Assembly: GCA_963706025.1 (NCBI GenBank)
Contig: CAVPLM010000005.1
Span: 1 to 64,000, forward strand
Reading direction: 5' to 3'
Source of the DNA: an uncultured Actinomycetes bacterium
GTDB taxonomy: Bacteria; Actinomycetota; Thermoleophilia; RBG-16-64-13
Length of the DNA: 64,000 bases
Shown here: piece after piece, positions 1 to 64,000 of the stretch
How positions within the stretch are numbered: position 1 is the stretch's first letter
Layout: every line of letters starts with the position of its first letter
The notes under the pieces: generated by a model
What the model was told of the DNA's origin: nothing
The model's input: only the letters and a program-made list of their open reading frames with translations
The model's database searches: none
Translations under genes and position numbers: made by a program

Positions 1-180
1 TTATCGCTCCAGCCCAAGATCCATCCAAAGTCGGATGCGAGCGAGGGCCTCGCATGTGTATGCTTCGCGCTCGGCTGTCGCCACCAAGAGGGGCTGCGTC
101 GTCTATACTCGGTTTCGGAAGGGAACAAGATGCGAGCGTCAGAAGTGAGGTCCCATCTCCTGCCGCCGGAGACGGCGAAC

Positions 181-402
181 ATGTATCTAACGGCGATCGT
201 GGAAGAAGATGGCGACGGATTCGTCGCCCTGTGCCCCGAGCTTGATGTCGCCAGCCAGGGCGAGAGCGTTGAGCAGGCGACGGACAATCTTCGCGAGGCC
301 GTCGAACTTCTCCTCTCGTGCGCCGATCCTGCGGAGATCTCCTCGCGGCTGAAGACTCGCGTCTATGTGACCCACTTCGAGGCCCGCGGTGGGGCGGCTT
401 AG
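181..402 (+). CDS. hicB: HicB-family antitoxin (short, no DNA-binding domain)
   Basis: MYLTAIVEEDGDGFVALCPELDVASQGESVEQATDNLREAVELLL is a typical HicB signature; overlaps hicA. Confidence 0.85.
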   Translation: MYLTAIVEEDGDGFVALCPELDVASQGESVEQATDNLREAVELLLSCADPAEISSRLKTRVYVTHFEARGGAA

Positions 403-610
403 GGTCCTGTCCGGAGCCGACGTCTGCCGCATTCTCTCCGATCAGGGCTTCACCGAAGTAAGACGCAGGGGAAGTCACGTCGTGATGCAGAAGGGCACGC
501 CGGACCGCACAGTCACGGTGCCCGTTCCCACCCATGCTGAGCTCAGACGAGGCACACTCGCCTCAGTCGTCCGCCAGTCCGGACTCCCTCGTTCCCTATT
601 CGAAGAGTGA
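389..610 (+). CDS. hicA: HicA-family mRNA interferase toxin
   Basis: GF..VRRRGSHVVM and VPVP.H.EL..GTL.S motifs; 73 aa. Confidence 0.9.
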   Translation: MGRLRVLSGADVCRILSDQGFTEVRRRGSHVVMQKGTPDRTVTVPVPTHAELRRGTLASVVRQSGLPRSLFEE

Positions 611-643
611 TCGCGACGTCGGTGGGGCGGCGCCTCGGCCCAC

Positions 644-1300
644 CTAGTCCACGCTGACCGACCGTACCTCATCCAGTTCTGCGATGAGGGCGGTCAGCTT
701 CGCCCTATCGGTGCCGCGCGGCAGCTTGAGAAGGAGATGGATGGTGTTGCTGTCATCCTCGCCCGGCACCACCGCCATCTCGTTGACGACCACCTGGGCC
801 TGCTGAAGGACGCCGATAAGCTGAGTAAGGGACCCGTAGCCGGGAGAGCGGAAGTGGACCCGCATTCCCACCGGCTGCCCCAAGCGGGGGTAGAGGATCC
901 GGTTTTCGATCAGTCGCAGGACGTAGAGGCTGATCATGACCAAGGCCGTGGTGATCAACGCCGCGGAGTAGAAACCCTGGGCGGCCAGCAATCCTACCGC
1001 GGCTACGGTCCAGAGACTGGCGGCGGTGGTGAGGCCCCGCACCGAAACGCCGTAGCGGATGATGGCACCGGCGCCCAAGAACCCTATCCCGGTCACTACC
1101 TGGGCGGAGATGCGGTTGGGGTCGAAATCTGTCCCCTCGAGACCATAAGAGGAGGCCAGGGTGAAAGCGGCCGCCCCCACCGCGACCAGGATGTGAGTCC
1201 TGAAACCCGCCGTGTGCTCCCGGATCTCGCGCTCGATCCCGATCAGTCCACCGAGCACGGCGGCGAGGAGGATGCGTATGACCACGTCGATGATCGGCAT
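644..1300 (-). CDS. MgtC/SapB family membrane protein with C-terminal ACT-like domain
   Basis: GLIGIERE..AGFRTH, DPNRISAQVVTGIGFLGAG and GLTTAASLW motifs. Confidence 0.9.
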   Translation of the reverse strand: MPIIDVVIRILLAAVLGGLIGIEREIREHTAGFRTHILVAVGAAAFTLASSYGLEGTDFDPNRISAQVVTGIGFLGAGAIIRYGVSVRGLTTAASLWTVAAVGLLAAQGFYSAALITTALVMISLYVLRLIENRILYPRLGQPVGMRVHFRSPGYGSLTQLIGVLQQAQVVVNEMAVVPGEDDSNTIHLLLKLPRGTDRAKLTALIAELDEVRSVSVD

Positions 1301-1539
1301 GCCTTCATACTAGGGGCACTGACTCCCGGTGGCAAGCGGGCCGGCGCGGCCGCTGCGCGTACAGCCTGCCCTGGAGGGAGCGTGCCGGACACAGGTGGGA
1401 TTCATCTTAGCTCTCTCCTTCTTCCCCCACTCGAGCGATATACACGCAATCATCCATCTGATACAGTCGGGACGTGCTCTTTAGGCAAGTCGGCAGGGGG
1501 TCCTTTGGGCCTCGCCGGGGAAAGCAGGAGGAGGGTGCA

Positions 1540-2731
1540 ATGAAGAAGGCGTTGATCCTAGGGTTGGTGCTTGTGTTTGCGTTGGCCATGGGGGTGGCCG
1601 CCTGCGGCGAGGAAGAGGAGACGACCACAACCGCCGCGCCGGAGACGACCACGACCACCGCCGCGCCGGAGACGACCACGACGGCGGCCCCCGAAACGAC
1701 GACGACCTCGACCTATGCTGCCGGACAATGGAAATTCACGTTCAACACGTTCTTCCCGGCCACCAACAATATCGCCATCGTGGGCGAGATGTGGCAGGCA
1801 GAGATCACGAAACGCACCAATGGCGCCGTGGAGTTCGAGTACCTGCCCGGTGCGTCGCTGACCGCTCGCCCCCAAAGTCTATGACGGTGTGACGACCGGC
1901 ATCTCGGATCTGGGGTTCTCGGTCATGGCCTATACCCCGGGGATATTCCCCGTAATGGAATTCGTGGACTTTCCTCATGGGTATCCCTCGGGGTACGTCT
2001 CGACCATGGTGGTGAACGACTACTACAACCAGTACAAGCCGGCCGAGTTCAACGACGTGCATGTCTTTGCCTTCTACGGGACGGGCCCGCAGGTGGTCTT
2101 CACCACCGGCACGCCCGTGAAGACGCTGGCAGACAATAAGGGGCTGGTGCTCAGGTCGACCGGTGTGGGGGCCACCATCGCCGGCCTCCTGGGGGCCGAG
2201 GGTTATGCCGCGCCTCAGAACGAAGCCTACGAACTCATGTCCAAAGGGGTCATCGACGGGAGCATCGCTCCTCGCGAGGTCTTGCTGGGCTGGAAACAGG
2301 CTGAGGTCGTCAAGTACGTCACCAACTGTTTCTCCATCGGCTCGTGCACCGGCATGTATCTGATCATGAACAACGACAAGTGGAACGAGCTTCCGCCCGA
2401 CATCCAGCAGGTCTTCACCGACGTCAGCGCGGAGTACGTCGAATACTGGGCGAAGGTAGGTTCGGCCTACGACTACGACGCCATGGTCTTCTTCAACGAG
2501 CAGGAGGGTCGTGAGGAGATCGACCTGTCCGAAGAGGAGAACGCTGCCTGGAAGACCGCCGTCAGGCCGATGATAGACGAGAAGAACACCGCCCTTAAGG
2601 ACGCGGGATTCACGGACGACTATGAAGCGTTCATCCAGGAGCGGATCGCATACTGGACGGAGAACCAGGTACCCGAAGAAGAATGCTCCGCCTGGGTCAA
2701 GGAGAACATCAAGTCCCCGTCGGCGCAGTAG
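1540..2731 (+). CDS. dctP: TRAP transporter substrate-binding lipoprotein DctP (frameshift near 1866, probable sequencing error)
   Basis: Lipobox VAAC, Thr-rich linker, then DctP-like sequence split over ORFs 1474-1884 and 1889-2731; adjacent to dctQM. Confidence 0.85.
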
Positions 2732-2778
2732 GGGTCCATACACGATAGATAGCGATCTGCAAGCAGTTGTGAAAACCA

Positions 2779-2812
2779 GCATAGAGGCGGGGCGTGTGCC
2801 CCGCCTCTATGC
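2779..2812 (+). terminator. 15-bp stem-loop after dctP (terminator or mRNA-stabilising hairpin)
   Basis: GCATAGAGGCGGGGC-gtgt-GCCCCGCCTCTATGC perfect inverted repeat. Confidence 0.6.
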
Positions 2813-2844
2813 CTAAATGGAAGGTGTCGAGGCAAGGAGGTCCT

Positions 2845-3408
2845 ATGGAGATGCTTCCTCCCGACCAGGAGCCTCTTCCGCTCCGCGAGACCGGATTGGA
2901 CACAGGTATCCTGAAGAGGCTGGACAGGTACATCGTCCTCTTCAGCAAGGTCCTGTTCTGGATAGCCGGCGCCGGTCTCGTGGGGCTGCTCTTGCTCATA
3001 GTAGCCGACGTCATCGGGATCAAGATACTCTCCCGTCCGGTGCCGGGAGGCATCGAGATCGTATCCTTCCTGGTGGTGGTCGCGATAGCCGGCGCGGTAC
3101 CCTTCACGCAGGTGATGAAGGGGCATGTCGCAGTCGACTTCATCGTGGAGAAGTTCCCGCGCCGCGCCAAGTTGATCATAGACGCCATCATGATCTTCTT
3201 CAGCGTTTGTCTCTTCGCGGTGATGACTTGGTACAGCTTCAAATACGCCGGGGGCCTCAGGTCCTCCGGCGAAGTGTCCATGACCCAGAAGATCCCCTTC
3301 TATCCCTTCGTGTACGGGATGGCTGTCTGCTTTGTAGCCTTGCTTCTGGTCCTGATCATGGATCTCGTGAAATCGATCGCAAAGGCGGCTAAAACATGGA
3401 CCCCGTGA
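2845..3408 (+). CDS. dctQ: TRAP small permease DctQ
   Basis: Four TM segments, GHVAVD motif, AAGGAGG RBS. Confidence 0.88.
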   Translation: MEMLPPDQEPLPLRETGLDTGILKRLDRYIVLFSKVLFWIAGAGLVGLLLLIVADVIGIKILSRPVPGGIEIVSFLVVVAIAGAVPFTQVMKGHVAVDFIVEKFPRRAKLIIDAIMIFFSVCLFAVMTWYSFKYAGGLRSSGEVSMTQKIPFYPFVYGMAVCFVALLLVLIMDLVKSIAKAAKTWTP

Positions 3409-4701
3409 CGATCGGGATCATCGGGGTCGCCGTCCTGATTGTCATCTTCCTGCTGGGCATGCCCGTGGGCTTCACCATGGCCTTTGTGGGATTGATCGGA
3501 TTCGCGGCGGTCAAGGGCCCGGAGGCAGGGCTAAGCATATTGGCGCGTGACTTCTGGGAGGTTTGGTCCAGCTACAACCTGACGGTCATCCCCATGTTCG
3601 TCTTCATGGGCTCCGTAGCTTTCTATGCCGGGATGAGCGGCAGGTTGTACCAGGCCGCGTACATCATATTCGGCAGGTGGCGCGGGGGACTGGCCATGGC
3701 GACGATCGTCGCGACCGCCGGGTTCTCGGCCATCTGCGGCTCCACCAGCGCGACCGCGGCGGCCATGGGCAAGGTGGCGATACCAGAGATGCGGCGGCAC
3801 GGGTACGATCCCGGCCTGGCCTGCGGTTGCATGGCCGCGGCGGGGAGTCTGGGGATCATGATCCCTCCCAGCACCATCTTCATCATCTACGGCATCCTGT
3901 CCGAGCAGTCGATCGGCAAGCTGTTCGTCGCCGGAGTGGTCCCCGGTCTGATCCTGGCCTTCCTGTTCTGTATCGCGGTGTATATCTGGACCGTGTTCAG
4001 ACCGACCGCGGCCCCGGCCGGGGGCAGGACCAGCATGAAGGCAGAAGCTGATCGGGCGTGACCGGCCTCATTGAGATGCTGTTTCTCTTCGCGCTGGTCA
4101 TCGGCGGCCTGTTCGCGGGGCTCTTCAGCCCCACCCAGGCCGCGGGCGTGGGCACAGCGGCCGCCATCGTCATCGGAGTGGTGAGAAGGTCGTTCGATCT
4201 GCGGAGATTCTGGCTCTCGGTCAAGGACACCCTGCTTATCACCGCCATGATCATGACCATCGTGGCGGGCGCGACGGTGTTCGGTCATTTCATGGCCGTC
4301 ACCGGCATACCGTCGGCCGCTGCCGATTTCCTCGGCGGTCTCCCGGTCCCCCCGACCGTCGTCATGATAATGATACTGGCCATGTACCTGGTCGCCGGAA
4401 TGTTCATGGACTCCCTGGCCATGGTCACACTGACCGTCCCGATACTCTACCCGACAGTGATGGCGCTGGGATTCGACCCGATCTGGTTCGGGGTCATCAT
4501 CGTCCTGGTGGTGGAGATGGGGGTGATAACGCCGCCGGTGGGCATAAACGTCTACATCATCAAGGGAGTGGCGCCGGACGTGCCTATGGGGAAGATATTC
4601 AAAGGGGCCTGTCGTTCCTGGTCGGCATGATCATCTTGGCCGCACTGCTGCTGATCTTCCCTCAAATCGCCACCTGGCTACCCAGCTTCGTCACGTATTG
4701 A
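3396..4701 (+). CDS. dctM: TRAP large permease DctM (frameshifts near 4050 and 4610)
   Basis: GSTSATAAAMG, GIMIPPS and EMGVITPPVGIN motifs; the C-terminal frame ends at TGA 4699-4701. Confidence 0.88.
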
Positions 4702-4725
4702 CGGCAATACTCATAGGGTCTGAAT

Positions 4726-4756
4726 CGGGGGACTGCCCTGCAACGGCAGTCCCCCG
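4726..4756 (+). terminator. Stem-loop after dctM
   Basis: CGGGGGACTGCC-N7-GGCAGTCCCCCG. Confidence 0.6.
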
Positions 4757-4933
4757 TGATGGACGCGCTCAACTCGCCCCGAGCATCGGCCGTATGCTCC
4801 CGGGTTCAGGGTCGCCTTTCTGCCCTTCAGGCTGTGTCCGGTCATCTTCACGTTGTCGGCCGTTCTGATAGCCCTGGGGGCCTGGCTCTGACCAGCGCGA
4901 GGCCGGCGCTAAGGCAGGGTTCAGGGCAAGGGC

Positions 4934-5332
4934 TCAAGGCAGGGTTGCGAAGCCTTCCTGGCGGAAGTGCTCGTCGGTGGCGATGGCGGCCTCTATTCTC
5001 AGTCGCCGCATCATCACGAAGCTCAGGCAATCGGTGAGAGTGTACGTCTTGTGTGGGCGCTCGAGGAAGAGCGCCCAGGCCCGCAGCTCCTCGGTCGCGT
5101 CGGGGTGCTCCACCCTCACCTCCGCCGCCGAACGGATGTGCGAACCTGCTCTGGCCGCCGTCTCGTGGTCGCTTCGGGTCAGAAGCAGGGCGACAAGCTC
5201 GTCGAGCACATAGGTGCTGGTCACGAAGACTGCATCTGGCTGCCGCATGAGCCGCACTATCTCCTTGTGCTTGGGGGAACCCGCGAACAGGAGGTCGTAC
5301 CAGCCGGAAGTATCGACGAACAGAGGCCTCAT
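4934..5332 (-). CDS. vapC: VapC PIN-domain toxin
   Basis: FVDTS, VLDE, TDCLSF and ATDEHF acidic PIN motifs. Confidence 0.92.
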   Translation of the reverse strand: MRPLFVDTSGWYDLLFAGSPKHKEIVRLMRQPDAVFVTSTYVLDELVALLLTRSDHETAARAGSHIRSAAEVRVEHPDATEELRAWALFLERPHKTYTLTDCLSFVMMRRLRIEAAIATDEHFRQEGFATLP

Positions 5333-5601
5333 GGGCGATCGGTACTCGTGCCGTCGGCAGACGTACCCGGTCGGTGGCCGTAGAGGACGGCGTCGTGATC
5401 CTTGCCGCTGAAATCACTCTCGCCGATAAGGCCGGCAGCATCCCAGATGTGGGGCGCATCCGCGGCTGCGCGCTGCATGCGTTCCCGAACGAGGCCTCTC
5501 ACCACCGAGGACAGGCTGGACCCGCTCTCAGCGGCCCGGGCTTTGAGGAATCGATACTCCTCTTCTTCCAGCGTCACTTGTGTTCGGGTCATGCGTGCCA
5601 T
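5329..5601 (-). CDS. Ribbon-helix-helix (CopG-like) antitoxin
   Basis: MTRTQVTL...SLSSVVR RHH pattern, DHDAVLYG tail, 4-nt overlap with vapC. Confidence 0.8.
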   Translation of the reverse strand: MARMTRTQVTLEEEEYRFLKARAAESGSSLSSVVRGLVRERMQRAAADAPHIWDAAGLIGESDFSGKDHDAVLYGHRPGTSADGTSTDRP

Positions 5602-5657
5602 TGTTCTCTCCTCGCGGGACTGCGCCATAGGACCTTCGTCCGAGATATGCAGCTTGA

Positions 5658-5679
5658 TGACATATTACATCACATGTCA
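5658..5679. promoter_or_regulatory. Palindromic operator candidate upstream of the vapBC pair
   Basis: TGACAT-N10-ATGTCA, overlapping a minus-strand TAATAT -10-like hexamer. Confidence 0.45.
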
Positions 5680-5909
5680 CCATATCTTGAGGTGGTGCGG
5701 TTGGGTGGTTTCCGCCGCCCTGAATGGCGCGAGTTCGCCTGCGGCTGGAACCAAGTGTGTGGGCCGTCTTGACGCCATCATCGATCGAAGGTTGGATTGC
5801 TCACCGTCGGCTACTCCGCGTAGGCTTTCCTGCGAGAGTCCCAGGGGCGAACACGACCCGGGGCGTCTGCGCCATTTGAAAAACGTTATCACAGAAGGTA
5901 ACATTAGTC

Positions 5910-6104
5910 ATGCCCAAGGTCCGGCGAGGCGGATATGTCTTCCTTGTCTGGAAGGGTGATCATTCGCCCCGGCACGTGCATGTCTAGCGGGGTGGGCTCT
6001 TCGTCCTGAAGTGGGACCTTGACGGCCACAAGCCGATGGCCGGCAGGCCATCGCGGAGGGTAGTGAAGTTGATTCGCCAACTGGAGTCTGAGGGTCTGCT
6101 GTGA
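5910..6104 (+). pseudogene. DUF4160-like toxin with in-frame TAG at codon 26
   Basis: MPKVRRGGYVFLVWKGDHSPRHVHV*RGGLFVLKWDL...EGLL; H-x-P-x-H-V-H motif; stop overlaps the next GTG; absent from the ORF track. Confidence 0.7.
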
Positions 6105-6601
6105 AGATCAGGTCGGTCGGATACAACAACCACAGGCACGCGTTCGCAGTCACAACGCCTCGCGGGGAGTTCAGCTTCCCCTACTCGAAGGCCGCGCCGA
6201 TTCCCAGCGCAGCCGATCCGATCGCTGATATCGGGATCGATGCCGAGCTTGGGGGAGAGGGGTTCACCTACCGCTTGGTCTCTGGTTTGGAGGGCTCGGT
6301 GCACATCGAGCAGGTCCTTGAGTACAATCGGGACCCCGGCTACATGCGCGACCTTCTTCTCTACAGACTGACTCTAGAGGCTATCAAGCGCGTCGAGGAC
6401 AGCCCCCTTTCCAAGCGCGAGATCATCCGGAGGCTTGGCACGTCTCCGACCCAGTTCTATCGGCTCCTCGATCCCACCAACTACCGCAAGTCGGTCGACA
6501 AGGTGCTTGTGCTCCTTCATGTGCTGGAATGTGAGGTCGATCTGCTAGTGGCCGCCAAGGGTTCGCGTTCACGGTGTCCCCGTGGATCTGAATGCTCTTG
6601 A
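6101..6601 (+). CDS. Antitoxin-like protein with C-terminal XRE HTH
   Basis: LSKREIIRRLGTSPTQFYRLLD HTH; translationally coupled to the DUF4160-like gene. Confidence 0.7.
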   Translation: MKIRSVGYNNHRHAFAVTTPRGEFSFPYSKAAPIPSAADPIADIGIDAELGGEGFTYRLVSGLEGSVHIEQVLEYNRDPGYMRDLLLYRLTLEAIKRVEDSPLSKREIIRRLGTSPTQFYRLLDPTNYRKSVDKVLVLLHVLECEVDLLVAAKGSRSRCPRGSECS

Positions 6602-6819
6602 TCGTTGGTATCTTCACTGTTTACTTCTTTGGAGGCCCCGGTTGCCCTCACCGCGGGTACGGGCGCGATCGGATGCTGTGGCGGTGACGGCGATACGGGA
6701 TTTGGCGCCGCGCGATGGGGCTGGAATAATGGGTGACCGGAACGGTTCGCTGGGGCCTCGTCGTCGGCCAGGACCCTGACACCAGATAAGAGACTAGGAC
6801 TAGAGCGGAAGGACGGCGC

Positions 6820-9456
<2,637 letters not shown>

Positions 9457-9550
9457 CGAGAGCCGTGTGCGGCGCCCGCGCCGTCGCCGGGAACGGAAGC
9501 GGCTGAGCGGTCGTATCATAGGTGTATGGGCAGTGTGTGAGAGGGCGACG

Positions 9551-10561
9551 GTGATCGTGCAGGCTCGCTTCCTTTCTTTCGGGTGCGCCTTGGTGACGAT
9601 GCTGGTGCTTCTGGCGAGCGTCCTCTCCGGCTGTGCTCCCGACACGGCGGCCACGCTCTCCAGCACGCCCACTCCCGCCGTCGCGTCATCGACTACGTCA
9701 GAGCCGTCGACCACGTGGCAGCAACCGGCCACGTCGACCACATTGCCCCCAGGGGTGATGACCTTCGACACTCTCACCCGGCGGTTCGAGATGCTCGTCG
9801 AGCATCAAGGCCTGGCCGGCACCCTTCCCTACTCGGTGTTGACGACGAAGGAGCTATCCTGGCTCTCACAGGCAGCCCCGCTGGTAACGGTCTCAGAAGC
9901 GAAGGGCTACCGATTTGCCGACGGCGGCCTGGTCATCATGCTCTTCTGCGAGCCGGTGGCGGAGGATTCCCAGGGCGAGGCGCAGAAGACCCTCGCCGGG
10001 CTGGCCGAGGCCAGCTACTCGCGGAGTGCTGAAGAGATGTGGGCTCGTGTTGCGGACGGCTACGGGTACCTCGTGGTCTCCGAGCACTACGCGGATAAGC
10101 TCGGCCGGCTGGCACAGATGGCCAGGGAGGGACCGCCGCCAGAGCACTACTTCGAGCAGCTCGAAAGGCCGTTCGCCGCTGTCACCGAGCGGTTCGAGGC
10201 CTGGGTAGCTCATGAGGACCTTCGCGGCACCCTGCCGTTCGCGGTCAAGCCTGCCGGAGAGAGCGCCTGGCTCTCGCAGGCAGTCCCGGAGGTGACGCAG
10301 GCGAATGCCTACGAATTCGCGAACGATGATCTGGTCATCCTGTTCGACCTTGCGGCGTTCTCCAGCTACGACACCGCCGAGGCGGCGTGGCGTGCAATCG
10401 ACGCAGCGGCCAAGGCCAGGTACGCAGGGCATGGCAGGATGGTGCGGACTTTCGTCGACGAGGATTTCGGATATGTGACGGTCACCGCCTCGGACGACTA
10501 TCGGCAGGAGTTCGGATTTGGTGCCGGGTGGGCCAGATGGGCGGGGCCTCCGGACTGGTAG
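9551..10561 (+). CDS. Hypothetical lipoprotein with Thr-rich linker and two internal repeat domains
   Basis: Lipobox LSGC; repeated TxRFE..V.H..L.GTLP..V....WLSQA.P.V....Y.FA...LVI. Confidence 0.65.
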   Translation: MIVQARFLSFGCALVTMLVLLASVLSGCAPDTAATLSSTPTPAVASSTTSEPSTTWQQPATSTTLPPGVMTFDTLTRRFEMLVEHQGLAGTLPYSVLTTKELSWLSQAAPLVTVSEAKGYRFADGGLVIMLFCEPVAEDSQGEAQKTLAGLAEASYSRSAEEMWARVADGYGYLVVSEHYADKLGRLAQMAREGPPPEHYFEQLERPFAAVTERFEAWVAHEDLRGTLPFAVKPAGESAWLSQAVPEVTQANAYEFANDDLVILFDLAAFSSYDTAEAAWRAIDAAAKARYAGHGRMVRTFVDEDFGYVTVTASDDYRQEFGFGAGWARWAGPPDW

Positions 10562-10613
10562 TGGGCACCGGCGTCGCCACCGCGGGCGTGGCGCGGCCGG
10601 CTCGCGGGGAAAC

Positions 10614-10645
10614 AAAAGGGGCGGCCTTGCGGCCGCCCCTTCTTT
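10614..10645. terminator. Bidirectional intrinsic terminator
   Basis: AAAAGGGGCGGCC-ttgc-GGCCGCCCCTTCTTT between convergent genes. Confidence 0.75.
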
Positions 10646-10677
10646 CACGCGTTGCCCGCTGAAGCGGGCTGGTCCGG

Positions 10678-12641
<1,964 letters not shown>

Positions 12642-12826
12642 CTTTTCCTCCGCTTTTTCCGATTTCAAGACAACAACAACCCTCTCCCGATCAGCTCGGG
12701 AGCGAACGCACACCAGCGTAGGATAACATACCGCCTCCGAACGCCGTCCTGCCCGGTATGAGACAGTATGTCGTGTCAGACACGGGCAGGCATCGTTGTG
12801 CCTTCCGCTGAATACGAGGAGGTCAG

Positions 12827-14224
12827 ATGTTCCTGCAGGTCACGGGAGCGGCGCGCGAGGTAACCGGATCGTGCTACCTGGTCGAGGTGGGTGCCACCCG
12901 GTTCCTGGTGGACTGTGGCATGCACCAAGGGGGCGATAAGGAGGAGGCTCTCAACTTCGCGCCCTTTCCCTTCGATCCCGTGGAGCTGGACTTCGTGCTG
13001 CTCACGCACGCCCATATCGATCACTCGGGCATGATCCCCCGGCTGGTGAAGAAGGGCTTCGAAGGGCCCATCTACGCGACCCCACCCACGTGCGACCTGG
13101 CCGAGATCATGCTGCTCGACTCGGCCTACATCCAGGAGATCGAGGCGGAGTGGCGCACGCGCAAGGCGCGGCGCGCCGGGCGCCGGGAGGTCGAGCCTCT
13201 CTACACCGAGGACGACGCTCACCGAGCCATCCGCCTGTTCAGACCGGTGGACTATGGCGCGCCCAAGGAGTTGGCCCCGGGCGTGACCGTGGTGTTCCAC
13301 GATGCCGGGCACATCCTGGGTTCGGCCTTCCTGGAATTGCGTCTGGAGGAGCGAGGCGAGAAGGTCAAGGTGCTCTTCAGCGGCGACGTGGGCCAACCCG
13401 ACCAGCCCATCATCCGCGATCCGGAGATCATCGAGCAGACCGACTATCTGATCATGGAGTCGACCTACGGCGACCGCCTGCACGTCCGCGACGGAGAGCC
13501 GGAGGACGAGCTGGCCGCGATCTTGGAGGAGGCCAAGCGCACCGGAGGGAACGTCATCATCCCGGCCTTCGCGGTGGGGCGGACCCAGGAGCTCCTCTAT
13601 TTCTTGCGCGAGATCTTCGACAAGCACCAGTTGGACATGCCGGTGTACGTGGACAGTCCCCTGGCCTCCCGGGCCACGGAGGTGTTCCGGCGGCATAGGG
13701 AGGCCTTCGACGATGAGGCCTGGAAGCTGGTCGGAGAACCGGGCGGCATCTTCGACTTCCCTCAACTGCACTACACCGCCAGCGCCGACGAATCCCGGGC
13801 TCTGAACGAGAAGAAGGGAATAGTGATCATCTCCGCGAGCGGGATGGCCGAGGCCGGCCGCATGCGGCACCATCTCAAGCACAACCTGTGGCGCCCCGAG
13901 GCGCACATGGTGATAGTCGGCTTCCAGGCTCGGCACACTCTGGGCCGCCGTCTTCTCGAGGGCGACAAGCAGGTGCGCCTGTTCGGAGAGGAGATCGCGG
14001 TCAAGGCCCAGATCCACGAGATCACTGGGCTCTCGGCCCACGCGGACCAGGAGCAACTGCTGGCCTGGGCCTCGCATTTCAAGCCTCCGCGGCTCACTAT
14101 CTTGACCCACGGCGAGACGGGGGCGGCCATGACTCTCGAGCGCCTGCTCGAGGACCGACTCCATTTCGCGGTCGTGGTGGCAGAGAGAAACGAGATCTTC
14201 GAACTTAAGGGAGGAGCCGAGTGA
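12827..14224 (+). CDS. MBL-fold beta-CASP ribonuclease (YSH1-like)
   Basis: THAHIDH, AGHILGS, ESTYG and SAHAD motifs. Confidence 0.92.
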
Positions 14225-14973
14225 CTGCCGACCCGGTGTGCGGTGCCACCGTCTCCGAGCGGGACGCAGTGGCCGCCTCTTTCTACAATGGCCGCGTGTA
14301 TCTCTTCTGTTCGGAGGAGCATCGCGACCTTTTCAGCACCGATCCCGAGCGGTATGCGAAGGGGATCGAGGCCATGGCCCTCAAGGTGGGCGTCATGGGG
14401 GCGGCCTCGGGAGACTTCACCGCTCAAGAGCGGGCGGACGCCCGGGAGCTAGGCCGGATCATAGCGGCCCGCGGTATGGTGCTGATCAGCGGCTCGGCCC
14501 CGGGCCTACCACTGGAGAGCGCCCTGGGAGCGCAGGCGGCCGGGGGTCTTTCGATAGGCATCTCGCCGGCCCTGAGCCTCGATGAGCATCTGCACGTCTA
14601 CCACTCGCCGGTGGAGGGCTTCGACGTCCTCATCTACACGGGCAGCGGCCTGATGGGCAGGGAGATAGTGAATATCCGTTCCAGCGACATCGTCTTGATC
14701 GTGAACGGGCACTCCGGCACCCTGGGCGAGTTTGCCATCGCCTACGATGAGGGCAAATTGATAGGCGTGCTTCAAGGGAGTGGCGGCATCGCCGATATCG
14801 TGCCGGAACTGGTCGAGGCCATCAACAAAGAGACGGGGGCGGCGATAATCTACGACCGCGATCCCGAGAAGCTGATCGATCGAGTCGTGGACTACTACGT
14901 GAACGTCCACTTCCGCCGTCCGTCGGTGTTCGTGAGTCAAGTTCAGGGAGGAAGACCACGGGTGGTGGGGTAG
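14221..14973 (+). CDS. YHS/TRASH domain fused to LOG/SLOG-family Rossmann protein
   Basis: DPVCG...YLFCS N-terminus; GVMG, GLMGREIVN and GTLGEFAIA LOG-like motifs. Confidence 0.75.
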   Translation: MTADPVCGATVSERDAVAASFYNGRVYLFCSEEHRDLFSTDPERYAKGIEAMALKVGVMGAASGDFTAQERADARELGRIIAARGMVLISGSAPGLPLESALGAQAAGGLSIGISPALSLDEHLHVYHSPVEGFDVLIYTGSGLMGREIVNIRSSDIVLIVNGHSGTLGEFAIAYDEGKLIGVLQGSGGIADIVPELVEAINKETGAAIIYDRDPEKLIDRVVDYYVNVHFRRPSVFVSQVQGGRPRVVG

Positions 14974-15007
14974 GAGTCGCGGGTGTGGGCCTAGGGGGGA
15001 GACCCCG

Positions 15008-16009
15008 GTGTCTGAGCTGATGCAGGCGATGCTTCTCGATACCGCCGGAAGCCCCTTGCGGCCGGCGCGGGTGCCCGTGCCCGCGCCGGCGCCGGGACAG
15101 GTGCGGGTGAAGGTGCAGGCGTGCGGTATCTGCCGGACGGACCTGCACGTGGTGGACGGGGAACTGCAGCATCCCAAGCTCCCTCTCATTCCCGGTCATC
15201 AGATAGTAGGTACCGTGGAAGCCTTGGGGGAGGGCGTTTCCTCCCCGGCCGTGGACGCACAGGTGGGGATCCCCTGGCTGGGCTGGACCTGTGGTCGTTG
15301 CCGCTATTGCCTGAGCGGCCGCGAAAACCTCTGCGACTCGGCCAAGTTCACCGGATACGACCTCGATGGAGGTTTCGCCGAATACGCCGTGGCCGACCAC
15401 CGCTTCGCGTTTCCCATCCCGCCGGGCTACCCTGCCGCTCAGGCCGCGCCCCTTCTCTGTGCCGGGCTCATCGGCTATCGCTCGCTCTCCATGACGGGCG
15501 AGGCGGAGCGCCTGGGTATCTACGGCTACGGGGCCGCCGCGCACATCGTCACCCAGGTGGCGCGTTACCAGGGTCGGAGGGTGTTCGCTTTCACCCGTCC
15601 GGGCGACCTCACCTCCCAAAGCTTCGCCCGGGAGATGGGAGCCCACTGGGCGGGTGACACCTCCGAGGCGGCCCCCGAGGAACTCGACGCGGCCATCGTC
15701 TTCGCTCCCGCGGGAGAACTGGTGCCGATGGCTCTCCGCGCCGTGGCCAAAGGCGGGGTGGTCGTATGCGGAGGGATCCACATGAGCGATATCCCTTCCT
15801 TCCCCTACGAGATCCTCTGGGGGGAACGCGCGATCCGCTCGGTGGCCAACCTGACCCGGCAGGATGGCGCGGAGTTCCTGACCTTGGCTCCCCGGGTGCC
15901 GGTGCACACCGAAGTGGAGCTTTTCCCGCTCGCGGAGGCGAACGACGCTCTGGAGCGTCTTCGCCGGGGAGCGATCCGGGGGGCCGCCGTGCTTGTCCTG
16001 GACAGCTAA
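15008..16009 (+). CDS. Zinc-binding alcohol dehydrogenase
   Basis: CGICRTD, GHQIVG, CGRCRYC...ENLC and GYGAAA motifs. Confidence 0.92.
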   Translation: MSELMQAMLLDTAGSPLRPARVPVPAPAPGQVRVKVQACGICRTDLHVVDGELQHPKLPLIPGHQIVGTVEALGEGVSSPAVDAQVGIPWLGWTCGRCRYCLSGRENLCDSAKFTGYDLDGGFAEYAVADHRFAFPIPPGYPAAQAAPLLCAGLIGYRSLSMTGEAERLGIYGYGAAAHIVTQVARYQGRRVFAFTRPGDLTSQSFAREMGAHWAGDTSEAAPEELDAAIVFAPAGELVPMALRAVAKGGVVVCGGIHMSDIPSFPYEILWGERAIRSVANLTRQDGAEFLTLAPRVPVHTEVELFPLAEANDALERLRRGAIRGAAVLVLDS

Positions 16010-16021
16010 GGAGGTGAAGCC

Positions 16022-17102
16022 GTGCCGACCCGTCCTCTGGTCTCGTACGAGATAGATCGAGTCGAAGTGCTGAACGCGGAGGGTCTCGTCGACGAGGCTC
16101 TCATGCCCGATCTCACGCCGGAGCAGATCCAGCATCTGTACCGGCACATGGTGCTTACGCGCCAGTTCGACGAGCGCATGTTCAAGCTCCAGCGCCAGGG
16201 GCGGCTTGGCACCTTTCCCCGGGTGGCCGGTCAGGAGGGGGCGCACGTGGGGGCGGCCTTCGCGCTCCGGCCGGACGACTGGCTGGTGCCCGCCTTCCGG
16301 GAGACGGGCGCGCTCATGTTGCGGGGCATCCCCATGGAGCAGCTTCTGCAGTTCTGGGGCGGGGACGAGCGCGGTTCACGGCTTCCCGCGGGAGCTGCGC
16401 ACACTTCCCGTATCCATCCCCGTGGGCACCCACATGCTTCACGCGGTGGGTATCGCGTGGGCCCTGAAGCAGGCGGGCGAGGAGGCCGCAGTACTCACCT
16501 TTTTCGGGGAGGGCGCCACCTCCGAGGGCGACTTCAGCGAGGCCATGAACATGGCCGGGGTGTTCCAGGTGCCGGTGGTGTTCTTCTGCCAGAACAACCA
16601 GTACGCCATCTCGGTCCCCTTCACCAAGCAGACCGCTTCACCCACGGTGGCGCAGAAGGCGCTCGCCTACGGGATGTTCGGGGTGCAGGTCGATGGAAAC
16701 GACGTCTTCGCGGTGTATCGCGTGACCGCCGAGGCCTTGGAACGGGCGCGCACGGCGCACGAGCCCACCCTCATCGAGGCGCACACCTATCGGGTGATGG
16801 ACCATACGACCTCCGATGACGCCCGCCGCTACCGTGAGGAGAACGAGGTGGAAGAGTGGCGGAGTCGGGACCCCATCGAGCGCCTGGCGCGCTACATGCG
16901 CGCACAAGGGCTGCTGGACGATGGCGCCGCCGCTGAGGCCCTGGCCGAGGCCGATCAGAAGGTGGCTGAGGCGGTCGCCGCTTTTGAGGCCATCCCGCCG
17001 CCGGGACCCGAGGAGATCTTCGCCCACGTCTATGCGGACCTCACGCCGCCACTGGCCGAGCAACAGGCGGAGCTGAGGGCCCGCCTGGCGAGGGGGAGGT
17101 GA
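16022..17102 (+). CDS. pdhA: 2-oxoacid (pyruvate) dehydrogenase E1 alpha (frameshift near 16380)
   Basis: LQRQGRLG, ThDP motif GEGATSEGDF...NNQYAIS, HTTSDD. Confidence 0.9.
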
Positions 17103-18085
17103 GCATGGCCCGTCTCAACATGGTCGAAGCCATCGACCAAGCTCTCTCGCAAGAGATGGAGCTGGACCCCAGGGTCGTCGTGCTCGGCGAAGACGTCGGC
17201 CGGGACGGTGGGGTGTTCCGGGTGACCGACGGTCTCGTGGAGCGGTTCGGCGAAGAGCGCGTCATCGACACACCCCTGGCCGAGTCGGGGATCGTGGGGA
17301 TGGCTATCGGCATGGCCATAGCCGGGTATCGTCCGGTGGCCGAGATCCAGTTCTCGGGCTTCGCGTATCCGGCCTACGACCAACTCGTCTGTCATGCCGC
17401 CCGCATGCGCAACCGCAGCCGGGGCGAGTTCTCCGTCCCTCTCGTGGTCCGCACGCCCTACGGCGGCGGGATCAGAGCGCTGGAGCATCATTCCGAGAGC
17501 ATGGAAGCGGTGTTCGCCCACGTGCCCGGGCTCAAAGTCGTCATCCCCGCCGACCCGTACGAAGCCAAGGGCCTGCTGGCGGCCGCCGTCCGCGATCCGG
17601 ATCCGGTGGTGTTCATGGAGCCGGCCCGGGTCTACCGAGCCATAAAGACCGAGGTACCCGAGGAGCCCTACACTCTTCCCTTGGGCAAGGCCCGCCTGGT
17701 TCGAGAGGGTCGGGACGTTACGGTGCTGGCCTGGGGAGCCCATGTCCGCACGGTGAAGGAAGCGGCCGGGCGTTTGGAGGCCGAAGGCGTCGCCGACGTC
17801 GAGGTCGTCGACGTGCGCACCATTTCGCCGTTCGACTTCGAGACCGTGATCGCCAGCGTGACCAAGACCGGTCGCGCGGTCGTGGTCCACGAGGCGCCGC
17901 GCAGCTGCGGCTTCGGTGCGGAGATCTCCGCCCAGATCATGGAGAGGGCGGTACTGCACCTTAAGTCCCCGGTGCTACGTGTCACCGGGTTCGATACGAT
18001 CCCCCCGTTGGCCAAACTGGAGGACTATTACCAGCCCGACGTGGACACGGTGGTGGAGGCCATCAAAGCATCGATCCGGTTCTAG
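17099..18085 (+). CDS. pdhB: 2-oxoacid dehydrogenase E1 beta
   Basis: GEDVG..GGVFRVT, DTPLAESGI and EHHSES motifs. Confidence 0.92.
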   Translation: MSMARLNMVEAIDQALSQEMELDPRVVVLGEDVGRDGGVFRVTDGLVERFGEERVIDTPLAESGIVGMAIGMAIAGYRPVAEIQFSGFAYPAYDQLVCHAARMRNRSRGEFSVPLVVRTPYGGGIRALEHHSESMEAVFAHVPGLKVVIPADPYEAKGLLAAAVRDPDPVVFMEPARVYRAIKTEVPEEPYTLPLGKARLVREGRDVTVLAWGAHVRTVKEAAGRLEAEGVADVEVVDVRTISPFDFETVIASVTKTGRAVVVHEAPRSCGFGAEISAQIMERAVLHLKSPVLRVTGFDTIPPLAKLEDYYQPDVDTVVEAIKASIRF

Positions 18086-18110
18086 TCGATCACAAGAGAG
18101 GGAGAGCGCG

Positions 18111-18857
18111 GTGGAATACGACGGTTTTCTGGAGTTGATCAAGAGTCGGCGCACGCTGCGGGCGATCAAGCCCGATCCCATCCCCGACGAGATGGTTGAC
18201 AAGCTCCTCGAAGCGGCCCGCTGGGCACCGACCGGCTTCAACATGCAACCCCTCGAGATGCTGGTGGTCAGAGATCTGGAGCTTCGCACGGCAATCAAGA
18301 AGATCGTCGACGACTACAAGAACAGCGACTTCTTCGCCATGGAAGCCACGCGCGAGGAGTGGCAGGGCTCGCCCTGGGCCATCGAGACTCACGGCGAGTG
18401 GGACTGTCCGCTGGCGCCGGTGTTCATCCTGGTGATGGGCGACACGCGCCGCCGGGTGGGCCTGCCCATGGCCGCCCGCTATTCCGAGCAGAAGGGCGAC
18501 TCCATCTTCGAGTCGTCTCTCTCCAATGCCTTCATGTACATGTGGCTGGCTGCCCACAGCCTGGGGCTAGCCGCCCAACCGATCTCGGGGGTGAAATACC
18601 CGAAAGTGCAGGCGCTGGTGAAGCACCTGCTCAACCTCCCCGACTTCATCTATGTCTACGACATCTTCCTGGTCGGGTACAACGCCATGGAGGATGGGCC
18701 GTCGGCCAAGCTCATGCGCCCTCTGGACGAAATGGTCCACTACGACAGGGCCGCTGATGACGAGTTCCTCAGCGAGGAAGAGCTACGCAAGCAGATCATG
18801 AAGCTCCGGGCCGGCAACGTGGCCCGGCACGTGGAGGCCGACAAGATCAACGAGTAG
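18111..18857 (+). CDS. Nitroreductase-family flavoprotein (copy 1)
   Basis: SRRTLR and WAPTGFNMQP FMN-binding motifs; LAAHSLGL. Confidence 0.88.
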   Translation: MEYDGFLELIKSRRTLRAIKPDPIPDEMVDKLLEAARWAPTGFNMQPLEMLVVRDLELRTAIKKIVDDYKNSDFFAMEATREEWQGSPWAIETHGEWDCPLAPVFILVMGDTRRRVGLPMAARYSEQKGDSIFESSLSNAFMYMWLAAHSLGLAAQPISGVKYPKVQALVKHLLNLPDFIYVYDIFLVGYNAMEDGPSAKLMRPLDEMVHYDRAADDEFLSEEELRKQIMKLRAGNVARHVEADKINE

Positions 18858-18898
18858 GGCCCCTGGTGGCTGACCTGGTGGCCGAGAGAGGGACCGAC

Positions 18899-19645
18899 GT
18901 GCAGTACGACGACCTGCTCGAATTGGTGAAGAGTCGCCGCACCATCAGGGCGATCAAGCCCGACCCCATACCGGAGGAGACGGTCCAGAAGATACTCGAG
19001 GTCGGGCGCTGGGCTCCCACCGGCTTCAACATGCAGTTCATGGAGTTCCTGGTCGTCGAGGACCTCGGACTCCGCTCCGCGGTCAAGAAGATCATCGACG
19101 ACTGGATAGAAAGCGACTTCTACACTCTGGAGACCACCAGGGAGGAGTGGCAGGGTCCTTCGTGGGATCCCAGGACACGTGGCCGGCTGGAATGCCCTCT
19201 CGCGCCGGTCTTCATCCTTGTCCTGGGGGATACCCGGCGGCGCGCGGGTCTTCCCATGAACGCCCGCTACTCCAAGCAGAAAGGCGACTCCATCTTCGAG
19301 TCGTCCCTCTCCAATGCCTTCATGTATCTGTGGCTGGCGGCGCACAGCCTCGGTCTCGCCGCCCAGCCGGTCTCGGCGGTCAAGAACTCCCGGGTGCAGG
19401 GACTGGTGAAACATCTCCTCGATCTCCCCGATTTCATCTACATCTACGAACTCCTGCTGGTCGGATACAGCGCCATGGAGGGTGGTCCCTCCGCCAAGCT
19501 GACGCGGCACCTGGACGAGATGGTGCACCGCGACCGGGCCGGAGAGGGGGACTTCCTTTCCGAGGAGGAATTGAGGAAGCAGATACGCAAGTTGAGAGTG
19601 GGAAACGTTGCCCGTCACAAGGAGGCTGAGAAGGCCGACGAGTGA
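18899..19645 (+). CDS. Nitroreductase-family flavoprotein (copy 2, tandem paralog)
   Basis: Same motifs and same length as copy 1, with long identical stretches (QKGDSIFESSLSNAFMY). Confidence 0.88.
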   Translation: MQYDDLLELVKSRRTIRAIKPDPIPEETVQKILEVGRWAPTGFNMQFMEFLVVEDLGLRSAVKKIIDDWIESDFYTLETTREEWQGPSWDPRTRGRLECPLAPVFILVLGDTRRRAGLPMNARYSKQKGDSIFESSLSNAFMYLWLAAHSLGLAAQPVSAVKNSRVQGLVKHLLDLPDFIYIYELLLVGYSAMEGGPSAKLTRHLDEMVHRDRAGEGDFLSEEELRKQIRKLRVGNVARHKEAEKADE

Positions 19646-19746
19646 GTGATCGGGGGCCGCGCCGGAAGGCGCGGCGCGGCCCCGTCCCGCCCGCCGAGCG
19701 CGCGGAGCGCCTCGGCCGGGCCCACCGCGACGATGGAGCGGCAGTC

Positions 19747-21363
19747 ATGGCTTATGAGTTCAAGTTCCCCGACATAGGTGAAGGGATAGCCGAGGGAGAG
19801 ATCCTTGCCTGGAGGGTGAAAGAGGGCGACATCGTCGCCGAAGACCAGACCCTGGCCGAGATGGAGACCGACAAGGCGGTGGTCGAGCTGCCTTCCCCCC
19901 GCGCGGGTCGGGTGAGCAGGCTTCACGCCGAGGAGGGCGACATCATCCAGGTGGGCGATGTGCTCGTCACCATCGAGGAGACCGTGGCCGCGGCACCCGG
20001 CCCGGAGAGCGTCCCCGCCGGCGCGGTCCCGGCGGCGCCCGCGGCCCCGGCGGCCCCAGGGCCCGCGACGCCGGCCGTCGCCGCCTCGGTCGCGGCTCCA
20101 GCCGCGGCGCCCGTGACACCAGTTGCCGCCGCCCCGCGCGCCGCTGAGGAGCCTGAGCCCTATACGGGCTCGGTAGTGGGTTTTCTCGAGGAGGCTCCGG
20201 AGGAGGAGGCCGAGGCGGTAGCCGGCCCGACCGCCGGCGCGCCCGCGGCCGGCGGCGAGGTGCTCGCCATGCCTTCCGTCCGCGCGCTGGCGAAGGAATT
20301 GGGAGTCGACCTCGCCGGTATTCGCGGGACCGGCCCGGGTGGCCGGATCATCAAGCAGGACGTGGAGGACGTGGCTGAGGCGATGGCCTACGGAGCGCCC
20401 GCTCCGGGAGTGCCCTCGGCGGCCGCCCAGGCCCGCCCGGTAGAGATGGCCCCAGCGTCTCCGGCAGAGACGGCCCCCGCGCCAACGCTCGAGCAGGTCC
20501 CTTCTCTGCCGGGCGCACCCCCACCGGCCCCGTCCCCATCCGTCGTTCCGCTTCCGAGCGCTTCGCAGGAGGCCGGTGCCCCTGCACCCTTGCCTCCGGC
20601 CGGCGAACCGTCGATCCCGGTCCCGGTCTTGGGCGGGACCATCGAGTCGGACCCGTTCGGCCCCGTCGAGAGGGTGGCCTTCCGAGGGGTCCGTAGGACC
20701 ATGGCCCGGCATATGGCCGAATCGGTGGCCAAACAGGCGCAGGTCACGATCATGGACGAGGCCGACGTCACCATAATCAGGCGCATCCGCGAGAAAGAGC
20801 GCACCGTCGCCGCGGAGCGCGGGGTGCGGTTGACCTATCTGGCCTTCGTGGTCAAAGCCTGCACGGCTTCTCTCAAGCGCTTTCCCCGTCTGAACGCCGT
20901 CCTAGAGGAATCGGGGGAAGAATTCGTGCTCAGGCGCTACTACAACATCGGTATCGCGGTCGACACGAAGTACGGGCTGGTCGTACCCAACATCAAGGAC
21001 GCCGATCAGAAGAGCATCTTCCGGATAGCCGAGGAAATCGTGGATCTGGTCGATCGGGCCGATGAGCGGCGCCTCGACCTGAGCGAACTCCACGGAGGGA
21101 CCTTCACCATCAGCAATTTCGGGGCGGTGGGGAGCACTTTCGCCACCCCTGTGATCAACTACCCTGAGGTCGCTCTACTGGGAATGGGGCGGATCCGCGA
21201 ACTGCCGGTCGTCCGCGGGGGGAAGGTGGTCACCCGGCTGATGTTGCCTCTTTCTCTTACGATCGATCACCAGTTGATCGACGGCGCAGAGGCAGCCCGC
21301 TTCCTGAATCTGGTCATGGGGTACCTGGAGGACCCCGATCTGCTGCTCTTGGAAGGGGCTTGA
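19747..21363 (+). CDS. pdhC: Dihydrolipoamide acyltransferase E2
   Basis: Lipoyl motif ETDKA, binding domain PSVRALA..GTGPGGRI, catalytic DHQLIDG. Confidence 0.92.
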   Translation: MAYEFKFPDIGEGIAEGEILAWRVKEGDIVAEDQTLAEMETDKAVVELPSPRAGRVSRLHAEEGDIIQVGDVLVTIEETVAAAPGPESVPAGAVPAAPAAPAAPGPATPAVAASVAAPAAAPVTPVAAAPRAAEEPEPYTGSVVGFLEEAPEEEAEAVAGPTAGAPAAGGEVLAMPSVRALAKELGVDLAGIRGTGPGGRIIKQDVEDVAEAMAYGAPAPGVPSAAAQARPVEMAPASPAETAPAPTLEQVPSLPGAPPPAPSPSVVPLPSASQEAGAPAPLPPAGEPSIPVPVLGGTIESDPFGPVERVAFRGVRRTMARHMAESVAKQAQVTIMDEADVTIIRRIREKERTVAAERGVRLTYLAFVVKACTASLKRFPRLNAVLEESGEEFVLRRYYNIGIAVDTKYGLVVPNIKDADQKSIFRIAEEIVDLVDRADERRLDLSELHGGTFTISNFGAVGSTFATPVINYPEVALLGMGRIRELPVVRGGKVVTRLMLPLSLTIDHQLIDGAEAARFLNLVMGYLEDPDLLLLEGA

Positions 21364-22265
21364 TGGAACCGGAAAGCTGCGAAGCGCTCCGCGAGGCCAC
21401 ACGTGGTTGCCGGCTGGTTCTGCTCGCAGCCACCGATACTGAGGCCGAGCCACTCCTGCGCGCGTTCTGGGAGCCCGCGACCTACCTGGTGTTCACGAGG
21501 AAGTTGGTCGTGGGCGCGGTCGCCGCGGAACAAGATACGGCGAAAAGAGGCGTCGCCGGAGGCGCCGTCCAGGCCGTGCTTGCGATCAGTGGGTGCGACA
21601 AGGTCAACGCCGCCCATACCCTGGCCTGTCTTCTTCTGACCATGGACCCCCAGCCCTCCCTGGTGCTCCAAGTGGGCGTGGCGGGAGCGTTCCCGGGGCC
21701 TGGGATCGGTCGGCGGCCTGGGGTCGGTGATCTCGTCTTCGCGACTGAAGAGATCTACTCCGATACGGGCAGTTCCAGCCCGGCCGGCTGGATACCGGCC
21801 GGCGAGCTCGGACTACCGATCGCCTGTCTTGGTGGGATCGAATCGGGCGGGCGCTTCCCCCTCGAGGCGCGCCTGGTCCAAGCGGCGGTCGAGGTGGTCG
21901 ATCGGATCGACGACAAAGGCTGGCCCGGGGGCCGTCCTGCCGTCTTCGCGGGACCGTGCGTGACCTCCTCGCGGGTCACCGGGATCCGGAGTGAGGGTGA
22001 GTTGATCGCCCGGCGCTGGGATGCGGTGGCGGAATCCATGGAAGGCGCGGCGGCAGCCCAGGTCTGTGCCCTTCACAGGGTGCCGTTCTTGGAGGTGAGG
22101 GGAATCAGCAACCTGGTCGTCGATCGGGAGCGGGACACCTGGGAGGTGACCCGGGCCGCCGAAGTGGCCGGGCGGGCCGCGCTGGCCGTGACCGCCGCCC
22201 TCGATACGCTCCCCCTCCCGGGCAGGCCGGCGTCCCCAGGCAGTCCTCCCCCTTCGGAAGCTTGA
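21363..22265 (+). CDS. mqnB: Futalosine hydrolase
   Basis: PNP/MTAN fold (KVNAA, ESMEGAA, RGISN) directly upstream of mqnD. Confidence 0.82.
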   Translation: MEPESCEALREATRGCRLVLLAATDTEAEPLLRAFWEPATYLVFTRKLVVGAVAAEQDTAKRGVAGGAVQAVLAISGCDKVNAAHTLACLLLTMDPQPSLVLQVGVAGAFPGPGIGRRPGVGDLVFATEEIYSDTGSSSPAGWIPAGELGLPIACLGGIESGGRFPLEARLVQAAVEVVDRIDDKGWPGGRPAVFAGPCVTSSRVTGIRSEGELIARRWDAVAESMEGAAAAQVCALHRVPFLEVRGISNLVVDRERDTWEVTRAAEVAGRAALAVTAALDTLPLPGRPASPGSPPPSEA

Positions 22266-22266
22266 C

Positions 22267-23138
22267 ATGGATCGCCTGCGCCTCGCCTATTCCCCCTGCC
22301 CGAACGACACCTACGTCTTCCACGCCTGGGTCCACGGCCTCGTTCCCGGTGCGCCCCCCGTGGAGGAGAGGCTCGCAGACATCGATGTGCTCAACCATCT
22401 GGCTCTGCGGGGTGAAGCCGATGTCGTGAAGGTCTCCATGCACGCGTTCGCCCATCTGCAAGAGAGCTACGCCCTCCTGCATTCCGGAGGGGCGCTGGGG
22501 CGGGGATGTGGTCCGCTGGTAGTGGCGCGAAAGGATTCACGGCTACGCCCGGCGGCGTCGGTGCAACGGGTGGCCGCTCTTGCGGACCATCTCGGGCAGG
22601 CCCGGGTAGCCATTCCCGGTGAACTGACGACCGCCGCTCTTCTCCTCGGGCTGTTCACGGGTGGCATCGCCCGGCCCGTCGTCATGCCTTTCGAGCGCAT
22701 CATGCCGGCGGTGAGCTCGGGTCAAGTGGATGCGGGGGTCATCATCCACGAAGGCCGGTTCACCTACGCCGCTCACGGTCTTCGTCGTCTTGTGGACCTG
22801 GGGGAGTGGTGGGAAGAGACCACCGGGCTGCCCATCCCCCTCGGAGGGATCGTGGTCTCCCGGACTCTCGAGCGGTCTCTCCAGCAAAGCGCGGAAAGCG
22901 CCATGCGGGCGAGTGTGGAATATGCCGGTCTTCATCCGGACGCCGCTCTCGCGTACGTCCGCGCGCATGCTCAGGAGATGGACCCCGCGGTGTGTCAGGC
23001 CCACATCGACCTCTATGTGAACGAGTTCACCCTGACTACGGGCCCGAAGGGGAGGAGGCGATCCGGCGGCTCCTGGGGACCGCGGCCGAGCTGGGCCTAT
23101 CTCCCGGCTCGGACAAGAGTCTCTTCTGGGACGGATGA
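22267..23138 (+). CDS. mqnD: 1,4-dihydroxy-6-naphthoate synthase (frameshift near 23033)
   Basis: YSPCPNDT, IIHEGRFTY and HIDLYVN motifs; the C-terminus continues in another frame (DYGPEGEEAI). Confidence 0.92.
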
Positions 23139-23214
23139 CGGGACCGTGTCTCTGCCCCGATGAGCGCCGGTCTCGCGGGGCGGGAGGCCGCCAGGCTGCT
23201 ATCCTACCGGTCTG

Positions 23215-25296
23215 ATGCTGCATCTCACCGACATCTCCAAGTCGTTCGGCACCCAGACGGTCCTCGACCAGGCCAGCCTGCACGTGAAGCCGGGCATGCG
23301 TGTCGGCCTGGTGGGTCCTAACGGGGCCGGCAAGACCACGCTGCTGCGGTTGATCGTGGGCGAGATGTCGCTGGACGGTGGAGAGATCAGCGCCCGCAAA
23401 GACCTGCGCATCGGCTTTCTGCCCCAGGAGATCGAGGAGATCGCCGATCACGTGGTCATCGACGAAGTGCTGGCGTCGCATCTCGACATCCTGTCGTCGG
23501 AGCGGCGCATCACCGAGTTGGGCGAAGAGATCGCCCGTGCCTATGCCGGCGGTGATGGTGGTGCCGCCGAGGCCGGTCCCAAAGGCCGTGGGAAGGCCGG
23601 GGAAGCGGCCGATCGGGATCCCGACGAGTTGCTGCGCGAGATGGGTGCCCTCCAGAGCGCCTTCGAGAACGCCCACGGATACGAGCTCGAGACCCGAGCC
23701 CAGACCATCCTTCGGGGCATGGGCTTCCGCGAAGAAGACTTCGATCGCCCGATCGCCGAGCTTTCCGGCGGTTGGCGGATGCGGGTCGCCTTGTCCCGGC
23801 TCCTCTTGGAGCAGCCGGATCTGCTGCTCATGGACGAGCCCACCAACCATCTGGACCTGGAGAGCCTGCTCTGGCTGGAGGAGTTCCTGCTCACCTGGCC
23901 GGGGGCGCTCATCGTGATCAGCCACGACCGCTACTTCCTCAACCGCATGGTCACGCATATCGCCGATCTCGACCGGGGGATCATCGATCTCTATGCCGGC
24001 GACTACGACCATTACGAGGAAGAGAAACGGCAGCGGTACGAAGCTCTTGTCAACGCGGCCAAGAATCAGCAGCGCGAGATCGACTCGGCCGAGGCTTTCA
24101 TCCGCCGGTTCCGGGCGAAGAACACCAAGGCCAAGCAGGTACAGCAGAAGATCAGGCAGCTGGAGCGCACCGAACGGATCGACGCTCCCTCCCTCGAGCG
24201 CAAGACCATCAAGTTCCGCTTCCCCCAGCCTCCCCGCACCGGCCGGGTGGTGGCTGAAGTCAGGCACGTCCGCAAGGCCTACGCCGACAACGTGGTCTAC
24301 AGGCGACTCGACCTGGTCATCGAGCGCGGGGAGAAGATCGCCCTCGTGGGCCCCAACGGAGCCGGGAAATCCACCTTGCTCAAGCTTCTGGCCGCGGTCG
24401 TAGAACCCGACGGAGGTTCGATCAAGCTGGGACACGCAGTGCGCCGGGAATACTTCGCGCAACACCAACTGGAGGTGCTGCACCCCGGCCGGACGGTGCT
24501 CAAGACCATGGAAGAAGCGGCCGGGCCCGCCGGACGCCTGCCCGAGGTACGAGGCTATCTGGGCACCTTCCTCTTCGGGGAGGACGACGTGACCAAGAAG
24601 GTGGGCGTGCTCTCGGGGGGAGAAAAGGCTCGTCTCGCTCTGGCCCGGATGCTGATAGACCCCGCGGGGCTGCTGTTGCTCGATGAGCCGACCAACCACC
24701 TGGACATGGACTCGAGCGCGGTGCTCACCGAGGCACTGCGGCAGTTCGAGGGCTCGGTGGTGTTCATCAGCCACGACCGGCACTTGATCAACGCCATCGG
24801 CACCAAGGTCATCGAGGTACGCGATGGGCGTTTGACCCACTATCTGGGAGACTGGGAGTACTACAGCTGGAAGAAGGCCCAGGAGGCGGGGTCGTCGGGG
24901 CGGCTCTCCGCTGGATCTTCCCCTGATGGGCCGGTGTCGCCACTCTCGCCGTCGCGCCCGGCGGCCGAGGCGGCCGCCGCCTCGGCGCCCACCGCCACCT
25001 CCGCTGCAGTCATGGAAGCGGAGCCCGCAGCCGTGGTCGGGGCGCGGACGGTCGAGTTGGGCTACAAGGAGCGCAAGGAGCTGCAGAGCCGCTATCGCAA
25101 GGTGGAGCGAAGGATCCTAGCGGCGGAGGAGCGGCAGGCTGCGCTTGCGTCCTCCCTGAGCGACCCCGAGCACGCCTCCGACTACGAGCTTCTCGCTTCG
25201 GCGTCGGCCGAGGCGACCGACCTCGCCGATGAGATCACCTCGCTGTACGAAGAGTGGGGCAGGATCGCCGAGTCCTTGGGGACGACGGTGGCATGA
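23215..25296 (+). CDS. ABC-F family ATPase
   Basis: Two NBDs (GPNGAGK, LSGG, DEPTNHLD) and a C-terminal coiled coil. Confidence 0.93.
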   Translation: MLHLTDISKSFGTQTVLDQASLHVKPGMRVGLVGPNGAGKTTLLRLIVGEMSLDGGEISARKDLRIGFLPQEIEEIADHVVIDEVLASHLDILSSERRITELGEEIARAYAGGDGGAAEAGPKGRGKAGEAADRDPDELLREMGALQSAFENAHGYELETRAQTILRGMGFREEDFDRPIAELSGGWRMRVALSRLLLEQPDLLLMDEPTNHLDLESLLWLEEFLLTWPGALIVISHDRYFLNRMVTHIADLDRGIIDLYAGDYDHYEEEKRQRYEALVNAAKNQQREIDSAEAFIRRFRAKNTKAKQVQQKIRQLERTERIDAPSLERKTIKFRFPQPPRTGRVVAEVRHVRKAYADNVVYRRLDLVIERGEKIALVGPNGAGKSTLLKLLAAVVEPDGGSIKLGHAVRREYFAQHQLEVLHPGRTVLKTMEEAAGPAGRLPEVRGYLGTFLFGEDDVTKKVGVLSGGEKARLALARMLIDPAGLLLLDEPTNHLDMDSSAVLTEALRQFEGSVVFISHDRHLINAIGTKVIEVRDGRLTHYLGDWEYYSWKKAQEAGSSGRLSAGSSPDGPVSPLSPSRPAAEAAAASAPTATSAAVMEAEPAAVVGARTVELGYKERKELQSRYRKVERRILAAEERQAALASSLSDPEHASDYELLASASAEATDLADEITSLYEEWGRIAESLGTTVA

Positions 25297-26759
25297 TGGC
25301 TCGGCGCGACGGACAAGCCGGAGTCGGGTCCATCTGGAGTTGCGGACCTTCGCGACCGACCTGGTGCTTCCTCCGGGCACGGATATCCTGCGGACCCGCG
25401 AACCGGACCGCCCTCCCCGACGTACAGGCGGCGATAGCCGAGGCGCTGGCGAACCCGATCGGCAGCGCGCCGTTCGCCGAAATATGCCGGGAAAAAGCCG
25501 CCGGGGCGGCCTCGGCGGTCGTGACGGCCTCGGCGGTCGTGACGGCCTCGGCGGCGCGACGGCTGCCGGAGCCGTCGGTGGTCGTGGTGGTGTCGGACAA
25601 TACCCGGCCGGTGCCCTACCGGGGTGACGGCGGCATCCTGTGGCCTCTGGTGGACTTCCTCCTGACCGCAGGGTTCTCCCCAGATTCGGTCACCCTCCTG
25701 GTGGCGACCGGGACTCACCGGGTCCTTTCGGATGAGGAGATGTGGGCCCTGTTCGATGAGCGAGTGCGCCGAGCAGGTGTCCGCGTCCGCTGTCACGACT
25801 CGGCCGACCGGGAAACGCTGACCCACGTCGGCCGGTCGACTCGCGGGGTCGAGGTCTTCATGAACCGCGAGTACGTGCAGGCCGACTTCCGGATACTCAC
25901 GGGTCTGGTCGAACCTCACTTGATGGCCGGCGTTTCTGGAGGGAGGAAGAGCATCTGCCCCGGACTGCTCAACGTGGAGAGCGTGCAGGAGTTCCACGGA
26001 CCCGTGACCCTGGCCGACGAAAGGGCCACCGACTTGGTGCTGGACGGCAATCCCTGTCACCAGGTCGCCTTGGAGATCGCCCGCATGGCGAGACCGGATT
26101 TCATCCTCAACGTGACCATGCGCCAGGATGGCAGGGTCGCCGGGGTCTTCGCCGGGGACATGGAACAGGCCCATCTGGCTGCCGTCGAGCACGTGCGGAG
26201 CTTCTCTCAGATCCCTCTGGAACGGGAATACGACGTCGTCGTCACTCACGGGGGACTCGTGGGGATCAACCACTATCAGGCGGAGAAAGCGGGGGAGGTG
26301 GCCGCGAAAGCGGTGAGGGACGGGGGTTATCTGGTGGTGGTCGCCGATACCACCGACGTCGACCCTCTGGGCACCGAGTCCTACCGCCGGATGCTCAGGC
26401 TTCTCGCCGAGATCGGCCCGGAGGCCTTCGTTCGGGCGATCCAAGCGAAGGACTGGGAGTTCGTCCACGACCAGTGGGGGGTGCAGGTGTGGGCCAAGGC
26501 GTTCGGCAAGGTCCCCCGGGAGCACATCTTCTACTTCAGTCCCCAGACCCGGATGGAAGACTACGAGATCCTGCCCTGCGTCCGCCCCGAACCGTTGCTT
26601 GTCGGCGCCCAAGGACGCGGCGCCGGGGATCTGGTGACTGACTTCGTCACCGCGGCGGTCGCTCGAGCCTGCGAGGAAGCGGAGGCGACGCTGGGGCGCA
26701 AACCGGCCGTGGCCTATCTAGCCGACGGTCCGCACGGGATACCCGTCAGCGGTACTTGA
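25293..26759 (+). CDS. LarA-family nickel-pincer racemase/epimerase (5' end uncertain, likely frameshift near 25408)
   Basis: SDNTRP, ATGTHR, EPHLMAGVSGGRKSICPG and EFH motifs. Confidence 0.85.
   Translation: MMARRDGQAGVGSIWSCGPSRPTWCFLRARISCGPANRTALPDVQAAIAEALANPIGSAPFAEICREKAAGAASAVVTASAVVTASAARRLPEPSVVVVVSDNTRPVPYRGDGGILWPLVDFLLTAGFSPDSVTLLVATGTHRVLSDEEMWALFDERVRRAGVRVRCHDSADRETLTHVGRSTRGVEVFMNREYVQADFRILTGLVEPHLMAGVSGGRKSICPGLLNVESVQEFHGPVTLADERATDLVLDGNPCHQVALEIARMARPDFILNVTMRQDGRVAGVFAGDMEQAHLAAVEHVRSFSQIPLEREYDVVVTHGGLVGINHYQAEKAGEVAAKAVRDGGYLVVVADTTDVDPLGTESYRRMLRLLAEIGPEAFVRAIQAKDWEFVHDQWGVQVWAKAFGKVPREHIFYFSPQTRMEDYEILPCVRPEPLLVGAQGRGAGDLVTDFVTAAVARACEEAEATLGRKPAVAYLADGPHGIPVSGT
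25507..25554 (+). repeat. 18-bp coding tandem repeat (about 2.7 copies, ASAVVT)
   Basis: CGGCCTCGGCGGTCGTGA repeated. Confidence 0.8.
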
Positions 26760-28092
26760 CCAGGGTCGCGTAGGGGTTGATCGCGGCCCCGCCCCCCGGC
26801 CGGATCTCGAAGTGCAGGTGGACGGCGCCGCCGCTCGCGTTCCCGGTGTTGCCCGCGTAGCCGATCACCTGTCCCATCTTCACCCGGACTCCCGCCTTGA
26901 TGCCGCTCTCGATCGACGAGAGATGGGCGTAGTAGTAGACGTTACCGTCGTCGCCCGTGAGGTAGATGGTTATCCCTCCGAGCCCCGAGTCGGTGGGGGT
27001 GGTCTTGCGTATGGCCCCGTTCACCACTGCGACCAGCGGCGTGTTCCTGGCGGTCATGATGTCGGTGCCCTTGTGGGTCCGGCCGCCGGAGCGGCGCGCT
27101 CCCCAGGTATCCACGAAACTGTTCGGTCCCTGGACCGGGAACACCCAACCGGCGCTGGTGTCGATCGCCGGGGGCTTCGTGGTATTGGTAGTCTTGGGCT
27201 TCGTGGTATTGGTGGTCTTGGGCTTCGTGGTGTTGGTGGTCTTGGCTTTCGTGGTGGCCGTGGTGCCGTTGTCCTTGGCGGCCGCCTCGGCCGCCGCTTT
27301 GGCGGCTGCTGCCTCGGCCGCTGCCTTGGCGGCCGCTATCCGGCGGGCCTCCTCTTCCTGGCGCCGGCGTTCTTCTTCCTCAAGCGCCGCGACGCGCGCG
27401 CGGAGCCGGTTGTAGTTGTCCTTCGAGCCCTCCAAGGCCTGGAGCGTCTCTTCCCTGGCCGCCTCGTACTCCGCGGTCTCCTGCTGCTCAGCTGTCTTCT
27501 GGTCCTCCAACTCGGCCGTCAGCCGATCCAGCTTTCCGATCCGATCCTCCACCGCCGCCACCAGTTCGGCGTCGCTCTCGGCGGCGTAGTTGACCAGGGC
27601 CAGCCGCTCCAGAACGGCGGTCAGAGACATGTCTTCGCCGGAGAAGACCGCCTCCAAAGCGTTGAGACCCTCAGAGCCGCGATTCTTGTATATCTCCGCC
27701 AGCCGCCCGGCCAGCTGCTCCTGGCTTCGGGCCAGATCGGCCTTGGCCTTCTCGGTCTTCGCCTGGACCTCCTCGATGCGGATGCGCGTTTCCTCCAAGC
27801 GAGTCTCGGCATCCGCCTGCTTCTGAGCCAGTTTATCCAGGCGAGCCTGCTCCGCCTTCAACTCCGCCTTTGCCTCCTTGAGGGCGGCTCGAGCCGACTC
27901 GAGGCTGGAAGCGGCCAGGACAGGCTCCGGGCCCAGTTGGGGGGAGGGGAGGAGTGCGGCGATGAGGTTGCCGAGAAGGGCGGCGACCATCACCCAGGTG
28001 GCCAGATGCGCTGCTCGTGACCTCAGGGCGCCAGATCGTCCATGCGCTCGGAACAGACCCGCGGCGCCCTTCCGTTTTCCGTCAGGCGACAT
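26746..28092 (-). CDS. Coiled-coil M23 peptidase (murein hydrolase)
   Basis: TM segment, long coiled coil, TTKPKTTN repeats, HKGTD, YAH and HLHFE motifs. Confidence 0.9.
   Translation of the reverse strand: MSPDGKRKGAAGLFRAHGRSGALRSRAAHLATWVMVAALLGNLIAALLPSPQLGPEPVLAASSLESARAALKEAKAELKAEQARLDKLAQKQADAETRLEETRIRIEEVQAKTEKAKADLARSQEQLAGRLAEIYKNRGSEGLNALEAVFSGEDMSLTAVLERLALVNYAAESDAELVAAVEDRIGKLDRLTAELEDQKTAEQQETAEYEAAREETLQALEGSKDNYNRLRARVAALEEEERRRQEEEARRIAAAKAAAEAAAAKAAAEAAAKDNGTTATTKAKTTNTTKPKTTNTTKPKTTNTTKPPAIDTSAGWVFPVQGPNSFVDTWGARRSGGRTHKGTDIMTARNTPLVAVVNGAIRKTTPTDSGLGGITIYLTGDDGNVYYYAHLSSIESGIKAGVRVKMGQVIGYAGNTGNASGGAVHLHFEIRPGGGAAINPYATLVKYR
27173..27250 (-). repeat. 24-bp coding tandem repeat (KTTNTTKP x3)
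   Basis: Visible in both DNA and protein. Confidence 0.8.
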
Positions 28093-28189
28093 GGGAGGCA
28101 GTGTACCAAGGTGAGGGCGGAGTTACCACTCGCGGACGGGCGTTGCGGTATCCTGGATGCCCGTAGTTCTTGCCTGGGAAGGAGGAAGA

Positions 28190-28681
28190 ATGCCGTCTTT
28201 CGATGTCGTCAGCCGCGTGGATATGCAGGAGATGGACAATGCGGTCAACCAGGTAAAGAAGGAGATCGGCACCCGTTTCGACTTCCGCGGCTCGAAGACT
28301 CAAATAGGTCTCGATCGCAAAGAGGGCAAGATCCAGGTCCTGACCGAAGACGAGATGAAACTCCGGGCTATCAAGGACATGCTGATCGCCAAGGCAGTGC
28401 GTCGTTCCATCGACGCGGAAGCGCTGGTGTTCGGGGCACCGGAGAAGGCGGGCGGGGATATGGTCCGCCAGAGCGTCTCGGTGACCAACGGCATCGACGT
28501 GGAGACCGCGCGGCAAGTCGTCAAGCTGGTCAAAGACACCAAGCTCAAGGTGCAGGTGGCCATCCAGGGTGACGAGGTCCGGATCACCGGCAAGAAACGA
28601 GATGATCTCCAGGAAGTCATCGCCGCGCTGAAAGAGACCGACCTGGGCCTGCCCCTCCAATTCGTGAACTACCGCGAGTGA
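28190..28681 (+). CDS. yajQ: YajQ family nucleotide/c-di-GMP-binding protein
   Basis: MPSFDVVS..TRFDFRGS..GKKRDDLQ..QFVNYR. Confidence 0.95.
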   Translation: MPSFDVVSRVDMQEMDNAVNQVKKEIGTRFDFRGSKTQIGLDRKEGKIQVLTEDEMKLRAIKDMLIAKAVRRSIDAEALVFGAPEKAGGDMVRQSVSVTNGIDVETARQVVKLVKDTKLKVQVAIQGDEVRITGKKRDDLQEVIAALKETDLGLPLQFVNYRE

Positions 28682-29841
28682 TGGAGATGGGCGCGAAGCC
28701 GCCCGTTCCCGTGGAGGCGGTCCAGCAAGAGAACCTGGTGGGCGCGGTCCAGACCGTCCTGGGTCCCGTCGATCCCGATTCGTTGGGTGTCGTCCTCCCG
28801 CACGAGCACCTTCTTTGTGACCTCTCGGCCTATTTCCTGGAACCGTCCGAGCCCGGGAAGAAGGCGGCGGCGTACGAGCCGGTGTCGCTCAGCAACCTGT
28901 TCCGGGTCCGGCGGGACTACTTCGAGAACAAGGACAATCTGGATATGGGCGATGTGGTCCTGGCCATCGAGGAAGCCTGTGCGTTCAAGCGGGCTGGAGG
29001 CGGGACCATCGTCGAACTGAGCAACGTAGGACTGGGTCGGGACCCCGCGGGATTGGTGCAGATAGCGCTGGCCACCGGCCTGAACCTCGTCATGGGATGC
29101 GGCTACTACATCGGTGTCTCTCATCCGGCGGACGTGGCGCGCAAGACCGTGCGGCAGATCGCGGAGGAGATGATCCGCGACGTCTTGGTGGGCGTGGCCG
29201 ACACCGGCATACGCTCCGGGATCATCGGAGAGATCGGGTGCTCCGATCCGCTCGAGGCCGGCGAGAGAAAGGTGCTGGAGGCGGCGGCCCTGGCCCAGCG
29301 ATGCACCGGGGCGGCGCTCAACGTCCATCCCAGTCCCTTCAACGACGGGTTGGCCTTGGAGATAGTCGGCATCCTGGGCGAAGCAGGCGCCGACCTGGAT
29401 CGAGTGGTCTTCAGCCACTGTGATCAATGGTGCTACAGCCTGGAGACGCGGCGCAGGATCGCCGATGCCGGCTGCTACATAGAGCACGACACCCTGGGCT
29501 TCCAGGCGGACATGGAGTTCTCCTTCGGGAAATGGCGGGACCTGCCCAGCGACGCCCAGCGACTCAACGACATCAAACGACTCATCGACGACGGCTATCT
29601 CGGTCGCCTTCTGATCTCCCACGACAACTGCACCAAGCACCGGCTACGGTCGTTCGGGGGTTGGGGGTACGCCCACATACTCGAGAACCTGCTGCCTGTC
29701 ATGTACTCGAAGGGGTTCACCGAGGAGCACGTGCACACCCTGACGATCGAGAATCCGAGAGACGTGCTCACGTTCGTCCCTGCCAAAGAGCGGCCGCGCG
29801 ACCAGGCCGGCGCCGTGCGAGAAGACGGGTCCGACGCTTGA
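28681..29841 (+). CDS. Phosphotriesterase-related amidohydrolase
   Basis: QTVLGP, HEH, GIIGEIG, VHP, SHCD and SHD metal ligands. Confidence 0.9.
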   Translation: MEMGAKPPVPVEAVQQENLVGAVQTVLGPVDPDSLGVVLPHEHLLCDLSAYFLEPSEPGKKAAAYEPVSLSNLFRVRRDYFENKDNLDMGDVVLAIEEACAFKRAGGGTIVELSNVGLGRDPAGLVQIALATGLNLVMGCGYYIGVSHPADVARKTVRQIAEEMIRDVLVGVADTGIRSGIIGEIGCSDPLEAGERKVLEAAALAQRCTGAALNVHPSPFNDGLALEIVGILGEAGADLDRVVFSHCDQWCYSLETRRRIADAGCYIEHDTLGFQADMEFSFGKWRDLPSDAQRLNDIKRLIDDGYLGRLLISHDNCTKHRLRSFGGWGYAHILENLLPVMYSKGFTEEHVHTLTIENPRDVLTFVPAKERPRDQAGAVREDGSDA

Positions 29842-30323
29842 CGGCACTCGAAAGCACCCACCCGGGGCTGGTGCAGACGGTGCTCGGGCCGGTCGAGGCC
29901 GATGCCCTCGGGATCACCTCGACTCACGAGCATGTCCTGTTCGACATGTCCGTCTGGAGCGTGAGTCCGTCCGAGGGGTCCGAGCGAAGCTTGTTCGAGG
30001 CCCCCGTGACCTGGGAGAACCTCCATCTGATCCGCGCCGGTCATCTGGGCTATCCCCACATGGAGCAAGGCAGGCTCCTGAACCTGACAGGAGACCTCGA
30101 GCGCGTAGAGCTGATCATGGGACTGATCGAAGCCGGATACATGGATCAGATACTCATCGGGCAAGACGTGTGCTTCAAAGACTGCCTCACGGTGTTTGGA
30201 GGCTTCGGATACGCTCACATCGTGAGGAACGTGGCGCGACTCATGAGAGCCAAAGGCCTTTCCGAGGCCCAGATAGACCGGATACTGGTGCAGAACCCCA
30301 GCCGGTTCCTCCGATTCCACTGA
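29838..30323 (+). pseudogene. Second PTE-like gene with a large in-frame internal deletion
   Basis: N-terminal VQTVLGP..THEH joined directly to C-terminal QILIGQDVC..GGFGYAHI..NP; only 161 aa. Confidence 0.75.
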
Positions 30324-30357
30324 ACCAAGCACAGTAAGCGGAGCAAAGGGTGCGAGC

Positions 30358-31062
30358 ATGGTAGACGTGATAATCACCGCCGAGGACCGACTGGAAGGGA
30401 TCTACGAGGAGCCGGAGGGGGTCGAGGCCTGGGGCGGGGTGGTCGTGGCCCATCCTCATCCCTTGCACGGGGCGACGATGGACCAGCCCGTCGTGTACCG
30501 TACCGCGCAGGCCTGCCGGAGACGTGGGTTGGCGACTCTGCGCTTCAACTTCCGCGGCGTTGGCGCGAGTGAAGGCACGTACAGCGGCTTCGACGAGTAC
30601 CGGGATGTGGAAGCGGCTGCAGCGTTCCTCAGAGGTCAGCTGGACGCCTTGGACGGCGAGCCGGGTCTCGGCCGTCAGAGCCGGCCCCTGGCCCTGGCCG
30701 GGTACTCCTTCGGGAGCATCATGGCGGCCATGGCTACCGCAGGACAGGTGCCGGTGAAGGCTCTGGCGCTGATCGCTTTCGTGGCGACCTGGGAGGACAT
30801 GCTCCCCGCCGTGCTTGACAAGCTGGCCATGTACTCCGGACCTGTGCTGGCTGTTTGCGGAGAGAACGATGAGATCGCTCCTCCCCAGGAAGTAGGGCGT
30901 GTGTTGACCGGACTGAAGCTAAACTTTAGCTTGAGTGTGGTGGAGGGAGCCGACCACTTTTTCGGGGGAGTACACCGCGAAGTAGGGGAGCGGGTCGCCG
31001 CTTTCTTGGACGACGTCATGGGTCACGACGGTGGACCGCGCCCCCTTGACAGGGAAGCATGA
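30358..31062 (+). CDS. Alpha/beta hydrolase
   Basis: HPHPLHG, RFNFRGVG, GYSFG nucleophile elbow, ADHFF. Confidence 0.9.
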   Translation: MVDVIITAEDRLEGIYEEPEGVEAWGGVVVAHPHPLHGATMDQPVVYRTAQACRRRGLATLRFNFRGVGASEGTYSGFDEYRDVEAAAAFLRGQLDALDGEPGLGRQSRPLALAGYSFGSIMAAMATAGQVPVKALALIAFVATWEDMLPAVLDKLAMYSGPVLAVCGENDEIAPPQEVGRVLTGLKLNFSLSVVEGADHFFGGVHREVGERVAAFLDDVMGHDGGPRPLDREA

Positions 31063-31162
31063 GCAACATGCTGATTGGATTCGCGGCCGCCGGGGTAGTT
31101 TCCCGGCAGACCGTAATGCAGCGAGACCCAGTTCGCGACAGACTAGTAAGGAGCGTCGATCT

Positions 31163-31735
31163 ATGGACATGAAAGGCTCGAAGACCGAACAGAACTTGAT
31201 GAAGGCTTTCGCCGGCGAGTCCCAAGCTCGCAACCGCTACTCCTTCTACGCCCAAGTAGCGGCGGACGAGGGCTACCAGCAGATCGCCAATCTCTTCCTG
31301 GAGACGGCCGACAACGAGCGGGCGCATGCCTTCGGCTTCTTCAGCCTGCTCGACGGGGGCATGCCCGAGTTCACGGCGTCGTATCCCGCGGGCCCGGTCC
31401 ACACGACGGCCGAGAACCTGCTTGCCGCCGCCGAGGGAGAACTGGCCGAGTGGGGCACTCTCTATCCCGATTTCGCTCAGGTGGCTGAAGACGAAGGTTT
31501 CAAGAAGGCGGCAGCCACCTTCCGGAAGATCGCGGGGGTGGAGAAATACCACGAGCGTCGCTATCGCAAACTCCTTGCCAACGTGGAGGCCGGCAGGGTC
31601 TTCCGCAAGGACGGACCGACTCTGTGGAAGTGCCAGGAGTGCGGGCTCGTCCACGAGGGCGACGAAGCCCCGAAGGTATGTCCGGTATGCAACAAACCCC
31701 AAGCCTACTTCGAGGTCTACTGCGAGGCGTACTGA
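31163..31735 (+). CDS. rbr: Rubrerythrin
   Basis: AFAGESQARNRY, ExxH motifs, C-terminal CQECG...CPVC. Confidence 0.95.
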   Translation: MDMKGSKTEQNLMKAFAGESQARNRYSFYAQVAADEGYQQIANLFLETADNERAHAFGFFSLLDGGMPEFTASYPAGPVHTTAENLLAAAEGELAEWGTLYPDFAQVAEDEGFKKAAATFRKIAGVEKYHERRYRKLLANVEAGRVFRKDGPTLWKCQECGLVHEGDEAPKVCPVCNKPQAYFEVYCEAY

Positions 31736-31755
31736 TCTCCCGGCAAGGGGTATCC

Positions 31756-31791
31756 CGGGGGCTCGGAGCGGGATACCGCTCCGAGCCCCCG
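31756..31791 (+). terminator. 16-bp stem-loop after rbr
   Basis: CGGGGGCTCGGAGCGG-gata-CCGCTCCGAGCCCCCG. Confidence 0.6.
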
Positions 31792-31899
31792 TCCATTCCG
31801 GCCCGGCATGACCGCTCGGCGGTCTCGCGCGGGCGCTGCCGGCCAGGCTTAGTCCTAGGTCGTAGCCGTGCCCGGCCGCTCGGGCGGTAGTCTGCGGGC

Positions 31900-32585
31900 A
31901 TGTCGGCCATCCCCACAAAACGACTCTTCGTCTACGTGATCGTCGGGATCGTGGTGCTCGTCGTCGGAACGCTCGGCGTGCTCTCGATGCGCGATGGCGC
32001 GATGCACGGCGAGACGGGGCGCGGCGAAGTGCTGGGCGCCACTGGTATCAGCATAAGCGACGGCGAGACCGCGCTTGGCGTCCTCGGGACGGAAAGCTCG
32101 GCGCCTACCTCCTCGACGACTACCACGACGGCGCAGCTGATCTACGTGCAGGTGGCCGGCGCCGTGCGCCGCCCAGGGGTATATCGGTTGTCGCCGGATG
32201 CCCGCGTGTTCCAGGCCGTGACAGAGGCCGGCGGCTTCACCGACGAGGCCGACCAGCAGGGCTTACTCTCGCCGCCCGACTTACCGATGGCTGCAGGGTG
32301 TACGTCCCTCGCGTCGGGGAGACTGTCGCGGAACCGCTCGCACCGCCGTCTCAGGAGGTCGGGGGCGGGGACAGCGGTAACGGCGGGGACGCGGGGGTCG
32401 TCTCGCTCAACGCCGCGACTCTCGAACAACTGGACTCCCTGCCAGGAATCGGCCCCACCATCGCACAGGACATCATCACGTATCGTGAGGCCAACGGCCC
32501 GTTCACTTCCATAGACCAACTGGCCGAGGTGTCCGGCATCGGTCCTGCGAAGTTGGAGCGGATTCGTCCACTGATAGGGCTCTGA
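31900..32585 (+). CDS. comEA: ComEA DNA receptor (frameshift near 32265)
   Basis: SLBB domain VAGAVRRPGVY and HhH LDSLPGIGP..GIGP. Confidence 0.9.
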
Positions 32586-32627
32586 GCGCGCCAGGCGGGC
32601 CGTGAGTTGGCTGTGAGCGGGCTCTGA

Positions 32628-35283
32628 GTGGTTCTTGACATGCCGGTCCCTTCCTGCGCCGATCCAACCGGCTGGTTCCTGCGCCGAGCAGGCCTGGCCC
32701 GGGTCACGACCTTCGCCTGCGCGCTGGGTCTGTCGGTCTCCGCCCTCGTCGGGGCTCGGCCTGCGGCCGCGGTCCTCGGTCTCACTCTCGCCCTGCTCTC
32801 TGCCGTCGGAGGTCTCATGTTCTCGCGCCGGCGGCGGGCGACCGGTAGTCGCCCCCCGCTTCCGGTGGTCGTCTCCGTGGTGCTGATCGGCCTCTTTGCC
32901 GGATACCTGGCGGGAAGCGTCAGGGTGGCAGCGCTGACCGACAGCCATCTGAAAGACCAGGTGGGGACATCCATCCGAGCGGAGCTGATCATCACCGGCC
33001 AGGTGCGCTCCAGCGCCGGCTGGCAGAGTGCCATAGCCTCTGTCCGAGAGACCAGCGGCGACTCTTCGAGTCCCGGGAATCCCGAGGGCGCCGCGGTCGT
33101 GCAGGTCTCTGCCCATGGCGAGAAGGTCCTACTCGAGCTCGCTCCGGCGGGGGGAGTGAGCGCTGTGTCTTTGAGCCAGGGGCAGATCGTGGTTTTCGAA
33201 GGGACCGTGCAGCTTCCGGAAGGGCCTTCTTCCTCGGGTTTCGACCAAGCGGCCTACCTGCGCAATCAGGGCGTGCAGATCGTCCTCAAAGCTGAAAGTG
33301 ATGGGATCACGGCCATCGGGCGCCGGGGTGGGGTCTCGGGTTGGTTCGATCGCCTACGTTCCTCCGCTCTGGCCCATCTGAGCCGGGGTCCCGATCGGCG
33401 GCTGGACGAGGTCCTGCAGGGGGTCGTGGTCGGCGAGACCGCCGGCATAGACAAGGCCTGGTCGGAGGCCTTCCGGCGTTCCGGGACGGCGCACATGCTT
33501 TCAGTGAGCGGTCTCCATGTGGCCAGCCTCGCCGCCATCATGATCGGCCTGGCCGGGCTGGCACGGGCTCCGAGGGGAGTGGGTTTCCTGCTCGCCGCGC
33601 TTGCTGCCCTTCTCCTGATCCCCTTTGTCGGAGCTTCCCCACCGGTGGTGCGCTCCGCGGTCATGATCGTGATCGTCCTCGCCGGTCGCTGGCTGGGGAG
33701 AGGTCGGGACCAGTGGCAGGTTCTGGCTCTGGCCGCAGTGGTAGTGCTCGCCCTCAATCCCTTTGCCTTGAGGGACGTGGGGTTTCAGCTCTCCTTCACT
33801 GCTTTCGCCGGCATGGTGGCCTTGGCCGGGCCACTGCAGAGGGCGCTCAGACGCCTGCCGGATTCCATCAGCTCCGGTCTGGCCGTCTCTGTCGCCGCCA
33901 CTCTCGGGACGGCTCCGGTCTCGCTTCTGGTCTTCGGGAGGACGTCACTGGTCGCTCCCCTGGCGAACCTGCTGGTGGTACCCATGTTGCCGGCCATCAC
34001 GGGCCTGGGCATGGCGAGCGTGTTACTGGGGTTCCTGTGGACCGGGTTCAGCACCGCGCTCGACTTCATGGCTGCCATCCCTGTGGCCTGGATAGTCCTG
34101 GCTTCGAGGCTGTTCGCGGTGGCTCCTGTCCTGGGTATCCAGGATCTGGGCAGGGCCCTGATGGCCATCGGAGGCGGCGTGGCGGTGCTACCGGTCGCAC
34201 TGGCGCTGACCGGGCGGGCGGTCACCACGCCCTTCGGCCTCGCGCTGCCTTTCTTTGCGCGCACCCTTCGCTGGTGCCGCGCTAGGCGACCGCGGGACCG
34301 CCGGTGGGCCGGGACCCTGGGAGTCGCCGTGGTCCTGGCGGCGATGCTGGTCAGCGGCGCTCTGTATCCCCAGCTCGTGCGCGGCCTCGAGACCGCGACC
34401 GCCTATGCCTCGGGAGAGCGGTGGCCCAACGGGACCGAAGTGCGGATCCTGGACGTCGGCCAGGGCAATGCCGTCCTGGTGCGCACGCCGGGACATCACG
34501 CCCTGCTTTTCGACGGAGGCCCCGCCGGTTGCGGCCTGGCTTCACAACTGCGCGGGCTTGGGGTGAGCAGGCTCGACCTGTTGGTCATCTCGCATCCTCA
34601 CGCCGACCACTTCGCGGGGCTGCTCGAAGCTGTCGACTCGCTGGAGGTCGACGCGCTCATCGACCCGACAATGGTGGTCGCGGCTCCGGCCTCGGCTCCT
34701 CTGAGGGGAGAGGGGGGAGCGAGGTCCGGATCACGGGAGGCGAGCACAATACCTGGAGCTCCGGAAGGCTCTGGCCGAGACCGGCTGCCGGTATGCCCGG
34801 GCCGTGACCGGGTCGGTGGTGGAGCTTGACGGCGTGGTGGTGCGGTTCTTCGCTCCGACGCGGCCTCTGACCATGGTCGACGGACCGGAGCCCTGGCCGT
34901 CGGGCCAGCCCACCGGTGACGAGCTGAACGGGAGCTCCCTGGTGGCGGTCGTCAGCATCGGGAACGTCGACGTGCTCATACCTGGAGACGCCGAGGCAGA
35001 CGTACTTCAGGCTTACAGCCTGCCCCCCGCCGAGGTCGCCCTTGTCCCGCACCATGGCAGCCTCGGCGCGGTCTCGACTCGGCTCTTGGACCGGCTGCAA
35101 ACGGAAGCCGCCTGCATCTCGGTGGGGGAGGAGAACTCCTTCGGCCACCCGGATCCCGCCAGCGTATCGCTCCTTCGACAAAGGGTCGCCCGCGTGCTGC
35201 GCACGGACCAATCCGGTTGGGTATCCTTTACCGTGGACGGTGACGATCTGGTGCTGGCGACGGAGAGGGGATACGGGCAGTGA
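32628..35283 (+). CDS. comEC: ComEC/Rec2 competence channel with MBL domain (frameshift near 34745)
   Basis: HMLSVSGLH, DVGFQLSF, DVGQG, SHPHADH, PHHGS and FGHP motifs. Confidence 0.92.
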
Positions 35284-36291
35284 ACGAGCAGGCCTACAAG
35301 CCCGACGACGGGTCCCAATCCGCCGCGAACCGTGCTCCGCTGAAGCCCGCCTACCTCATCTTGGGCGATGATCTGCCCAAGGTCGAATATGCCCTCAAAC
35401 GCCTCAAGTCCAGGATCGTGGAGCAGTCCGGCAGCGATCTCAACATCGATGAGTTCGATGCCGGGGAGCACGACGCTCTACAAGTCGTCAACGCCGCCAA
35501 CACCATGGCCTTTCTGGGCGGCACGAGGCTCGTGCTGGTGCAGAACGCGCAGGTGTGGCTCAAGGCCGACAAGTCCATCGTCGTCGGCTATCTGGAAGCC
35601 CCGGCGCCCGATGCCTGTCTCGCCCTGGTGGCGGAGAAGGTGCCCCCCGGGGACGTGTTGCGACTGGCCATGGAGAAGCACGGCGAGGTATTGGAGTTCC
35701 GAGCCCCGAGAGAGGGGGAGCTCCCCCAATGGTTGGTCCGCGAAGCAGGCCGGCGAGGGCTCAGACTGGGGCTCAACGAGGCCCGCTTCATGGTGCGACG
35801 CTGCGGGGACGATCAGAGCATCCTGCTGCGGGACCTGGAGAAGCTGCAGATCTACGCCGCCGGTCAGCCGGTCAGCGTCGACGACATCCGTCTGCTCACG
35901 ACGGCCACGATCGAAGCCAGTGTCTTCGACCTGCTCGATTCCCTTGCCCTGGGTCGGGGAGGGGCGGTCTTCTCGGCCGCCGACGACCTTCTCGCCTCGG
36001 GAGAGCGGGTCGAGGTGCTCTTCTACCGAATCCTGCAGGCACTTTCAGAACCTCAGCCGGGTGGCGGCCTTCCGGGAGGAGGGCATGAGCCGGGAGGCCA
36101 TTCAGGCCGAGCTCAAGATGAAGGCCTTCCCCACGGGCAAGTTGGTGGAGCAAGCGGCCCTGCTGGGTGCAGACGGGATCGCCCGGAGACTCGCCATCTT
36201 GGCCGACACGGATGCCCGCATGAAGGGGTCAGGCACTTTGCCGGCGGAGATGGAGCTGCAGCTATGTCTCGGCCGGATGTTGGCCGCCTGA
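35280..36291 (+). CDS. holA: DNA polymerase III delta subunit (frameshift near 36036)
   Basis: PAYLILGDD, ANTMAFLG..RLVLV and DLEKL; conserved comEC-holA-rpsT order. Confidence 0.9.
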
Positions 36292-36386
36292 GTGCGGGCT
36301 GAGGGCGACCTGGGCGCGACCTGGCTGCAGCTTGAGTGCGGCCTGGGTGCCGCCTGGGTGGGGAGACCTCGGTGGTGCTTAGAGGT

Positions 36387-36647
36387 CTAGAGCTGCGAGA
36401 GGAGACGCGCCACCCTCGACTTCTTGCGCGCCGCGTTGTTGCTGTGAATAGCATTGCGGGCTGCAGCTTTGTCGATGGTGGAGGTCAGCTTCTTGGCCGT
36501 TTCAGCAGCGGTGTCGGCGTCGCCGGCGGTGACGGAATCACTGAGGCGCCGGAAGTGAGTCTTGATGGACGACTTGTAGCGCAGGTTCTCCAGCCGTTGC
36601 CGCTGGGCGATACGCACCCGCTTGCGCTGCTGCTTGGTGTTAGCCAA
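36387..36647 (-). CDS. rpsT: 30S ribosomal protein S20
   Basis: MANTKQQRKR..IDKAA..IH.N.AARKKSR. Confidence 0.97.
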   Translation of the reverse strand: MANTKQQRKRVRIAQRQRLENLRYKSSIKTHFRRLSDSVTAGDADTAAETAKKLTSTIDKAAARNAIHSNNAARKKSRVARLLSQL

Positions 36648-36704
36648 TCTTCATTCCTCCCGTCTTCCCTTCAAAGTCGCAGGAGTTTAGCATAGCCCTT
36701 GCTC

Positions 36705-38387
36705 ATGGGCAATGACACGAAGAGACATCTTGCGACCGCGGCTGCCTTCCTGGTACTGGCGACCGCCGGTTCCCGGGTGCTGGGTCTGATCCGGGAGATC
36801 GTCATGGTCTCCTATCTAGGCTTGGGCGACGAGATGGGAGCCTTCACCGTCGCGAACAAGGTACCCAGCCTGATCCGCACCCTCCTGGCCGACACCGCTC
36901 TCTCCGCCGCCTTCATCCCCGTCTTCTCCGCTCTGTTGGAGAAGGGGCGCAACCGGGAGGCCTGGCAGGTGGCCTACACCGTGACCGTGCTCGCCACTGC
37001 CGTCCTGGGAGTGATCACCGTCCTGGGGATGGTTTTCGCGCCGCAAGTGGTCAAAGTGGTGGCCCCCGGATTCAGCGACAATCCGGACATCGTCGCCCTC
37101 ACCGTGCACTTGATGCGCCTGATGTTTCCCACAGTAGTGATCCTGGGGATCGCGGGCGTCTTCATGGGCATCCTCAACTCCTACAACCACTTCACCCTGC
37201 CGGCGTTGGCTCCCATCGTCTGGAACCTGGTGATCATCGGAGTGGTGGTCGCGTTCTCGGCCGGATACGGGGTCGAAGCTCTTGCGTGGGGGGTGCTCAT
37301 CGGGACGATCGTGGAGCTGCTGATGCAGATACCGGCGGTGTGGCGGAGGCGGTGGCGGCCGGCCGCCACCGCCGCGCCTGGAGGCACCGGCGTCGGAGCC
37401 GGCGCCGGCGACGCGCCCGCACCCGAGCCCGAGGGCTCCCCCTACCGGCTCGCCCTGCGCAGTCCCGAGGTGCGCCGGGTGGGCATCCTCATCGGTCCGG
37501 TGATCCTCAGCCTCGGCATCATCAACTTCAACGCCTTCATCGGGACCGTCATAGCGACTCTCATCAGCATCCCGTCTCCAGCCATCATCGAGAGGGCGTT
37601 CCGCCTGTTCCAATTGCCTCAAGGGGTTTTCGCGATCGCCATCGGCACGGTGCTGTTCCCTGCATTCTCGCGCCACGCGGCTGCCAAACGAATGGCGGAG
37701 TTTCGCGAAGACCTGTCTACCGGCATACGCCAGATCTTCTTCATGACCCTGCCTTTCGCGGCCTTCTTCTCGGTCCTGGCGGTCCCGACGGTGCGACTTA
37801 TCTACGAGCACGGCAAGGTCACGAGCAGCGATACCGAGTTGGTGGCCTCCGCCTTACTCTTCTTCAGCGTGGGCATGGCCTTCGTCAGCGTTAACACTCT
37901 GCTCAACCGGGCCTTCTACAGCATCCAGAAGCCCTGGGTGCCCCTGATCGTCGGAGTAGCGAACCTGGCGCTGAACGCGGCGCTAATGCTGCTGCTTTAC
38001 AAACCCATGGGCGTCGGCGGGATCACACTGGCCACCTCCCTGGTGAGCCTGTTCAACTTTTTCGGTCTCATGGTGCTGCTTAGCCCACGCATCGGAGGGG
38101 TAGACGCACGCCGGGTGGCCTGGTCGGCTACCCGATCGATCGTGGCCCTCATCCCCCTGGCGGCGGTTGCCTATTGGGTGTGGTGGGGGTTGGACGCCGT
38201 CCTGGGTCGTGACCTCTGGGCGCAGATCCTTTCGGTGGGTCTGGCCTACCTGGCCGGCGCCGCCGCCTATTGTCTGGCCGCCTGGTTGATGCGCATGCCC
38301 GAACTGCGCGACGTGTTGAAAGTGATCCGCCGCCGGCGCGAGCCCCGCTCCACGGACGAGGTGATCGACCTCGAGGGCGGCGGCTAG
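36705..38387 (+). CDS. murJ: Lipid II flippase MurJ
   Basis: SRVLGLIRE, SAAFIPVF and RLFQLP.G motifs. Confidence 0.93.
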   Translation: MGNDTKRHLATAAAFLVLATAGSRVLGLIREIVMVSYLGLGDEMGAFTVANKVPSLIRTLLADTALSAAFIPVFSALLEKGRNREAWQVAYTVTVLATAVLGVITVLGMVFAPQVVKVVAPGFSDNPDIVALTVHLMRLMFPTVVILGIAGVFMGILNSYNHFTLPALAPIVWNLVIIGVVVAFSAGYGVEALAWGVLIGTIVELLMQIPAVWRRRWRPAATAAPGGTGVGAGAGDAPAPEPEGSPYRLALRSPEVRRVGILIGPVILSLGIINFNAFIGTVIATLISIPSPAIIERAFRLFQLPQGVFAIAIGTVLFPAFSRHAAAKRMAEFREDLSTGIRQIFFMTLPFAAFFSVLAVPTVRLIYEHGKVTSSDTELVASALLFFSVGMAFVSVNTLLNRAFYSIQKPWVPLIVGVANLALNAALMLLLYKPMGVGGITLATSLVSLFNFFGLMVLLSPRIGGVDARRVAWSATRSIVALIPLAAVAYWVWWGLDAVLGRDLWAQILSVGLAYLAGAAAYCLAAWLMRMPELRDVLKVIRRRREPRSTDEVIDLEGGG

Positions 38388-38393
38388 CGGGCT

Positions 38394-39158
38394 ATGTTCA
38401 TGTTCGTCATGGCAGAGGCACAGCAGGAGAAGCATCCAAAGGAGCCTGATCAAGTTGATTGGGTAGTCGTGGAGTTCCCTCTCAAGGGTGAATGGGCCGC
38501 ACCCAACACCCCTGGCAAGCGAATACCCAGTCACGGGACCGACATGCTCGGCCAGCGCTACGCCTACGACTTCGTGCGCGTGGACCCGGCGTCCAAGGGG
38601 ATGCGTTTCTACAAGCCGAGCACTTCCCACTACCTCTTCGCAGGTGTACGCCTAGAGGATTGCTTCGGATGGGGGGAGCCCATCTATTCTCCGGTGGCAG
38701 GGGTCGTGGTCCGGGCTGAGGACGGGTGGCCCGAGCGGCAGCGGCTGCACCCGGTCAAGGACCTCGCTATCGCCCTCAAGAACGGGCTGACGTTCAACCC
38801 GAGACGGGCAACGGACCTCCGGCCCCTGGCCGGCAACCATATCATCATCGAGACGAACGACGGCTACGCCGTCTTGGCTCATGCCCGGACCGGGTCACTG
38901 AGAGTGTCCACGGGGGAGACGGTCGACCCGGGCGTCCACCTCGCCGATGTCGGCCATTCCGGAAACTCCACAGCCCCGCATCTGCACTTCCACATGATGG
39001 ACCGGCAAGATCTCCTGAAGGCCCAGGGAATTCCCTGCTGCTTCCGGGAGTACGAGGTTCTCGGAGACGAGGGGTGGATCCGGGTGCGAAACGGCATCCC
39101 CAAACACACGGAGAGGATCCGCGGGGTGCTCGGAGAACGGTTTCCGACCCGGCCTTAA
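38394..39158 (+). CDS. M23-family metallopeptidase (no signal peptide)
   Basis: SHG..RYAYD, GNHI, LAH and GHSGNST.PHLHF motifs. Confidence 0.85.
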   Translation: MFMFVMAEAQQEKHPKEPDQVDWVVVEFPLKGEWAAPNTPGKRIPSHGTDMLGQRYAYDFVRVDPASKGMRFYKPSTSHYLFAGVRLEDCFGWGEPIYSPVAGVVVRAEDGWPERQRLHPVKDLAIALKNGLTFNPRRATDLRPLAGNHIIIETNDGYAVLAHARTGSLRVSTGETVDPGVHLADVGHSGNSTAPHLHFHMMDRQDLLKAQGIPCCFREYEVLGDEGWIRVRNGIPKHTERIRGVLGERFPTRP

Positions 39159-39441
39159 CCGGACGGCGGGCGGACCAGGCCGGACCCACTTCGCCTTGCG
39201 GGTCGTCTCGAAGGCATAGGCGTAGCCGACGTAGTCTCTACACGGCCGCAGTGCGTACGTGGACCTCCTGGTGCGTCCGCAAGCAAGATGGCCCCCGGTT
39301 CGGCCGCCGGCGCAGAGGTAGGCAGTGGTCGCGATTTCGAATACGTCCGTGACTTCTCCTGTCGCCTGCATCGCTGATGGCAGGTGGCCCTGGCCTGCGA
39401 GGCAGCCATTCTTGTGCGTCGATCGACCGCATCCGGTGCGG

Positions 39442-39861
39442 CTAGAGTGCGCGCATCCGGTTGTTTTTAGGGTTGTGTTCGACCTCGGCGAGACCGAGCG
39501 CCTCCAGAAGCGGGGGCATGTACATCCCGAACCGGCCGCGCAGACCCTTCTTGAGCCCGTACCAGCCACCGACGGGGTTGTCTGCAGAGCGGCCCCACGC
39601 CTCGACGGTTCCCTCAGCGGCAGGCTTCTGCTCATCAGCGCTCCCGAGAGGTACCCAGTCGCCGCGCTCCTTGAGCATCGCGTGGAGATCCTCGATGGCG
39701 CGCAACCGATAGCTGAGCACCGTCTTGCCGACGACGCACACCAGGGCGGGCGGGTCGGCGGTCTCGTCGCGGTACATCTGATATTCCGACGACCCGCTCG
39801 GTGTCTTGAGAACCCAGGGATCCTCACGACTGCCGGAGCCGCTCAAACTCGTTGCCCCCAT
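39442..39861 (-). CDS. Conserved hypothetical protein (DUF6855-like)
   Basis: DPW.LKTP, NPVGGWYGLKKG.RGRFG and AEVEHNPKNNRMRA; GGAGG RBS. Confidence 0.75.
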   Translation of the reverse strand: MGATSLSGSGSREDPWVLKTPSGSSEYQMYRDETADPPALVCVVGKTVLSYRLRAIEDLHAMLKERGDWVPLGSADEQKPAAEGTVEAWGRSADNPVGGWYGLKKGLRGRFGMYMPPLLEALGLAEVEHNPKNNRMRAL

Positions 39862-39933
39862 ATCTCGACCTCCACCGGTAGGGCGCATTGACACTCCGCG
39901 AATCTGCCGCCTCTATACCCGCCGGAGCGTCTC

Positions 39934-39955
39934 GCCTAACGCGAGAATCAGCGAC
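39934..39955 (-). other. attC right-half remnant
   Basis: Minus strand CGCTGATTCTCGC-GTTAGGC upstream of the DUF6855-like gene. Confidence 0.45.
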
Positions 39956-40159
39956 GGTTGTAGGACGGGGCCCGTCCGCTCCGCGGCACGATCACGGCAG
40001 CACTCTCTTCTCTCGGGGCGCGTTCTGCATAGCCACGATCCTGCGCCAAGTGGTGTCGTCGCCGGACAGAACAAGGCCGTAGTGCTCTCGAACATCGACC
40101 GCGACGGCGCGTAGGGCGGCATTCGCGGTGCCGGAACGGCGTGCCCCCGAAGGCTCCAC

Positions 40160-40900
40160 CTACGGACTCGGAGGAAGGTGGAATAGTTGGGTCACTAGCG
40201 GGCCATAGATCAGCCCCCAGAACAAGCGGATTACCAGGGCCAAGACGAAGCCGATAAGCCAGAAGAAGGGTATCGAGTGCCGTTGAGTACGAAGGGGCTC
40301 TTTCCATAGCCGTTCCTCATCGATGAATAGTAAGGGAAGGGCAATGAAGCTGGCATAAGCAATCGTATAGTATGCGACTACCAAGGGAGAAAGCCAGAAC
40401 AGGGGCGAGAGGAGCACGGAGGTCAGCACCCCGGTGAAGATGAGACCTTCGGTAAGGCTCTTCCCGCCGGCAAAGAAGAACACCTCCCGAAACGAGGCCT
40501 GGGTCTTCCTGATGACGAAGTACGAGACGAGGGCAATCGGAATGTAGTCGCCTTGTGCCAGGATGAAGGAAGGCAGGGTCTCAGCGTGTAGACCGCCGAT
40601 ACCTTCCCCAGTGACCGTCAGACTGACTTCGAACAGCATACCGAAGAGCCAAACAAGGAAGACGTACGCAAGCGGCGCGAGGCTCCTCGGGATGGGTATC
40701 TTCTTCCTGAGATCGTATTTCGCGTTCGCCCACATCCCTGCGAGCATCAAACCGTACAGAGCAATCTCCGAAAACCAGTAGGGCGACCTGGGCTCGGGAG
40801 TACCGCCGATGTTCAGAGCCGCGAAGAGTATGCCGGCAGCCATCCAGATCCATACGTTCCATATGCCGCGTCCGTAGAGCTGTGATGATCTCGATCCCAT
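40160..40900 (-). CDS. Hypothetical multi-pass membrane protein (cassette gene)
   Basis: Many hydrophobic segments; starts about 55 nt after an attC R' site. Confidence 0.7.
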   Translation of the reverse strand: MGSRSSQLYGRGIWNVWIWMAAGILFAALNIGGTPEPRSPYWFSEIALYGLMLAGMWANAKYDLRKKIPIPRSLAPLAYVFLVWLFGMLFEVSLTVTGEGIGGLHAETLPSFILAQGDYIPIALVSYFVIRKTQASFREVFFFAGGKSLTEGLIFTGVLTSVLLSPLFWLSPLVVAYYTIAYASFIALPLLFIDEERLWKEPLRTQRHSIPFFWLIGFVLALVIRLFWGLIYGPLVTQLFHLPPSP

Positions 40901-40954
40901 GGGGAGTCTCCCGAGGCGGCCTCAGGTGGCTTCGCCTGTTACGACGCCTGCGCC

Positions 40955-41018
40955 GCCCAACGAATCAGCTCAGCGGCGCGGCGCTGTCTGCCGCGTTCGC
41001 CGGAGCGCTGAGCTGGGC
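40955..41018 (-). other. attC site (R'' mutated to GCCCAGC)
   Basis: Minus strand GCCCAGCTCAGCGCTCCGGCGAACGCGGC...CGCGCCGCTGAGCTGATTCGTTGGGC, 64-bp imperfect palindrome. Confidence 0.75.
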
Positions 41019-41452
41019 CCCTTCGCGTTGGTATCTGGGAGGCGGCGGAGACCACGCATCGAATGCCTTCGCAGCTGCCGAAGAGGCAACAGATCGCGGG
41101 ACAGGTGAAGAGCGCCGTCGTCCAGGTATCGCACCATACAGACCGCCGTGGATGGACAGAGGGAGCGGAACTCGGCTGTACCTCGCACTCCGGTCGGTAC
41201 GCTCTCGCGCAAACAGACCGAGTATCCTCGGTGCCCGAAGAACTCTTTCGCTGTATCGTTTCCGAGCAATTCAACCCCGGCCGTCCCAACAAGCGCGTGC
41301 CCATCCCGGGCCAGCAGAAAATGCTCGATGTGTTCGCCAACGTCTTCATCGGGGAGACCATTTGCCGACAAGAGTTCTCGTACCATCGGGAGTTCATCTC
41401 GGCCGGCCATGGAGAAGGTGATTCCGTCCGATGGTGTTGATGTCTCGATCAT
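40970..41452 (-). pseudogene. ArsN2-like GNAT acetyltransferase with internal deletion
   Basis: LL.ANGLP.ED and EFRSLCPSTAVCM present, but the acetyl-CoA-binding LRS.AV..RG.G segment is missing. Confidence 0.7.
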
Positions 41453-41469
41453 GTGATCTCCAGCGTCAT

Positions 41470-41513
41470 TCGCGGCCCGGCAGGGACATCGCGCCTGCAG
41501 CGAATCCTTATGC
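41470..41513 (-). other. attC left-half remnant at the PhzF stop
   Basis: Minus strand GCATAAG-GATTCGCTGCAGGCGCGA overlapping the stop codon. Confidence 0.45.
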
Positions 41514-42293
41514 TTCGAACGTGATTTCGGCTTCCATGAAAGTGCAGGCCTGACCGTACAATAGAACCCGATCCCCTCTCAATTCGCATTGGATAGAACC
41601 ACCTCGCTTAGAAACCTGCAGAGCACTGAGCATAGATCGATTGAGACGCCCTGCCCAATACGGCGCGAGCTGGCAATGTGCGGCTCCGGTCACTGGGTCT
41701 TCATCAACTCCGAGTTTCGGGGCGAAGAAGCGGCTCACAAAGTCGACACTATTCCCTGGCGCGGTGATGATGACTCCGCGCAAATCAAGTTGCCGAAGCA
41801 AGGACATCTCAGGCGTGATGTTTCGCACGACTTCTTCGCTCGAGAACACGAGCAGATAATCGTCTGCGGCGAGCGTTTCCACGGGCGTAGCCCCAAAGGC
41901 CCTCAGTAGCGCCGGCGGTGGATCACAAGGCACCGGCCTGCGTCCGGGGAAGTCCATCTCAAGGTCCGAGCCGGAGCGTCTGACCGAGAGCACTCCGCTC
42001 CTGGTGAAGAACGAAATGCTGTCGGCTGTGTGGTTCAGGTGAGAGAAGAGGACATGTGCAGAGGCAAGGGTTGCATGCCCACAGAGGTCGACCTCCGAGA
42101 CCGGAGTGAACCACCGTAGTTCATACCCCTCGGCAACAGGCACGAAGAAAGCCGTTTCTGACAGATTGTTCTCTTCGGCAATAGCCTGAAGTAAGGAATC
42201 CGACAGCCACGCGGCCAAGGGAACCACGGCGGCGGGGTTTCCCGCGAAAGCACGCGAGGAGAATGCATCAATCTGATACTGCTTCAGTTTCAT
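41508..42293 (-). CDS. PhzF-family isomerase (cassette gene)
   Basis: DAF...GNPA, LSETAF, EVDLCGHATL and EDPVTG motifs. Confidence 0.93.
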   Translation of the reverse strand: MKLKQYQIDAFSSRAFAGNPAAVVPLAAWLSDSLLQAIAEENNLSETAFFVPVAEGYELRWFTPVSEVDLCGHATLASAHVLFSHLNHTADSISFFTRSGVLSVRRSGSDLEMDFPGRRPVPCDPPPALLRAFGATPVETLAADDYLLVFSSEEVVRNITPEMSLLRQLDLRGVIITAPGNSVDFVSRFFAPKLGVDEDPVTGAAHCQLAPYWAGRLNRSMLSALQVSKRGGSIQCELRGDRVLLYGQACTFMEAEITFEA

Positions 42294-42312
42294 GGAACAC
42301 CGGCGACTTGAG

Positions 42313-42340
42313 ATCTAACGTTGGGAACGCGGGCGGCGAA
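42313..42340 (-). other. attC right-half remnant
   Basis: Minus strand GCCGCCCGCGTTCCCAAC-GTTAGAT, 19 nt before the PhzF ATG. Confidence 0.55.
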
Positions 42341-42354
42341 GCCATCTTCGAAGA

Positions 42355-42430
42355 TCACAATCTTGTCGGGATTGACCTTCATCTCACCGAGCGAGACGAC
42401 GTCTTCCGAGAACTCCACTCGACGCGGCAT
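42355..42430 (-). pseudogene. Phd/YefM antitoxin N-terminal fragment
   Basis: MPRRVEFSEDVVSLGEMKVNP with GGAGG RBS, then breaks off. Confidence 0.45.
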
Positions 42431-42525
42431 GGCAGCCTCCAAGCAGCACGTGAGAACTGGTGCCGGTTGTATCACCTGATGACTCTGGGAGCAACACCTC
42501 TGACAATCATTCTGCGGCACACTCA

Positions 42526-42650
42526 CTAGAGAAACCGTTCCACCACGATTTCGTCGATGTCCCGGTCCGCGACCCTGAGGTGGCGCTCGGCGACGCCCTG
42601 GCGGCGATACGCGGCGGCCACGTAGGTGCCGAGGATGCCGACGTGGTCGA
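42526..42650 (-). pseudogene. GNAT acetyltransferase fragment
   Basis: DHVGILGTYVAAAYRRQGVA (motif A) spliced to the C-terminal IDEIVVERFL. Confidence 0.55.
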
Positions 42651-42664
42651 CGCTCTTGTTCGGC
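42643..42664 (-). other. attC left-half remnant after the VOC gene
   Basis: Minus strand GCCGAAC-AAGAGCGTCGACCAC, nearly identical to the left arm of attC 43307-43384. Confidence 0.65.
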
Positions 42665-42667
42665 TGA

Positions 42668-43066
42668 TCATTCCTTGTAGTACTGCTTGAACTCCTCTGC
42701 GGGTTCCCGGTCTGAATAGATGTAGAGCATGACTCCGTTCGGGTCGAGAATGGCGAATCCGCGATCACCCCACGGATGATCTGCAAGCAGCATGACAGGT
42801 GTAAGGCCGCTGGCAGTCATACGGTCGCACTCGGCATCTACGTCTTCCACACAGAAGTTGTACATCAGGCCTGCCGGATTGAACGCCGGAGGGCCTTGCT
42901 CCTGCGGGGCTATAAACTGCAGTTCTGATGTCTCCTTTCCGAATCGGAGGTTCACGTACCACCCGCAATCGAACGTGACCTTGGCTCCGAAATACTTCAC
43001 GTAGAAATCGCACGACTCCTCCACCTTCGCCGTCGTGATGCATGCAGACAGTGTGTGTGCGATCAT
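42668..43066 (-). CDS. VOC/glyoxalase family protein (cassette gene)
   Basis: DFY...FG, F.VEDVDA and PWGDRGFAILDPNG motifs. Confidence 0.92.
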   Translation of the reverse strand: MIAHTLSACITTAKVEESCDFYVKYFGAKVTFDCGWYVNLRFGKETSELQFIAPQEQGPPAFNPAGLMYNFCVEDVDAECDRMTASGLTPVMLLADHPWGDRGFAILDPNGVMLYIYSDREPAEEFKQYYKE

Positions 43067-43296
43067 CAGTCCTTCTCCTCTTCCAGTTTGTGCAATTGCC
43101 TGATGTGTGAACCTGCATGTATCTTCTCCAAGTCGTCCAAAAAATGAGTATTGATGTGACGCACTGTGTGCCCTTCGCCTTCAAGGACCTGGTGCTGATC
43201 ATCCAGTTCCGCTCTCGATCCCCTTTGAAGTAGCAGAGTGCATTCCACTTCACGTCGCCCCATCATGCACTCAATTACTTCTGGATTAGGCCCCAT
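43066..43296 (-). CDS. Small hypothetical protein or remnant
   Basis: AGGAG RBS right after attC R'; stop overlaps the VOC ATG. Confidence 0.45.
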   Translation of the reverse strand: MGPNPEVIECMMGRREVECTLLLQRGSRAELDDQHQVLEGEGHTVRHINTHFLDDLEKIHAGSHIRQLHKLEEEKD

Positions 43297-43306
43297 TGTC
43301 TCTCCT

Positions 43307-43384
43307 GCCTAACGTCGAGCTTGATCCTCATTTAATCCGGCATCCACGCCGGACGAAACGTAGTGGTCAACGCTCTTTTTATGC
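43307..43384 (-). other. attC site (R'' GCATAAA contains the DUF3795 stop)
   Basis: GAGC[G]TTGA pairs with TCAAGCTC leaving an extrahelical base; internal TCCGGC/GCCGGA stem; ends GTTAGGC. Confidence 0.75.
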
Positions 43385-43777
43385 ATTTCTTGACACCCCG
43401 CAATTCAGACACGTGGGTCTGTGTACACAAATCAGTTCTCCACAAGCTGTACATTGCCAGCGGGCGTTTTCATTCCTGACGAACTGTCTGATTCCCACTT
43501 CCTCTATCTGCATCAGGTTCTCAATCATACTCATGCCGTATTTATCTCGATATCTCTTATCAAGGTTCTTTAATCGTGAACAGGGAAAGGAATCGCAGGA
43601 ATGATCGCAGTATTTCCATTTGCGCTTGTCACAGAATCTCAAAGTACACTTCCTGCTGCATTGAGTGTTGGGGGTGAGGCAGCCATCGCATTTGTTTCTA
43701 TCACGAACAAATCCTATGCAAAGGCGGCAGTTCATTCCGCAAGGAGCTATGTCGGATACCTTGGTGCGTGTTGTCAT
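43379..43777 (-). CDS. Cys-rich DUF3795-like protein (AT-rich cassette gene)
   Basis: IAPCGMNC..C, C..FPC, SMIENL..I and C..CG motifs; flanked by attC sites. Confidence 0.85.
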   Translation of the reverse strand: MTTRTKVSDIAPCGMNCRLCIGFVRDRNKCDGCLTPNTQCSRKCTLRFCDKRKWKYCDHSCDSFPCSRLKNLDKRYRDKYGMSMIENLMQIEEVGIRQFVRNENARWQCTACGELICVHRPTCLNCGVSRNA

Positions 43778-43800
43778 TGAGTGTAGTACCTAAGTTCTGT

Positions 43801-43864
43801 GCCTAACGTTCAAGGTGAGGAGGGCGCCGCTTTCGGCGCGTCCCTCTCGATCGAAATGTTAGAA
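43801..43864 (-). other. Intact-looking attC site
   Basis: Minus strand TTCTAAC-ATTTCGATCGAGAGGGACGCGCCGAAAGCGGCGCCCTCCTCACCTTGAAC-GTTAGGC: RYYYAAC-like and GTTRRRY cores, 64 bp. Confidence 0.88.
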
Positions 43865-43892
43865 GGCAAATTGCCGAGCAGGGACCATTTGC

Positions 43893-44078
43893 CTCGTGAC
43901 CACGCAGACGCTCTACCACCTCGGTCGTGACTGGTATGGGACGCGGATGGACCTCGATTGGCAACCGGCGACCGAGACCGAAGCGACAGACATGTTCGCG
44001 AAGCACGGGCTGGTCGGGGATTTTTGGTCGCTGGTTTAGGAGGTGCCACCGAGCACTTCGAGCGAACGCGCAGACGGT
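43893..44078 (+). repeat. 186-bp inverted repeat, left copy (duplicated merB-like 3' end)
   Basis: Reverse complement of 46693-46878. Confidence 0.95.
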
Positions 44079-44158
44079 CGTCCCTCTGGAAGGCATCCTC
44101 GCGCAACTATCCGTGTCCGTCGGTAGTATCATGGGCAGTACTCTAGGAGGTACCATAG

Positions 44159-44340
44159 ATGAGCAGATTCCCCGCTATCGTCCCCATCTCGGACTTGCGT
44201 CAGGATGCGGCGGGCGTCATCAAGCGGGCGGCGCTCTCAGGGGAGCTGGTGTTCATCACCCAGCGGGGGCGACCGGCTGCCGTCATAGTGGACGCCCAGA
44301 CCTATGAGCGCACGCAACGCCAGTACGAGCCGATTCGTGG
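44159..44340 (+). pseudogene. Truncated Phd/YefM antitoxin, paralog of 47937-48212
   Basis: IVPISDLRQDA..VFITQRGR; shares upstream AGGAGGTACCAT; no toxin follows. Confidence 0.7.
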
Positions 44341-44363
44341 TATGGCCGGCCAAGGGTGGGCTA

Positions 44364-44520
44364 CAAGCGAACTCCGGGAATGCAGTGTTCGAGTCCGGGC
44401 TTGGCGCCTTCGAGCTGACACGACTCATCGAAGAAGAGCTCGAGCGGGCGTTTGGCGAGAAGATCCCTTCGCTGGTCAAGACGTCGACTGAGATGATCGA
44501 GATCGCGGAGACGGTCAAGA
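44364..44520 (+). pseudogene. DUF1697-like fragment
   Basis: NSGNAVFES..LIEEELERAFGEKIPSLVKT. Confidence 0.5.
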
Positions 44521-44678
44521 GAACCGCCGGCTCAAGCTACATCTCGCCGCCCACCTGTCCAAGTGATCGGGTCCAATCCGGTCGTGAACCGACTCTAGAG
44601 CTCCACTCGATACACTACTGCGGATACGCTTAGCGTATCCTTTGTTACACTTGAAAGGCTGCGACGCGTCGACGGGAG

Positions 44679-45134
44679 GTGCGCATGGAACGTGACCCCG
44701 GAACCGAACTGAGTATCACACAGGCGCAGTTCCGCTTCGCCAAGGCGCTCGCCGAGATCCTCGTCTACATCGTCGTGCTCAACCTGTTCGCTGAGTTCGT
44801 GCACGCCGTAGTCATTGAGTCGTTCTCGGTCTCGCTCGTGACGGCGGTACTTCTGTGGCTGATGCTCCGTGCAACCGTGCGCCTTGAGCGCCGAATCGCA
44901 GACTACTTCCGCGAAAGGAAAGGGGTCGTGCCGCGCGTCCTGCGGTACCTGTGCGCCTGGGCGATCCTCTTCGTTAGCAAGTTCGTGATCCTCGAGGTGG
45001 TCGTATTGGTCACCGCCGGACGCGCGGCGCTCGGCCACTTCTTCGAGATCGTCGCCATCGTCGTGGCGTTGCTGGCGGCGGAGGCTGCGCTGGCCTGGGT
45101 CTACAAGAGGCTCGGCAACCGTCCGAGCGGATGA
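44679..45134 (+). CDS. Hypothetical four-TM membrane protein
   Basis: GGAGG RBS; hydrophobic segments; LFVSKFVILE. Confidence 0.7.
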   Translation: MRMERDPGTELSITQAQFRFAKALAEILVYIVVLNLFAEFVHAVVIESFSVSLVTAVLLWLMLRATVRLERRIADYFRERKGVVPRVLRYLCAWAILFVSKFVILEVVVLVTAGRAALGHFFEIVAIVVALLAAEAALAWVYKRLGNRPSG

Positions 45135-45278
45135 TCCTGAAGTTCTGGGTCCGCTGTCATCGACCGGCAAAGGTCGTTGTGTCAGTGGTCAGTCTGGTCC
45201 GATACGGGTGGTCAGTCCGTGGCCCAGGGCGGCCACTATACCTTGCATATTCACCACATCGTGCGTAAAATGCTCGCC

Positions 45279-46538
45279 ATGAAGCAGGACTTCCTTGCCC
45301 GTCATGCGACCGAAACCGTGCTGCAACGTCTTCAAGTCTTCCGCGTCGTGGTCGTCACCGGGGCGCGCCAGGTGGGCAAGTCGACGCTTGCGCGGCTGGT
45401 GGTCGAGCAGCTCGGTGGGTCGTACCTCACACTCGACGACCCGCTGACGCTGTCCCAGGCCGCGGGAGATGCCGATGGTCTGGTGGCTTCGACTACCGGC
45501 CTGACGGTGATCGACGAGGTCCAGCGGGTTCCCGACGTGCTGCGGGCGGTCAAGCTCTCGGTCGACCGCGACCCGACGCCCGGCCGCTTTCTGCTCACAG
45601 GCTCGGCGAACCTGCTGGGCATGCGGGCGGTCACGGAGTCGCTGGCGGGCCGGGCGGTGTACCTCGACCTGCTCCCTCTCTCGTGGTCGGAGTCGGTGGG
45701 CGGGACGCGACCCCACACTATCGACCAGGCGTTCTCCGCCCAATCGGCCGATGAGTTCGCCGCATCGTTGCCGGCCGCCGGTCCCGGCGCGGGTGAGGAC
45801 GCGCGCCGGCGGGCGCTGTGCGGCGGGATGCCGGAGGCCTTTCGCCTTGACGCGGACAGCCGTCGCGCCTGGTACGACAGCTACCGGCGCACCTTCCTCG
45901 AACGCGATCTGCGACAGCTCTCGGACATCAGCCGCGTACCGGAGTTCGGTCGCGTCCTGAGTCTCGCTCTGCTCCGGAGCGGGGGGCTGCTCAACAAGAG
46001 CGATATCGCCGCCGACGCTCAGGTGTCGCACTCCACGGTCGATCGGTACCTCAACCTCCTCCAGGTGGCCTACCAGATCTGGCTGCTACAGCCGTTCTTC
46101 CCCAACGTCACCAAACGACTGGTGAAGGCGCCGAAGCTGTACGCGATCGACAGCGGCGCGGCCGCTTGGGCCGCGAATGCGTTCGACTGGCGCGCAGCCG
46201 TGGCGTCGGCCAAAGATGGCGCGCTTATGGAGACCTTCGCGCTTTCGGACGTCATGGCGTGGGACGGGCTCTCGGGCGCGTCTCGATATCATTTCTGGCG
46301 GACGGGAGCCGGCGCTGAGGTCGACCTGGTGATCGAGCGTGGTGAAGCTGTCGTGGCGATAGAGGTCAAGAGCGCGGTGACTCTTACACGCCACGACGCC
46401 AGTGGTCTGCGTGCGCTCCGCGCCGACCTGGGTGGTCGCTTCCGGCTCGGCATCATCGCGTACCTCGGTCAGGACGTCCGGGTGGTCGATCAGACGATCG
46501 TGGCCGTGCCGCTGGCCTCGCTGCTTGGGGCGACCTGA
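45279..46538 (+). CDS. AAA ATPase with DUF4143 and PD-(D/E)xK-like C-terminus
   Basis: GARQVGKST, IDEVQ, LTGS, ESLAGR, K.PKLY..DSG and EVD..EVK motifs. Confidence 0.92.
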   Translation: MKQDFLARHATETVLQRLQVFRVVVVTGARQVGKSTLARLVVEQLGGSYLTLDDPLTLSQAAGDADGLVASTTGLTVIDEVQRVPDVLRAVKLSVDRDPTPGRFLLTGSANLLGMRAVTESLAGRAVYLDLLPLSWSESVGGTRPHTIDQAFSAQSADEFAASLPAAGPGAGEDARRRALCGGMPEAFRLDADSRRAWYDSYRRTFLERDLRQLSDISRVPEFGRVLSLALLRSGGLLNKSDIAADAQVSHSTVDRYLNLLQVAYQIWLLQPFFPNVTKRLVKAPKLYAIDSGAAAWAANAFDWRAAVASAKDGALMETFALSDVMAWDGLSGASRYHFWRTGAGAEVDLVIERGEAVVAIEVKSAVTLTRHDASGLRALRADLGGRFRLGIIAYLGQDVRVVDQTIVAVPLASLLGAT

Positions 46539-46554
46539 GGGCGAGTTCAGGCGA

Positions 46555-46703
46555 AGAGCTCCGCCGCCGAGCTCGCCGGCGATGTTTCCGTCGACCCAGC
46601 TGCCCGGACCGATGAGGAACACGCTCGCTGGCTCCTCGCCGAGATGCTCGAGTGGCACTGGCGCGAGCAGAAGGTGGTCTTCTGGGAGTACTACCGTCTG
46701 CGC
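46555..46703 (+). pseudogene. Internal fragment of TM0106-family nuclease/helicase
   Basis: DPAARTDEEHARWLLAEMLEWHWREQKVVFWEYYRL. Confidence 0.6.
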
Positions 46704-46878
46704 GTTCGCTCGAAGTGCTCGGTGGCACCTCCTAAACCAGCGACCAAAAATCCCCGACCAGCCCGTGCTTCGCGAACATGTCTGTCGCTTCGGTCTCGGT
46801 CGCCGGTTGCCAATCGAGGTCCATCCGCGTCCCATACCAGTCACGACCGAGGTGGTAGAGCGTCTGCGTGGTCACGAG
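46693..46878 (-). repeat. 186-bp inverted repeat, right copy
   Basis: Reverse complement of 43893-44078. Confidence 0.95.
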
Positions 46879-47391
46879 CGCACCGAGGCTCAGTCCTTCT
46901 GCATCCAGCCACGAGAACACGTCTGCTTCCGACCGGAACGCCGTCATGTTCGCTCAAGTGAAGACGATGTCGTCCCAGAACTGCTTCGCGGGAACGAGGA
47001 AGTGCACGATGGCGTCGCCTTCGGCCACCCCATCGCGCACCGTAAGCGTGATCGGCTCGCCGGTCGCCGGTGAATGCGTGTGGAGCGTGCCGTCGCCAAG
47101 AATCGCGAGGATCGACAGACCGTCCCACACGCAGTTGGCGAACCACGTTCGCTCGCCGATGGTGACAAGGAAATCCGAGTCGATACCCGAGAACGGATGC
47201 GCCATTCTCACGCGATCGGTGCCAGGAACTAGCACGAGGCGATGCTCGTCTGCCAATGAGTGAAGCGCCGCCGAGGCGTGGGACTCCGCCACACCGAGCA
47301 TGTCGCCGATGGCGGCGGCCGTCGGTGCCTGTCCGGTGTCGCGAAGCGTCTGGATCACGGTCGCCCGCACCTGCCGCTCGAACGAGTCCAT
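46732..47391 (-). CDS. MerB-like organomercurial lyase, putative selenoprotein (in-frame TGA at 46954-46956)
   Basis: HTH N-terminus, MAHPFS, NCVWD, then WDDIVFT-[TGA]-ANMTAFRSE in one frame (219 aa); SECIS-like hairpin follows. Confidence 0.8.
46915..46951 (-). promoter_or_regulatory. Candidate bacterial SECIS element
   Basis: GAACATG/CGTGTTC lower stem, TTCC/GGAA upper stem, GGTC apical loop starting 20 nt after UGA. Confidence 0.6.
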
Positions 47392-47548
47392 ATGGTCTGC
47401 TCCTCCGAATCGGTCGACGGCAATGGTGCTAACAATACTTCGACAGTCTGCCGGAATCCGCCTTGAAATGACCCAAAAGCGTTTTCGTCGCGACTCCTCA
47501 GCCGCCTTTCCAGGGCTCGGGAGCGTCGAGACGCGCCCGGTGTGTGAT

Positions 47549-47637
47549 GCAGTTGAGCAGCAAGCTGCAGCCCGCTGCGAGTGGATCAGAGCGTAACGCG
47601 GAGGCCGTGGTTTGTCTGCTCGAACTGCTTGTTAGGC
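47549..47637 (-). other. attC-like site lacking R'
   Basis: Minus strand GCCTAAC (contains toxin stop), GCAGTT[C]GAGCAG pairs with CTGCTCAACTGC; no GTT core afterwards. Confidence 0.7.
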
Positions 47638-47940
47638 GTCGCCGGCTTCGGCTGGCTCATCAGGAATCTGCGCCCCATGCCATGCCGCCACGACCCAGAC
47701 TGTGTTGCCCTTGACACGGTAGAAGAAGCGGTACGGGTCGACAATGACTTCGCGGAACTGGAGATCAGGGAACTCGCGAACCACGCGACCCGACTCGGGG
47801 AATTCCGCGAGCCGGGCAAGTACGGTATTCACTCTCTGCTGGAATGCCCGGGCTGCGGACGGTCTGTCTGCGCGGACATAGGCGAGAGCCGCCAGGAACT
47901 GGATCCGGGCCGGCGGCGTGAACTGGACCCTCAGGGTCAC
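47632..47940 (-). CDS. RelE/ParE-family toxin
   Basis: LAEFPESGR..REV..PYRFFY..WHG motifs. Confidence 0.9.
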   Translation of the reverse strand: MTLRVQFTPPARIQFLAALAYVRADRPSAARAFQQRVNTVLARLAEFPESGRVVREFPDLQFREVIVDPYRFFYRVKGNTVWVVAAWHGAQIPDEPAEAGDA

Positions 47941-48212
47941 GACTCGCCCAGAAGCGCCTCGGCCTCCGCCATCACGGTCTCCAGGTCGTAGCCCACGCCG
48001 GCCTCGATGTCGGCCTCACCGCGCGCGAGCAGGCGCAGGATCTCGAAGTTGTGCTGGCTGCGCTCGTAGGCGCCCGCGCTGACCAGGACCGCAACAGCAC
48101 GCCCGCGCTGCGTGATGAACACCGGTTCACCGGAAGCAGATGCCCGCTTCAGGATGGCCGAAGCATCCTGACGCAGCTCGCTGATTGGGACGATGTTGGG
48201 GACTGTACTCAT
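47937..48212 (-). CDS. Phd/YefM antitoxin
   Basis: PISELRQ..PVFITQRGRAVAVL; 4-nt overlap with the toxin. Confidence 0.9.
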   Translation of the reverse strand: MSTVPNIVPISELRQDASAILKRASASGEPVFITQRGRAVAVLVSAGAYERSQHNFEILRLLARGEADIEAGVGYDLETVMAEAEALLGES

Positions 48213-48254
48213 CAATGGTACCTCCTTCACTAGCGTTCATTGTACCACTGATGA

Positions 48255-48580
48255 ACCTACGCAGCGCTGCAGGCTCGTTGAGCATCTCCTGAAACCGCAA
48301 CCGGAGTTCCTCGAACGTTCTCTCGAGCGGATCGGCCGCCGGGACTGCCCGCGGAGCACGAACAACAGCGAAAAGGCCGTACCCGTGGTGCCCTCCGAAG
48401 GTGCCGAGGAGCCGTGCGAATCCACTGGGCATGAAGCTCAAGGTGCTGGAGATGGGGCGAGAGGTGGCGAGCGGCTAGCGTGTCGAGCGTCCGCTTGAAG
48501 GCAGGACATCGGCTTCGTGGATCGCAAGACCTCCGATGACGAAGTGGTCATCGGGATTGCTCGGCTCGAACGCCATGGCC
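48255..48580 (-). pseudogene. DUF3800-like remnant (frameshifted and deleted)
   Basis: HFVIGGLAIHE, LELHAQWIR and DPLERTFEEL..RF found in different frames. Confidence 0.5.
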
Positions 48581-48748
48581 CACGAAGTCGACAACGTTCT
48601 CTCCTTGCGTGTCTGGTTCTCGGTTCAGTCTACCGGCGCGTCGAAGGCCCAACCATAGGTCGTTAGTTGCAGGTGGACGATTGGCACTTCTCAGGGCTGC
48701 GCGCTTCGAATCGAGGCCCGAAAGGTGCGGTTGCCGTCCTTGACACTC

Positions 48749-49845
48749 TCACCCGGCCTGGATCTCCTCCGCCATCTCCAGAAACCGGCAGAACGCATTG
48801 GCCAGCTGCATCTGGCGGGGCGTGCGGCAATCGACCTCGAAGAGACGCGGGCTTGCCACCAGGATGCAGGTCGCCCGCGCCCGCGAGGTGGCCACGTTCA
48901 GGCGGTTGAGGCTGTAGAGGAACTCCATGCCCCGGGGGGCCAGTTCGGGCGAGGAAGTCGCCAGCGAGAAGACGACCACCGGCGCTTCCTGCCCCTGGAA
49001 CCTGTCCACGGTGCCGACACGATGGCCCGGAAGACGAGTGGTCACATCGGCCACCTGGGCGTTGTAGGGGCAGACGATGAGCACCTGCTGGGCGTCCAGC
49101 GCACTCTCCTCGCCCTGGGCGTCGACCCAGAGCACGCCGTCCGTCAGCGATTCCACCGGCCGGCCGACGGCCTCCACCTCTTCGGGGGAGGAGTTCTGGT
49201 TGCCCTCGTGCTCCACAGGCAGGAACCAGAGCCCCGCGCCTGCAAGGGGCGTCGGCCCCCGCAGAGCCTGGTTCTCGAAACCCGGTCTCGACTCCAGCCG
49301 GCCCTCGCAGAAGAGCTCGGAGGTGAAGAGACAGATATCGGGATGCAGACGCCAGGTCTCGTCGAGAAAGAGTCCGCGATCGTCGGCGATGGTCTGACGG
49401 CCCTGAAGCAGGTGCTCGAGGGCCGACACTTCCGTGCCCTCGGGATGGCTGCCTTGTTGTGGTTGCTCCAGCTGCTGAGGGTCGCCGAGGAGGACGATGC
49501 TCTGTGCCGCCTGAGCGACCGCAATGACGTTCGCGAGCGACATCTGCCCGGCTTCGTCCACGAAGAGCACGTCCACGGCATCGCGGAAGTCAGGACGCGC
49601 CCACACCCAGGCAGTGCCGGCCGCCACCTGAGCCTGGCCAACGGCGACGCACTCGAGAAGGACGGCGTTGTCGGTCAGCTCGAGTATCTCCCGGTAGGTG
49701 TCCTCCGGATCGCCTTTGACCTTCTGGGCGCAGCACAGTTCGACTCCTTCGTCCGCCAGCCGGGCGATAGCGTTGATGTCATCGACGGTGCCGAACTTGC
49801 CTTCCACCCAATGAAGATCGGCCTCGTCGCGAAGCTCAGAATCCT
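48749..49845 (-). pseudogene. C-terminal SF1 helicase part of a TM0106-family protein
   Basis: GTAW, FVDEAGQ, GDPQQL, TWRLHP, PYNAQV, GTVDRFQGQE and RLNVATSRA motifs; Walker A and N-terminus missing. Confidence 0.8.
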
Positions 49846-49859
49846 GGGGTGGGTAGCTG

Positions 49860-49937
49860 TAGCGGCAGAGCGGCGAGGACGAGCCTGGCGCGCATGCTCG
49901 GACAACGCGCGAAGTCGGCTGCACGCGCTTGTTCGAA
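49860..49937 (-). other. attC left-half remnant after the ParE toxin
   Basis: Minus strand TTCGAAC-AAGCGCGTGCAGCCGAC, 12 nt after the stop. Confidence 0.5.
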
Positions 49938-49949
49938 CTACACTCGCGA

Positions 49950-50246
49950 TTATCGGCGGCCACGCCAGTAGTAGGGTCGCTTCCGCTGATGCGCCACGGC
50001 CAGAATCCTAAGGGAGTTTTCACGAGTCTCGTAGATGAGGCTGTACGGGAACTTGGCGAGCACGAGCTTGCGAACGTCGTTAGTGACTTGCAGGGCAGCT
50101 CCGGGGTACTGCCGGATGCGCGCGAATCCGGTATCAACCTCATCTGTGAAGATCAATCCAAGACCAGGGCTCTCGCGCTCGTAGTAGTCGACGGCGTCAT
50201 TGAACTCACGACGAGCGTCAGGGTGAACCTGCAGCACCCGCGTCAC
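49950..50246 (-). CDS. RelE/ParE-family toxin
   Basis: HPDARRE..DYYE, FPYSLIY and ILAVAH.RKRP.YW motifs. Confidence 0.9.
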   Translation of the reverse strand: MTRVLQVHPDARREFNDAVDYYERESPGLGLIFTDEVDTGFARIRQYPGAALQVTNDVRKLVLAKFPYSLIYETRENSLRILAVAHQRKRPYYWRGRR

Positions 50247-50467
50247 TTGAGGCGAGCCCTAGCCTCAGCGATGACCTGATCCGCTGGAATGGTCTCAACG
50301 AGGCCGGCATCGATCTCCGCGCTGCGGCGTAGCACCTCTTCGACCCACAACTGCTCGACCTCAGCCTCCGAGAGGGACTCAAGGCTGCTCAGGAGTTCGT
50401 GAGCCATGGAAGCACGATCCCTGGCACTGAGCATGAGGGCTTCGCGCATCAGTTCGTCAACGGTCAT
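50243..50467 (-). CDS. Addiction module antitoxin (TIGR02574-like)
   Basis: ALMLS..DRA..A..LL.SL, W.EEV.RR and G.VETIP patterns. Confidence 0.88.
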
Positions 50468-50716
50468 ATCACACCTCGCAAACGCCGGAATGCTCTCGCC
50501 GATATTGTACCTCGCGCATCTGACGCCGAACCCCTACCGAGTGTTGGTGCGAACAACCATTATCCGGTCTGCCGAACCCCACCGATGCAGCGCCTGGGTG
50601 TCTTCGTGGCGCCGGCTCCAGCTTCCCCCGGAAAGGGGCGGAAAGCGCTGGGAACCGCACGACGCTATGTCCCGCCCCGACCGTCGTTCGACAATAAACA
50701 GACTGTATATGCAGCC

Positions 50717-50812
50717 CTACAGAGCGTCAAGCGGGCTAGGGACAACCTGTCCGCCCCGGTTGAGCACATGGGTGTAGATCATGGTGGTACGCACATCGTT
50801 GTGGCCCAGCAG
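50717..50812 (-). pseudogene. intI: Integron integrase IntI C-terminal remnant
   Basis: [31 protein letters not shown]: box II H and catalytic Y plus the IntI-type [18 protein letters not shown] tail. Confidence 0.85.
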
Positions 50813-50866
50813 TCGCCCCGTCGCCAGGCGGCGCGATCCGCCCCGTGCGCTAGAATACGTCCCCTC

Positions 50867-52687
50867 ATGGGACGCTTCGACCACATCCGCAACTTCTCCA
50901 TCATCGCCCACATCGACCATGGGAAATCCACCCTGGCCGACCGCATCCTGCAGATCACCAACACGGTGGCCGAGCGGGAGATGCGGGAGCAGGTGCTCGA
51001 CCGCATGGACCTGGAGCGTGAGCGGGGCATCACCATCAAGGCCCAAGCCGTCCGCATCTACTACCACGCCGAGGACGGCCGGGAGTATCAGTTCAACCTC
51101 ATCGACACCCCGGGCCACGTGGACTTCAGCTACGAGGTGTCCCGGAGCCTGGCCGCCTGCGAGGGAGCCATCCTGGTGGTAGACGCCACCCAAGGCGTGG
51201 AGGCGCAAACCCTGGCCAATGCTCTCCTTGCCCTCGAGAACGACCTGGAGATAGTCCCGGTGCTCAACAAGATCGACCTGCCCGGCGCCGAGCCGGAGAA
51301 GCGGGCGGAGGAGATCGCCAGCGTCATCGGCTGTCCGCGTTCCGACATCCTCCATATCTCGGCCAAGACCGGTGAAGGCGTGCCGGCGGTGCTCGAGGCG
51401 TTGGTGCATCGGATCCCGCCGCCTCAGGGCGACGCCGATGGGCCCCCGCGGGCGCTCATCTTCGATTCGGTCTACGACCAGTATCGGGGCGTCGTGGCCT
51501 TCGTGCGCGTGCGCGACGGGAGCTTCCGCAAGGACGATCCGTTGCTGGCTATGGTCACGCGGCGCCGCAGTGACATAGAAGAGGTGGGCATCTTCAGCCC
51601 CGATATGCTCAAGACCGACATTCTGCACGCCGGCGAGGTGGGCTACATCATCCCCGGCATCAAAGAAGTAGCCGATCTGCGGGTGGGCGACACCCTCACC
51701 CATGCCCAGCGGGCCGCCGCCGAGCCCCTTCCCGGCTACCGCGAAGTCACTCCCATGGTGTTCTGCGGCCTATTCCCCATCGACGGCGAGGATTACCCCG
51801 ATCTGCGCGACGCTCTGGAGAAGCTCAAGCTCAACGATGCCTCCCTCTTCTACGAGCCGGAGACGTCCAAGGCGCTGGGCTTCGGTTTCCGCTGCGGGTT
51901 CCTGGGCCTGCTGCACATGGAGATCGTCCGGGAGCGCCTGACGCGGGAGTTCGGTCTCGACCTGCTCGCCACCACCCCCAACGTGCGCTACGAGATCGAG
52001 CTGCTCACGGGAGAGGTGCTTTCCATAAGCAATCCCGTGGATTTCCCCGAATCCGGTGACATCAAGGAGGTGCGCGAGCCCTACATCGCCGCCACCATCT
52101 TGGTGCCCGCGGAATTCGTGGGTCCGGTGATGGAGCTGTGCAACGACAAGCGCGGGCGCTTCGCCCACATGGAGTACCTGACCTCCGATCGGGTACGTCT
52201 CGATTACGATCTGCCCCTGGCGGAGATCGTGCTCGACTTCTTCGACCTGCTCAAGACCCGCAGCCGCGGCTACGCCAGTCTCGATTACGAGCTCAAGGAC
52301 TTCGAGCCGGGCGACCTGGTGCGTCTCGACATCCGCATTGCCGGCGAGATCGTCGACGCCCTCAGCCTTATCGTGCACGCCGACCGCGCTTACGCCATCG
52401 GGCGGGGGCTGGCCGAGCGGCTACGCAAGAAGATCCCCCGGCAGATGTTCGAGGTGGCCATACAGGCGGCGGTGGGAAGTCGGATCATCGCCCGGGAGAG
52501 CGTGGCCCCTTTGCGCAAGGACGTGCTGGCCAAGTGCTACGGGGGCGACATCACCCGCAAGCGCAAGCTGCTGGAGAAGCAGAAAGCCGGCAAGAAGCGC
52601 ATGAAGATGGTGGGGACGGTGGAGATCCCTCAGGAGGCTTTCCTGGCGGTCCTCGATCTGGGCGAAGGGAAAGAGGGGAAGAGATGA
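50867..52687 (+). CDS. lepA: Elongation factor 4
   Basis: [24 protein letters not shown] and [14 protein letters not shown] motifs. Confidence 0.98.
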
Positions 52688-52914
52688 CGGTCGAGTACAT
52701 GGTCCTGGGCGTGGTCCTGATCGTCATGGGTGCAGTGCAGGCCTGGCTGCGACATGGGCCGGGGGCCAAGGAGCTCGACGACGCGGACCGCTCGGAGCCG
52801 CGCTCTCGAGGAGCACGTAGCGGGCGCGCCTGGGAATCCTGGACCGCGATCCTCGGGGGAGTCGGCATTGCGCTTGGCATCGTCCTCGTCGTCTTGGGAG
52901 TCCTGGGTCGCTGA
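52684..52914 (+). CDS. Small two-TM hypothetical protein
   Basis: ATGA overlap with the lepA stop; two hydrophobic helices. Confidence 0.6.
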
Positions 52915-53012
52915 AAGACATGCCGGACGGGAGCCGGTGCTGACGCGTCCCCGGGCCGGAAGCGGGCGCCCGCGGATCCGCGGCGCGTACAGGGGAGGGT
53001 CTCACCTATCAC

Positions 53013-54298
53013 ATGAAACACCTCTACGTCCACATACCCTTCTGCCGGTCTCGTTGCGGCTACTGTGATTTCGTCTCCGAACCGGTGGGGCCTCACGCCC
53101 GGGCGGGGCGGGTGGAGCGGTATCTGGACGCCCTGCGGGTCGAACTCGCGGACCGCGTGGCGGGGAGCTCCGACCTGGCGGGGGTCCCGGGGGCTTCAGG
53201 GGTGGCGCGTGCCGCGGGGGTCCCCGGGGCCCGCGTCCCGGGGACCACGACCGCAGGACCCGACCAACGCGATCCTCGTCTCGACATCTTCGAGACCATC
53301 TACGTAGGGGGCGGCACTCCCACCGTCCTACCCGAGGACGGTCTGGTGACCCTCGTCCGGGAGCTATCGGGGTTTCTCGGCGGCCCCAGGGCCGAACTGA
53401 CGGTAGAGGCCAATCCAGGCACGATCGACTGCCGGCTGCTCGAGAGGCTGGCGCGTGCCGGAGCGACGCGGCTCTCCCTGGGCGTGCAGTCCTTCGCGCC
53501 GGCGCTGCGCGCGGCGCTGGGTCGCAGGGTGGCCCAGAAGGAGATCGAGGACGCCTTGGGGGCTATCGCGGAGACCGGCTGGTGCGAATGGAACATCGAC
53601 CTAGTGTTCGGGATCCCCGGGCAGACCTGGGACGACGCTGTCGCCGATCTCGAGACGGTCGTGGCCGCGGGGCCGTCCCACATCTCCCTTTACGATCTCG
53701 CGTATACAGCCGCCTTCAGCGCGCACGTCGACATGACGCGCGGGACCGGCGCGCGGCCCGGCAGCCGTCGTCTGGGCGGAGGAACACTACGCTGGGGCGG
53801 TGGCGAGACTCGAGGGGGCGGGCTATGGGCGCTACGAGGTGTCGAACTTCGCTCTACCCGGTCACGAGTGCCGGCACAACCAAGCGTACTGGAGAGGGGA
53901 GGACTACCTGGGCATCGGTGCCGCCGCCGTTTCCACGGCCGGCGGCGAGCGGTGGACCAACCCACGGTCGGTCGAGGACTACCTGGCCGGCTCCGCGGCG
54001 CGGATCGAGGTCCTTTCTCCCCGTACGCGACTGTGGGAGAAGGCCATGTTGGGTCTGCGGACAAGCGAAGGGGTCGACGAGACCGAGGTCATGCCGGTAC
54101 TCACCAGCCTCTGCCCGAGACCGGCTACTCAGCCAGGGCTGCCTGGAGAGGCACTGTGGTAAACTGCGCTTGAATCCAGGGTTCTTGGATATCAGTAACG
54201 CGGTCATCTCAGCTCTTCTGGTCTCCCCGGAGGAGTCACATCTCACACAGGCGCCGGCAGGCGATGGCACTCACAGAGCGACAAAGAACGATTCTTAA
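53013..54298 (+). CDS. hemW: Radical SAM heme chaperone HemW (frameshifts near 53765 and 54105)
   Basis: LYVHIPFC...C.YCDF, GGGTP, EANP and YEVSNFA..HN motifs; between lepA and hrcA. Confidence 0.9.
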
Positions 54299-55316
54299 CA
54301 GCGTCACCGAGCGCTACATATACACAGGGGCCCCGGTCCCGTCGAAAGAATTGGTCGGCGCGGCCGGGCTCAACGTCTCCTCGTCGACGGTGCGGAGTGA
54401 GTTCGCGCTGCTCGAGGAGAGGGGCTATCTCACTCATCCCCATACCTCCGCCGGCAGGGTTCCCACCGACCTGGGCTATCGGGAGTTCGTCGACCACCTG
54501 ATGAGCGGCGCTGGGTTGCGCCAGAGGGCTCGCCTGAGCGCCTACCCGGGAATCCTGGACGCGGTGCTCTCCGAAGATCTTGCCGGCGAGATCGACACAA
54601 CACTTCGCCAGGCCACCGATGCGATGTCGAAGGCCACCAACTTGCTGGCCCTCGCCCTCGCGCCCCGGGTGAGCGGCGCCCGCTTGTGTCACGTGGAACT
54701 CCTTGCCCTCCATCCCAGCCAGCTCATGTACGTGTTCATCGTATCGACCGGCGGCGTCATGAAAGGCGTGATCGACTGGTCGCATGCCGTCGATCCAGGT
54801 CTGGTGGAGTGGGCGCGCACCTACTTGAACGAGACCCTCAACGACCACACGCTGACTGTCCGGCTGATCCGCCGGGCGCTTGACAATCCCGAGTTGAGTC
54901 CTCGAGAAGCCGGCTTTCTTCGGGCCTTGGCGCCCGCTTTCGAGAAGCTGGTCGACGAGCATTCCCAAGAGGAGCTCTTTGTCGGCGGGGCCTCGCGGCT
55001 GTTGGCCGAACCGCGGCTGCAAGATGTCTCTTCGCTTCGCGACCTGCTCTCCCTCTTGGAGGAGCGTTTCCTCTTGCTGCAGGTACTGAGAACCGCGCTG
55101 GGGGCGGGGACGGTCGTGGTGAGGATCGGCAGCGAGCACGAAGCCACCGCCCTGCAACCGTTCTCCGTGGTGGCGGCCAGCTATGGACTGCCTCAGCGCC
55201 GGCTGGGAACCGTAAGCCTGGTGGGCCCCACCCGCATGGACTATGAGACCGCCATCGCCACGGTGCGGGAGACCGCCCAACGGCTTTCCGAACTCGTCGG
55301 GTCGCGCTACGAATGA
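54264..55316 (+). CDS. hrcA: Heat-inducible repressor HrcA
   Basis: SSSTVR, PHTSAGRVPTD.GYR and GPTRMDY motifs. Confidence 0.96.
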   Translation: MALTERQRTILNSVTERYIYTGAPVPSKELVGAAGLNVSSSTVRSEFALLEERGYLTHPHTSAGRVPTDLGYREFVDHLMSGAGLRQRARLSAYPGILDAVLSEDLAGEIDTTLRQATDAMSKATNLLALALAPRVSGARLCHVELLALHPSQLMYVFIVSTGGVMKGVIDWSHAVDPGLVEWARTYLNETLNDHTLTVRLIRRALDNPELSPREAGFLRALAPAFEKLVDEHSQEELFVGGASRLLAEPRLQDVSSLRDLLSLLEERFLLLQVLRTALGAGTVVVRIGSEHEATALQPFSVVAASYGLPQRRLGTVSLVGPTRMDYETAIATVRETAQRLSELVGSRYE

Positions 55317-55327
55317 GACGCGGGTAG

Positions 55328-56485
55328 ATGAAACGCGACTACTACGAGGTCCTCGGGGTCCAGCGCGACGCCGATCTCCAGCAGATTAAGAGGGCCTACC
55401 GCAAGCTGGCGCGAGAGCATCATCCCGACGTCAACCAATGTGACCCCGAATGTGAAGAGAAGTTCAAGGAGGCCACCGAGGCCTACGAAGTGCTGTGCGA
55501 TTCGGAGAAGCGCGGGGTCTACGATGCCTACGGGCACGAGGGATTGCGTCGGAGAGGAGCGGGTGGCGGGGGCGGCTTCGGTTTCGACGACTTCCCGGGG
55601 TTCTCAGATCTCTTCGAGAACCTGTTCGGCTCCTTTGGGGGCGGTGCGTTCGCGGGCGGGGGTCCGTTCGCGGCCACTCGGCCCATGGGTCCTGCTCGGG
55701 GCGACGATCTGGCCGTCGAGGCGCAGCTTACCCTCGAGGATGCCGCCTTCGGGGTGGAGAAAGAGATCACCTTCAAAGCCCAAGGTACCTGTCCCACCTG
55801 CGAGGGCGTGGGCACGACCGATCCGTCTTCTGTCGAGAGCTGCAGCCAGTGCGGAGGCCTCGGCCGGGTACGCACCGTCCGGCGCACCATGTTGGGGCAG
55901 TTCGTGCAGACCGGTCCTTGCCCGCACTGTGCCGGACTGGGGCAGGTCATCAAGTCGCCCTGCAAGGAGTGCCGGGGCGAGGGCAGGGTGCTCGCCGAGC
56001 GCAAGGTTACCGTGCAGATACCGGCCGGCATCGATGCCGGGCAGCGTATCCGGGTGTCAGGACGAGGGGGTGCGGGCGAACGAGGCGCCCGGTCGGGCGA
56101 CCTGTACGTGCGCGTCCGGGTGGAACCGCACGAGCTTTTCGAACGCCGGGGTGACGATATCCTCTACGGCGTCCAACTCACCATGGTCCAGGCTGCCCTG
56201 GGGGCCATTCTGACCATCCCCACCCTGGATGGTGACACGGAGGTGGAATTCGCGCCTGGTACCCAGCCGGGTGAGAGAAAGGTGCTGCGGGGCAAGGGAG
56301 TGCCGCATCTGAACGGGCATGGCCGCGGCGACCAGGAGATACAGATCACGGTACTGATCCCCCACGACTTGGACGAAGAGCACCGACAACTCCTTCGGGA
56401 TTTCGACGACGCCCTCACCGAGGAGCAATACGCCCCCAAGGCTGAGGGAGTACTTCACAAGCTCCGCAACCTGTTCAACGGTTGA
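55328..56485 (+). CDS. dnaJ: Chaperone DnaJ
   Basis: HPD J-domain, G/F region, four CxxCxGxG repeats. Confidence 0.97.
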
Positions 56486-57726
56486 TGGTCGAGGCTTCGG
56501 CCGGCGGGAGCACCCTCGGGGACAGCGGGACGGACCGGGCCCTTCGCCTCGCCGTCCCCGCAGGCTCGGCTGATATCGTGGGGGCCGTCCTTATGGATCT
56601 TCTGGGTCCCTTCGAGCAGGAGGAGCCCGCCGAAAACGACTCAGACGGGACGGTCGTCCTGGTCTTCTATCCAGGCTCCGACGCGGCGATGACGCTCGAT
56701 GACGTGTTGGCGGCCTTGCCTGCTGAGATCCGCGAACGCGATTCGGGCCTGTTCCGGATCGAGGTAAGGGAGGTGTCTCGGGAGTGGGTCGAAGGCTGGA
56801 GGGCCCACTTCCATCCCGTTGTCGTCGGGGCGGTGCGCATCCGGCCCCCGTGGGAGCCGGCTCTGTGTGGTGGCGTTCGGTCGGCCGGCGGTATGGGGCA
56901 GAGCGGGGGGACAGGGCCGGGCCCCGGCTTGGAGCCTAGTTCCGGCCTCGTGGAAGTGGTCATCAATCCCGGACTCGGCTTCGGCACCGGTCTGCATCCG
57001 ACCACGAGGGGGGCTCTGCTGCTGCTCCAAGAAGCGCCGGGGGATACGACTCCGCAGCCGGGCGGGCGGGGCACACACCGGCTCCGAGGACCGCTGGTGG
57101 ACGCCGGGACAGGGTCCGGGGTCCTTGCCATCGCGGCTGCAAAGATGGGCTGGGCGCCGGTTCTTGCCTTCGAAAACGATCCCGTGGCCTTGGTCTCGGC
57201 CCGCGAGAACATCCAGGTGAACGGGGTTCAGGACGGCGTGGAGGTGCGTGAGATCGATGTGGCCGAGGCTCCCCTCGACCGGCTCGATGGGGCCACCGTG
57301 CTTGCGAACATGACCCTGGAACCGGTCTCTTGCCTGCTCCGGCGGCTGGGCGAAGGGCGAAACGTTCCCGAGGACGGCTCCGGCGGGGTCGCGGTAGGGG
57401 GCACAGCCGGTGTCCCCGCCCCGGGGCCCGTCGCGGCCGCGACGATCCCGGCGGCGGGCCGGCCCAGCCGCCTGGTGGTCTCGGGCATACTCGCGGGTGC
57501 GCAGGAGCGGGAGCTCCTGCGCACCGCTCGAAAATGCGGCTTCATCGCCCGGCGGCGGATCTACGAGGACGAGTGGGTAAGCCTGGAGCTTCTCCCGGCG
57601 CCGGCCCGCGGAGGCGTCCTGGCCCTGGCTGATGGCGCCGCCTCGATGTCGGCCGGCAGGGGCGGGTCGACGTCGGCCGGCGGGGGCCTCTCGGCTCCGG
57701 ACTCGGCCCCGGGGGACGGAGGCTAG
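56485..57726 (+). CDS. prmA: Ribosomal protein L11 methyltransferase
   Basis: PGLGFGTGLHPTT and DAGTGSGVLAI motifs; follows dnaJ. Confidence 0.9.
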   Translation: MVEASAGGSTLGDSGTDRALRLAVPAGSADIVGAVLMDLLGPFEQEEPAENDSDGTVVLVFYPGSDAAMTLDDVLAALPAEIRERDSGLFRIEVREVSREWVEGWRAHFHPVVVGAVRIRPPWEPALCGGVRSAGGMGQSGGTGPGPGLEPSSGLVEVVINPGLGFGTGLHPTTRGALLLLQEAPGDTTPQPGGRGTHRLRGPLVDAGTGSGVLAIAAAKMGWAPVLAFENDPVALVSARENIQVNGVQDGVEVREIDVAEAPLDRLDGATVLANMTLEPVSCLLRRLGEGRNVPEDGSGGVAVGGTAGVPAPGPVAAATIPAAGRPSRLVVSGILAGAQERELLRTARKCGFIARRRIYEDEWVSLELLPAPARGGVLALADGAASMSAGRGGSTSAGGGLSAPDSAPGDGG

Positions 57727-57731
57727 GCCCG

Positions 57732-59711
57732 TTGGCCCGCCACACGCCAGGTCGCGGCCGGTCCGACCGGCGCCGGGCCACATTGGTGCGGGCCGGCCTG
57801 ATCCCGCCCGGCGATCCCACCGGGCGCTCGGCCAATATCGCCGGGGTGGTAGTGCGCCGGGGCAAGAGCCTGGAGGTGGAACCCCTGTTCCAGCCCGGTC
57901 CGGCGCTGCCTTTGGAGCGAGGCTCCGTCAAACCTCAGCCCGGCGATCTGGTGCTGTTCACCTTCTCCTACGGGTTCAAGGCCCAGATCGTCCGTTCCCT
58001 GGGCAAGAGTCATGTGCTTGGCGACGTGTTGGAAGCTCTGCTGGTCGATAGCCTGGTGCAGCGGGGTTTCGGCCCCAAGGTGTTGGCGGAGGCGGCCGAA
58101 GCGGCCGAGCTCCATGCGCGACACGACTCCTACCGCGGCGATCTCCGCGATCTCTACACGTTCACCGTCGATCCGGTTATGGCTCAGGATTTCGACGATG
58201 CTCTTTCATTCGAACGAACCCCCGATGGGACCACCACCGTGTACGTCCACATCGCCGACGTTTCGTACTTCGTGCGCGAGGAGACGGCGCTGGACCGAGA
58301 GGCGCTACGGCGGGGGAACTCGGTGTATGTAGCCACGGGGGTGGAACCCATGCTGCCGCCGCAGTTGTCGTCGGGAGTCTGCTCGCTGCGGCCGGAAGAA
58401 AGCCGCAAGGCCGTGACCGTGGAGATGGAGGTGGACGACCAGGGTGGTGTGCTGCAGACCCGCTTCTATCGATCGCTCATCCGCAGCGACCGGCGGTTGG
58501 ACTACGAGCAGCTGGAACGCATGTTCAGGGGGTCCGAACCGCTGGACGAGGACCTGGCGCGGCCTCTCGAATGGGGGAGGGCGCTGGCCCGGACGTTACG
58601 AGAGATCAGGCACGAGCGAGGCAGCCTGCGCATCGAGTCGGTTGAGCCGGAATTCGAGTGGGACGAGCACGGGCAGGTGATCGCCGCCGATCCGAGTGAA
58701 GAGCTGGAGAGCCACTGGTTCATCGAGGTCTTCATGGTGCTGGCCAACGAACAGGTGGCGTCTTTTCTCGAAAGGGAGCACGTCCCTACCGTCTATCGGG
58801 TGCACGACCTGCCCGACCCCTTCCACGTTGATCACCTGCTCGACGTCCTGTCGAGCCTGGGGCTGCCCACCCCAGTCTTCGACCCGATGGCGGCCACGCC
58901 GCAGGAGATCCGTCGCGTCACTCGAGAGACCGCGGACTGGGTCGATCGCTACACGCCCGCGGGCCGGGGCAAGGCCGCGCTGGTGCAGCAGGTGCTTCGC
59001 GCCCAGGCCCGGGCGGTCTATCAGATTGCCAACATCGGCCACTTCGGACTGGCCTCCCAGAGCTACTGCCACTTCACGTCGCCTATTCGCCGCTATCCCG
59101 ATCTGCTGGTGCACCGGGGGTTGTTGGCGCAACTGGGTCTGGGTCCGGCGCCCACCACCTCGGTGCTTGGCGATTGGGCCGAGCACTGCTCCCAGACCGA
59201 GCGCGAAGCCGCCAAGATCGAACTGAAGGCCGATGACATAGCGCTCAGCCATTTGTTGAGGCGACGCCTGGACGAGGAAGGTTGGCAGGAGAGCCGCTTC
59301 GAGGGTCAGGTTCTGAGCCTGACCCGGCGGGGGATGTTCGTCCTTTTCGACCGCCTGTTCCAGGGCTATCTCTCGGTGCGGGAGCTTCCCCTGGACCAAT
59401 ACGAGCTCAACGACCTGGAGACGGCGCTGGAGGGCAGACGTTCCGGCAAGGCCTACAAGATCGCCGATATCTTGCCGGTGCGCGTCGTCGCCGTGGACGA
59501 AGCCCGGGGGAGGGTCGACCTGACCTTGGCCGAGGGCGCGGACGGGGAAGACGACCGCGACTCCGGGGCCGCGCCCGGACGGACGTCCGTCCGGGCGCCC
59601 GGAGGCCGGGATGGATCGCGAGGCCGCCACGGCGGGCCTCGCAAGACCCGGTCGCCTCGGACCCGCTCGGCTCGGACGACACGTCCGCCTCAAGCCCGCG
59701 GCAAACGATAG
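57732..59711 (+). CDS. rnr: RNase R / RNB family exoribonuclease
   Basis: DPVMAQDFDDA and HFTSPIRRYPDL motifs, S1 domain, basic tail; precedes smpB. Confidence 0.92.
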   Translation: MARHTPGRGRSDRRRATLVRAGLIPPGDPTGRSANIAGVVVRRGKSLEVEPLFQPGPALPLERGSVKPQPGDLVLFTFSYGFKAQIVRSLGKSHVLGDVLEALLVDSLVQRGFGPKVLAEAAEAAELHARHDSYRGDLRDLYTFTVDPVMAQDFDDALSFERTPDGTTTVYVHIADVSYFVREETALDREALRRGNSVYVATGVEPMLPPQLSSGVCSLRPEESRKAVTVEMEVDDQGGVLQTRFYRSLIRSDRRLDYEQLERMFRGSEPLDEDLARPLEWGRALARTLREIRHERGSLRIESVEPEFEWDEHGQVIAADPSEELESHWFIEVFMVLANEQVASFLEREHVPTVYRVHDLPDPFHVDHLLDVLSSLGLPTPVFDPMAATPQEIRRVTRETADWVDRYTPAGRGKAALVQQVLRAQARAVYQIANIGHFGLASQSYCHFTSPIRRYPDLLVHRGLLAQLGLGPAPTTSVLGDWAEHCSQTEREAAKIELKADDIALSHLLRRRLDEEGWQESRFEGQVLSLTRRGMFVLFDRLFQGYLSVRELPLDQYELNDLETALEGRRSGKAYKIADILPVRVVAVDEARGRVDLTLAEGADGEDDRDSGAAPGRTSVRAPGGRDGSRGRHGGPRKTRSPRTRSARTTRPPQARGKR

Positions 59712-59912
59712 CCGGCGCGGGCGGCCGTCGGTGCCGCACCCAGCGGCTTGGCGGGCGCCGGTCGGACCCGATCGGCGCACCCGCCCGTGGGGGTCGCCTG
59801 GTCCGCGGCCGCTGCCGTGGCGCCCCGGGGTCCCTTTCGCCGCGGCAAGTCGGAAACAGGACAACCCAGGACGCGCGCCGGCCGGTTCCCCCTCGGCTAT
59901 ACTCCGTGGACT

Positions 59913-60383
59913 ATGAGACCCATCGGCATCAAGCTCATCGCGCAGAACAAGAAGGCCTACCACGACTATCACATCGAGGAGACGCTGGAGGCCGGCATCG
60001 CCCTGACCGGCACCGAGGTCAAGTCACTCCGCGCCGGTCGGGTCAACCTGCGCGACTCCTATGCCGCCGTGGAGAAGGGCGAGTTGTTCCTCGTCGGGAC
60101 CCACATCAGCCCCTACGAACAGGGGAACATCTTCAACCACGATCCTCTTCGGTCCCGTAAGCTGCTGGTCCACGCTCGGGAACTACGCCGCCTGTACGGG
60201 AAGGTGCAGGTGGCGGGCTACACCTTGGTGCCCACCAAGCTGTACTTCAAGGATGGTCGGATCAAGGTGGAGATCGGACTGGCCAAGGGCAAGACCACCT
60301 ACGACAAGCGCCAGACCTTGGCCAAGAAAGAAGCCCAGCGCGACATGGAGAGGGCTTTCCGCTCGCGCGATCGCGAGGAATAG
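59913..60383 (+). CDS. smpB: SsrA-binding protein
   Basis: [20 protein letters not shown] and KGK..YDKR motifs. Confidence 0.97.
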
Positions 60384-60417
60384 CGGGCGCGGGACTCAGC
60401 GTCTTTGCCGCAAAGAC

Positions 60418-60687
60418 TCACAGAGGGCGGTAGACATCCGCTCGATGCCAGGTCCGCACGACCAGCACGAGTTTCGCGTCGTCGTTCACGGCATACACCA
60501 CGCGGTATGCGCCTCGACGGGCCGACCAGTATCCGGAGAGTTGCCGGCTCAGGGGTTTGCCGACCCGCCTCGGTTGCTCGACAAGGGCGCCGGTGATGAA
60601 CTCAACTACCGCCGCCGCGACCGGGCCGGGAATACGTTCGAGGGACCGGGCGGCACTGGCCGAGACCCGGAGTTCGAACGGGCTCAA
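60418..60687 (-). CDS. RelE-family toxin
   Basis: P.RVGKPL, SARRGAYRVVY and HRADVY motifs. Confidence 0.9.
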   Translation of the reverse strand: MSPFELRVSASAARSLERIPGPVAAAVVEFITGALVEQPRRVGKPLSRQLSGYWSARRGAYRVVYAVNDDAKLVLVVRTWHRADVYRPL

Positions 60688-60956
60688 CGCGCCAAGAAAC
60701 GCGCGCGTAGCTCAGCGGACGTAAGATAGGCGCCGGTTTCCAACTCCTGCCTCGCTGTCTGGATCTCCTGGAGAGCGTTGGGGCTGGAGAGCAGATCGAG
60801 GGTCTCCTCGAGAGTCTCCAGGTCGTCCGGGCTCATGATGATCGCCGCCGCTCGGCCATTCCGCGTAAGGATCACCCGATCGTGCTCGGCTTCGACCTGG
60901 TCGATGATCTCCGAGAGATGAGCTTTGACTCTCGCCAAAGGTACTGTTCTGTCCAT
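60684..60956 (-). CDS. Phd/YefM antitoxin
   Basis: KAHLSE..ILTRNGRAAA..LEETL. Confidence 0.9.
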   Translation of the reverse strand: MDRTVPLARVKAHLSEIIDQVEAEHDRVILTRNGRAAAIIMSPDDLETLEETLDLLSSPNALQEIQTARQELETGAYLTSAELRARFLAR

Positions 60957-60974
60957 GACCATAATTATAGTCAT
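60955..60974 (-). promoter_or_regulatory. Leaderless promoter (-10 TATAAT) inside a palindromic operator
   Basis: ATGACCATAATTATAGTCAT (one mismatch); minus-strand TATAAT lies 7 nt before ATG 60956. Confidence 0.65.
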
Positions 60975-61204
60975 ATTCTCCCCGAGGGTCCAGTCGACGG
61001 AATCCGGCCCGTTTGGCCTGGGGAGAGCCTAGCCCGGGGCCTCGAGGTAGGCCGTACAACCAAGGGCTGAGTCTGGCGCGTTGGTGCCACTGTAGGCCGA
61101 GGGCGTGGGGCCCAGGGGCTCTCGCAAGGTCGTCCGGACCGGGGTGCTGTATACTTGCATAGCTCAGATGGCGCGGTTTCAGGGACCGGGCGTCTGGGCC
61201 TCGT

Positions 61205-61568
61205 GGGGGCGACATGGTTTCGACGGGGCTCATGTCTGAGTTTGGGTAGCGAGCCGAGATCCCGGCCGTTCTCGTTAAACAGGCTGGAAAACAACAATTG
61301 CCAAACCTGAATTGGCTCTGGCCGCTTAGTCTGACTAAGACTTAAGCGCCTGTCGCGCCTCCCGTGCCTGCCGGGGAGGGCCGCGGCATAAACCAGGCGG
61401 GCTTACTCTCGGCGAGCACCGCCGGCGTCGGGGGGACATTCAGGTGGTTGGCCGGACGCACCCAGCTCCTACGGGGGCGCGAGGCGAGAAACGTAGTAGG
61501 GGCTACGCTCGTAGAAACCTGGGCCAGACGGGTTTCGGACGGGGGTTCGATTCCCCCCGCCTCCACCA
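61205..61568 (+). ncRNA. ssrA: tmRNA, tag (A)AKPELALAA*
   Basis: GGGGGCG/CGCCTCC-ACCA acceptor stem with G3:U pair, GGTTTCGAC, T-arm GGTTCGATTCC, tag ORF 61300-61329. Confidence 0.97.
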
Positions 61569-61790
61569 TTCGGGATCGCTCGATCTCGCGACGATCGCGC
61601 TGCGGCCGCACTTGTGCGTCCCCTTGTACCCCCCGACCCGGGTGACGGCCACCCGCTTTGTGCTCATGGCATAGTCTCGTCGTGAGACAGGGGAATCGTC
61701 ATCTTTCTCGAATCTTCTCCTGTCGGAGGTCAGCCTCGGCCTAGTTTGGGCATGTCGGATTCGAATCGGCCGCCTCGGAGGGAGAATGGT

Positions 61791-62237
61791 ATGACTAGGG
61801 GCATGATCACGGCAGTGGCGGTGATCGTCGTGATAGTGCTGGCGGCTGTGGCGGGCGGACTGATCTGGGGATGTGAGAGCTGCGGCACCGACGGGACGAG
61901 TAGCAGCTCGACCAGCGCCGGCGCGGGCACGACGGTCGCAGAGGCGACCACCACCGTCCCGGAGTCGAGCACCACCACGGCTGGTGTGACCACCACCATG
62001 GCTAGTGTAACCACCACCAGCACTATCCAGTCGACGACCACGACGATCGGGCCCGTCACCTCCACGACTTCAGTGACTGCGAGCCCCGATACGTCCACCC
62101 CCGCTCCGAGCGACATCACCGCCGGTGGGGGCGGTACGGCCGGCCTTGGGGCAGGAATGTGGGCGCTCGTCGCGCTGGCGGCGGTTCTGTGTCTCGGCCT
62201 CGTAGGATCCGCTGTTCGGCTGTACCAGAAGGGTTAG
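61791..62237 (+). CDS. Thr/Ser-rich surface protein, putative sortase substrate
   Basis: N-terminal hydrophobic leader; PSDITAGGGGTAG + TM + basic tail. Confidence 0.7.
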   Translation: MTRGMITAVAVIVVIVLAAVAGGLIWGCESCGTDGTSSSSTSAGAGTTVAEATTTVPESSTTTAGVTTTMASVTTTSTIQSTTTTIGPVTSTTSVTASPDTSTPAPSDITAGGGGTAGLGAGMWALVALAAVLCLGLVGSAVRLYQKG

Positions 62238-62374
62238 CAGCGCTGGAGCCCGCGCCCACGTTGGTGGTCGGCGAGGCCGGGGCCACCGGGACATCGTCGG
62301 CGCAACAAGATCGGCTCAGGCGGATTGCCAGTGGCTCTACCCACATCACAGTGTTTCGATCTCAGAAGAATATA

Positions 62375-62403
62375 TTGCACTCTGCGTACACCAATTGTAT
62401 AAT
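62375..62403 (+). promoter_or_regulatory. Sigma70-type promoter
   Basis: TTGCAC-N17-TATAAT. Confidence 0.75.
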
Positions 62404-62454
62404 CGCGATGAGCAGTCTCGCCGGATCTGTGGTGGAAGCAGCAGACGAAGCGAG

Positions 62455-62551
62455 ATCGGGGTGCAGTGACCTCATAGGACCAGCATCGGTTGCCCGGGAG
62501 TGCGGCGCACTCCAGTCCTCTGAGAGAGCGAGTGGTGAGACCGACCCGGAT
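62455..62551 (+). ncRNA. Candidate c-di-GMP-II (or variant) riboswitch
   Basis: 3' signature GAGC-GAGTGGTGAGACCGACC, kink-turn GC-AGT-GA/GA-GC, P3 CTCATAGGAC/GTCCTCTGAG, pseudoknot TCGG-TTGCC/GGTGA-GA-CCGA. Confidence 0.6.
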
Positions 62552-62606
62552 GCCCGGCAAGATGGCCGGGCGACCACGACGGAACGCTCTCTAGGAGGGG
62601 TGACTG

Positions 62607-63293
62607 GTGAGAACCGTTGGACCACGAGTTCGGAATCACCCGACTCTCGCGTTACTGGTGCTAGTTCTAGGCTTGATCCTGGCGCTCTCCTTTGCGACCT
62701 CGGCCATGGCCGAGGAACCACCGAGCAATGGTCAGGCCCTTGCCGCTCCTACGGCCGGCGTTCCCTGGCTGGGCAATGGCAGCGAGAACAACTGCGAATT
62801 CGGCGGAACCCTCCACTGGATCTTGACGCCGGGGGGAACTGCAACCATTCTCTCCGGAACTCTGCACGTGGAGTTTGCAGGCGGGCCCCCGAGGAGTTTC
62901 CCGGGCTATTTCCCGTCGGGTCAGGGGAACGGAGCGATGCATTTCGACAGCGTCGGCTCGACGCAGGTCGTAAGTGCATCCGCAACCTTCGATTACGAAG
63001 GGACGCCCAAGGACCAACTCCTGACCATCAGCCATTCGACGAGCAATACCACGAGTACCAGCGCCACAAGCACGACTCAAGGTGGCGAGACCACGTTGCC
63101 CTCGAGCGAATCCACCACGACGTCGACTACCTCGTATCCCCTGACGTCGACCCCTACCCCGAGCAATATCCAGACCGGCGGCGGCGGCACGGCCGGCCCG
63201 GGAGCGGGTGTATGGTCGCTGGCTGCCTTGACCGCGGTTCTGGGTATCGGGCTCTTTGCTTCCGCGCTATGGGCCCGTCACAAGGTGAGATAG
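62607..63293 (+). CDS. Secreted beta-rich protein with Thr-rich stalk, putative sortase substrate
   Basis: Signal peptide ending SAMA; PSNIQTGGGGTAG + TM + basic tail. Confidence 0.75.
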   Translation: MRTVGPRVRNHPTLALLVLVLGLILALSFATSAMAEEPPSNGQALAAPTAGVPWLGNGSENNCEFGGTLHWILTPGGTATILSGTLHVEFAGGPPRSFPGYFPSGQGNGAMHFDSVGSTQVVSASATFDYEGTPKDQLLTISHSTSNTTSTSATSTTQGGETTLPSSESTTTSTTSYPLTSTPTPSNIQTGGGGTAGPGAGVWSLAALTAVLGIGLFASALWARHKVR

Positions 63294-63315
63294 CGAGTCC
63301 GGCCGGCGGCCCCGG

Positions 63316-64000
63316 ATGAGAAGACGCGAATACATGCGGGCCCAGAGGCGTCGCAAGCGCAGAAGACGCGCGCTTGCGACGCTCCTCCTGGTTTCGGCGT
63401 TAGTGGTCGGAGGGGCGACTACCACCATGGTTATCCGGGAGTCGCAGGCCTCGGGAGCGTTGCCCTCCGGCCCCTCGGCAGTTGCCTCGTCCGTCCAAGC
63501 GACGACTACTACTTCCACCGTCCCACCTTCGTCCACCACGACTGCCGGCTTCGCCGCCGTCTCGACGACATCGACCACGCCCTCGACCACTTCCACGACC
63601 CTCTATGTTCACGCGATCCCGGATCCGGTTCGGATCGTCATCCCGGCGATCGATGTGGATGCGGAACTCATCCATGTCGGCCTGCGCGAGAACGGGGACA
63701 TGGAAGTGCCGCCCTTCGGTCTTGCCGCTTGGTACAAGCTGGGACCGGCACCCGGAGCCGGCGGTCCGGCTGTGATCGTGGCCCACGTGGACACCAAGAA
63801 GGGTCCGGACGTCTTCTATGACCTGAAGAATCTGGAACCGGGTGATCAGATCCTGGTCTACGGTGACAACGGCGCCCCGGCCTCCTTCGTCGTGGACTCC
63901 AAGGAGCAGCAACTCAAGAGCGAGTTGCCCACGGACCGCATCTGGAACGACACCTGGGAGCCGGTCATCAGGCTCATCACGTGCGGGGGGGACTTCGACC
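63316..64000 (+). CDS. Class F sortase (runs off the window end)
   Basis: Own translation: PVRIVIPAIDVDA, AAWY..GPAPG, VAHVD and LITCGG motifs. Confidence 0.9.
   Translation, partial: MRRREYMRAQRRRKRRRRALATLLLVSALVVGGATTTMVIRESQASGALPSGPSAVASSVQATTTTSTVPPSSTTTAGFAAVSTTSTTPSTTSTTLYVHAIPDPVRIVIPAIDVDAELIHVGLRENGDMEVPPFGLAAWYKLGPAPGAGGPAVIVAHVDTKKGPDVFYDLKNLEPGDQILVYGDNGAPASFVVDSKEQQLKSELPTDRIWNDTWEPVIRLITCGGDFD

Follow-up and report, generated by a model that had tools for sequence, protein, structure and literature searches.

The sedentary chromosomal integrons of Vibrio carry mostly cassettes of unknown function together with toxin–antitoxin modules, and their attC sites are alike within an array. 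Loss of integrase function is a described fate of chromosomal integrons in the available text of Nemergut et al. (2008, PMC2426708), and that of Cury et al. (2016, PMC4889954) reports an IntI pseudogene near 15 of 279 CALIN. The latter also describes the inverted integrase group, in which the Treponema integrons are named, as paraphyletic. As far as their available text goes, neither Cury et al. (PMC4889954) nor Neron (2022) records a complete integron among the finished genomes of Actinobacteria, and the accessible part of a 2026 permafrost study describes integrons as virtually absent from Actinomycetota. Our literature search returned no description of actinomycetotal integrons of the kind treated here; supplements, which it did not cover, could hold records.

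We analysed a window of 64,000 nucleotides (GCA_963706025.1 CAVPLM010000005.1:1-64000) from a 3.66-Mb metagenome-assembled genome (MAG; completeness 92%, contamination 7.3%). Here murJ and lepA are separated by 12.45 kb (Table 1), which represent, with a probability of roughly 0.87, an inactivated, eroding integron that is sedentary, chromosomal and, by its layout, of the inverted type. A preliminary description had proposed as much, and the intI remnant, the attI-like region, attC sites on the same strand and synteny all support it. The host was rightly taken to be actinobacterial: the four closest matches to its LepA (96–80% identical) come from MAGs that their depositors labelled Actinomycetes, actinobacterium or Actinomycetota, and both flanks of the island, within one 1.2-Mb contig, are syntenic with these genomes.

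Four relatives have murJ and lepA 105 nt, 420 nt, 1.0 kb and 5.3 kb apart, and the spot holds unrelated genes in relative L010. That interval of L010 also contains, as an intact open reading frame (ORF), the HDAC-like gene of which the window keeps a fragment; the fragment has matches of 87–89% in all three same-genus genomes compared and marks the old flank of the locus. The array is common to none of these three genomes. At the lepA loci of five relatives (L009–L013), a model built from relatives' sites gave no attC match at E ≤ 1, and tblastn with IntI gave no match in L010. GC content is about 0.65 in the flanks but drops to 0.51–0.59 at 40–44 kb, and 15 of the 18 ORFs taken as genes lie on the strand of the remnant.

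Table 1 Features of the murJ–lepA locus, in window positions (R1 and R2, covariance models; see text)
Feature	Position	Strand	Basis or remark
murJ	36699–38387	+	Left conserved flank; Pfam MurJ 5.8e-100; synteny
HDAC-like gene fragment	39184–39236	-	BLAST 88.7% over 53 nt against L010 gene
DUF6855 gene, last array unit	39442–39940	-	Pfam 7.7e-72; GTTAGGC core at 39934–39940 before gene; no attC model match
Membrane protein, 246 amino acids	40160–40900	-	No family match
attC, R'' core AAC to AGC	40955–41018	-	R2 15.0 bits (E 0.13), R1 13.3; hairpin -19.2 kcal/mol, z -1.63
ArsN2-like acetyltransferase, apparently broken	40970–41452	-	NF040501 73.8 bits in two stretches; cut-off 125 bits
PhzF-family gene	41508–42319	-	Pfam 3.4e-57; GTTAGAT core at 42313–42319 before gene
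attC 5' half (R''–L''), weak	42589–42664	-	Directly after VOC stop; R1 9.7, R2 8.3 bits
76-amino-acid ORF and VOC/glyoxalase-family gene	42668–43296	-	Pfam Glyoxalase 8.6e-14
attC, probable degenerate	43307–43384	-	R' GTTAGGC kept, R'' mutated; single hairpin, z -1.84
DUF3795-like Cys-rich cassette gene	43379–43777	-	Pfam, weak
attC, intact	43801–43864	-	AAC and GTT cores both present, single hairpin; R1 23.0 bits (E 7.8e-4), R2 22.5
Rearranged segment	43893–46878		2.6 kb between inverted repeats
MerB-like gene, two ORFs (46954–47391, 46732–46947)	46732–47391	-	Pfam MerB positions 1–80 of 126, first ORF
attC, R' core lost	47535–47637	-	R''–L''/L' stem intact; R'' overlaps ParE stop codon
Phd/YefM–ParE toxin–antitoxin cassette	47632–48230	-	Pfam
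SF1 helicase fragment, 5'-truncated	48749–49800 (upper bound approximate)	-	AAA_12 and UvrD_C_2 only
attC 5' half (R''–L'')	49911–49937	-	Fused to truncated helicase gene
Cassette 1, toxin–antitoxin pair	49950–50467	-	Pfam; Unstab_antitox 50243–50467, ParE-type 49950–50246
attI-like region	50548–50716	-	Post-stop conserved motif, internal CAGAC-type repeats, distal GGATAAT..TTGTT core
intI remnant	50717–50812	-	Last 31 codons and stop; box II His, catalytic Tyr region, IntI-type tail
lepA	50867–52687	+	Right conserved flank; 96–80% LepA identity, four MAGs

The remnant lies 54 nt upstream of lepA. It matches positions 284/285–315 of the integron integrase model TIGR02249 with 42–46.4 bits (E = 3.4e-12), against 20.7 bits for the best Xer-type model, which bears out its earlier reading as the 31-residue C terminus of an IntI just upstream of lepA. 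The curated cut-off of TIGR02249 is 265 bits, and the window therefore lies outside the IntegronFinder definition of a complete integron (intI plus attC). The genome has one further intI, on contig C3, which is without model positions 1–100 and the N-terminal SAM-like domain. The last 105 nt at the remnant match the 3' end of this truncated gene without a difference, whereas three synonymous differences fall within the first 9 nt of the remnant. The end of the identical patch coincides exactly with the conserved post-stop motif, a hint that this motif is where loci exchange integron heads and arrays. Both copies are truncated, and the MAG yielded no intact integrase; with its completeness of 92% and contamination of 7.3%, the assembly could have missed an intact intI.

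Seven genomes of the same family encode a full-length IntI, and in relatives with complete integrons the array lies 3' of intI and is co-directional with it. There, 59 of 61 model matches are 3' of intI on the same strand; 27 of them belong to genome G016, in which a full-length IntI is followed by 27 near-uniform attC sites. The attC top strand was called from ORF direction (10 of 14 inter-attC ORFs, picked by eye in G016) and from the asymmetry of attC sites. The supported sites of the window likewise lie downstream of the remnant on its strand, so the co-directional, inverted layout first described for the window is also that of its integrase-bearing relatives.

We searched for attC sites with a covariance model (R1) and its refined version (R2), which were trained solely on relatives' sites (for R1, 19 from five relatives) and are family-specific, with rough E-values. 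In the relatives' sites 83.8% of cells are paired, both sides change in 14 of 21 pairs and the observed covariation was reached by 0 of 500 shuffles. The window's sites fold as single hairpins with modest z-scores (-1.6 to -2.0), in keeping, together with the relatives' covariation, with the imperfect hairpin, its R''/R' and L''/L' boxes paired, by which attC is defined. R1 returned 40 matches in the window, and its top three are all minus-strand matches within this region. Across 1.38 Mb of control loci, R2 gave four matches of at least 15 bits and none of at least 18; three sites in the window reach at least 15 bits (43801–43864, 47535–47637 and 40955–41018), all on the strand of the remnant. 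Separated by gaps of 2.8 and 3.7 kb, they form, by these family-specific models, a cluster of the kind that defines CALIN (at least two close attC sites on one strand).

Other searches were less informative. The genome-wide runs scored 150 of 2,994 candidates (R1) and 150 of 3,751 (R2); because the R2 run returned neither 43801–43864 nor a training site, it was not used for ranking. A 3' half-site hidden Markov model (HMM) found nothing significant in the genome (best E = 51), and Rfam (E ≤ 10, 36–54 kb) gave no attC family and three weak unrelated matches. A rule-based scan (AAC...GTT plus folding) was undiscriminating in high-GC DNA, with many matches inside genes and on both strands, and was therefore used solely for picking seeds in relatives. 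The window has six GTTAGRY cores, four of them minus-strand and located between 39934 and 43807.

About 11 attC-like elements had been proposed, of which about four are statistically supported, whereas six are without model support; two sites are individually significant and one is marginal. The site at 43801–43864 is intact, as described: it is the top match in the 1.44 Mb searched and the second-best R1 match in its own genome among the candidates scored. The element at 47637 is indeed attC, but full-length and missing its GTT core rather than a half; R2 scores it at 23.1 bits (E = 0.0011) with filters off and 16.2 bits with default filters, R1 at 12.7 bits, and it ranks third in the genome by an R''–L'' half-site HMM. 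The half at 49937 is the best match to the half-site HMM in the whole genome (nhmmer, 22.3 bits, E = 6.9e-4), with just 11.6 bits from the full R2 model. At 40955–41018 the mutated R'' core was read correctly, although model support is marginal, and 43307–43384 forms a single hairpin but matches neither R1 nor R2 at E ≤ 10. The scores of the half at 42664 are in the noise range; by eye, 42589–42664 resembles the 5' end of 43307–43384. At 39934 and 42313 the GTTAGRY core is present but nothing else supports a half-site, and the proposed half at 41513 and collapsed site at 48647–48668 have no model match and fold no better than chance.

These observations suggest how the locus may have arisen. 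A deletion would have taken all of intI except its last 31 codons, leaving the stump fused to the promoter region of lepA, whereas the attI-like region is still there. Behind that region stand about ten cassette-like units, whose cargo comprises three toxin–antitoxin modules and VOC, PhzF, acetyltransferase, MerB-like, DUF3795 and DUF6855 genes. A single unit still has an attC with both cores as its boundary; the remaining sites are core-mutated, reduced to halves fused to truncated genes, or unrecognisable, and one 2.6-kb block lies rearranged between 189-nt inverted repeats. Because the genome yielded no intact integrase, the cassettes are presumably no longer excisable or shufflable, and they would now evolve like ordinary chromosomal genes and pseudogenes. 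If, alternatively, an unassembled but intact IntI acted in trans, the array would be a working cassette reservoir, for which one intact attC, a preserved attI region, an incomplete genome and the seven integrase-bearing genomes of the family might be cited. With both cores kept in one site only, its neighbours lacking AAC or GTT or being halves, and both known intI copies truncated, we consider this improbable.

The attI-like region bears on a further alternative. Its TTGTT core lies at 50556–50552 (GTT at 50554–50552), and its blocks recur in G005, G006, G008 and G021 and on contig C3 of the same genome, downstream of intI genes that are full-length or at least longer than the remnant. From this sequence conservation we infer that the region acts as attI, a class of site that has no general model; the supposed attC half at 50571 belongs to it instead. 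Contigs from public runs give zero cover over 50570–50677, within this stretch. Cury et al. (2016, PMC4889954) name, in the available text, a route by which a CALIN arises without ever having its own platform, and the integrase of the C3 integron could have inserted cassettes at a secondary chromosomal site here, in line with the near-identity of the remnant to the C3 copy. Such an origin is very unlikely for an array that has, at its head, the 3' end of intI together with a complete attI-like region. Moreover, inspection of the interval in relatives, where gap size varies, located in the closest of them (L011, LepA 96%) a still shorter IntI tail remnant with the post-stop motif at the same spot, directly upstream of lepA.

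Some of the cassettes have homologues in the arrays of relatives. Pairs homologous to Phd/YefM–ParE sit within the arrays of G016 and G008, and the DUF3795-like gene has a 46% identical homologue in the array of G021 as well as a paralogue at C5:206471–206869. A public contig (X1 record 1) carries cassette 1 with 13 differences in 252 nt, its match ending at 50551 beside the predicted crossover. Toxin–antitoxin pairs probably slow cassette loss, by analogy with Vibrio arrays. Pfam matches in the truncated helicase set in at residue 168 of an ORF called mechanically at 48749–50143, and the second ORF of the split MerB-like gene has no family match. The inverted repeats (43893–44081 and 46690–46878; BLAST 99.5% over 189 nt) enclose the rearranged 2.6 kb, in which lie the only plus-strand genes between murJ and lepA: Phd and DUF1697 fragments, a membrane protein and an AAA_14/DUF4143 ATPase (Pfam).

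Could the interval be a generic variable island rich in toxin–antitoxin genes, its hairpins unrelated repeats and its intI piece incidental? The variable gap, with unrelated genes in L010, and the majority of claimed elements without model support would fit, but model matches that cluster on a single strand, a half-site that ranks first in the genome, cassette homologues inside relatives' arrays and a conserved attI layout leave this scarcely credible. Equally hard to credit is an assembly or binning chimera in which the 105 nt identical to the second locus linked a piece of integron with the lepA contig of a MAG with 7.3% contamination, as both flanks are syntenic with relatives on one 1.2-Mb contig, the three differences fall inside the remnant, beside lepA, short public contigs from three studies span the remnant and lepA start with 1–5 differences (X2 record 11, X3 record 18, X1 record 2), and L011 shows the same type of junction.

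A decaying sedentary integron in this host bears on the reputed rarity of integrons in Actinomycetota. Surveys agree with that part of the preliminary description, yet IntI is less rare in uncultured members: 11 of 61 genomes from the family and 24 of 401 from a sample of the phylum have an IntI that exceeds the curated cut-off. The odds seem to us even that inverted-type chromosomal integrons, native and long resident, having an attI architecture and an attC family of their own, are common in this family of uncultured bacteria and occur in several other lineages of the phylum. If so, the view drawn from cultured genomes, in which Actinobacteria have no complete integrons, would be contradicted, and the window would be one dying member of such a population. 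The locus is otherwise an ordinary end-state of an integron, informative through its host setting: a Gram-positive, high-GC lineage becomes available for asking why integrons persist or decay, and recombination can be tested with a defined attI and attC family.

Like the integrons of Vibrio, the window holds a chromosomal array, largely of cassettes with unknown function, with interspersed toxin–antitoxin modules, and the 27 near-uniform sites of G016 recall the likeness of attC within Vibrio arrays. Vibrio integrons differ in their classical orientation, intact IntI and far larger arrays, whereas the array here is small and decaying. The inverted integrons of Treponema resemble it in layout, by which the two are likened, and differ in host phylum. 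With the degenerate integrons in the available text of Nemergut et al. (2008, PMC2426708) it shares the loss of integrase function. Closest are the CALIN with intI pseudogenes, which, in the available text of Cury et al. (PMC4889954), likewise have an attC cluster, lack a functional integrase and lie within 10 kb of a pseudogene for an IntI C terminus; the window differs from them in keeping an attI-like region, in its inverted layout and in its Actinomycetota MAG host. It is a relic of a known type, found in a group of hosts with few reported integrons.

The preliminary description of the interval between murJ and lepA (about 39200–50812) as a decaying inverted integron that has lost its integrase proves essentially right, and the finding is real. 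C5, the 1.2-Mb contig whose first 64 kb form the window, belongs to a metagenome-assembled genome (MAG) of 3.66 Mb in 30 contigs (completeness, 92%; contamination, 7.3%). The four closest LepA proteins (96, 90, 89 and 80% identity) come from MAGs labelled uncultured Actinomycetes, actinobacterium or Actinomycetota, with further matches at no more than 68% (among 80 loci kept of 588 confirmed); the host, supposed to be actinobacterial, is therefore so by its depositors' labels. Contigs of the same four relatives align to the window at 31–38.4 kb and 50.85–56 kb with 65–86% nucleotide identity, so the island lies within a stretch of chromosome that is syntenic with theirs. An Rfam match to AsrC at 50883–50946 (minus strand), antisense to the lepA 5′ end, is weak: it scores 22.4 bits where the gathering score is 111, and most likely reflects chance or conserved coding sequence of a GTPase.

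The integrase remnant had been assigned to IntI, and profile searches bear this out. It matches positions 285–315 of TIGR02249, the NCBIfam integron integrase model (46.4 bits, E = 3.4e-12), and scores 31.2 bits with PRK15417, compared with 20.7 bits for the top Xer-type model. In a six-frame search of its own genome with TIGR02249, the remnant is one of 13 matches, of which a single one, located on contig C3, passes the cut-off of 265 bits. Only model positions 101–315 are covered by this C3 gene, and its N-terminal SAM-like domain is missing; the full-length IntI of the related genome G016 has that domain. Across 114 nt (window 50699–50812), identity to the C3 copy is 97.4%; the three differences are synonymous and all lie within the first 9 nt of the match, leaving the last 105 nt without any difference, and identity breaks off 18 nt past the intI stop codon.

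This identical patch (50699–50803 and G000:C3:452854–452958) ends exactly at a conserved post-stop motif, past which the attI regions differ in subtype, that of the window resembling G005 and that of C3 resembling G008 and G006. The patch may reflect gene conversion, or else recombination, at the post-stop motif. The C3 gene belongs to a second decayed integron of the same genome, outside the window (G000:C3:452263–456800; loci L001 and L107). An open reading frame (ORF) with a weak HEPN-domain match lies upstream of it, and 3′ of it are an attI region resembling that of G008, an attC match at 455173–455232 and a cassette (456166–456777) common to the arrays of G005 and G016.

We aligned the 215 nt 3′ of the intI stop from the window, C3 and six relatives (G002, G005, G006, G008, G016 and G021). 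Directly past the stop is a conserved motif. An internal ACAGAC block comes next, and some 150 nt downstream the sequence GCAGAC-GGATAAT-TTGTT closes with the core that is usual at cassette boundaries. Because of its position and conservation, we infer that this region is attI. The attC half proposed at 50571 belongs to this conserved block instead.

Covariance models of attC were built from relatives' sites only. The seed alignment of 19 sites from five relatives, with none from the window, was assigned a 7-bp R helix, spacers of 1 and 5 nt, and an L helix of 14 bp whose 5′ arm bears three bulges. Paired cells make up 83.8% of this alignment, compared with 71.6% in shuffles and 28–35% with partners slid, and both sides change in 14 of 21 pairs; none of 500 shuffles reached the observed values. 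On the relatives' loci (347 kb), this first model (R1) gave 61 matches at E ≤ 1, many of them non-seed sites scoring 18–50 bits. Fifty-nine lie 3′ of intI on the intI strand, 27 of them in G016, and the other two are 5′ of the C3 intI on the opposite strand. On relatives' lepA loci (L009–L013), R1 had zero matches at E ≤ 1. A second model (R2) was built from 53 of the R1 matches.

In the window, R1 with filters off gave 40 matches at E ≤ 10, led by 43801–43864 (E = 7.8e-4), 40955–41001 (13.3 bits) and 47535–47637 (12.7 bits), all on the minus strand; R2 gave 30, and its top five fall between 40955 and 49937, again all on the minus strand. A control run of R2 with default filters covered the window and 80 lepA loci (1.44 Mb), and its top match overall was 43801–43864. 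The 1.38 Mb of controls held four matches of at least 15.0 bits, none above 17.5, whereas the 11.6-kb island region held three (22.5, 16.2 and 15.0 bits) against about 0.03 expected from the rate in the control loci. Genome-wide, among 150 of 2,994 candidates scored, 43801–43864 ranked second for R1 after C3:455173–455232 (plus strand), 2.2 kb 3′ of the C3 intI. For an HMM of the R″–L″ half-site, the best match in the whole genome is 49935–49911 (E = 6.9e-4), and 47637–47613 ranks third; both are on the minus strand. Four of the six GTTAGRY motifs in the window are on the minus strand at 39934–43807, each 10–45 nt ahead of a start codon.

Features of the murJ–lepA island and its right flank
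Feature	Position	Strand	Evidence or remark
attC, both cores kept	43801–43864	−	R1 23.0 bits, R2 22.5 bits
attC, stem kept, without GTT	47535–47637	−	R2 23.1 bits, E = 0.0011
attC, AGC for AAC	40955–41018	−	R2 15.0 bits
attC 5′ half running into helicase gene	49855–49937	−	R2 11.6 bits
attI-like region (putative)	50716–50548	−	alignment; GTT at 50554–50552
intI remnant	50717–50812	−	translation: 31 residues, then stop
189-nt inverted repeats	43893–44081, 46690–46878	inverted	99.5% identical
lepA	50867–52687	+	right flank of island

About 11 attC-like elements had been counted. The covariance models or the half-site HMM recover the four in the table, whereas the rest are weak or lack model support: the half at 42664 is a weak match, 43307–43384 forms a hairpin but has zero model support, the halves at 39934 and 42313 are bare cores, and neither 41513 nor the supposedly collapsed 48647–48668 is supported. 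A match at 45830–45915 (minus strand; R2, 11.7 bits) lies antisense within an ATPase gene and was regarded as noise. Outside the window, C5:207992–208055 matches both models (R1, 19.1 bits; R2, 20.1 bits) and has a DUF3795 paralogue (43% identity) 1.1 kb away; the locus, G000:C5:206471–208055, may be another cassette relic. More strong half-site matches occur at C5:1150653 (E = 0.018) and C5:1198730.

The cargo comprises three toxin–antitoxin modules or remnants together with genes of VOC, PhzF, DUF3795 and DUF6855 type and several damaged genes. Among the latter, a MerB-like gene is split, an ArsN2-like acetyltransferase is broken, DUF1697 survives as a fragment, and a helicase, truncated by loss of its N-terminal part, is fused to the 49937 half. 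Homologues of DUF3795 and of ParE/Phd pairs lie inside the arrays of G021, G016, G008 and G023. Fifteen of 18 accepted ORFs are on the minus strand; the other three, the sole plus-strand genes of the island, lie between the inverted repeats. These repeats duplicate the 3′-terminal part of the second MerB-like ORF and a further 42 nt or so, and a repeat end falls within an apparent R″–L″ half. Inversion with duplication is a candidate origin.

Between murJ and lepA lies a general hotspot of accessory DNA. In the window the two homologous flanks are 12.45 kb apart; in relatives the distance is 5.3 kb (L010), about 1.0 kb (L011), about 420 nt (L012) or 105 nt (L009). The L010 interval (4660–9974) had neither IntI nor attC matches and carries unrelated genes (rubrerythrin-like, PAS-GGDEF, HDAC-like, and a DNA methylase with an adjoining ORF; names read off translations). 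A 53-nt piece of its HDAC-like gene, which also occurs in same-genus genomes, is left at window 39184–39236. In L011, the closest relative, an 11-residue IntI tail is retained with the post-stop motif immediately upstream of lepA, and a single gene for a membrane protein comes next. The remnant-plus-attI segment of G002, a genome of the same genus, is further degraded and lies in a different context: L116 (G002:C38:1430–1800), a heavily mutated third copy 72% identical to window 50570–50804, with no lepA in 1.4 kb on its 5′ side. The cassette array is not common to any of three same-genus genomes.

Logan contigs from runs of three studies match 50759–50905 (one difference), 50751–50916 (two) and 50708–50856 (five); they bridge the remnant to the start of lepA, and the source sample may be among these runs. 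Another contig matches the first toxin–antitoxin unit (13 differences in 252 nt) up to 50551, beside the predicted crossover, which would fit a mobile cassette.

Intact counterparts occur among relatives. Of 61 genomes in the host's GTDB family, the window's included, 20 have TIGR02249 matches at E ≤ 1e-30 and seven carry full-length copies; an earlier sample, 16 genomes that belong to other families within the class, had no match. We examined seven intI loci with 15–20 kb fetched per side. The 5′ flanks of the relatives' integrons align to core regions of the window's genome at 68–80% identity, which makes them chromosomal and of the same lineage. In G016, a full-length intI (plus strand) is followed 3′ by a long run of imperfect palindromes of about 93 nt with AAC...GTT core ends; G005, G006, G008, G021 and G023 are alike but have more diverse sites, always 3′ of intI. 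Between the G016 sites, 10 of 14 ORFs (picked by eye from a mechanical list) are co-directional with intI. Locus L105 of G016 (1651–18704) holds 27 co-directional attC matches of nearly uniform type and some duplicated cassettes (for example, 2093–2731 and 4560–5198). By the usual definition this Actinomycetota MAG has a large and complete integron of the inverted type. The inverted layout claimed for the window is upheld: its sites are on the strand of the remnant, as in the relatives' arrays.

The window locus is a CALIN with an intI pseudogene and inverted layout, known in kind. Its proposed rarity in Actinomycetota agrees with complete-genome surveys, which report zero complete integrons in Actinobacteria (Cury et al. 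2016, PMC4889954; Neron 2022), and with a recent MAG study (2026, permafrost), in which integrons are nearly absent from Actinomycetota. However, IntI exceeds the cut-off in 11 of the 61 family genomes, and among 401 genomes sampled evenly across the phylum 36 match the model and 24 exceed the cut-off, spread over several families (both counts take in the genome of the window and two that are unpublished). The host family and other uncultured Actinomycetota families thus possess IntI and full arrays, which lowers the claim of rarity for the window locus and is a more interesting result than the single locus.

What the first reader, a model, noticed from the sequence alone, without database searches (positions are those of the whole stretch)
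46732..47391. MerB-like lyase with UGA at the second catalytic Cys and a SECIS-like hairpin
Seen: ORFs 46954-47391 and 46732-46947 are one frame joined by TGA-GCG-AAC, giving NCVWD...WDDIVFT-U-ANMTAF. A hairpin with a G-initiated GGTC loop begins 20 nt after the UGA. Known: MerB uses Cys96, Asp99 and Cys159, and bacterial SECIS elements lie just 3' of the UGA with a G in the apical loop. Inference: Sec replaces the Cys159 equivalent. MerB-like selenoproteins have been proposed before, but this one has no mer operon and lies in an integron-like array. The other apparent errors in this contig are mostly indels rather than substitutions.
Basis: partly seen in the sequence, partly recalled or inferred. 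Interest (0 to 1): 0.78.

Follow-up and report, generated by a model that had tools for sequence, protein, structure and literature searches.

The report
Selenocysteine-containing MerB-like lyase gene
This is a real gene for a MerB-type (carbon-mercury bond-cleaving) enzyme in which one of the two catalytic cysteines is replaced by the rare amino acid selenocysteine, and it belongs to a large family that gene callers cut short at that codon.

Summary
One minus-strand reading frame (47391..46732) is interrupted only by TGA at codon 146 (46956..46954). Read through, it gives a 219-aa MerB-family protein (Pfam E 4.6e-22; AF2 pLDDT 94; TM about 0.7 to MerB2). The TGA aligns with MerB Cys159, and Cys87 and Asp90 match Cys96 and Asp99.

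The TGA is not an error. All 110 homologous loci checked, from several phyla, have TGA at this column, and the protein stays conserved to its C-terminus. More distant homologs have TGC/TGT there. A 7-bp hairpin with a GGUC loop lies 12 nt after the UGA. It covaries (94% paired versus 84% shuffled, 0/500), and it fixes the Arg and Ser codons as CGG and UCG in 106 of 108 sequences. The genome encodes selA, selB, tRNA-Sec and selD, with selD on the same contig.

The family is not SaoL, the one published MerB-like selenoprotein. It has no NF040728 match, a T-U motif instead of C-U, and no SAO locus. Databases mostly hold it as 145-aa truncations. The genome has no MerA, so the substrate is open. 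The integron idea is only partly supported. Verdict: a genuine selenoprotein and a new variant of a known kind.

The parts
46732..47391 (-). Complete coding sequence of the MerB-like selenoprotein: 219 codons plus TAG stop at 46734..46732, ATG at 47391..47389
   Evidence: ORF list and read-through translation. Pfam MerB PF03243 E 4.6e-22 spans residues 67-187, i.e. across the TGA. AF2 pLDDT 94.3. Foldseek best hits are MerB2 and MerB.
46954..46956 (-). UGA codon 146, read as selenocysteine; equivalent of MerB Cys159
   Evidence: Aligned to Cys159 of MerB and to the matching Cys of MerB2. TGA at this column in all 110 homologous loci. Cys in other homologs.
47131..47133 (-). Cys87 codon (TGC), equivalent of MerB Cys96
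   Evidence: Invariant in the 30-sequence alignment A1. Aligned to MerB.
47122..47124 (-). Asp90 codon (GAC), equivalent of MerB Asp99
   Evidence: Invariant in A1. All 76 truncated (UGA-type) representatives have Cys and Asp at these two columns.
46915..46951 (-). SECIS-type hairpin in the mRNA. Lower stem 46951..46945 pairs with 46921..46915. Upper stem 46941..46935 pairs with 46930..46925, with G at 46939 bulged.
   Evidence: RNA folds. The family-wide 7-bp upper stem covaries.
46931..46934 (-). Apical loop GGUC, formed by the last two bases of the Arg153 codon CGG and the first two of the Ser154 codon UCG
   Evidence: CGG in 106 of 108 and TCG in 106 of 108 distinct homologous segments. 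Columns G32, G33 invariant and T34, C35 at least 90% conserved in A2.
43893..44099 (+). Inverted partial second copy of the gene's 3' end (last 49 codons plus about 60 nt of 3' flank)
   Evidence: 207-nt inverted repeat, 96% complementary to 46672-46878. 98% protein identity over residues 171-219.
47427..47433 (-). GTTAGCA, resembling an integron core site. Its G is the 5' limit of DNA similarity to the orthologs L062 and L063.
   Evidence: blastn limits and flank print-out. That GTTRRRY is the integron core-site consensus is recalled, not from a call.

Best explanation
The region is one intact gene for a 219-residue selenoprotein with the MerB (organomercurial lyase) fold.

Translation. UGA146 is decoded as selenocysteine by the cell's SelA/SelB/tRNA-Sec/SelD system. 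Decoding is directed by a hairpin inside the coding sequence: a stem starting 12 nt after the UGA and a GGUC apical loop lying on the Arg-Ser codons of an invariant F/L-R-S-E motif.

Protein. The selenol sits where MerB has Cys159, next to the conserved Cys87 and Asp90 (MerB Cys96 and Asp99). The most likely chemistry is MerB-type protonolysis of a carbon-metal bond. The metal would be held between a thiolate and a selenolate, with Asp as the proton donor.

Family. The gene belongs to a large clade that is UGA in all 110 loci examined here. The clade is spread over Actinomycetota, Acidobacteriota, Gemmatimonadota, Chloroflexota and other phyla. It is separate from the published SaoL selenoproteins.

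Shown: the gene is intact and conserved, the UGA is conserved, Sec/Cys pairs exist, the hairpin covaries, the Sec machinery is present, and the fold is MerB-like. Inferred: actual Se incorporation, lyase activity and the substrate. Organomercurials are the default guess, and the lack of MerA makes that guess less secure.
For: Gene and fold.
- Pfam MerB 78.8 bits against a cut-off of 27, spanning the TGA.
- AF2 pLDDT 94.3, pTM 0.90.
- Foldseek top 11 hits are all MerB2 or MerB, E down to 1.7e-9, TM 0.68/0.71, 199 aligned columns.
- The UGA aligns to Cys159; C87-x-x-D90 aligns to C96-x-x-D99.

Conserved UGA.
- 4 of 4 homologs in 60 relatives.
- 31 of 31 strong full-length matches in 401 class genomes, plus one truncated copy without the C-terminal part (columns checked).
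- 80 of 80 loci from the species-genome scan.
- Residues after the UGA are invariant or conserved to the C-terminus: R153, S154, E155, W185, R189, F215, W216.

Sec/Cys pairs.
- Of 146 cluster representatives, 61 have Cys and 76 lack a residue at the column. Of those 76, 75 end right before the column.
- 12 of 12 no-stop genomic homologs have TGC/TGT.

SECIS.
- 7-bp stem 16-22/27-33 with a GGUC loop; 94.4% of cells paired against 84.0% in shuffles (0/500); 74 double-change cells against 27 (0/500); slid controls at most 64% paired.
- Codons 5 and 10 after the UGA covary: CUC/GAG 42, GCC/GGC 13, UUC/GAG 9, GCC/GGU 6, and single cases of GGG/CCC, GGC/GCC and UGU/GCA.
- Arg is CGG in 106/108 and Ser is UCG in 106/108.
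- The no-stop Cys forms lack the FRSE motif, and the two Cys forms with FRSD use CGC for Arg.
- The genome's own selD UGA is followed by a 13-nt spacer, a 7-bp stem and a GGAC loop.

Machinery.
- selD 388 bits, on the same contig, itself with a UGA.
- selA 506 bits; selB 304 bits; tRNA-Sec 79 bits.
- 29 of 30 class genomes with the UGA form have selA, against 266 of 401 overall.
Against: - The window's own hairpin is not more stable than shuffled sequence (z -0.98). In the family register its three outer upper-stem pairs do not form; it needs a bulged G instead.
- Part of the FRSE conservation could be protein-level. Two Cys forms keep FRSD.
- No Rfam family matched.
- No read set of this organism was found, so the TGA in this assembly was not checked at read level. 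Only a 282-nt contig of a relative spans it, with no listed difference there, and 8 differences were not shown.
- Function: no MerA above cut-off in a 92%-complete genome, no mer genes nearby, and no neighbour shared across the family. The scores against the curated MerB equivalog models are far below cut-off (23 against 193 bits). Organomercurial lyase activity is therefore an extrapolation.
- The MAG has 7.3% estimated contamination, though selD lies on the same contig.
Confidence: 0.88

Rival explanations
1. The TGA is a sequencing or assembly error, or a recent nonsense mutation, so the gene is a pseudogene or really has TGC/TGT.
For: The genome is a MAG with 7.3% contamination. No read set of this organism could be laid on the site. 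A truncated partial copy of the gene exists nearby.
Against: The same codon is TGA in all 110 homologous loci from independent assemblies at 35-90% identity. The 73 codons after it are conserved at the protein level, with invariant residues. The AF2 model needs the C-terminal part.
Confidence: 0.01
2. UGA terminates, and the two halves are made as separate proteins (a split gene), or only the 145-aa N-terminal product is functional.
For: Gene callers produce 145-aa proteins: 108 of the 120 best database hits are exactly 145 aa. In the window an ATG lies three codons after the TGA.
Against: That codon is ATG in only 65 of 108 distinct homologs, ATC in 36 and ATT in 7, so no start is conserved. 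Cys-containing homologs are single full-length proteins. The covarying hairpin and the fixed CGG-UCG codons have no role in a split gene. The active-site residue itself would be missing.
Confidence: 0.03
3. UGA is read as another amino acid (Trp or Gly, as in genetic codes 4 or 25), or by near-cognate read-through, rather than as Sec.
For: Two database entries translate the column as W (P0002, P0009; P0126, P0134). These look like gene calls made under code 4.
Against: The neighbouring ATPase ORF (45177..46538) ends in TGA, read from the sequence. The carriers come from many phyla and have Sec machinery. Homologs have Cys, not Trp or Gly, at this catalytic column. A SelB-type hairpin is conserved.
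Confidence: 0.02
4. It is a genuine selenoprotein, but not an organomercurial lyase. It acts on another organometal(loid), or serves as a metal- or selenium-binding or handling protein, using the Cys-Asp-Sec site.
For: No MerA and no mer genes. Scores are far below the MerB equivalog cut-offs. In 11-15 of 109 loci, all Actinomycetota, the gene sits between purH and a PLP-enzyme+CBS-domain gene, a housekeeping context. Haft and Gwadz make the same argument for SaoL (passages read).
Against: The full catalytic triad geometry of MerB is kept, including the proton-donor Asp. All 76 truncated UGA-type representatives have Cys and Asp, and these residues are invariant in A1. That argues for bond protonolysis rather than mere binding.
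Confidence: 0.4

Closest known systems
SaoL, the MerB-like organometallic lyase selenoprotein (NCBIfam NF040728; Haft and Gwadz, bioRxiv 10.1101/2022.07.06.499078)
   Same: MerB-family fold. Sec at the equivalent of MerB Cys159, with the Cys96 and Asp99 equivalents kept. Routinely truncated at the UGA in databases. (Paper passages read; this protein.)
   Different: No match to NF040728, even at E up to 10. The motif is T-U (sometimes N-U or S-U), not C-U. About 73 residues follow the Sec, not about 50. There is no nine-gene SAO neighbourhood: the window's neighbours are toxin-antitoxin, ATPase and helicase genes, and no neighbour is shared family-wide. The carriers are Actinomycetota, Acidobacteriota, Gemmatimonadota, Chloroflexota and others, not the anaerobic Firmicutes, spirochetes and deltaproteobacteria the paper describes.
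MerB / MerB2 organomercurial lyase (EC 4.99.1.2; PDB 3F0O, 3F0P, 5C17)
   Same: Same fold over about 200 residues (TM 0.57-0.71). Same Pfam family. Catalytic Cys and Asp conserved in place.
   Different: The second catalytic Cys is Sec. Sequence identity is 15-23%. Scores are far below the curated MerB models: 23 and 20 bits against cut-offs of 193 and 200. No mer operon and no MerA in the genome.
Cys-containing members of the same MerB-like subfamily (e.g. P0123, P0143, P0122; annotated 'organomercurial lyase' or hypothetical)
   Same: Full-length homologs with near-identical flanks around the column (WWDDI..T-C-..M/I.LF...).
   Different: They have TGC/TGT instead of TGA. Many have C-x-x-C instead of C-x-x-D (27 of 61). 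In the 12 no-stop full-length genomic homologs whose DNA was examined, the FRSE motif and its CGG-UCG codons are absent.
Bacterial SECIS elements bound by SelB (E. coli fdhF type)
   Same: A hairpin inside the coding sequence a fixed short distance 3' of the UGA, with G and U in a small apical loop. That a GGUC-type loop and a spacing of about 11 nt characterise the E. coli fdhF and Moorella elements is recalled, not taken from a call.
   Different: No Rfam model matches. SelB binding was not tested.

Membership tests
Bacterial selenoprotein gene (SelB/SECIS-dependent UGA decoding) | In-frame UGA conserved in homologs, with protein conservation continuing after it | tested here: met
   TGA in all 110 loci examined. 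Invariant residues downstream of it.
Bacterial selenoprotein gene (SelB/SECIS-dependent UGA decoding) | Cys in other homologs at the same column | tested here: met
   61 of 146 representatives have Cys. 12 of 12 no-stop genomic homologs have TGC/TGT. P0122.
Bacterial selenoprotein gene (SelB/SECIS-dependent UGA decoding) | Stem-loop just 3' of the UGA with G in the apical loop | tested here: met
   7-bp stem 12 nt after the UGA with a GGUC loop. Covariation beats shuffles 0/500 and all slid controls. Synonymous codons are fixed. The single-sequence fold alone is not significant.
Bacterial selenoprotein gene (SelB/SECIS-dependent UGA decoding) | selA, selB, selC (tRNA-Sec) and selD in the genome | tested here: met
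   All four are above their curated cut-offs. selD lies on the window's own contig.
Bacterial selenoprotein gene (SelB/SECIS-dependent UGA decoding) | Selenium actually incorporated at the UGA | not testable with these tools
   Needs 75Se labelling or mass spectrometry.
MerB family (Pfam PF03243) | Profile match above the gathering score, and the MerB fold | tested here: met
   78.8 bits against 27. Foldseek TM 0.68/0.71 to 5C17.
Organomercurial lyase MerB proper (NF009710 / NF033555, EC 4.99.1.2) | Score above the curated equivalog cut-off | tested here: not met
   23.1 against 193 bits, and 20.2 against 200 bits.
Organomercurial lyase MerB proper (NF009710 / NF033555, EC 4.99.1.2) | Catalytic Cys96, Asp99 and Cys159 | tested here: not met
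   The Cys96 and Asp99 equivalents are present and invariant. Position 159 is Sec, not Cys.
Organomercurial lyase MerB proper (NF009710 / NF033555, EC 4.99.1.2) | mer operon context (merA, merR, merT/P) | tested here: not met
   None among the 17 window ORFs scanned. No MerA above cut-off in the genome. merR, merT and merP were not searched genome-wide.
Organomercurial lyase MerB proper (NF009710 / NF033555, EC 4.99.1.2) | Hg-C protonolysis activity | not testable with these tools
   Needs an enzyme assay.
SaoL (NF040728) | HMM score above 140 bits | tested here: not met
   No match at E up to 10, either in the protein scan or in the genome search.
SaoL (NF040728) | C-U dipeptide at the metal site | tested here: not met
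   The residue before U is T, or N or S in a few.
SaoL (NF040728) | Nine-gene SAO neighbourhood (ABC transporter, SaoC, SaoT and others) | tested here: not met
   The window's neighbours are toxin-antitoxin, ATPase and helicase genes. No recurrent neighbour across 109 loci. The individual Sao HMMs were not run.
SaoL (NF040728) | Sec at the MerB Cys159 equivalent | tested here: met
   compared with the paper's statement.
Integron gene cassette | Integron integrase (intI) next to the array | tested here: not met
   No PF00589 match in the window; the nearest is at C5:240145. An ortholog elsewhere (L062 / P0006) lies directly behind a truncated integron-integrase-like ORF.
Integron gene cassette | attC recombination site at the 3' end, and a GTTRRRY core at the boundaries | tested here: inconclusive
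   The 5' limit of similarity to L062 and L063 falls at the G of GTTAGCA. Relatives show GCTAAC...GTTAGGC or GTTATGC pairs after the stop. The window's flanks do not fold better than shuffles (z 0.39 and -0.21). No dedicated attC model was available.

The most novel reading that the evidence does not exclude
This T-U clade of MerB-like selenoproteins would be a selenium-dependent demethylase of methylmercury or other organometals. It is common in soil and sediment bacteria that lack mer operons. It would account for some of the mer-independent methylmercury degradation seen in the environment, with the Hg(II) product held on, or released from, a Cys-Sec pair rather than passed to MerA. Surveys that search for merB would have missed it, because the gene is called as a 145-aa fragment without its active-site residue.
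Probability: 0.2. Interest if true: 0.85.

Novelty: new variant of a known kind. Interest (0 to 1): 0.62.

Why it matters
First, annotation. A family with thousands of members is stored almost entirely as 145-aa fragments that lack the catalytic residue and the last third of the protein. The profile search gave 4578 cluster representatives at E up to 1e-3. One example is RefSeq WP_230997545.1 of the cultured Geomonas sp. RF6. The family does not appear in the two selenoproteome reviews searched here by term (passages of PMC9312934 and PMC13188914).

Second, it shows that replacing the Cys159-type ligand of the MerB fold with Sec is not peculiar to the anaerobe-specific SAO system. It occurs in a widespread stand-alone clade, beside sister forms with Cys. 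That gives a natural Sec/Cys series for asking what selenium does in carbon-metal bond cleavage.

Third, the coding-sequence hairpin fixes the protein's F-R-S-E motif. It is a clear case of an RNA signal constraining amino-acid sequence.

Fourth, if the enzyme acts on methylmercury, it bears on mercury cycling in soils and sediments.

Tried and rejected
- Rfam scan of 46600-47500 at E up to 10: only two chance microRNA-model hits and no SECIS family.
- Single-sequence folding of the hairpin: not better than shuffles. The case rests on comparative data instead.
- Read-level check. No sequencing run holds this organism (best share of words 0.13). No RNA holder is listed. Laying four runs gave only short contigs of relatives and no raw reads.
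- attC and integron test. DNA folds of both flanks are not better than shuffles. No integrase in the window.
- Conserved neighbourhood. All-against-all comparison of ORFs within 5 kb in 109 loci found nothing family-wide. A 31-locus cluster turned out to be mostly alternative-frame ORFs overlapping the gene, linked to a real PLP+CBS-domain neighbour present in about 11 loci.
- C-terminal-region search of the word-indexed protein database: only 1 hit, P0122. The index-free profile search was needed to find the Cys forms.
- FastTree of the N-terminal 145 residues, 171 rows. The Sec/Cys label needs 11 changes, against a shuffled mean of 48.6 (0 of 500 as low). Well-supported branches force only 1, so the number of Sec-Cys switches is unresolved. 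Rows with fewer than 110 filled columns were dropped before the count, and 6 rows with other residues were left unlabelled.
- Earlier-findings look-up: nothing on this genome.
- A direct comparison with SaoL sequences could not be made, because none was retrievable with the tools. Supplementary files of the papers were not seen and may list further MerB-like selenoproteins.
Full report
**The observation**

On the minus strand, the ORFs 46954..47391 (145 aa) and 46732..46947 (71 aa) lie in one frame and are separated only by TGA-GCG-AAC. The TGA occupies 46956..46954. Reading it through gives a 219-residue protein...FANCVWDG...FWDDIVFT-U-ANMTAFRSE...FWSLV. The Pfam MerB model (PF03243) matches residues 67-187, across the TGA, at E 4.6e-22 and 78.8 bits against a cut-off of 27.

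Against solved structures, the best sequence match is MerB2 (5C17, E 2.1e-7), followed by MerB. In these alignments the TGA column falls on MerB Cys159, and C87-x-x-D90 falls on Cys96-x-x-Asp99. An AlphaFold2 model built on 30 homologs has mean pLDDT 94.3 and pTM 0.90. Its 11 best Foldseek hits in the PDB are all MerB2 or MerB chains, with TM up to 0.68/0.71 over 199 columns. The 73 residues after the TGA are therefore part of the fold.

**Is the TGA real and conserved?**

The gene occurs once in the genome, plus a partial copy. Homologs were checked in three samples.

- Among 60 relatives, 4 genomes carry a homolog (36-89% identity), and all four have one in-frame TGA.
- Among 401 genomes of the class, 31 places in 30 genomes match at E 3.6e-36 or better over the full length, and each has exactly one TGA. 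One further copy (G390) holds only the N-terminal 138 residues.
The 80 best loci come from Actinomycetota (Acidimicrobiia, Gaiellaceae, Thermoleophilia), Acidobacteriota (Thermoanaerobaculia, Vicinamibacterales), Gemmatimonadota, Chloroflexota, Marinimicrobia, Dormibacterota and others. All 80 have TGA at the column.

Translation of every class-level locus placed the TGA at the same column, in the context WWDDI[VGA][FYH][TNS]-U-[AS]x[MI]. The scan patterns did not include the column itself, but they did include the preceding WDDI.FT motif, which may favour the UGA clade. One class-level genome (G343) is unpublished. It is counted here but was left out of the alignments.

In the 30-sequence alignment A1, the invariant residues include C87, W89, D90, H130, P134, W139, I142 and U146. 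After the UGA they include R153, S154, E155, W185, R189, F215 and W216. An error or a pseudogene cannot give this pattern.

**Sec/Cys pairs**

An index-free profile search of 1.84 billion cluster representatives gave 4578 hits at E up to 1e-3, 2024 at 1e-10 and 381 at 1e-30. I examined 146 of the 150 listed.

| Residue at the column | Representatives |
|---|---|
| None | 76 |
| Cys | 61 |
| Trp (apparently called under code 4) | 2 |
| Other | 7 |

Of the 76 with no residue at the column, 75 end with the residue just before it. All 76 have Cys and Asp at the two other catalytic columns. The Cys forms split into 27 with C-x-x-C and 25 with C-x-x-D.

In a sample of 401 genomes of the phylum, 30 listed matches carry one TGA and 12 full-length matches carry no stop (this tally includes six unpublished genomes). 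All 12 no-stop matches have TGC or TGT at the column.

In the word-indexed database, 118 of the 120 best hits cover only the part before the TGA, and 108 are exactly 145 aa. The two full-length entries show W at the column.

**The hairpin**

I took 110 segments running from 9 nt before the TGA to 63 nt after it. Of these, 108 are distinct. Counting the U of UGA as 1, positions 16-22 pair with 27-33 around the loop G23-G24-U25-C26.

On the 108-row alignment A2, the pair counts were as follows.

| Measure | Observed | Shuffled | Shuffles reaching observed |
|---|---|---|---|
| Cells forming standard pairs | 94.4% | 84.0% | 0 of 500 |
| Cells changed on both sides | 74 | 27 | 0 of 500 |
| Covariation score | 0.331 | 0.154 | 0 of 500 |

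Sliding the 3' partners by 1-3 columns drops pairing to 46-64%.

The three outer pairs are formed by the codons 5 and 10 positions after the UGA. These covary as CUC/GAG (42), GCC/GGC (13), UUC/GAG (9), GCC/GGU (6), and single cases of GGG/CCC, GGC/GCC, UGU/GCA, GCG/CGC and CUU/AAG. This shows up in the protein as L..E against A..G.

The loop and inner stem lie on the F/L-R-S-E codons. Arg is CGG in 106 of 108 (AGG in 2), Ser is UCG in 106 of 108, and Glu is GAA in 72 and GAG in 36. For two six-codon amino acids in G+C-rich genomes, this is a strong sign of selection at the RNA level.

As a control, the 12 Cys-type genomic homologs do not have the FRSE motif at all. The two Cys forms that keep F-R-S-D use CGC for Arg, though these two are related to each other.

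The genome's own selD, which has a UGA at SHGSG-U-ACK, shows the same plan: a 13-nt spacer, a 7-bp stem and a GGAC loop.

Two points count against the hairpin. The window's own copy departs from the family register: its outer pairs form only with G18 bulged, followed by an internal loop and a 7-bp lower stem. Taken alone, it is no more stable than shuffles (z -0.98). In addition, no Rfam family matches. That SelB recognises G and U in a small apical loop about 11 nt beyond the UGA in E. coli fdhF is my recollection, not a tool result.

**Sec machinery**

The genome (3.66 Mb, 30 contigs, 92% complete, 7.3% contamination) has all four components above their curated cut-offs.

| Component | Score | Location |
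|---|---|---|
| selD (itself with a UGA) | 388 bits | Same contig as the window, about 700 kb away |
| selA | 506 bits | Contig 3 |
| selB | 304 bits | Contig 3 |
| tRNA-Sec | 79 bits | Contig 3 |

In the class sample, 266 of 401 genomes have selA, and so do 29 of the 30 genomes with the UGA-type gene. The exception is a 76%-complete MAG. Related genomes are not independent, so I give the counts without a test.

**What it is not**

The only MerB-like selenoprotein I found in print is SaoL (NF040728). It has a C-U motif and sits in a nine-gene SAO locus of anaerobes. The sources are Haft and Gwadz, bioRxiv 10.1101/2022.07.06.499078 (passages read) and two reviews, PMC9312934 and PMC13188914 (passages read). 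Four literature searches returned nothing else. Supplements were not seen.

The window's protein does not match NF040728 at all. It has T-U, not C-U, and it has different neighbours. Its scores against the curated MerB equivalog models are 23 and 20 bits, against cut-offs of 193 and 200.

It is best described as a member of the broad Pfam MerB family and the founder of a second selenoprotein clade within it. RefSeq still calls the Geomonas sp. RF6 member a 145-aa 'alkylmercury lyase family protein', WP_230997545.1.

**Context**

The gene sits in an island of about 11 kb (roughly 39.4-50.5 kb) between an M23 peptidase and MurJ on one side and LepA on the other. G+C falls to 0.51-0.59 at 40-44 kb.

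The island holds small unrelated genes: DUF6855, a PhzF-like gene, a glyoxalase, Phd/ParE and Unstab_antitox/ParE pairs, an AAA_14/DUF4143 ATPase and an SF1 helicase fragment. A 207-nt inverted partial copy of the gene's 3' end lies at 43893-44099.

DNA similarity to the closest orthologs (78-91% identity) is confined to the gene plus or minus about 40 nt. Its 5' limit against two of them is the G of a GTTAGCA. One ortholog lies directly behind a truncated integron-integrase-like ORF (P0006). Relatives show GCTAAC...GTTAGGC-type pairs after the stop. This hints at a cassette-like mobile unit in this subclade.

However, the window has no tyrosine recombinase, and its flanks do not fold like attC sites. 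Elsewhere the gene is chromosomal: it lies between purH and a PLP+CBS-domain gene in 11-15 of 109 loci, all Actinomycetota. No neighbour is shared family-wide.

**Function**

The Cys-Asp-Sec triad on a MerB fold points to protonolysis of a carbon-metal bond. A selenolate would replace the Cys159 thiolate as the metal ligand and nucleophile.

The genome has no MerA above cut-off (best 371 bits against 454) and no second MerB-family gene. The canonical hand-over of Hg(II) to MerA is therefore unavailable. Either the product is released to thiols or retained, or the physiological substrate is another organometal(loid). This part is inference.

**Verdict**

- The gene is a genuine selenoprotein gene (about 0.95).
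- It belongs to a large clade, separate from SaoL, that was UGA in every locus examined and is systematically mis-annotated.
- Its enzymatic role is probable but untested.

Noticed in passing
window 43893-44099 (+) and 46672-46878: A 207-nt inverted repeat (96%). The first arm is a partial second copy of the gene's last 49 codons plus about 60 nt of 3' flank. Between the arms lie a Phd-like ORF, a membrane ORF and an AAA_14/DUF4143 ATPase. It may be a relic of a second copy or of an inversion.
   Followed up: partly
L001 (G000:C5:742679-743602, minus strand; outside the window): The genome's selD is itself a selenoprotein (SHGSG-U-ACK). Its UGA is followed by a 13-nt spacer, a 7-bp stem and a GGAC loop.
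   Followed up: partly
L057 (G078:C3:401969-402544): A more distant MerB-like gene with two in-frame UGAs, one at the Cys96 equivalent (WFAQ-U-AFE) and one at the Cys159 equivalent. Each is followed by a hairpin, so both catalytic cysteines may be Sec. Two more two-TGA matches (G414, G459) were listed but not inspected.
   Followed up: partly
L058 and L059 (G395:C91:13322-13828; G359:C36:51395-51898): Another MerB-like clade with a UGA at the same column (AAFN-U-SRMNLFRSEEH) in a 415-aa open frame. In G359 it lies 3 kb from the T-U type gene.
   Followed up: no
window about 39400-50500: An island of small unrelated genes and three toxin-antitoxin pairs between an M23 peptidase and MurJ on one side and LepA on the other. 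G+C falls to 0.51-0.59 at 40-44 kb. No integrase in the window.
   Followed up: partly
L062 about 4900-6657 (protein P0006): In an ortholog (87-91% identity), a gene call fuses about 190 residues of an integron-integrase-like protein (PF13495, PF02899, PF00589) to the N-terminal 145 residues of the MerB-like gene, on the same strand.
   Followed up: no
L036 (G390:C29:8902-9306): A copy of the gene holding only the first 138 residues and no TGA; it diverges after VPAK. A truncated relic.
   Followed up: no
window 44159-44491 (+): The Phd/YefM antitoxin domain covers only residues 7-54 of a 110-aa ORF. The rest looks unrelated, possibly a frameshifted or fused gene.
   Followed up: no
alignment A1, columns for residues 108-111 of the window protein: Most relatives at 35-45% identity carry C-P-D-C (or C-A-C-C) where the window's subclade has S-P-A-T. 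A second Cys pair has been lost in this subclade.
   Followed up: no
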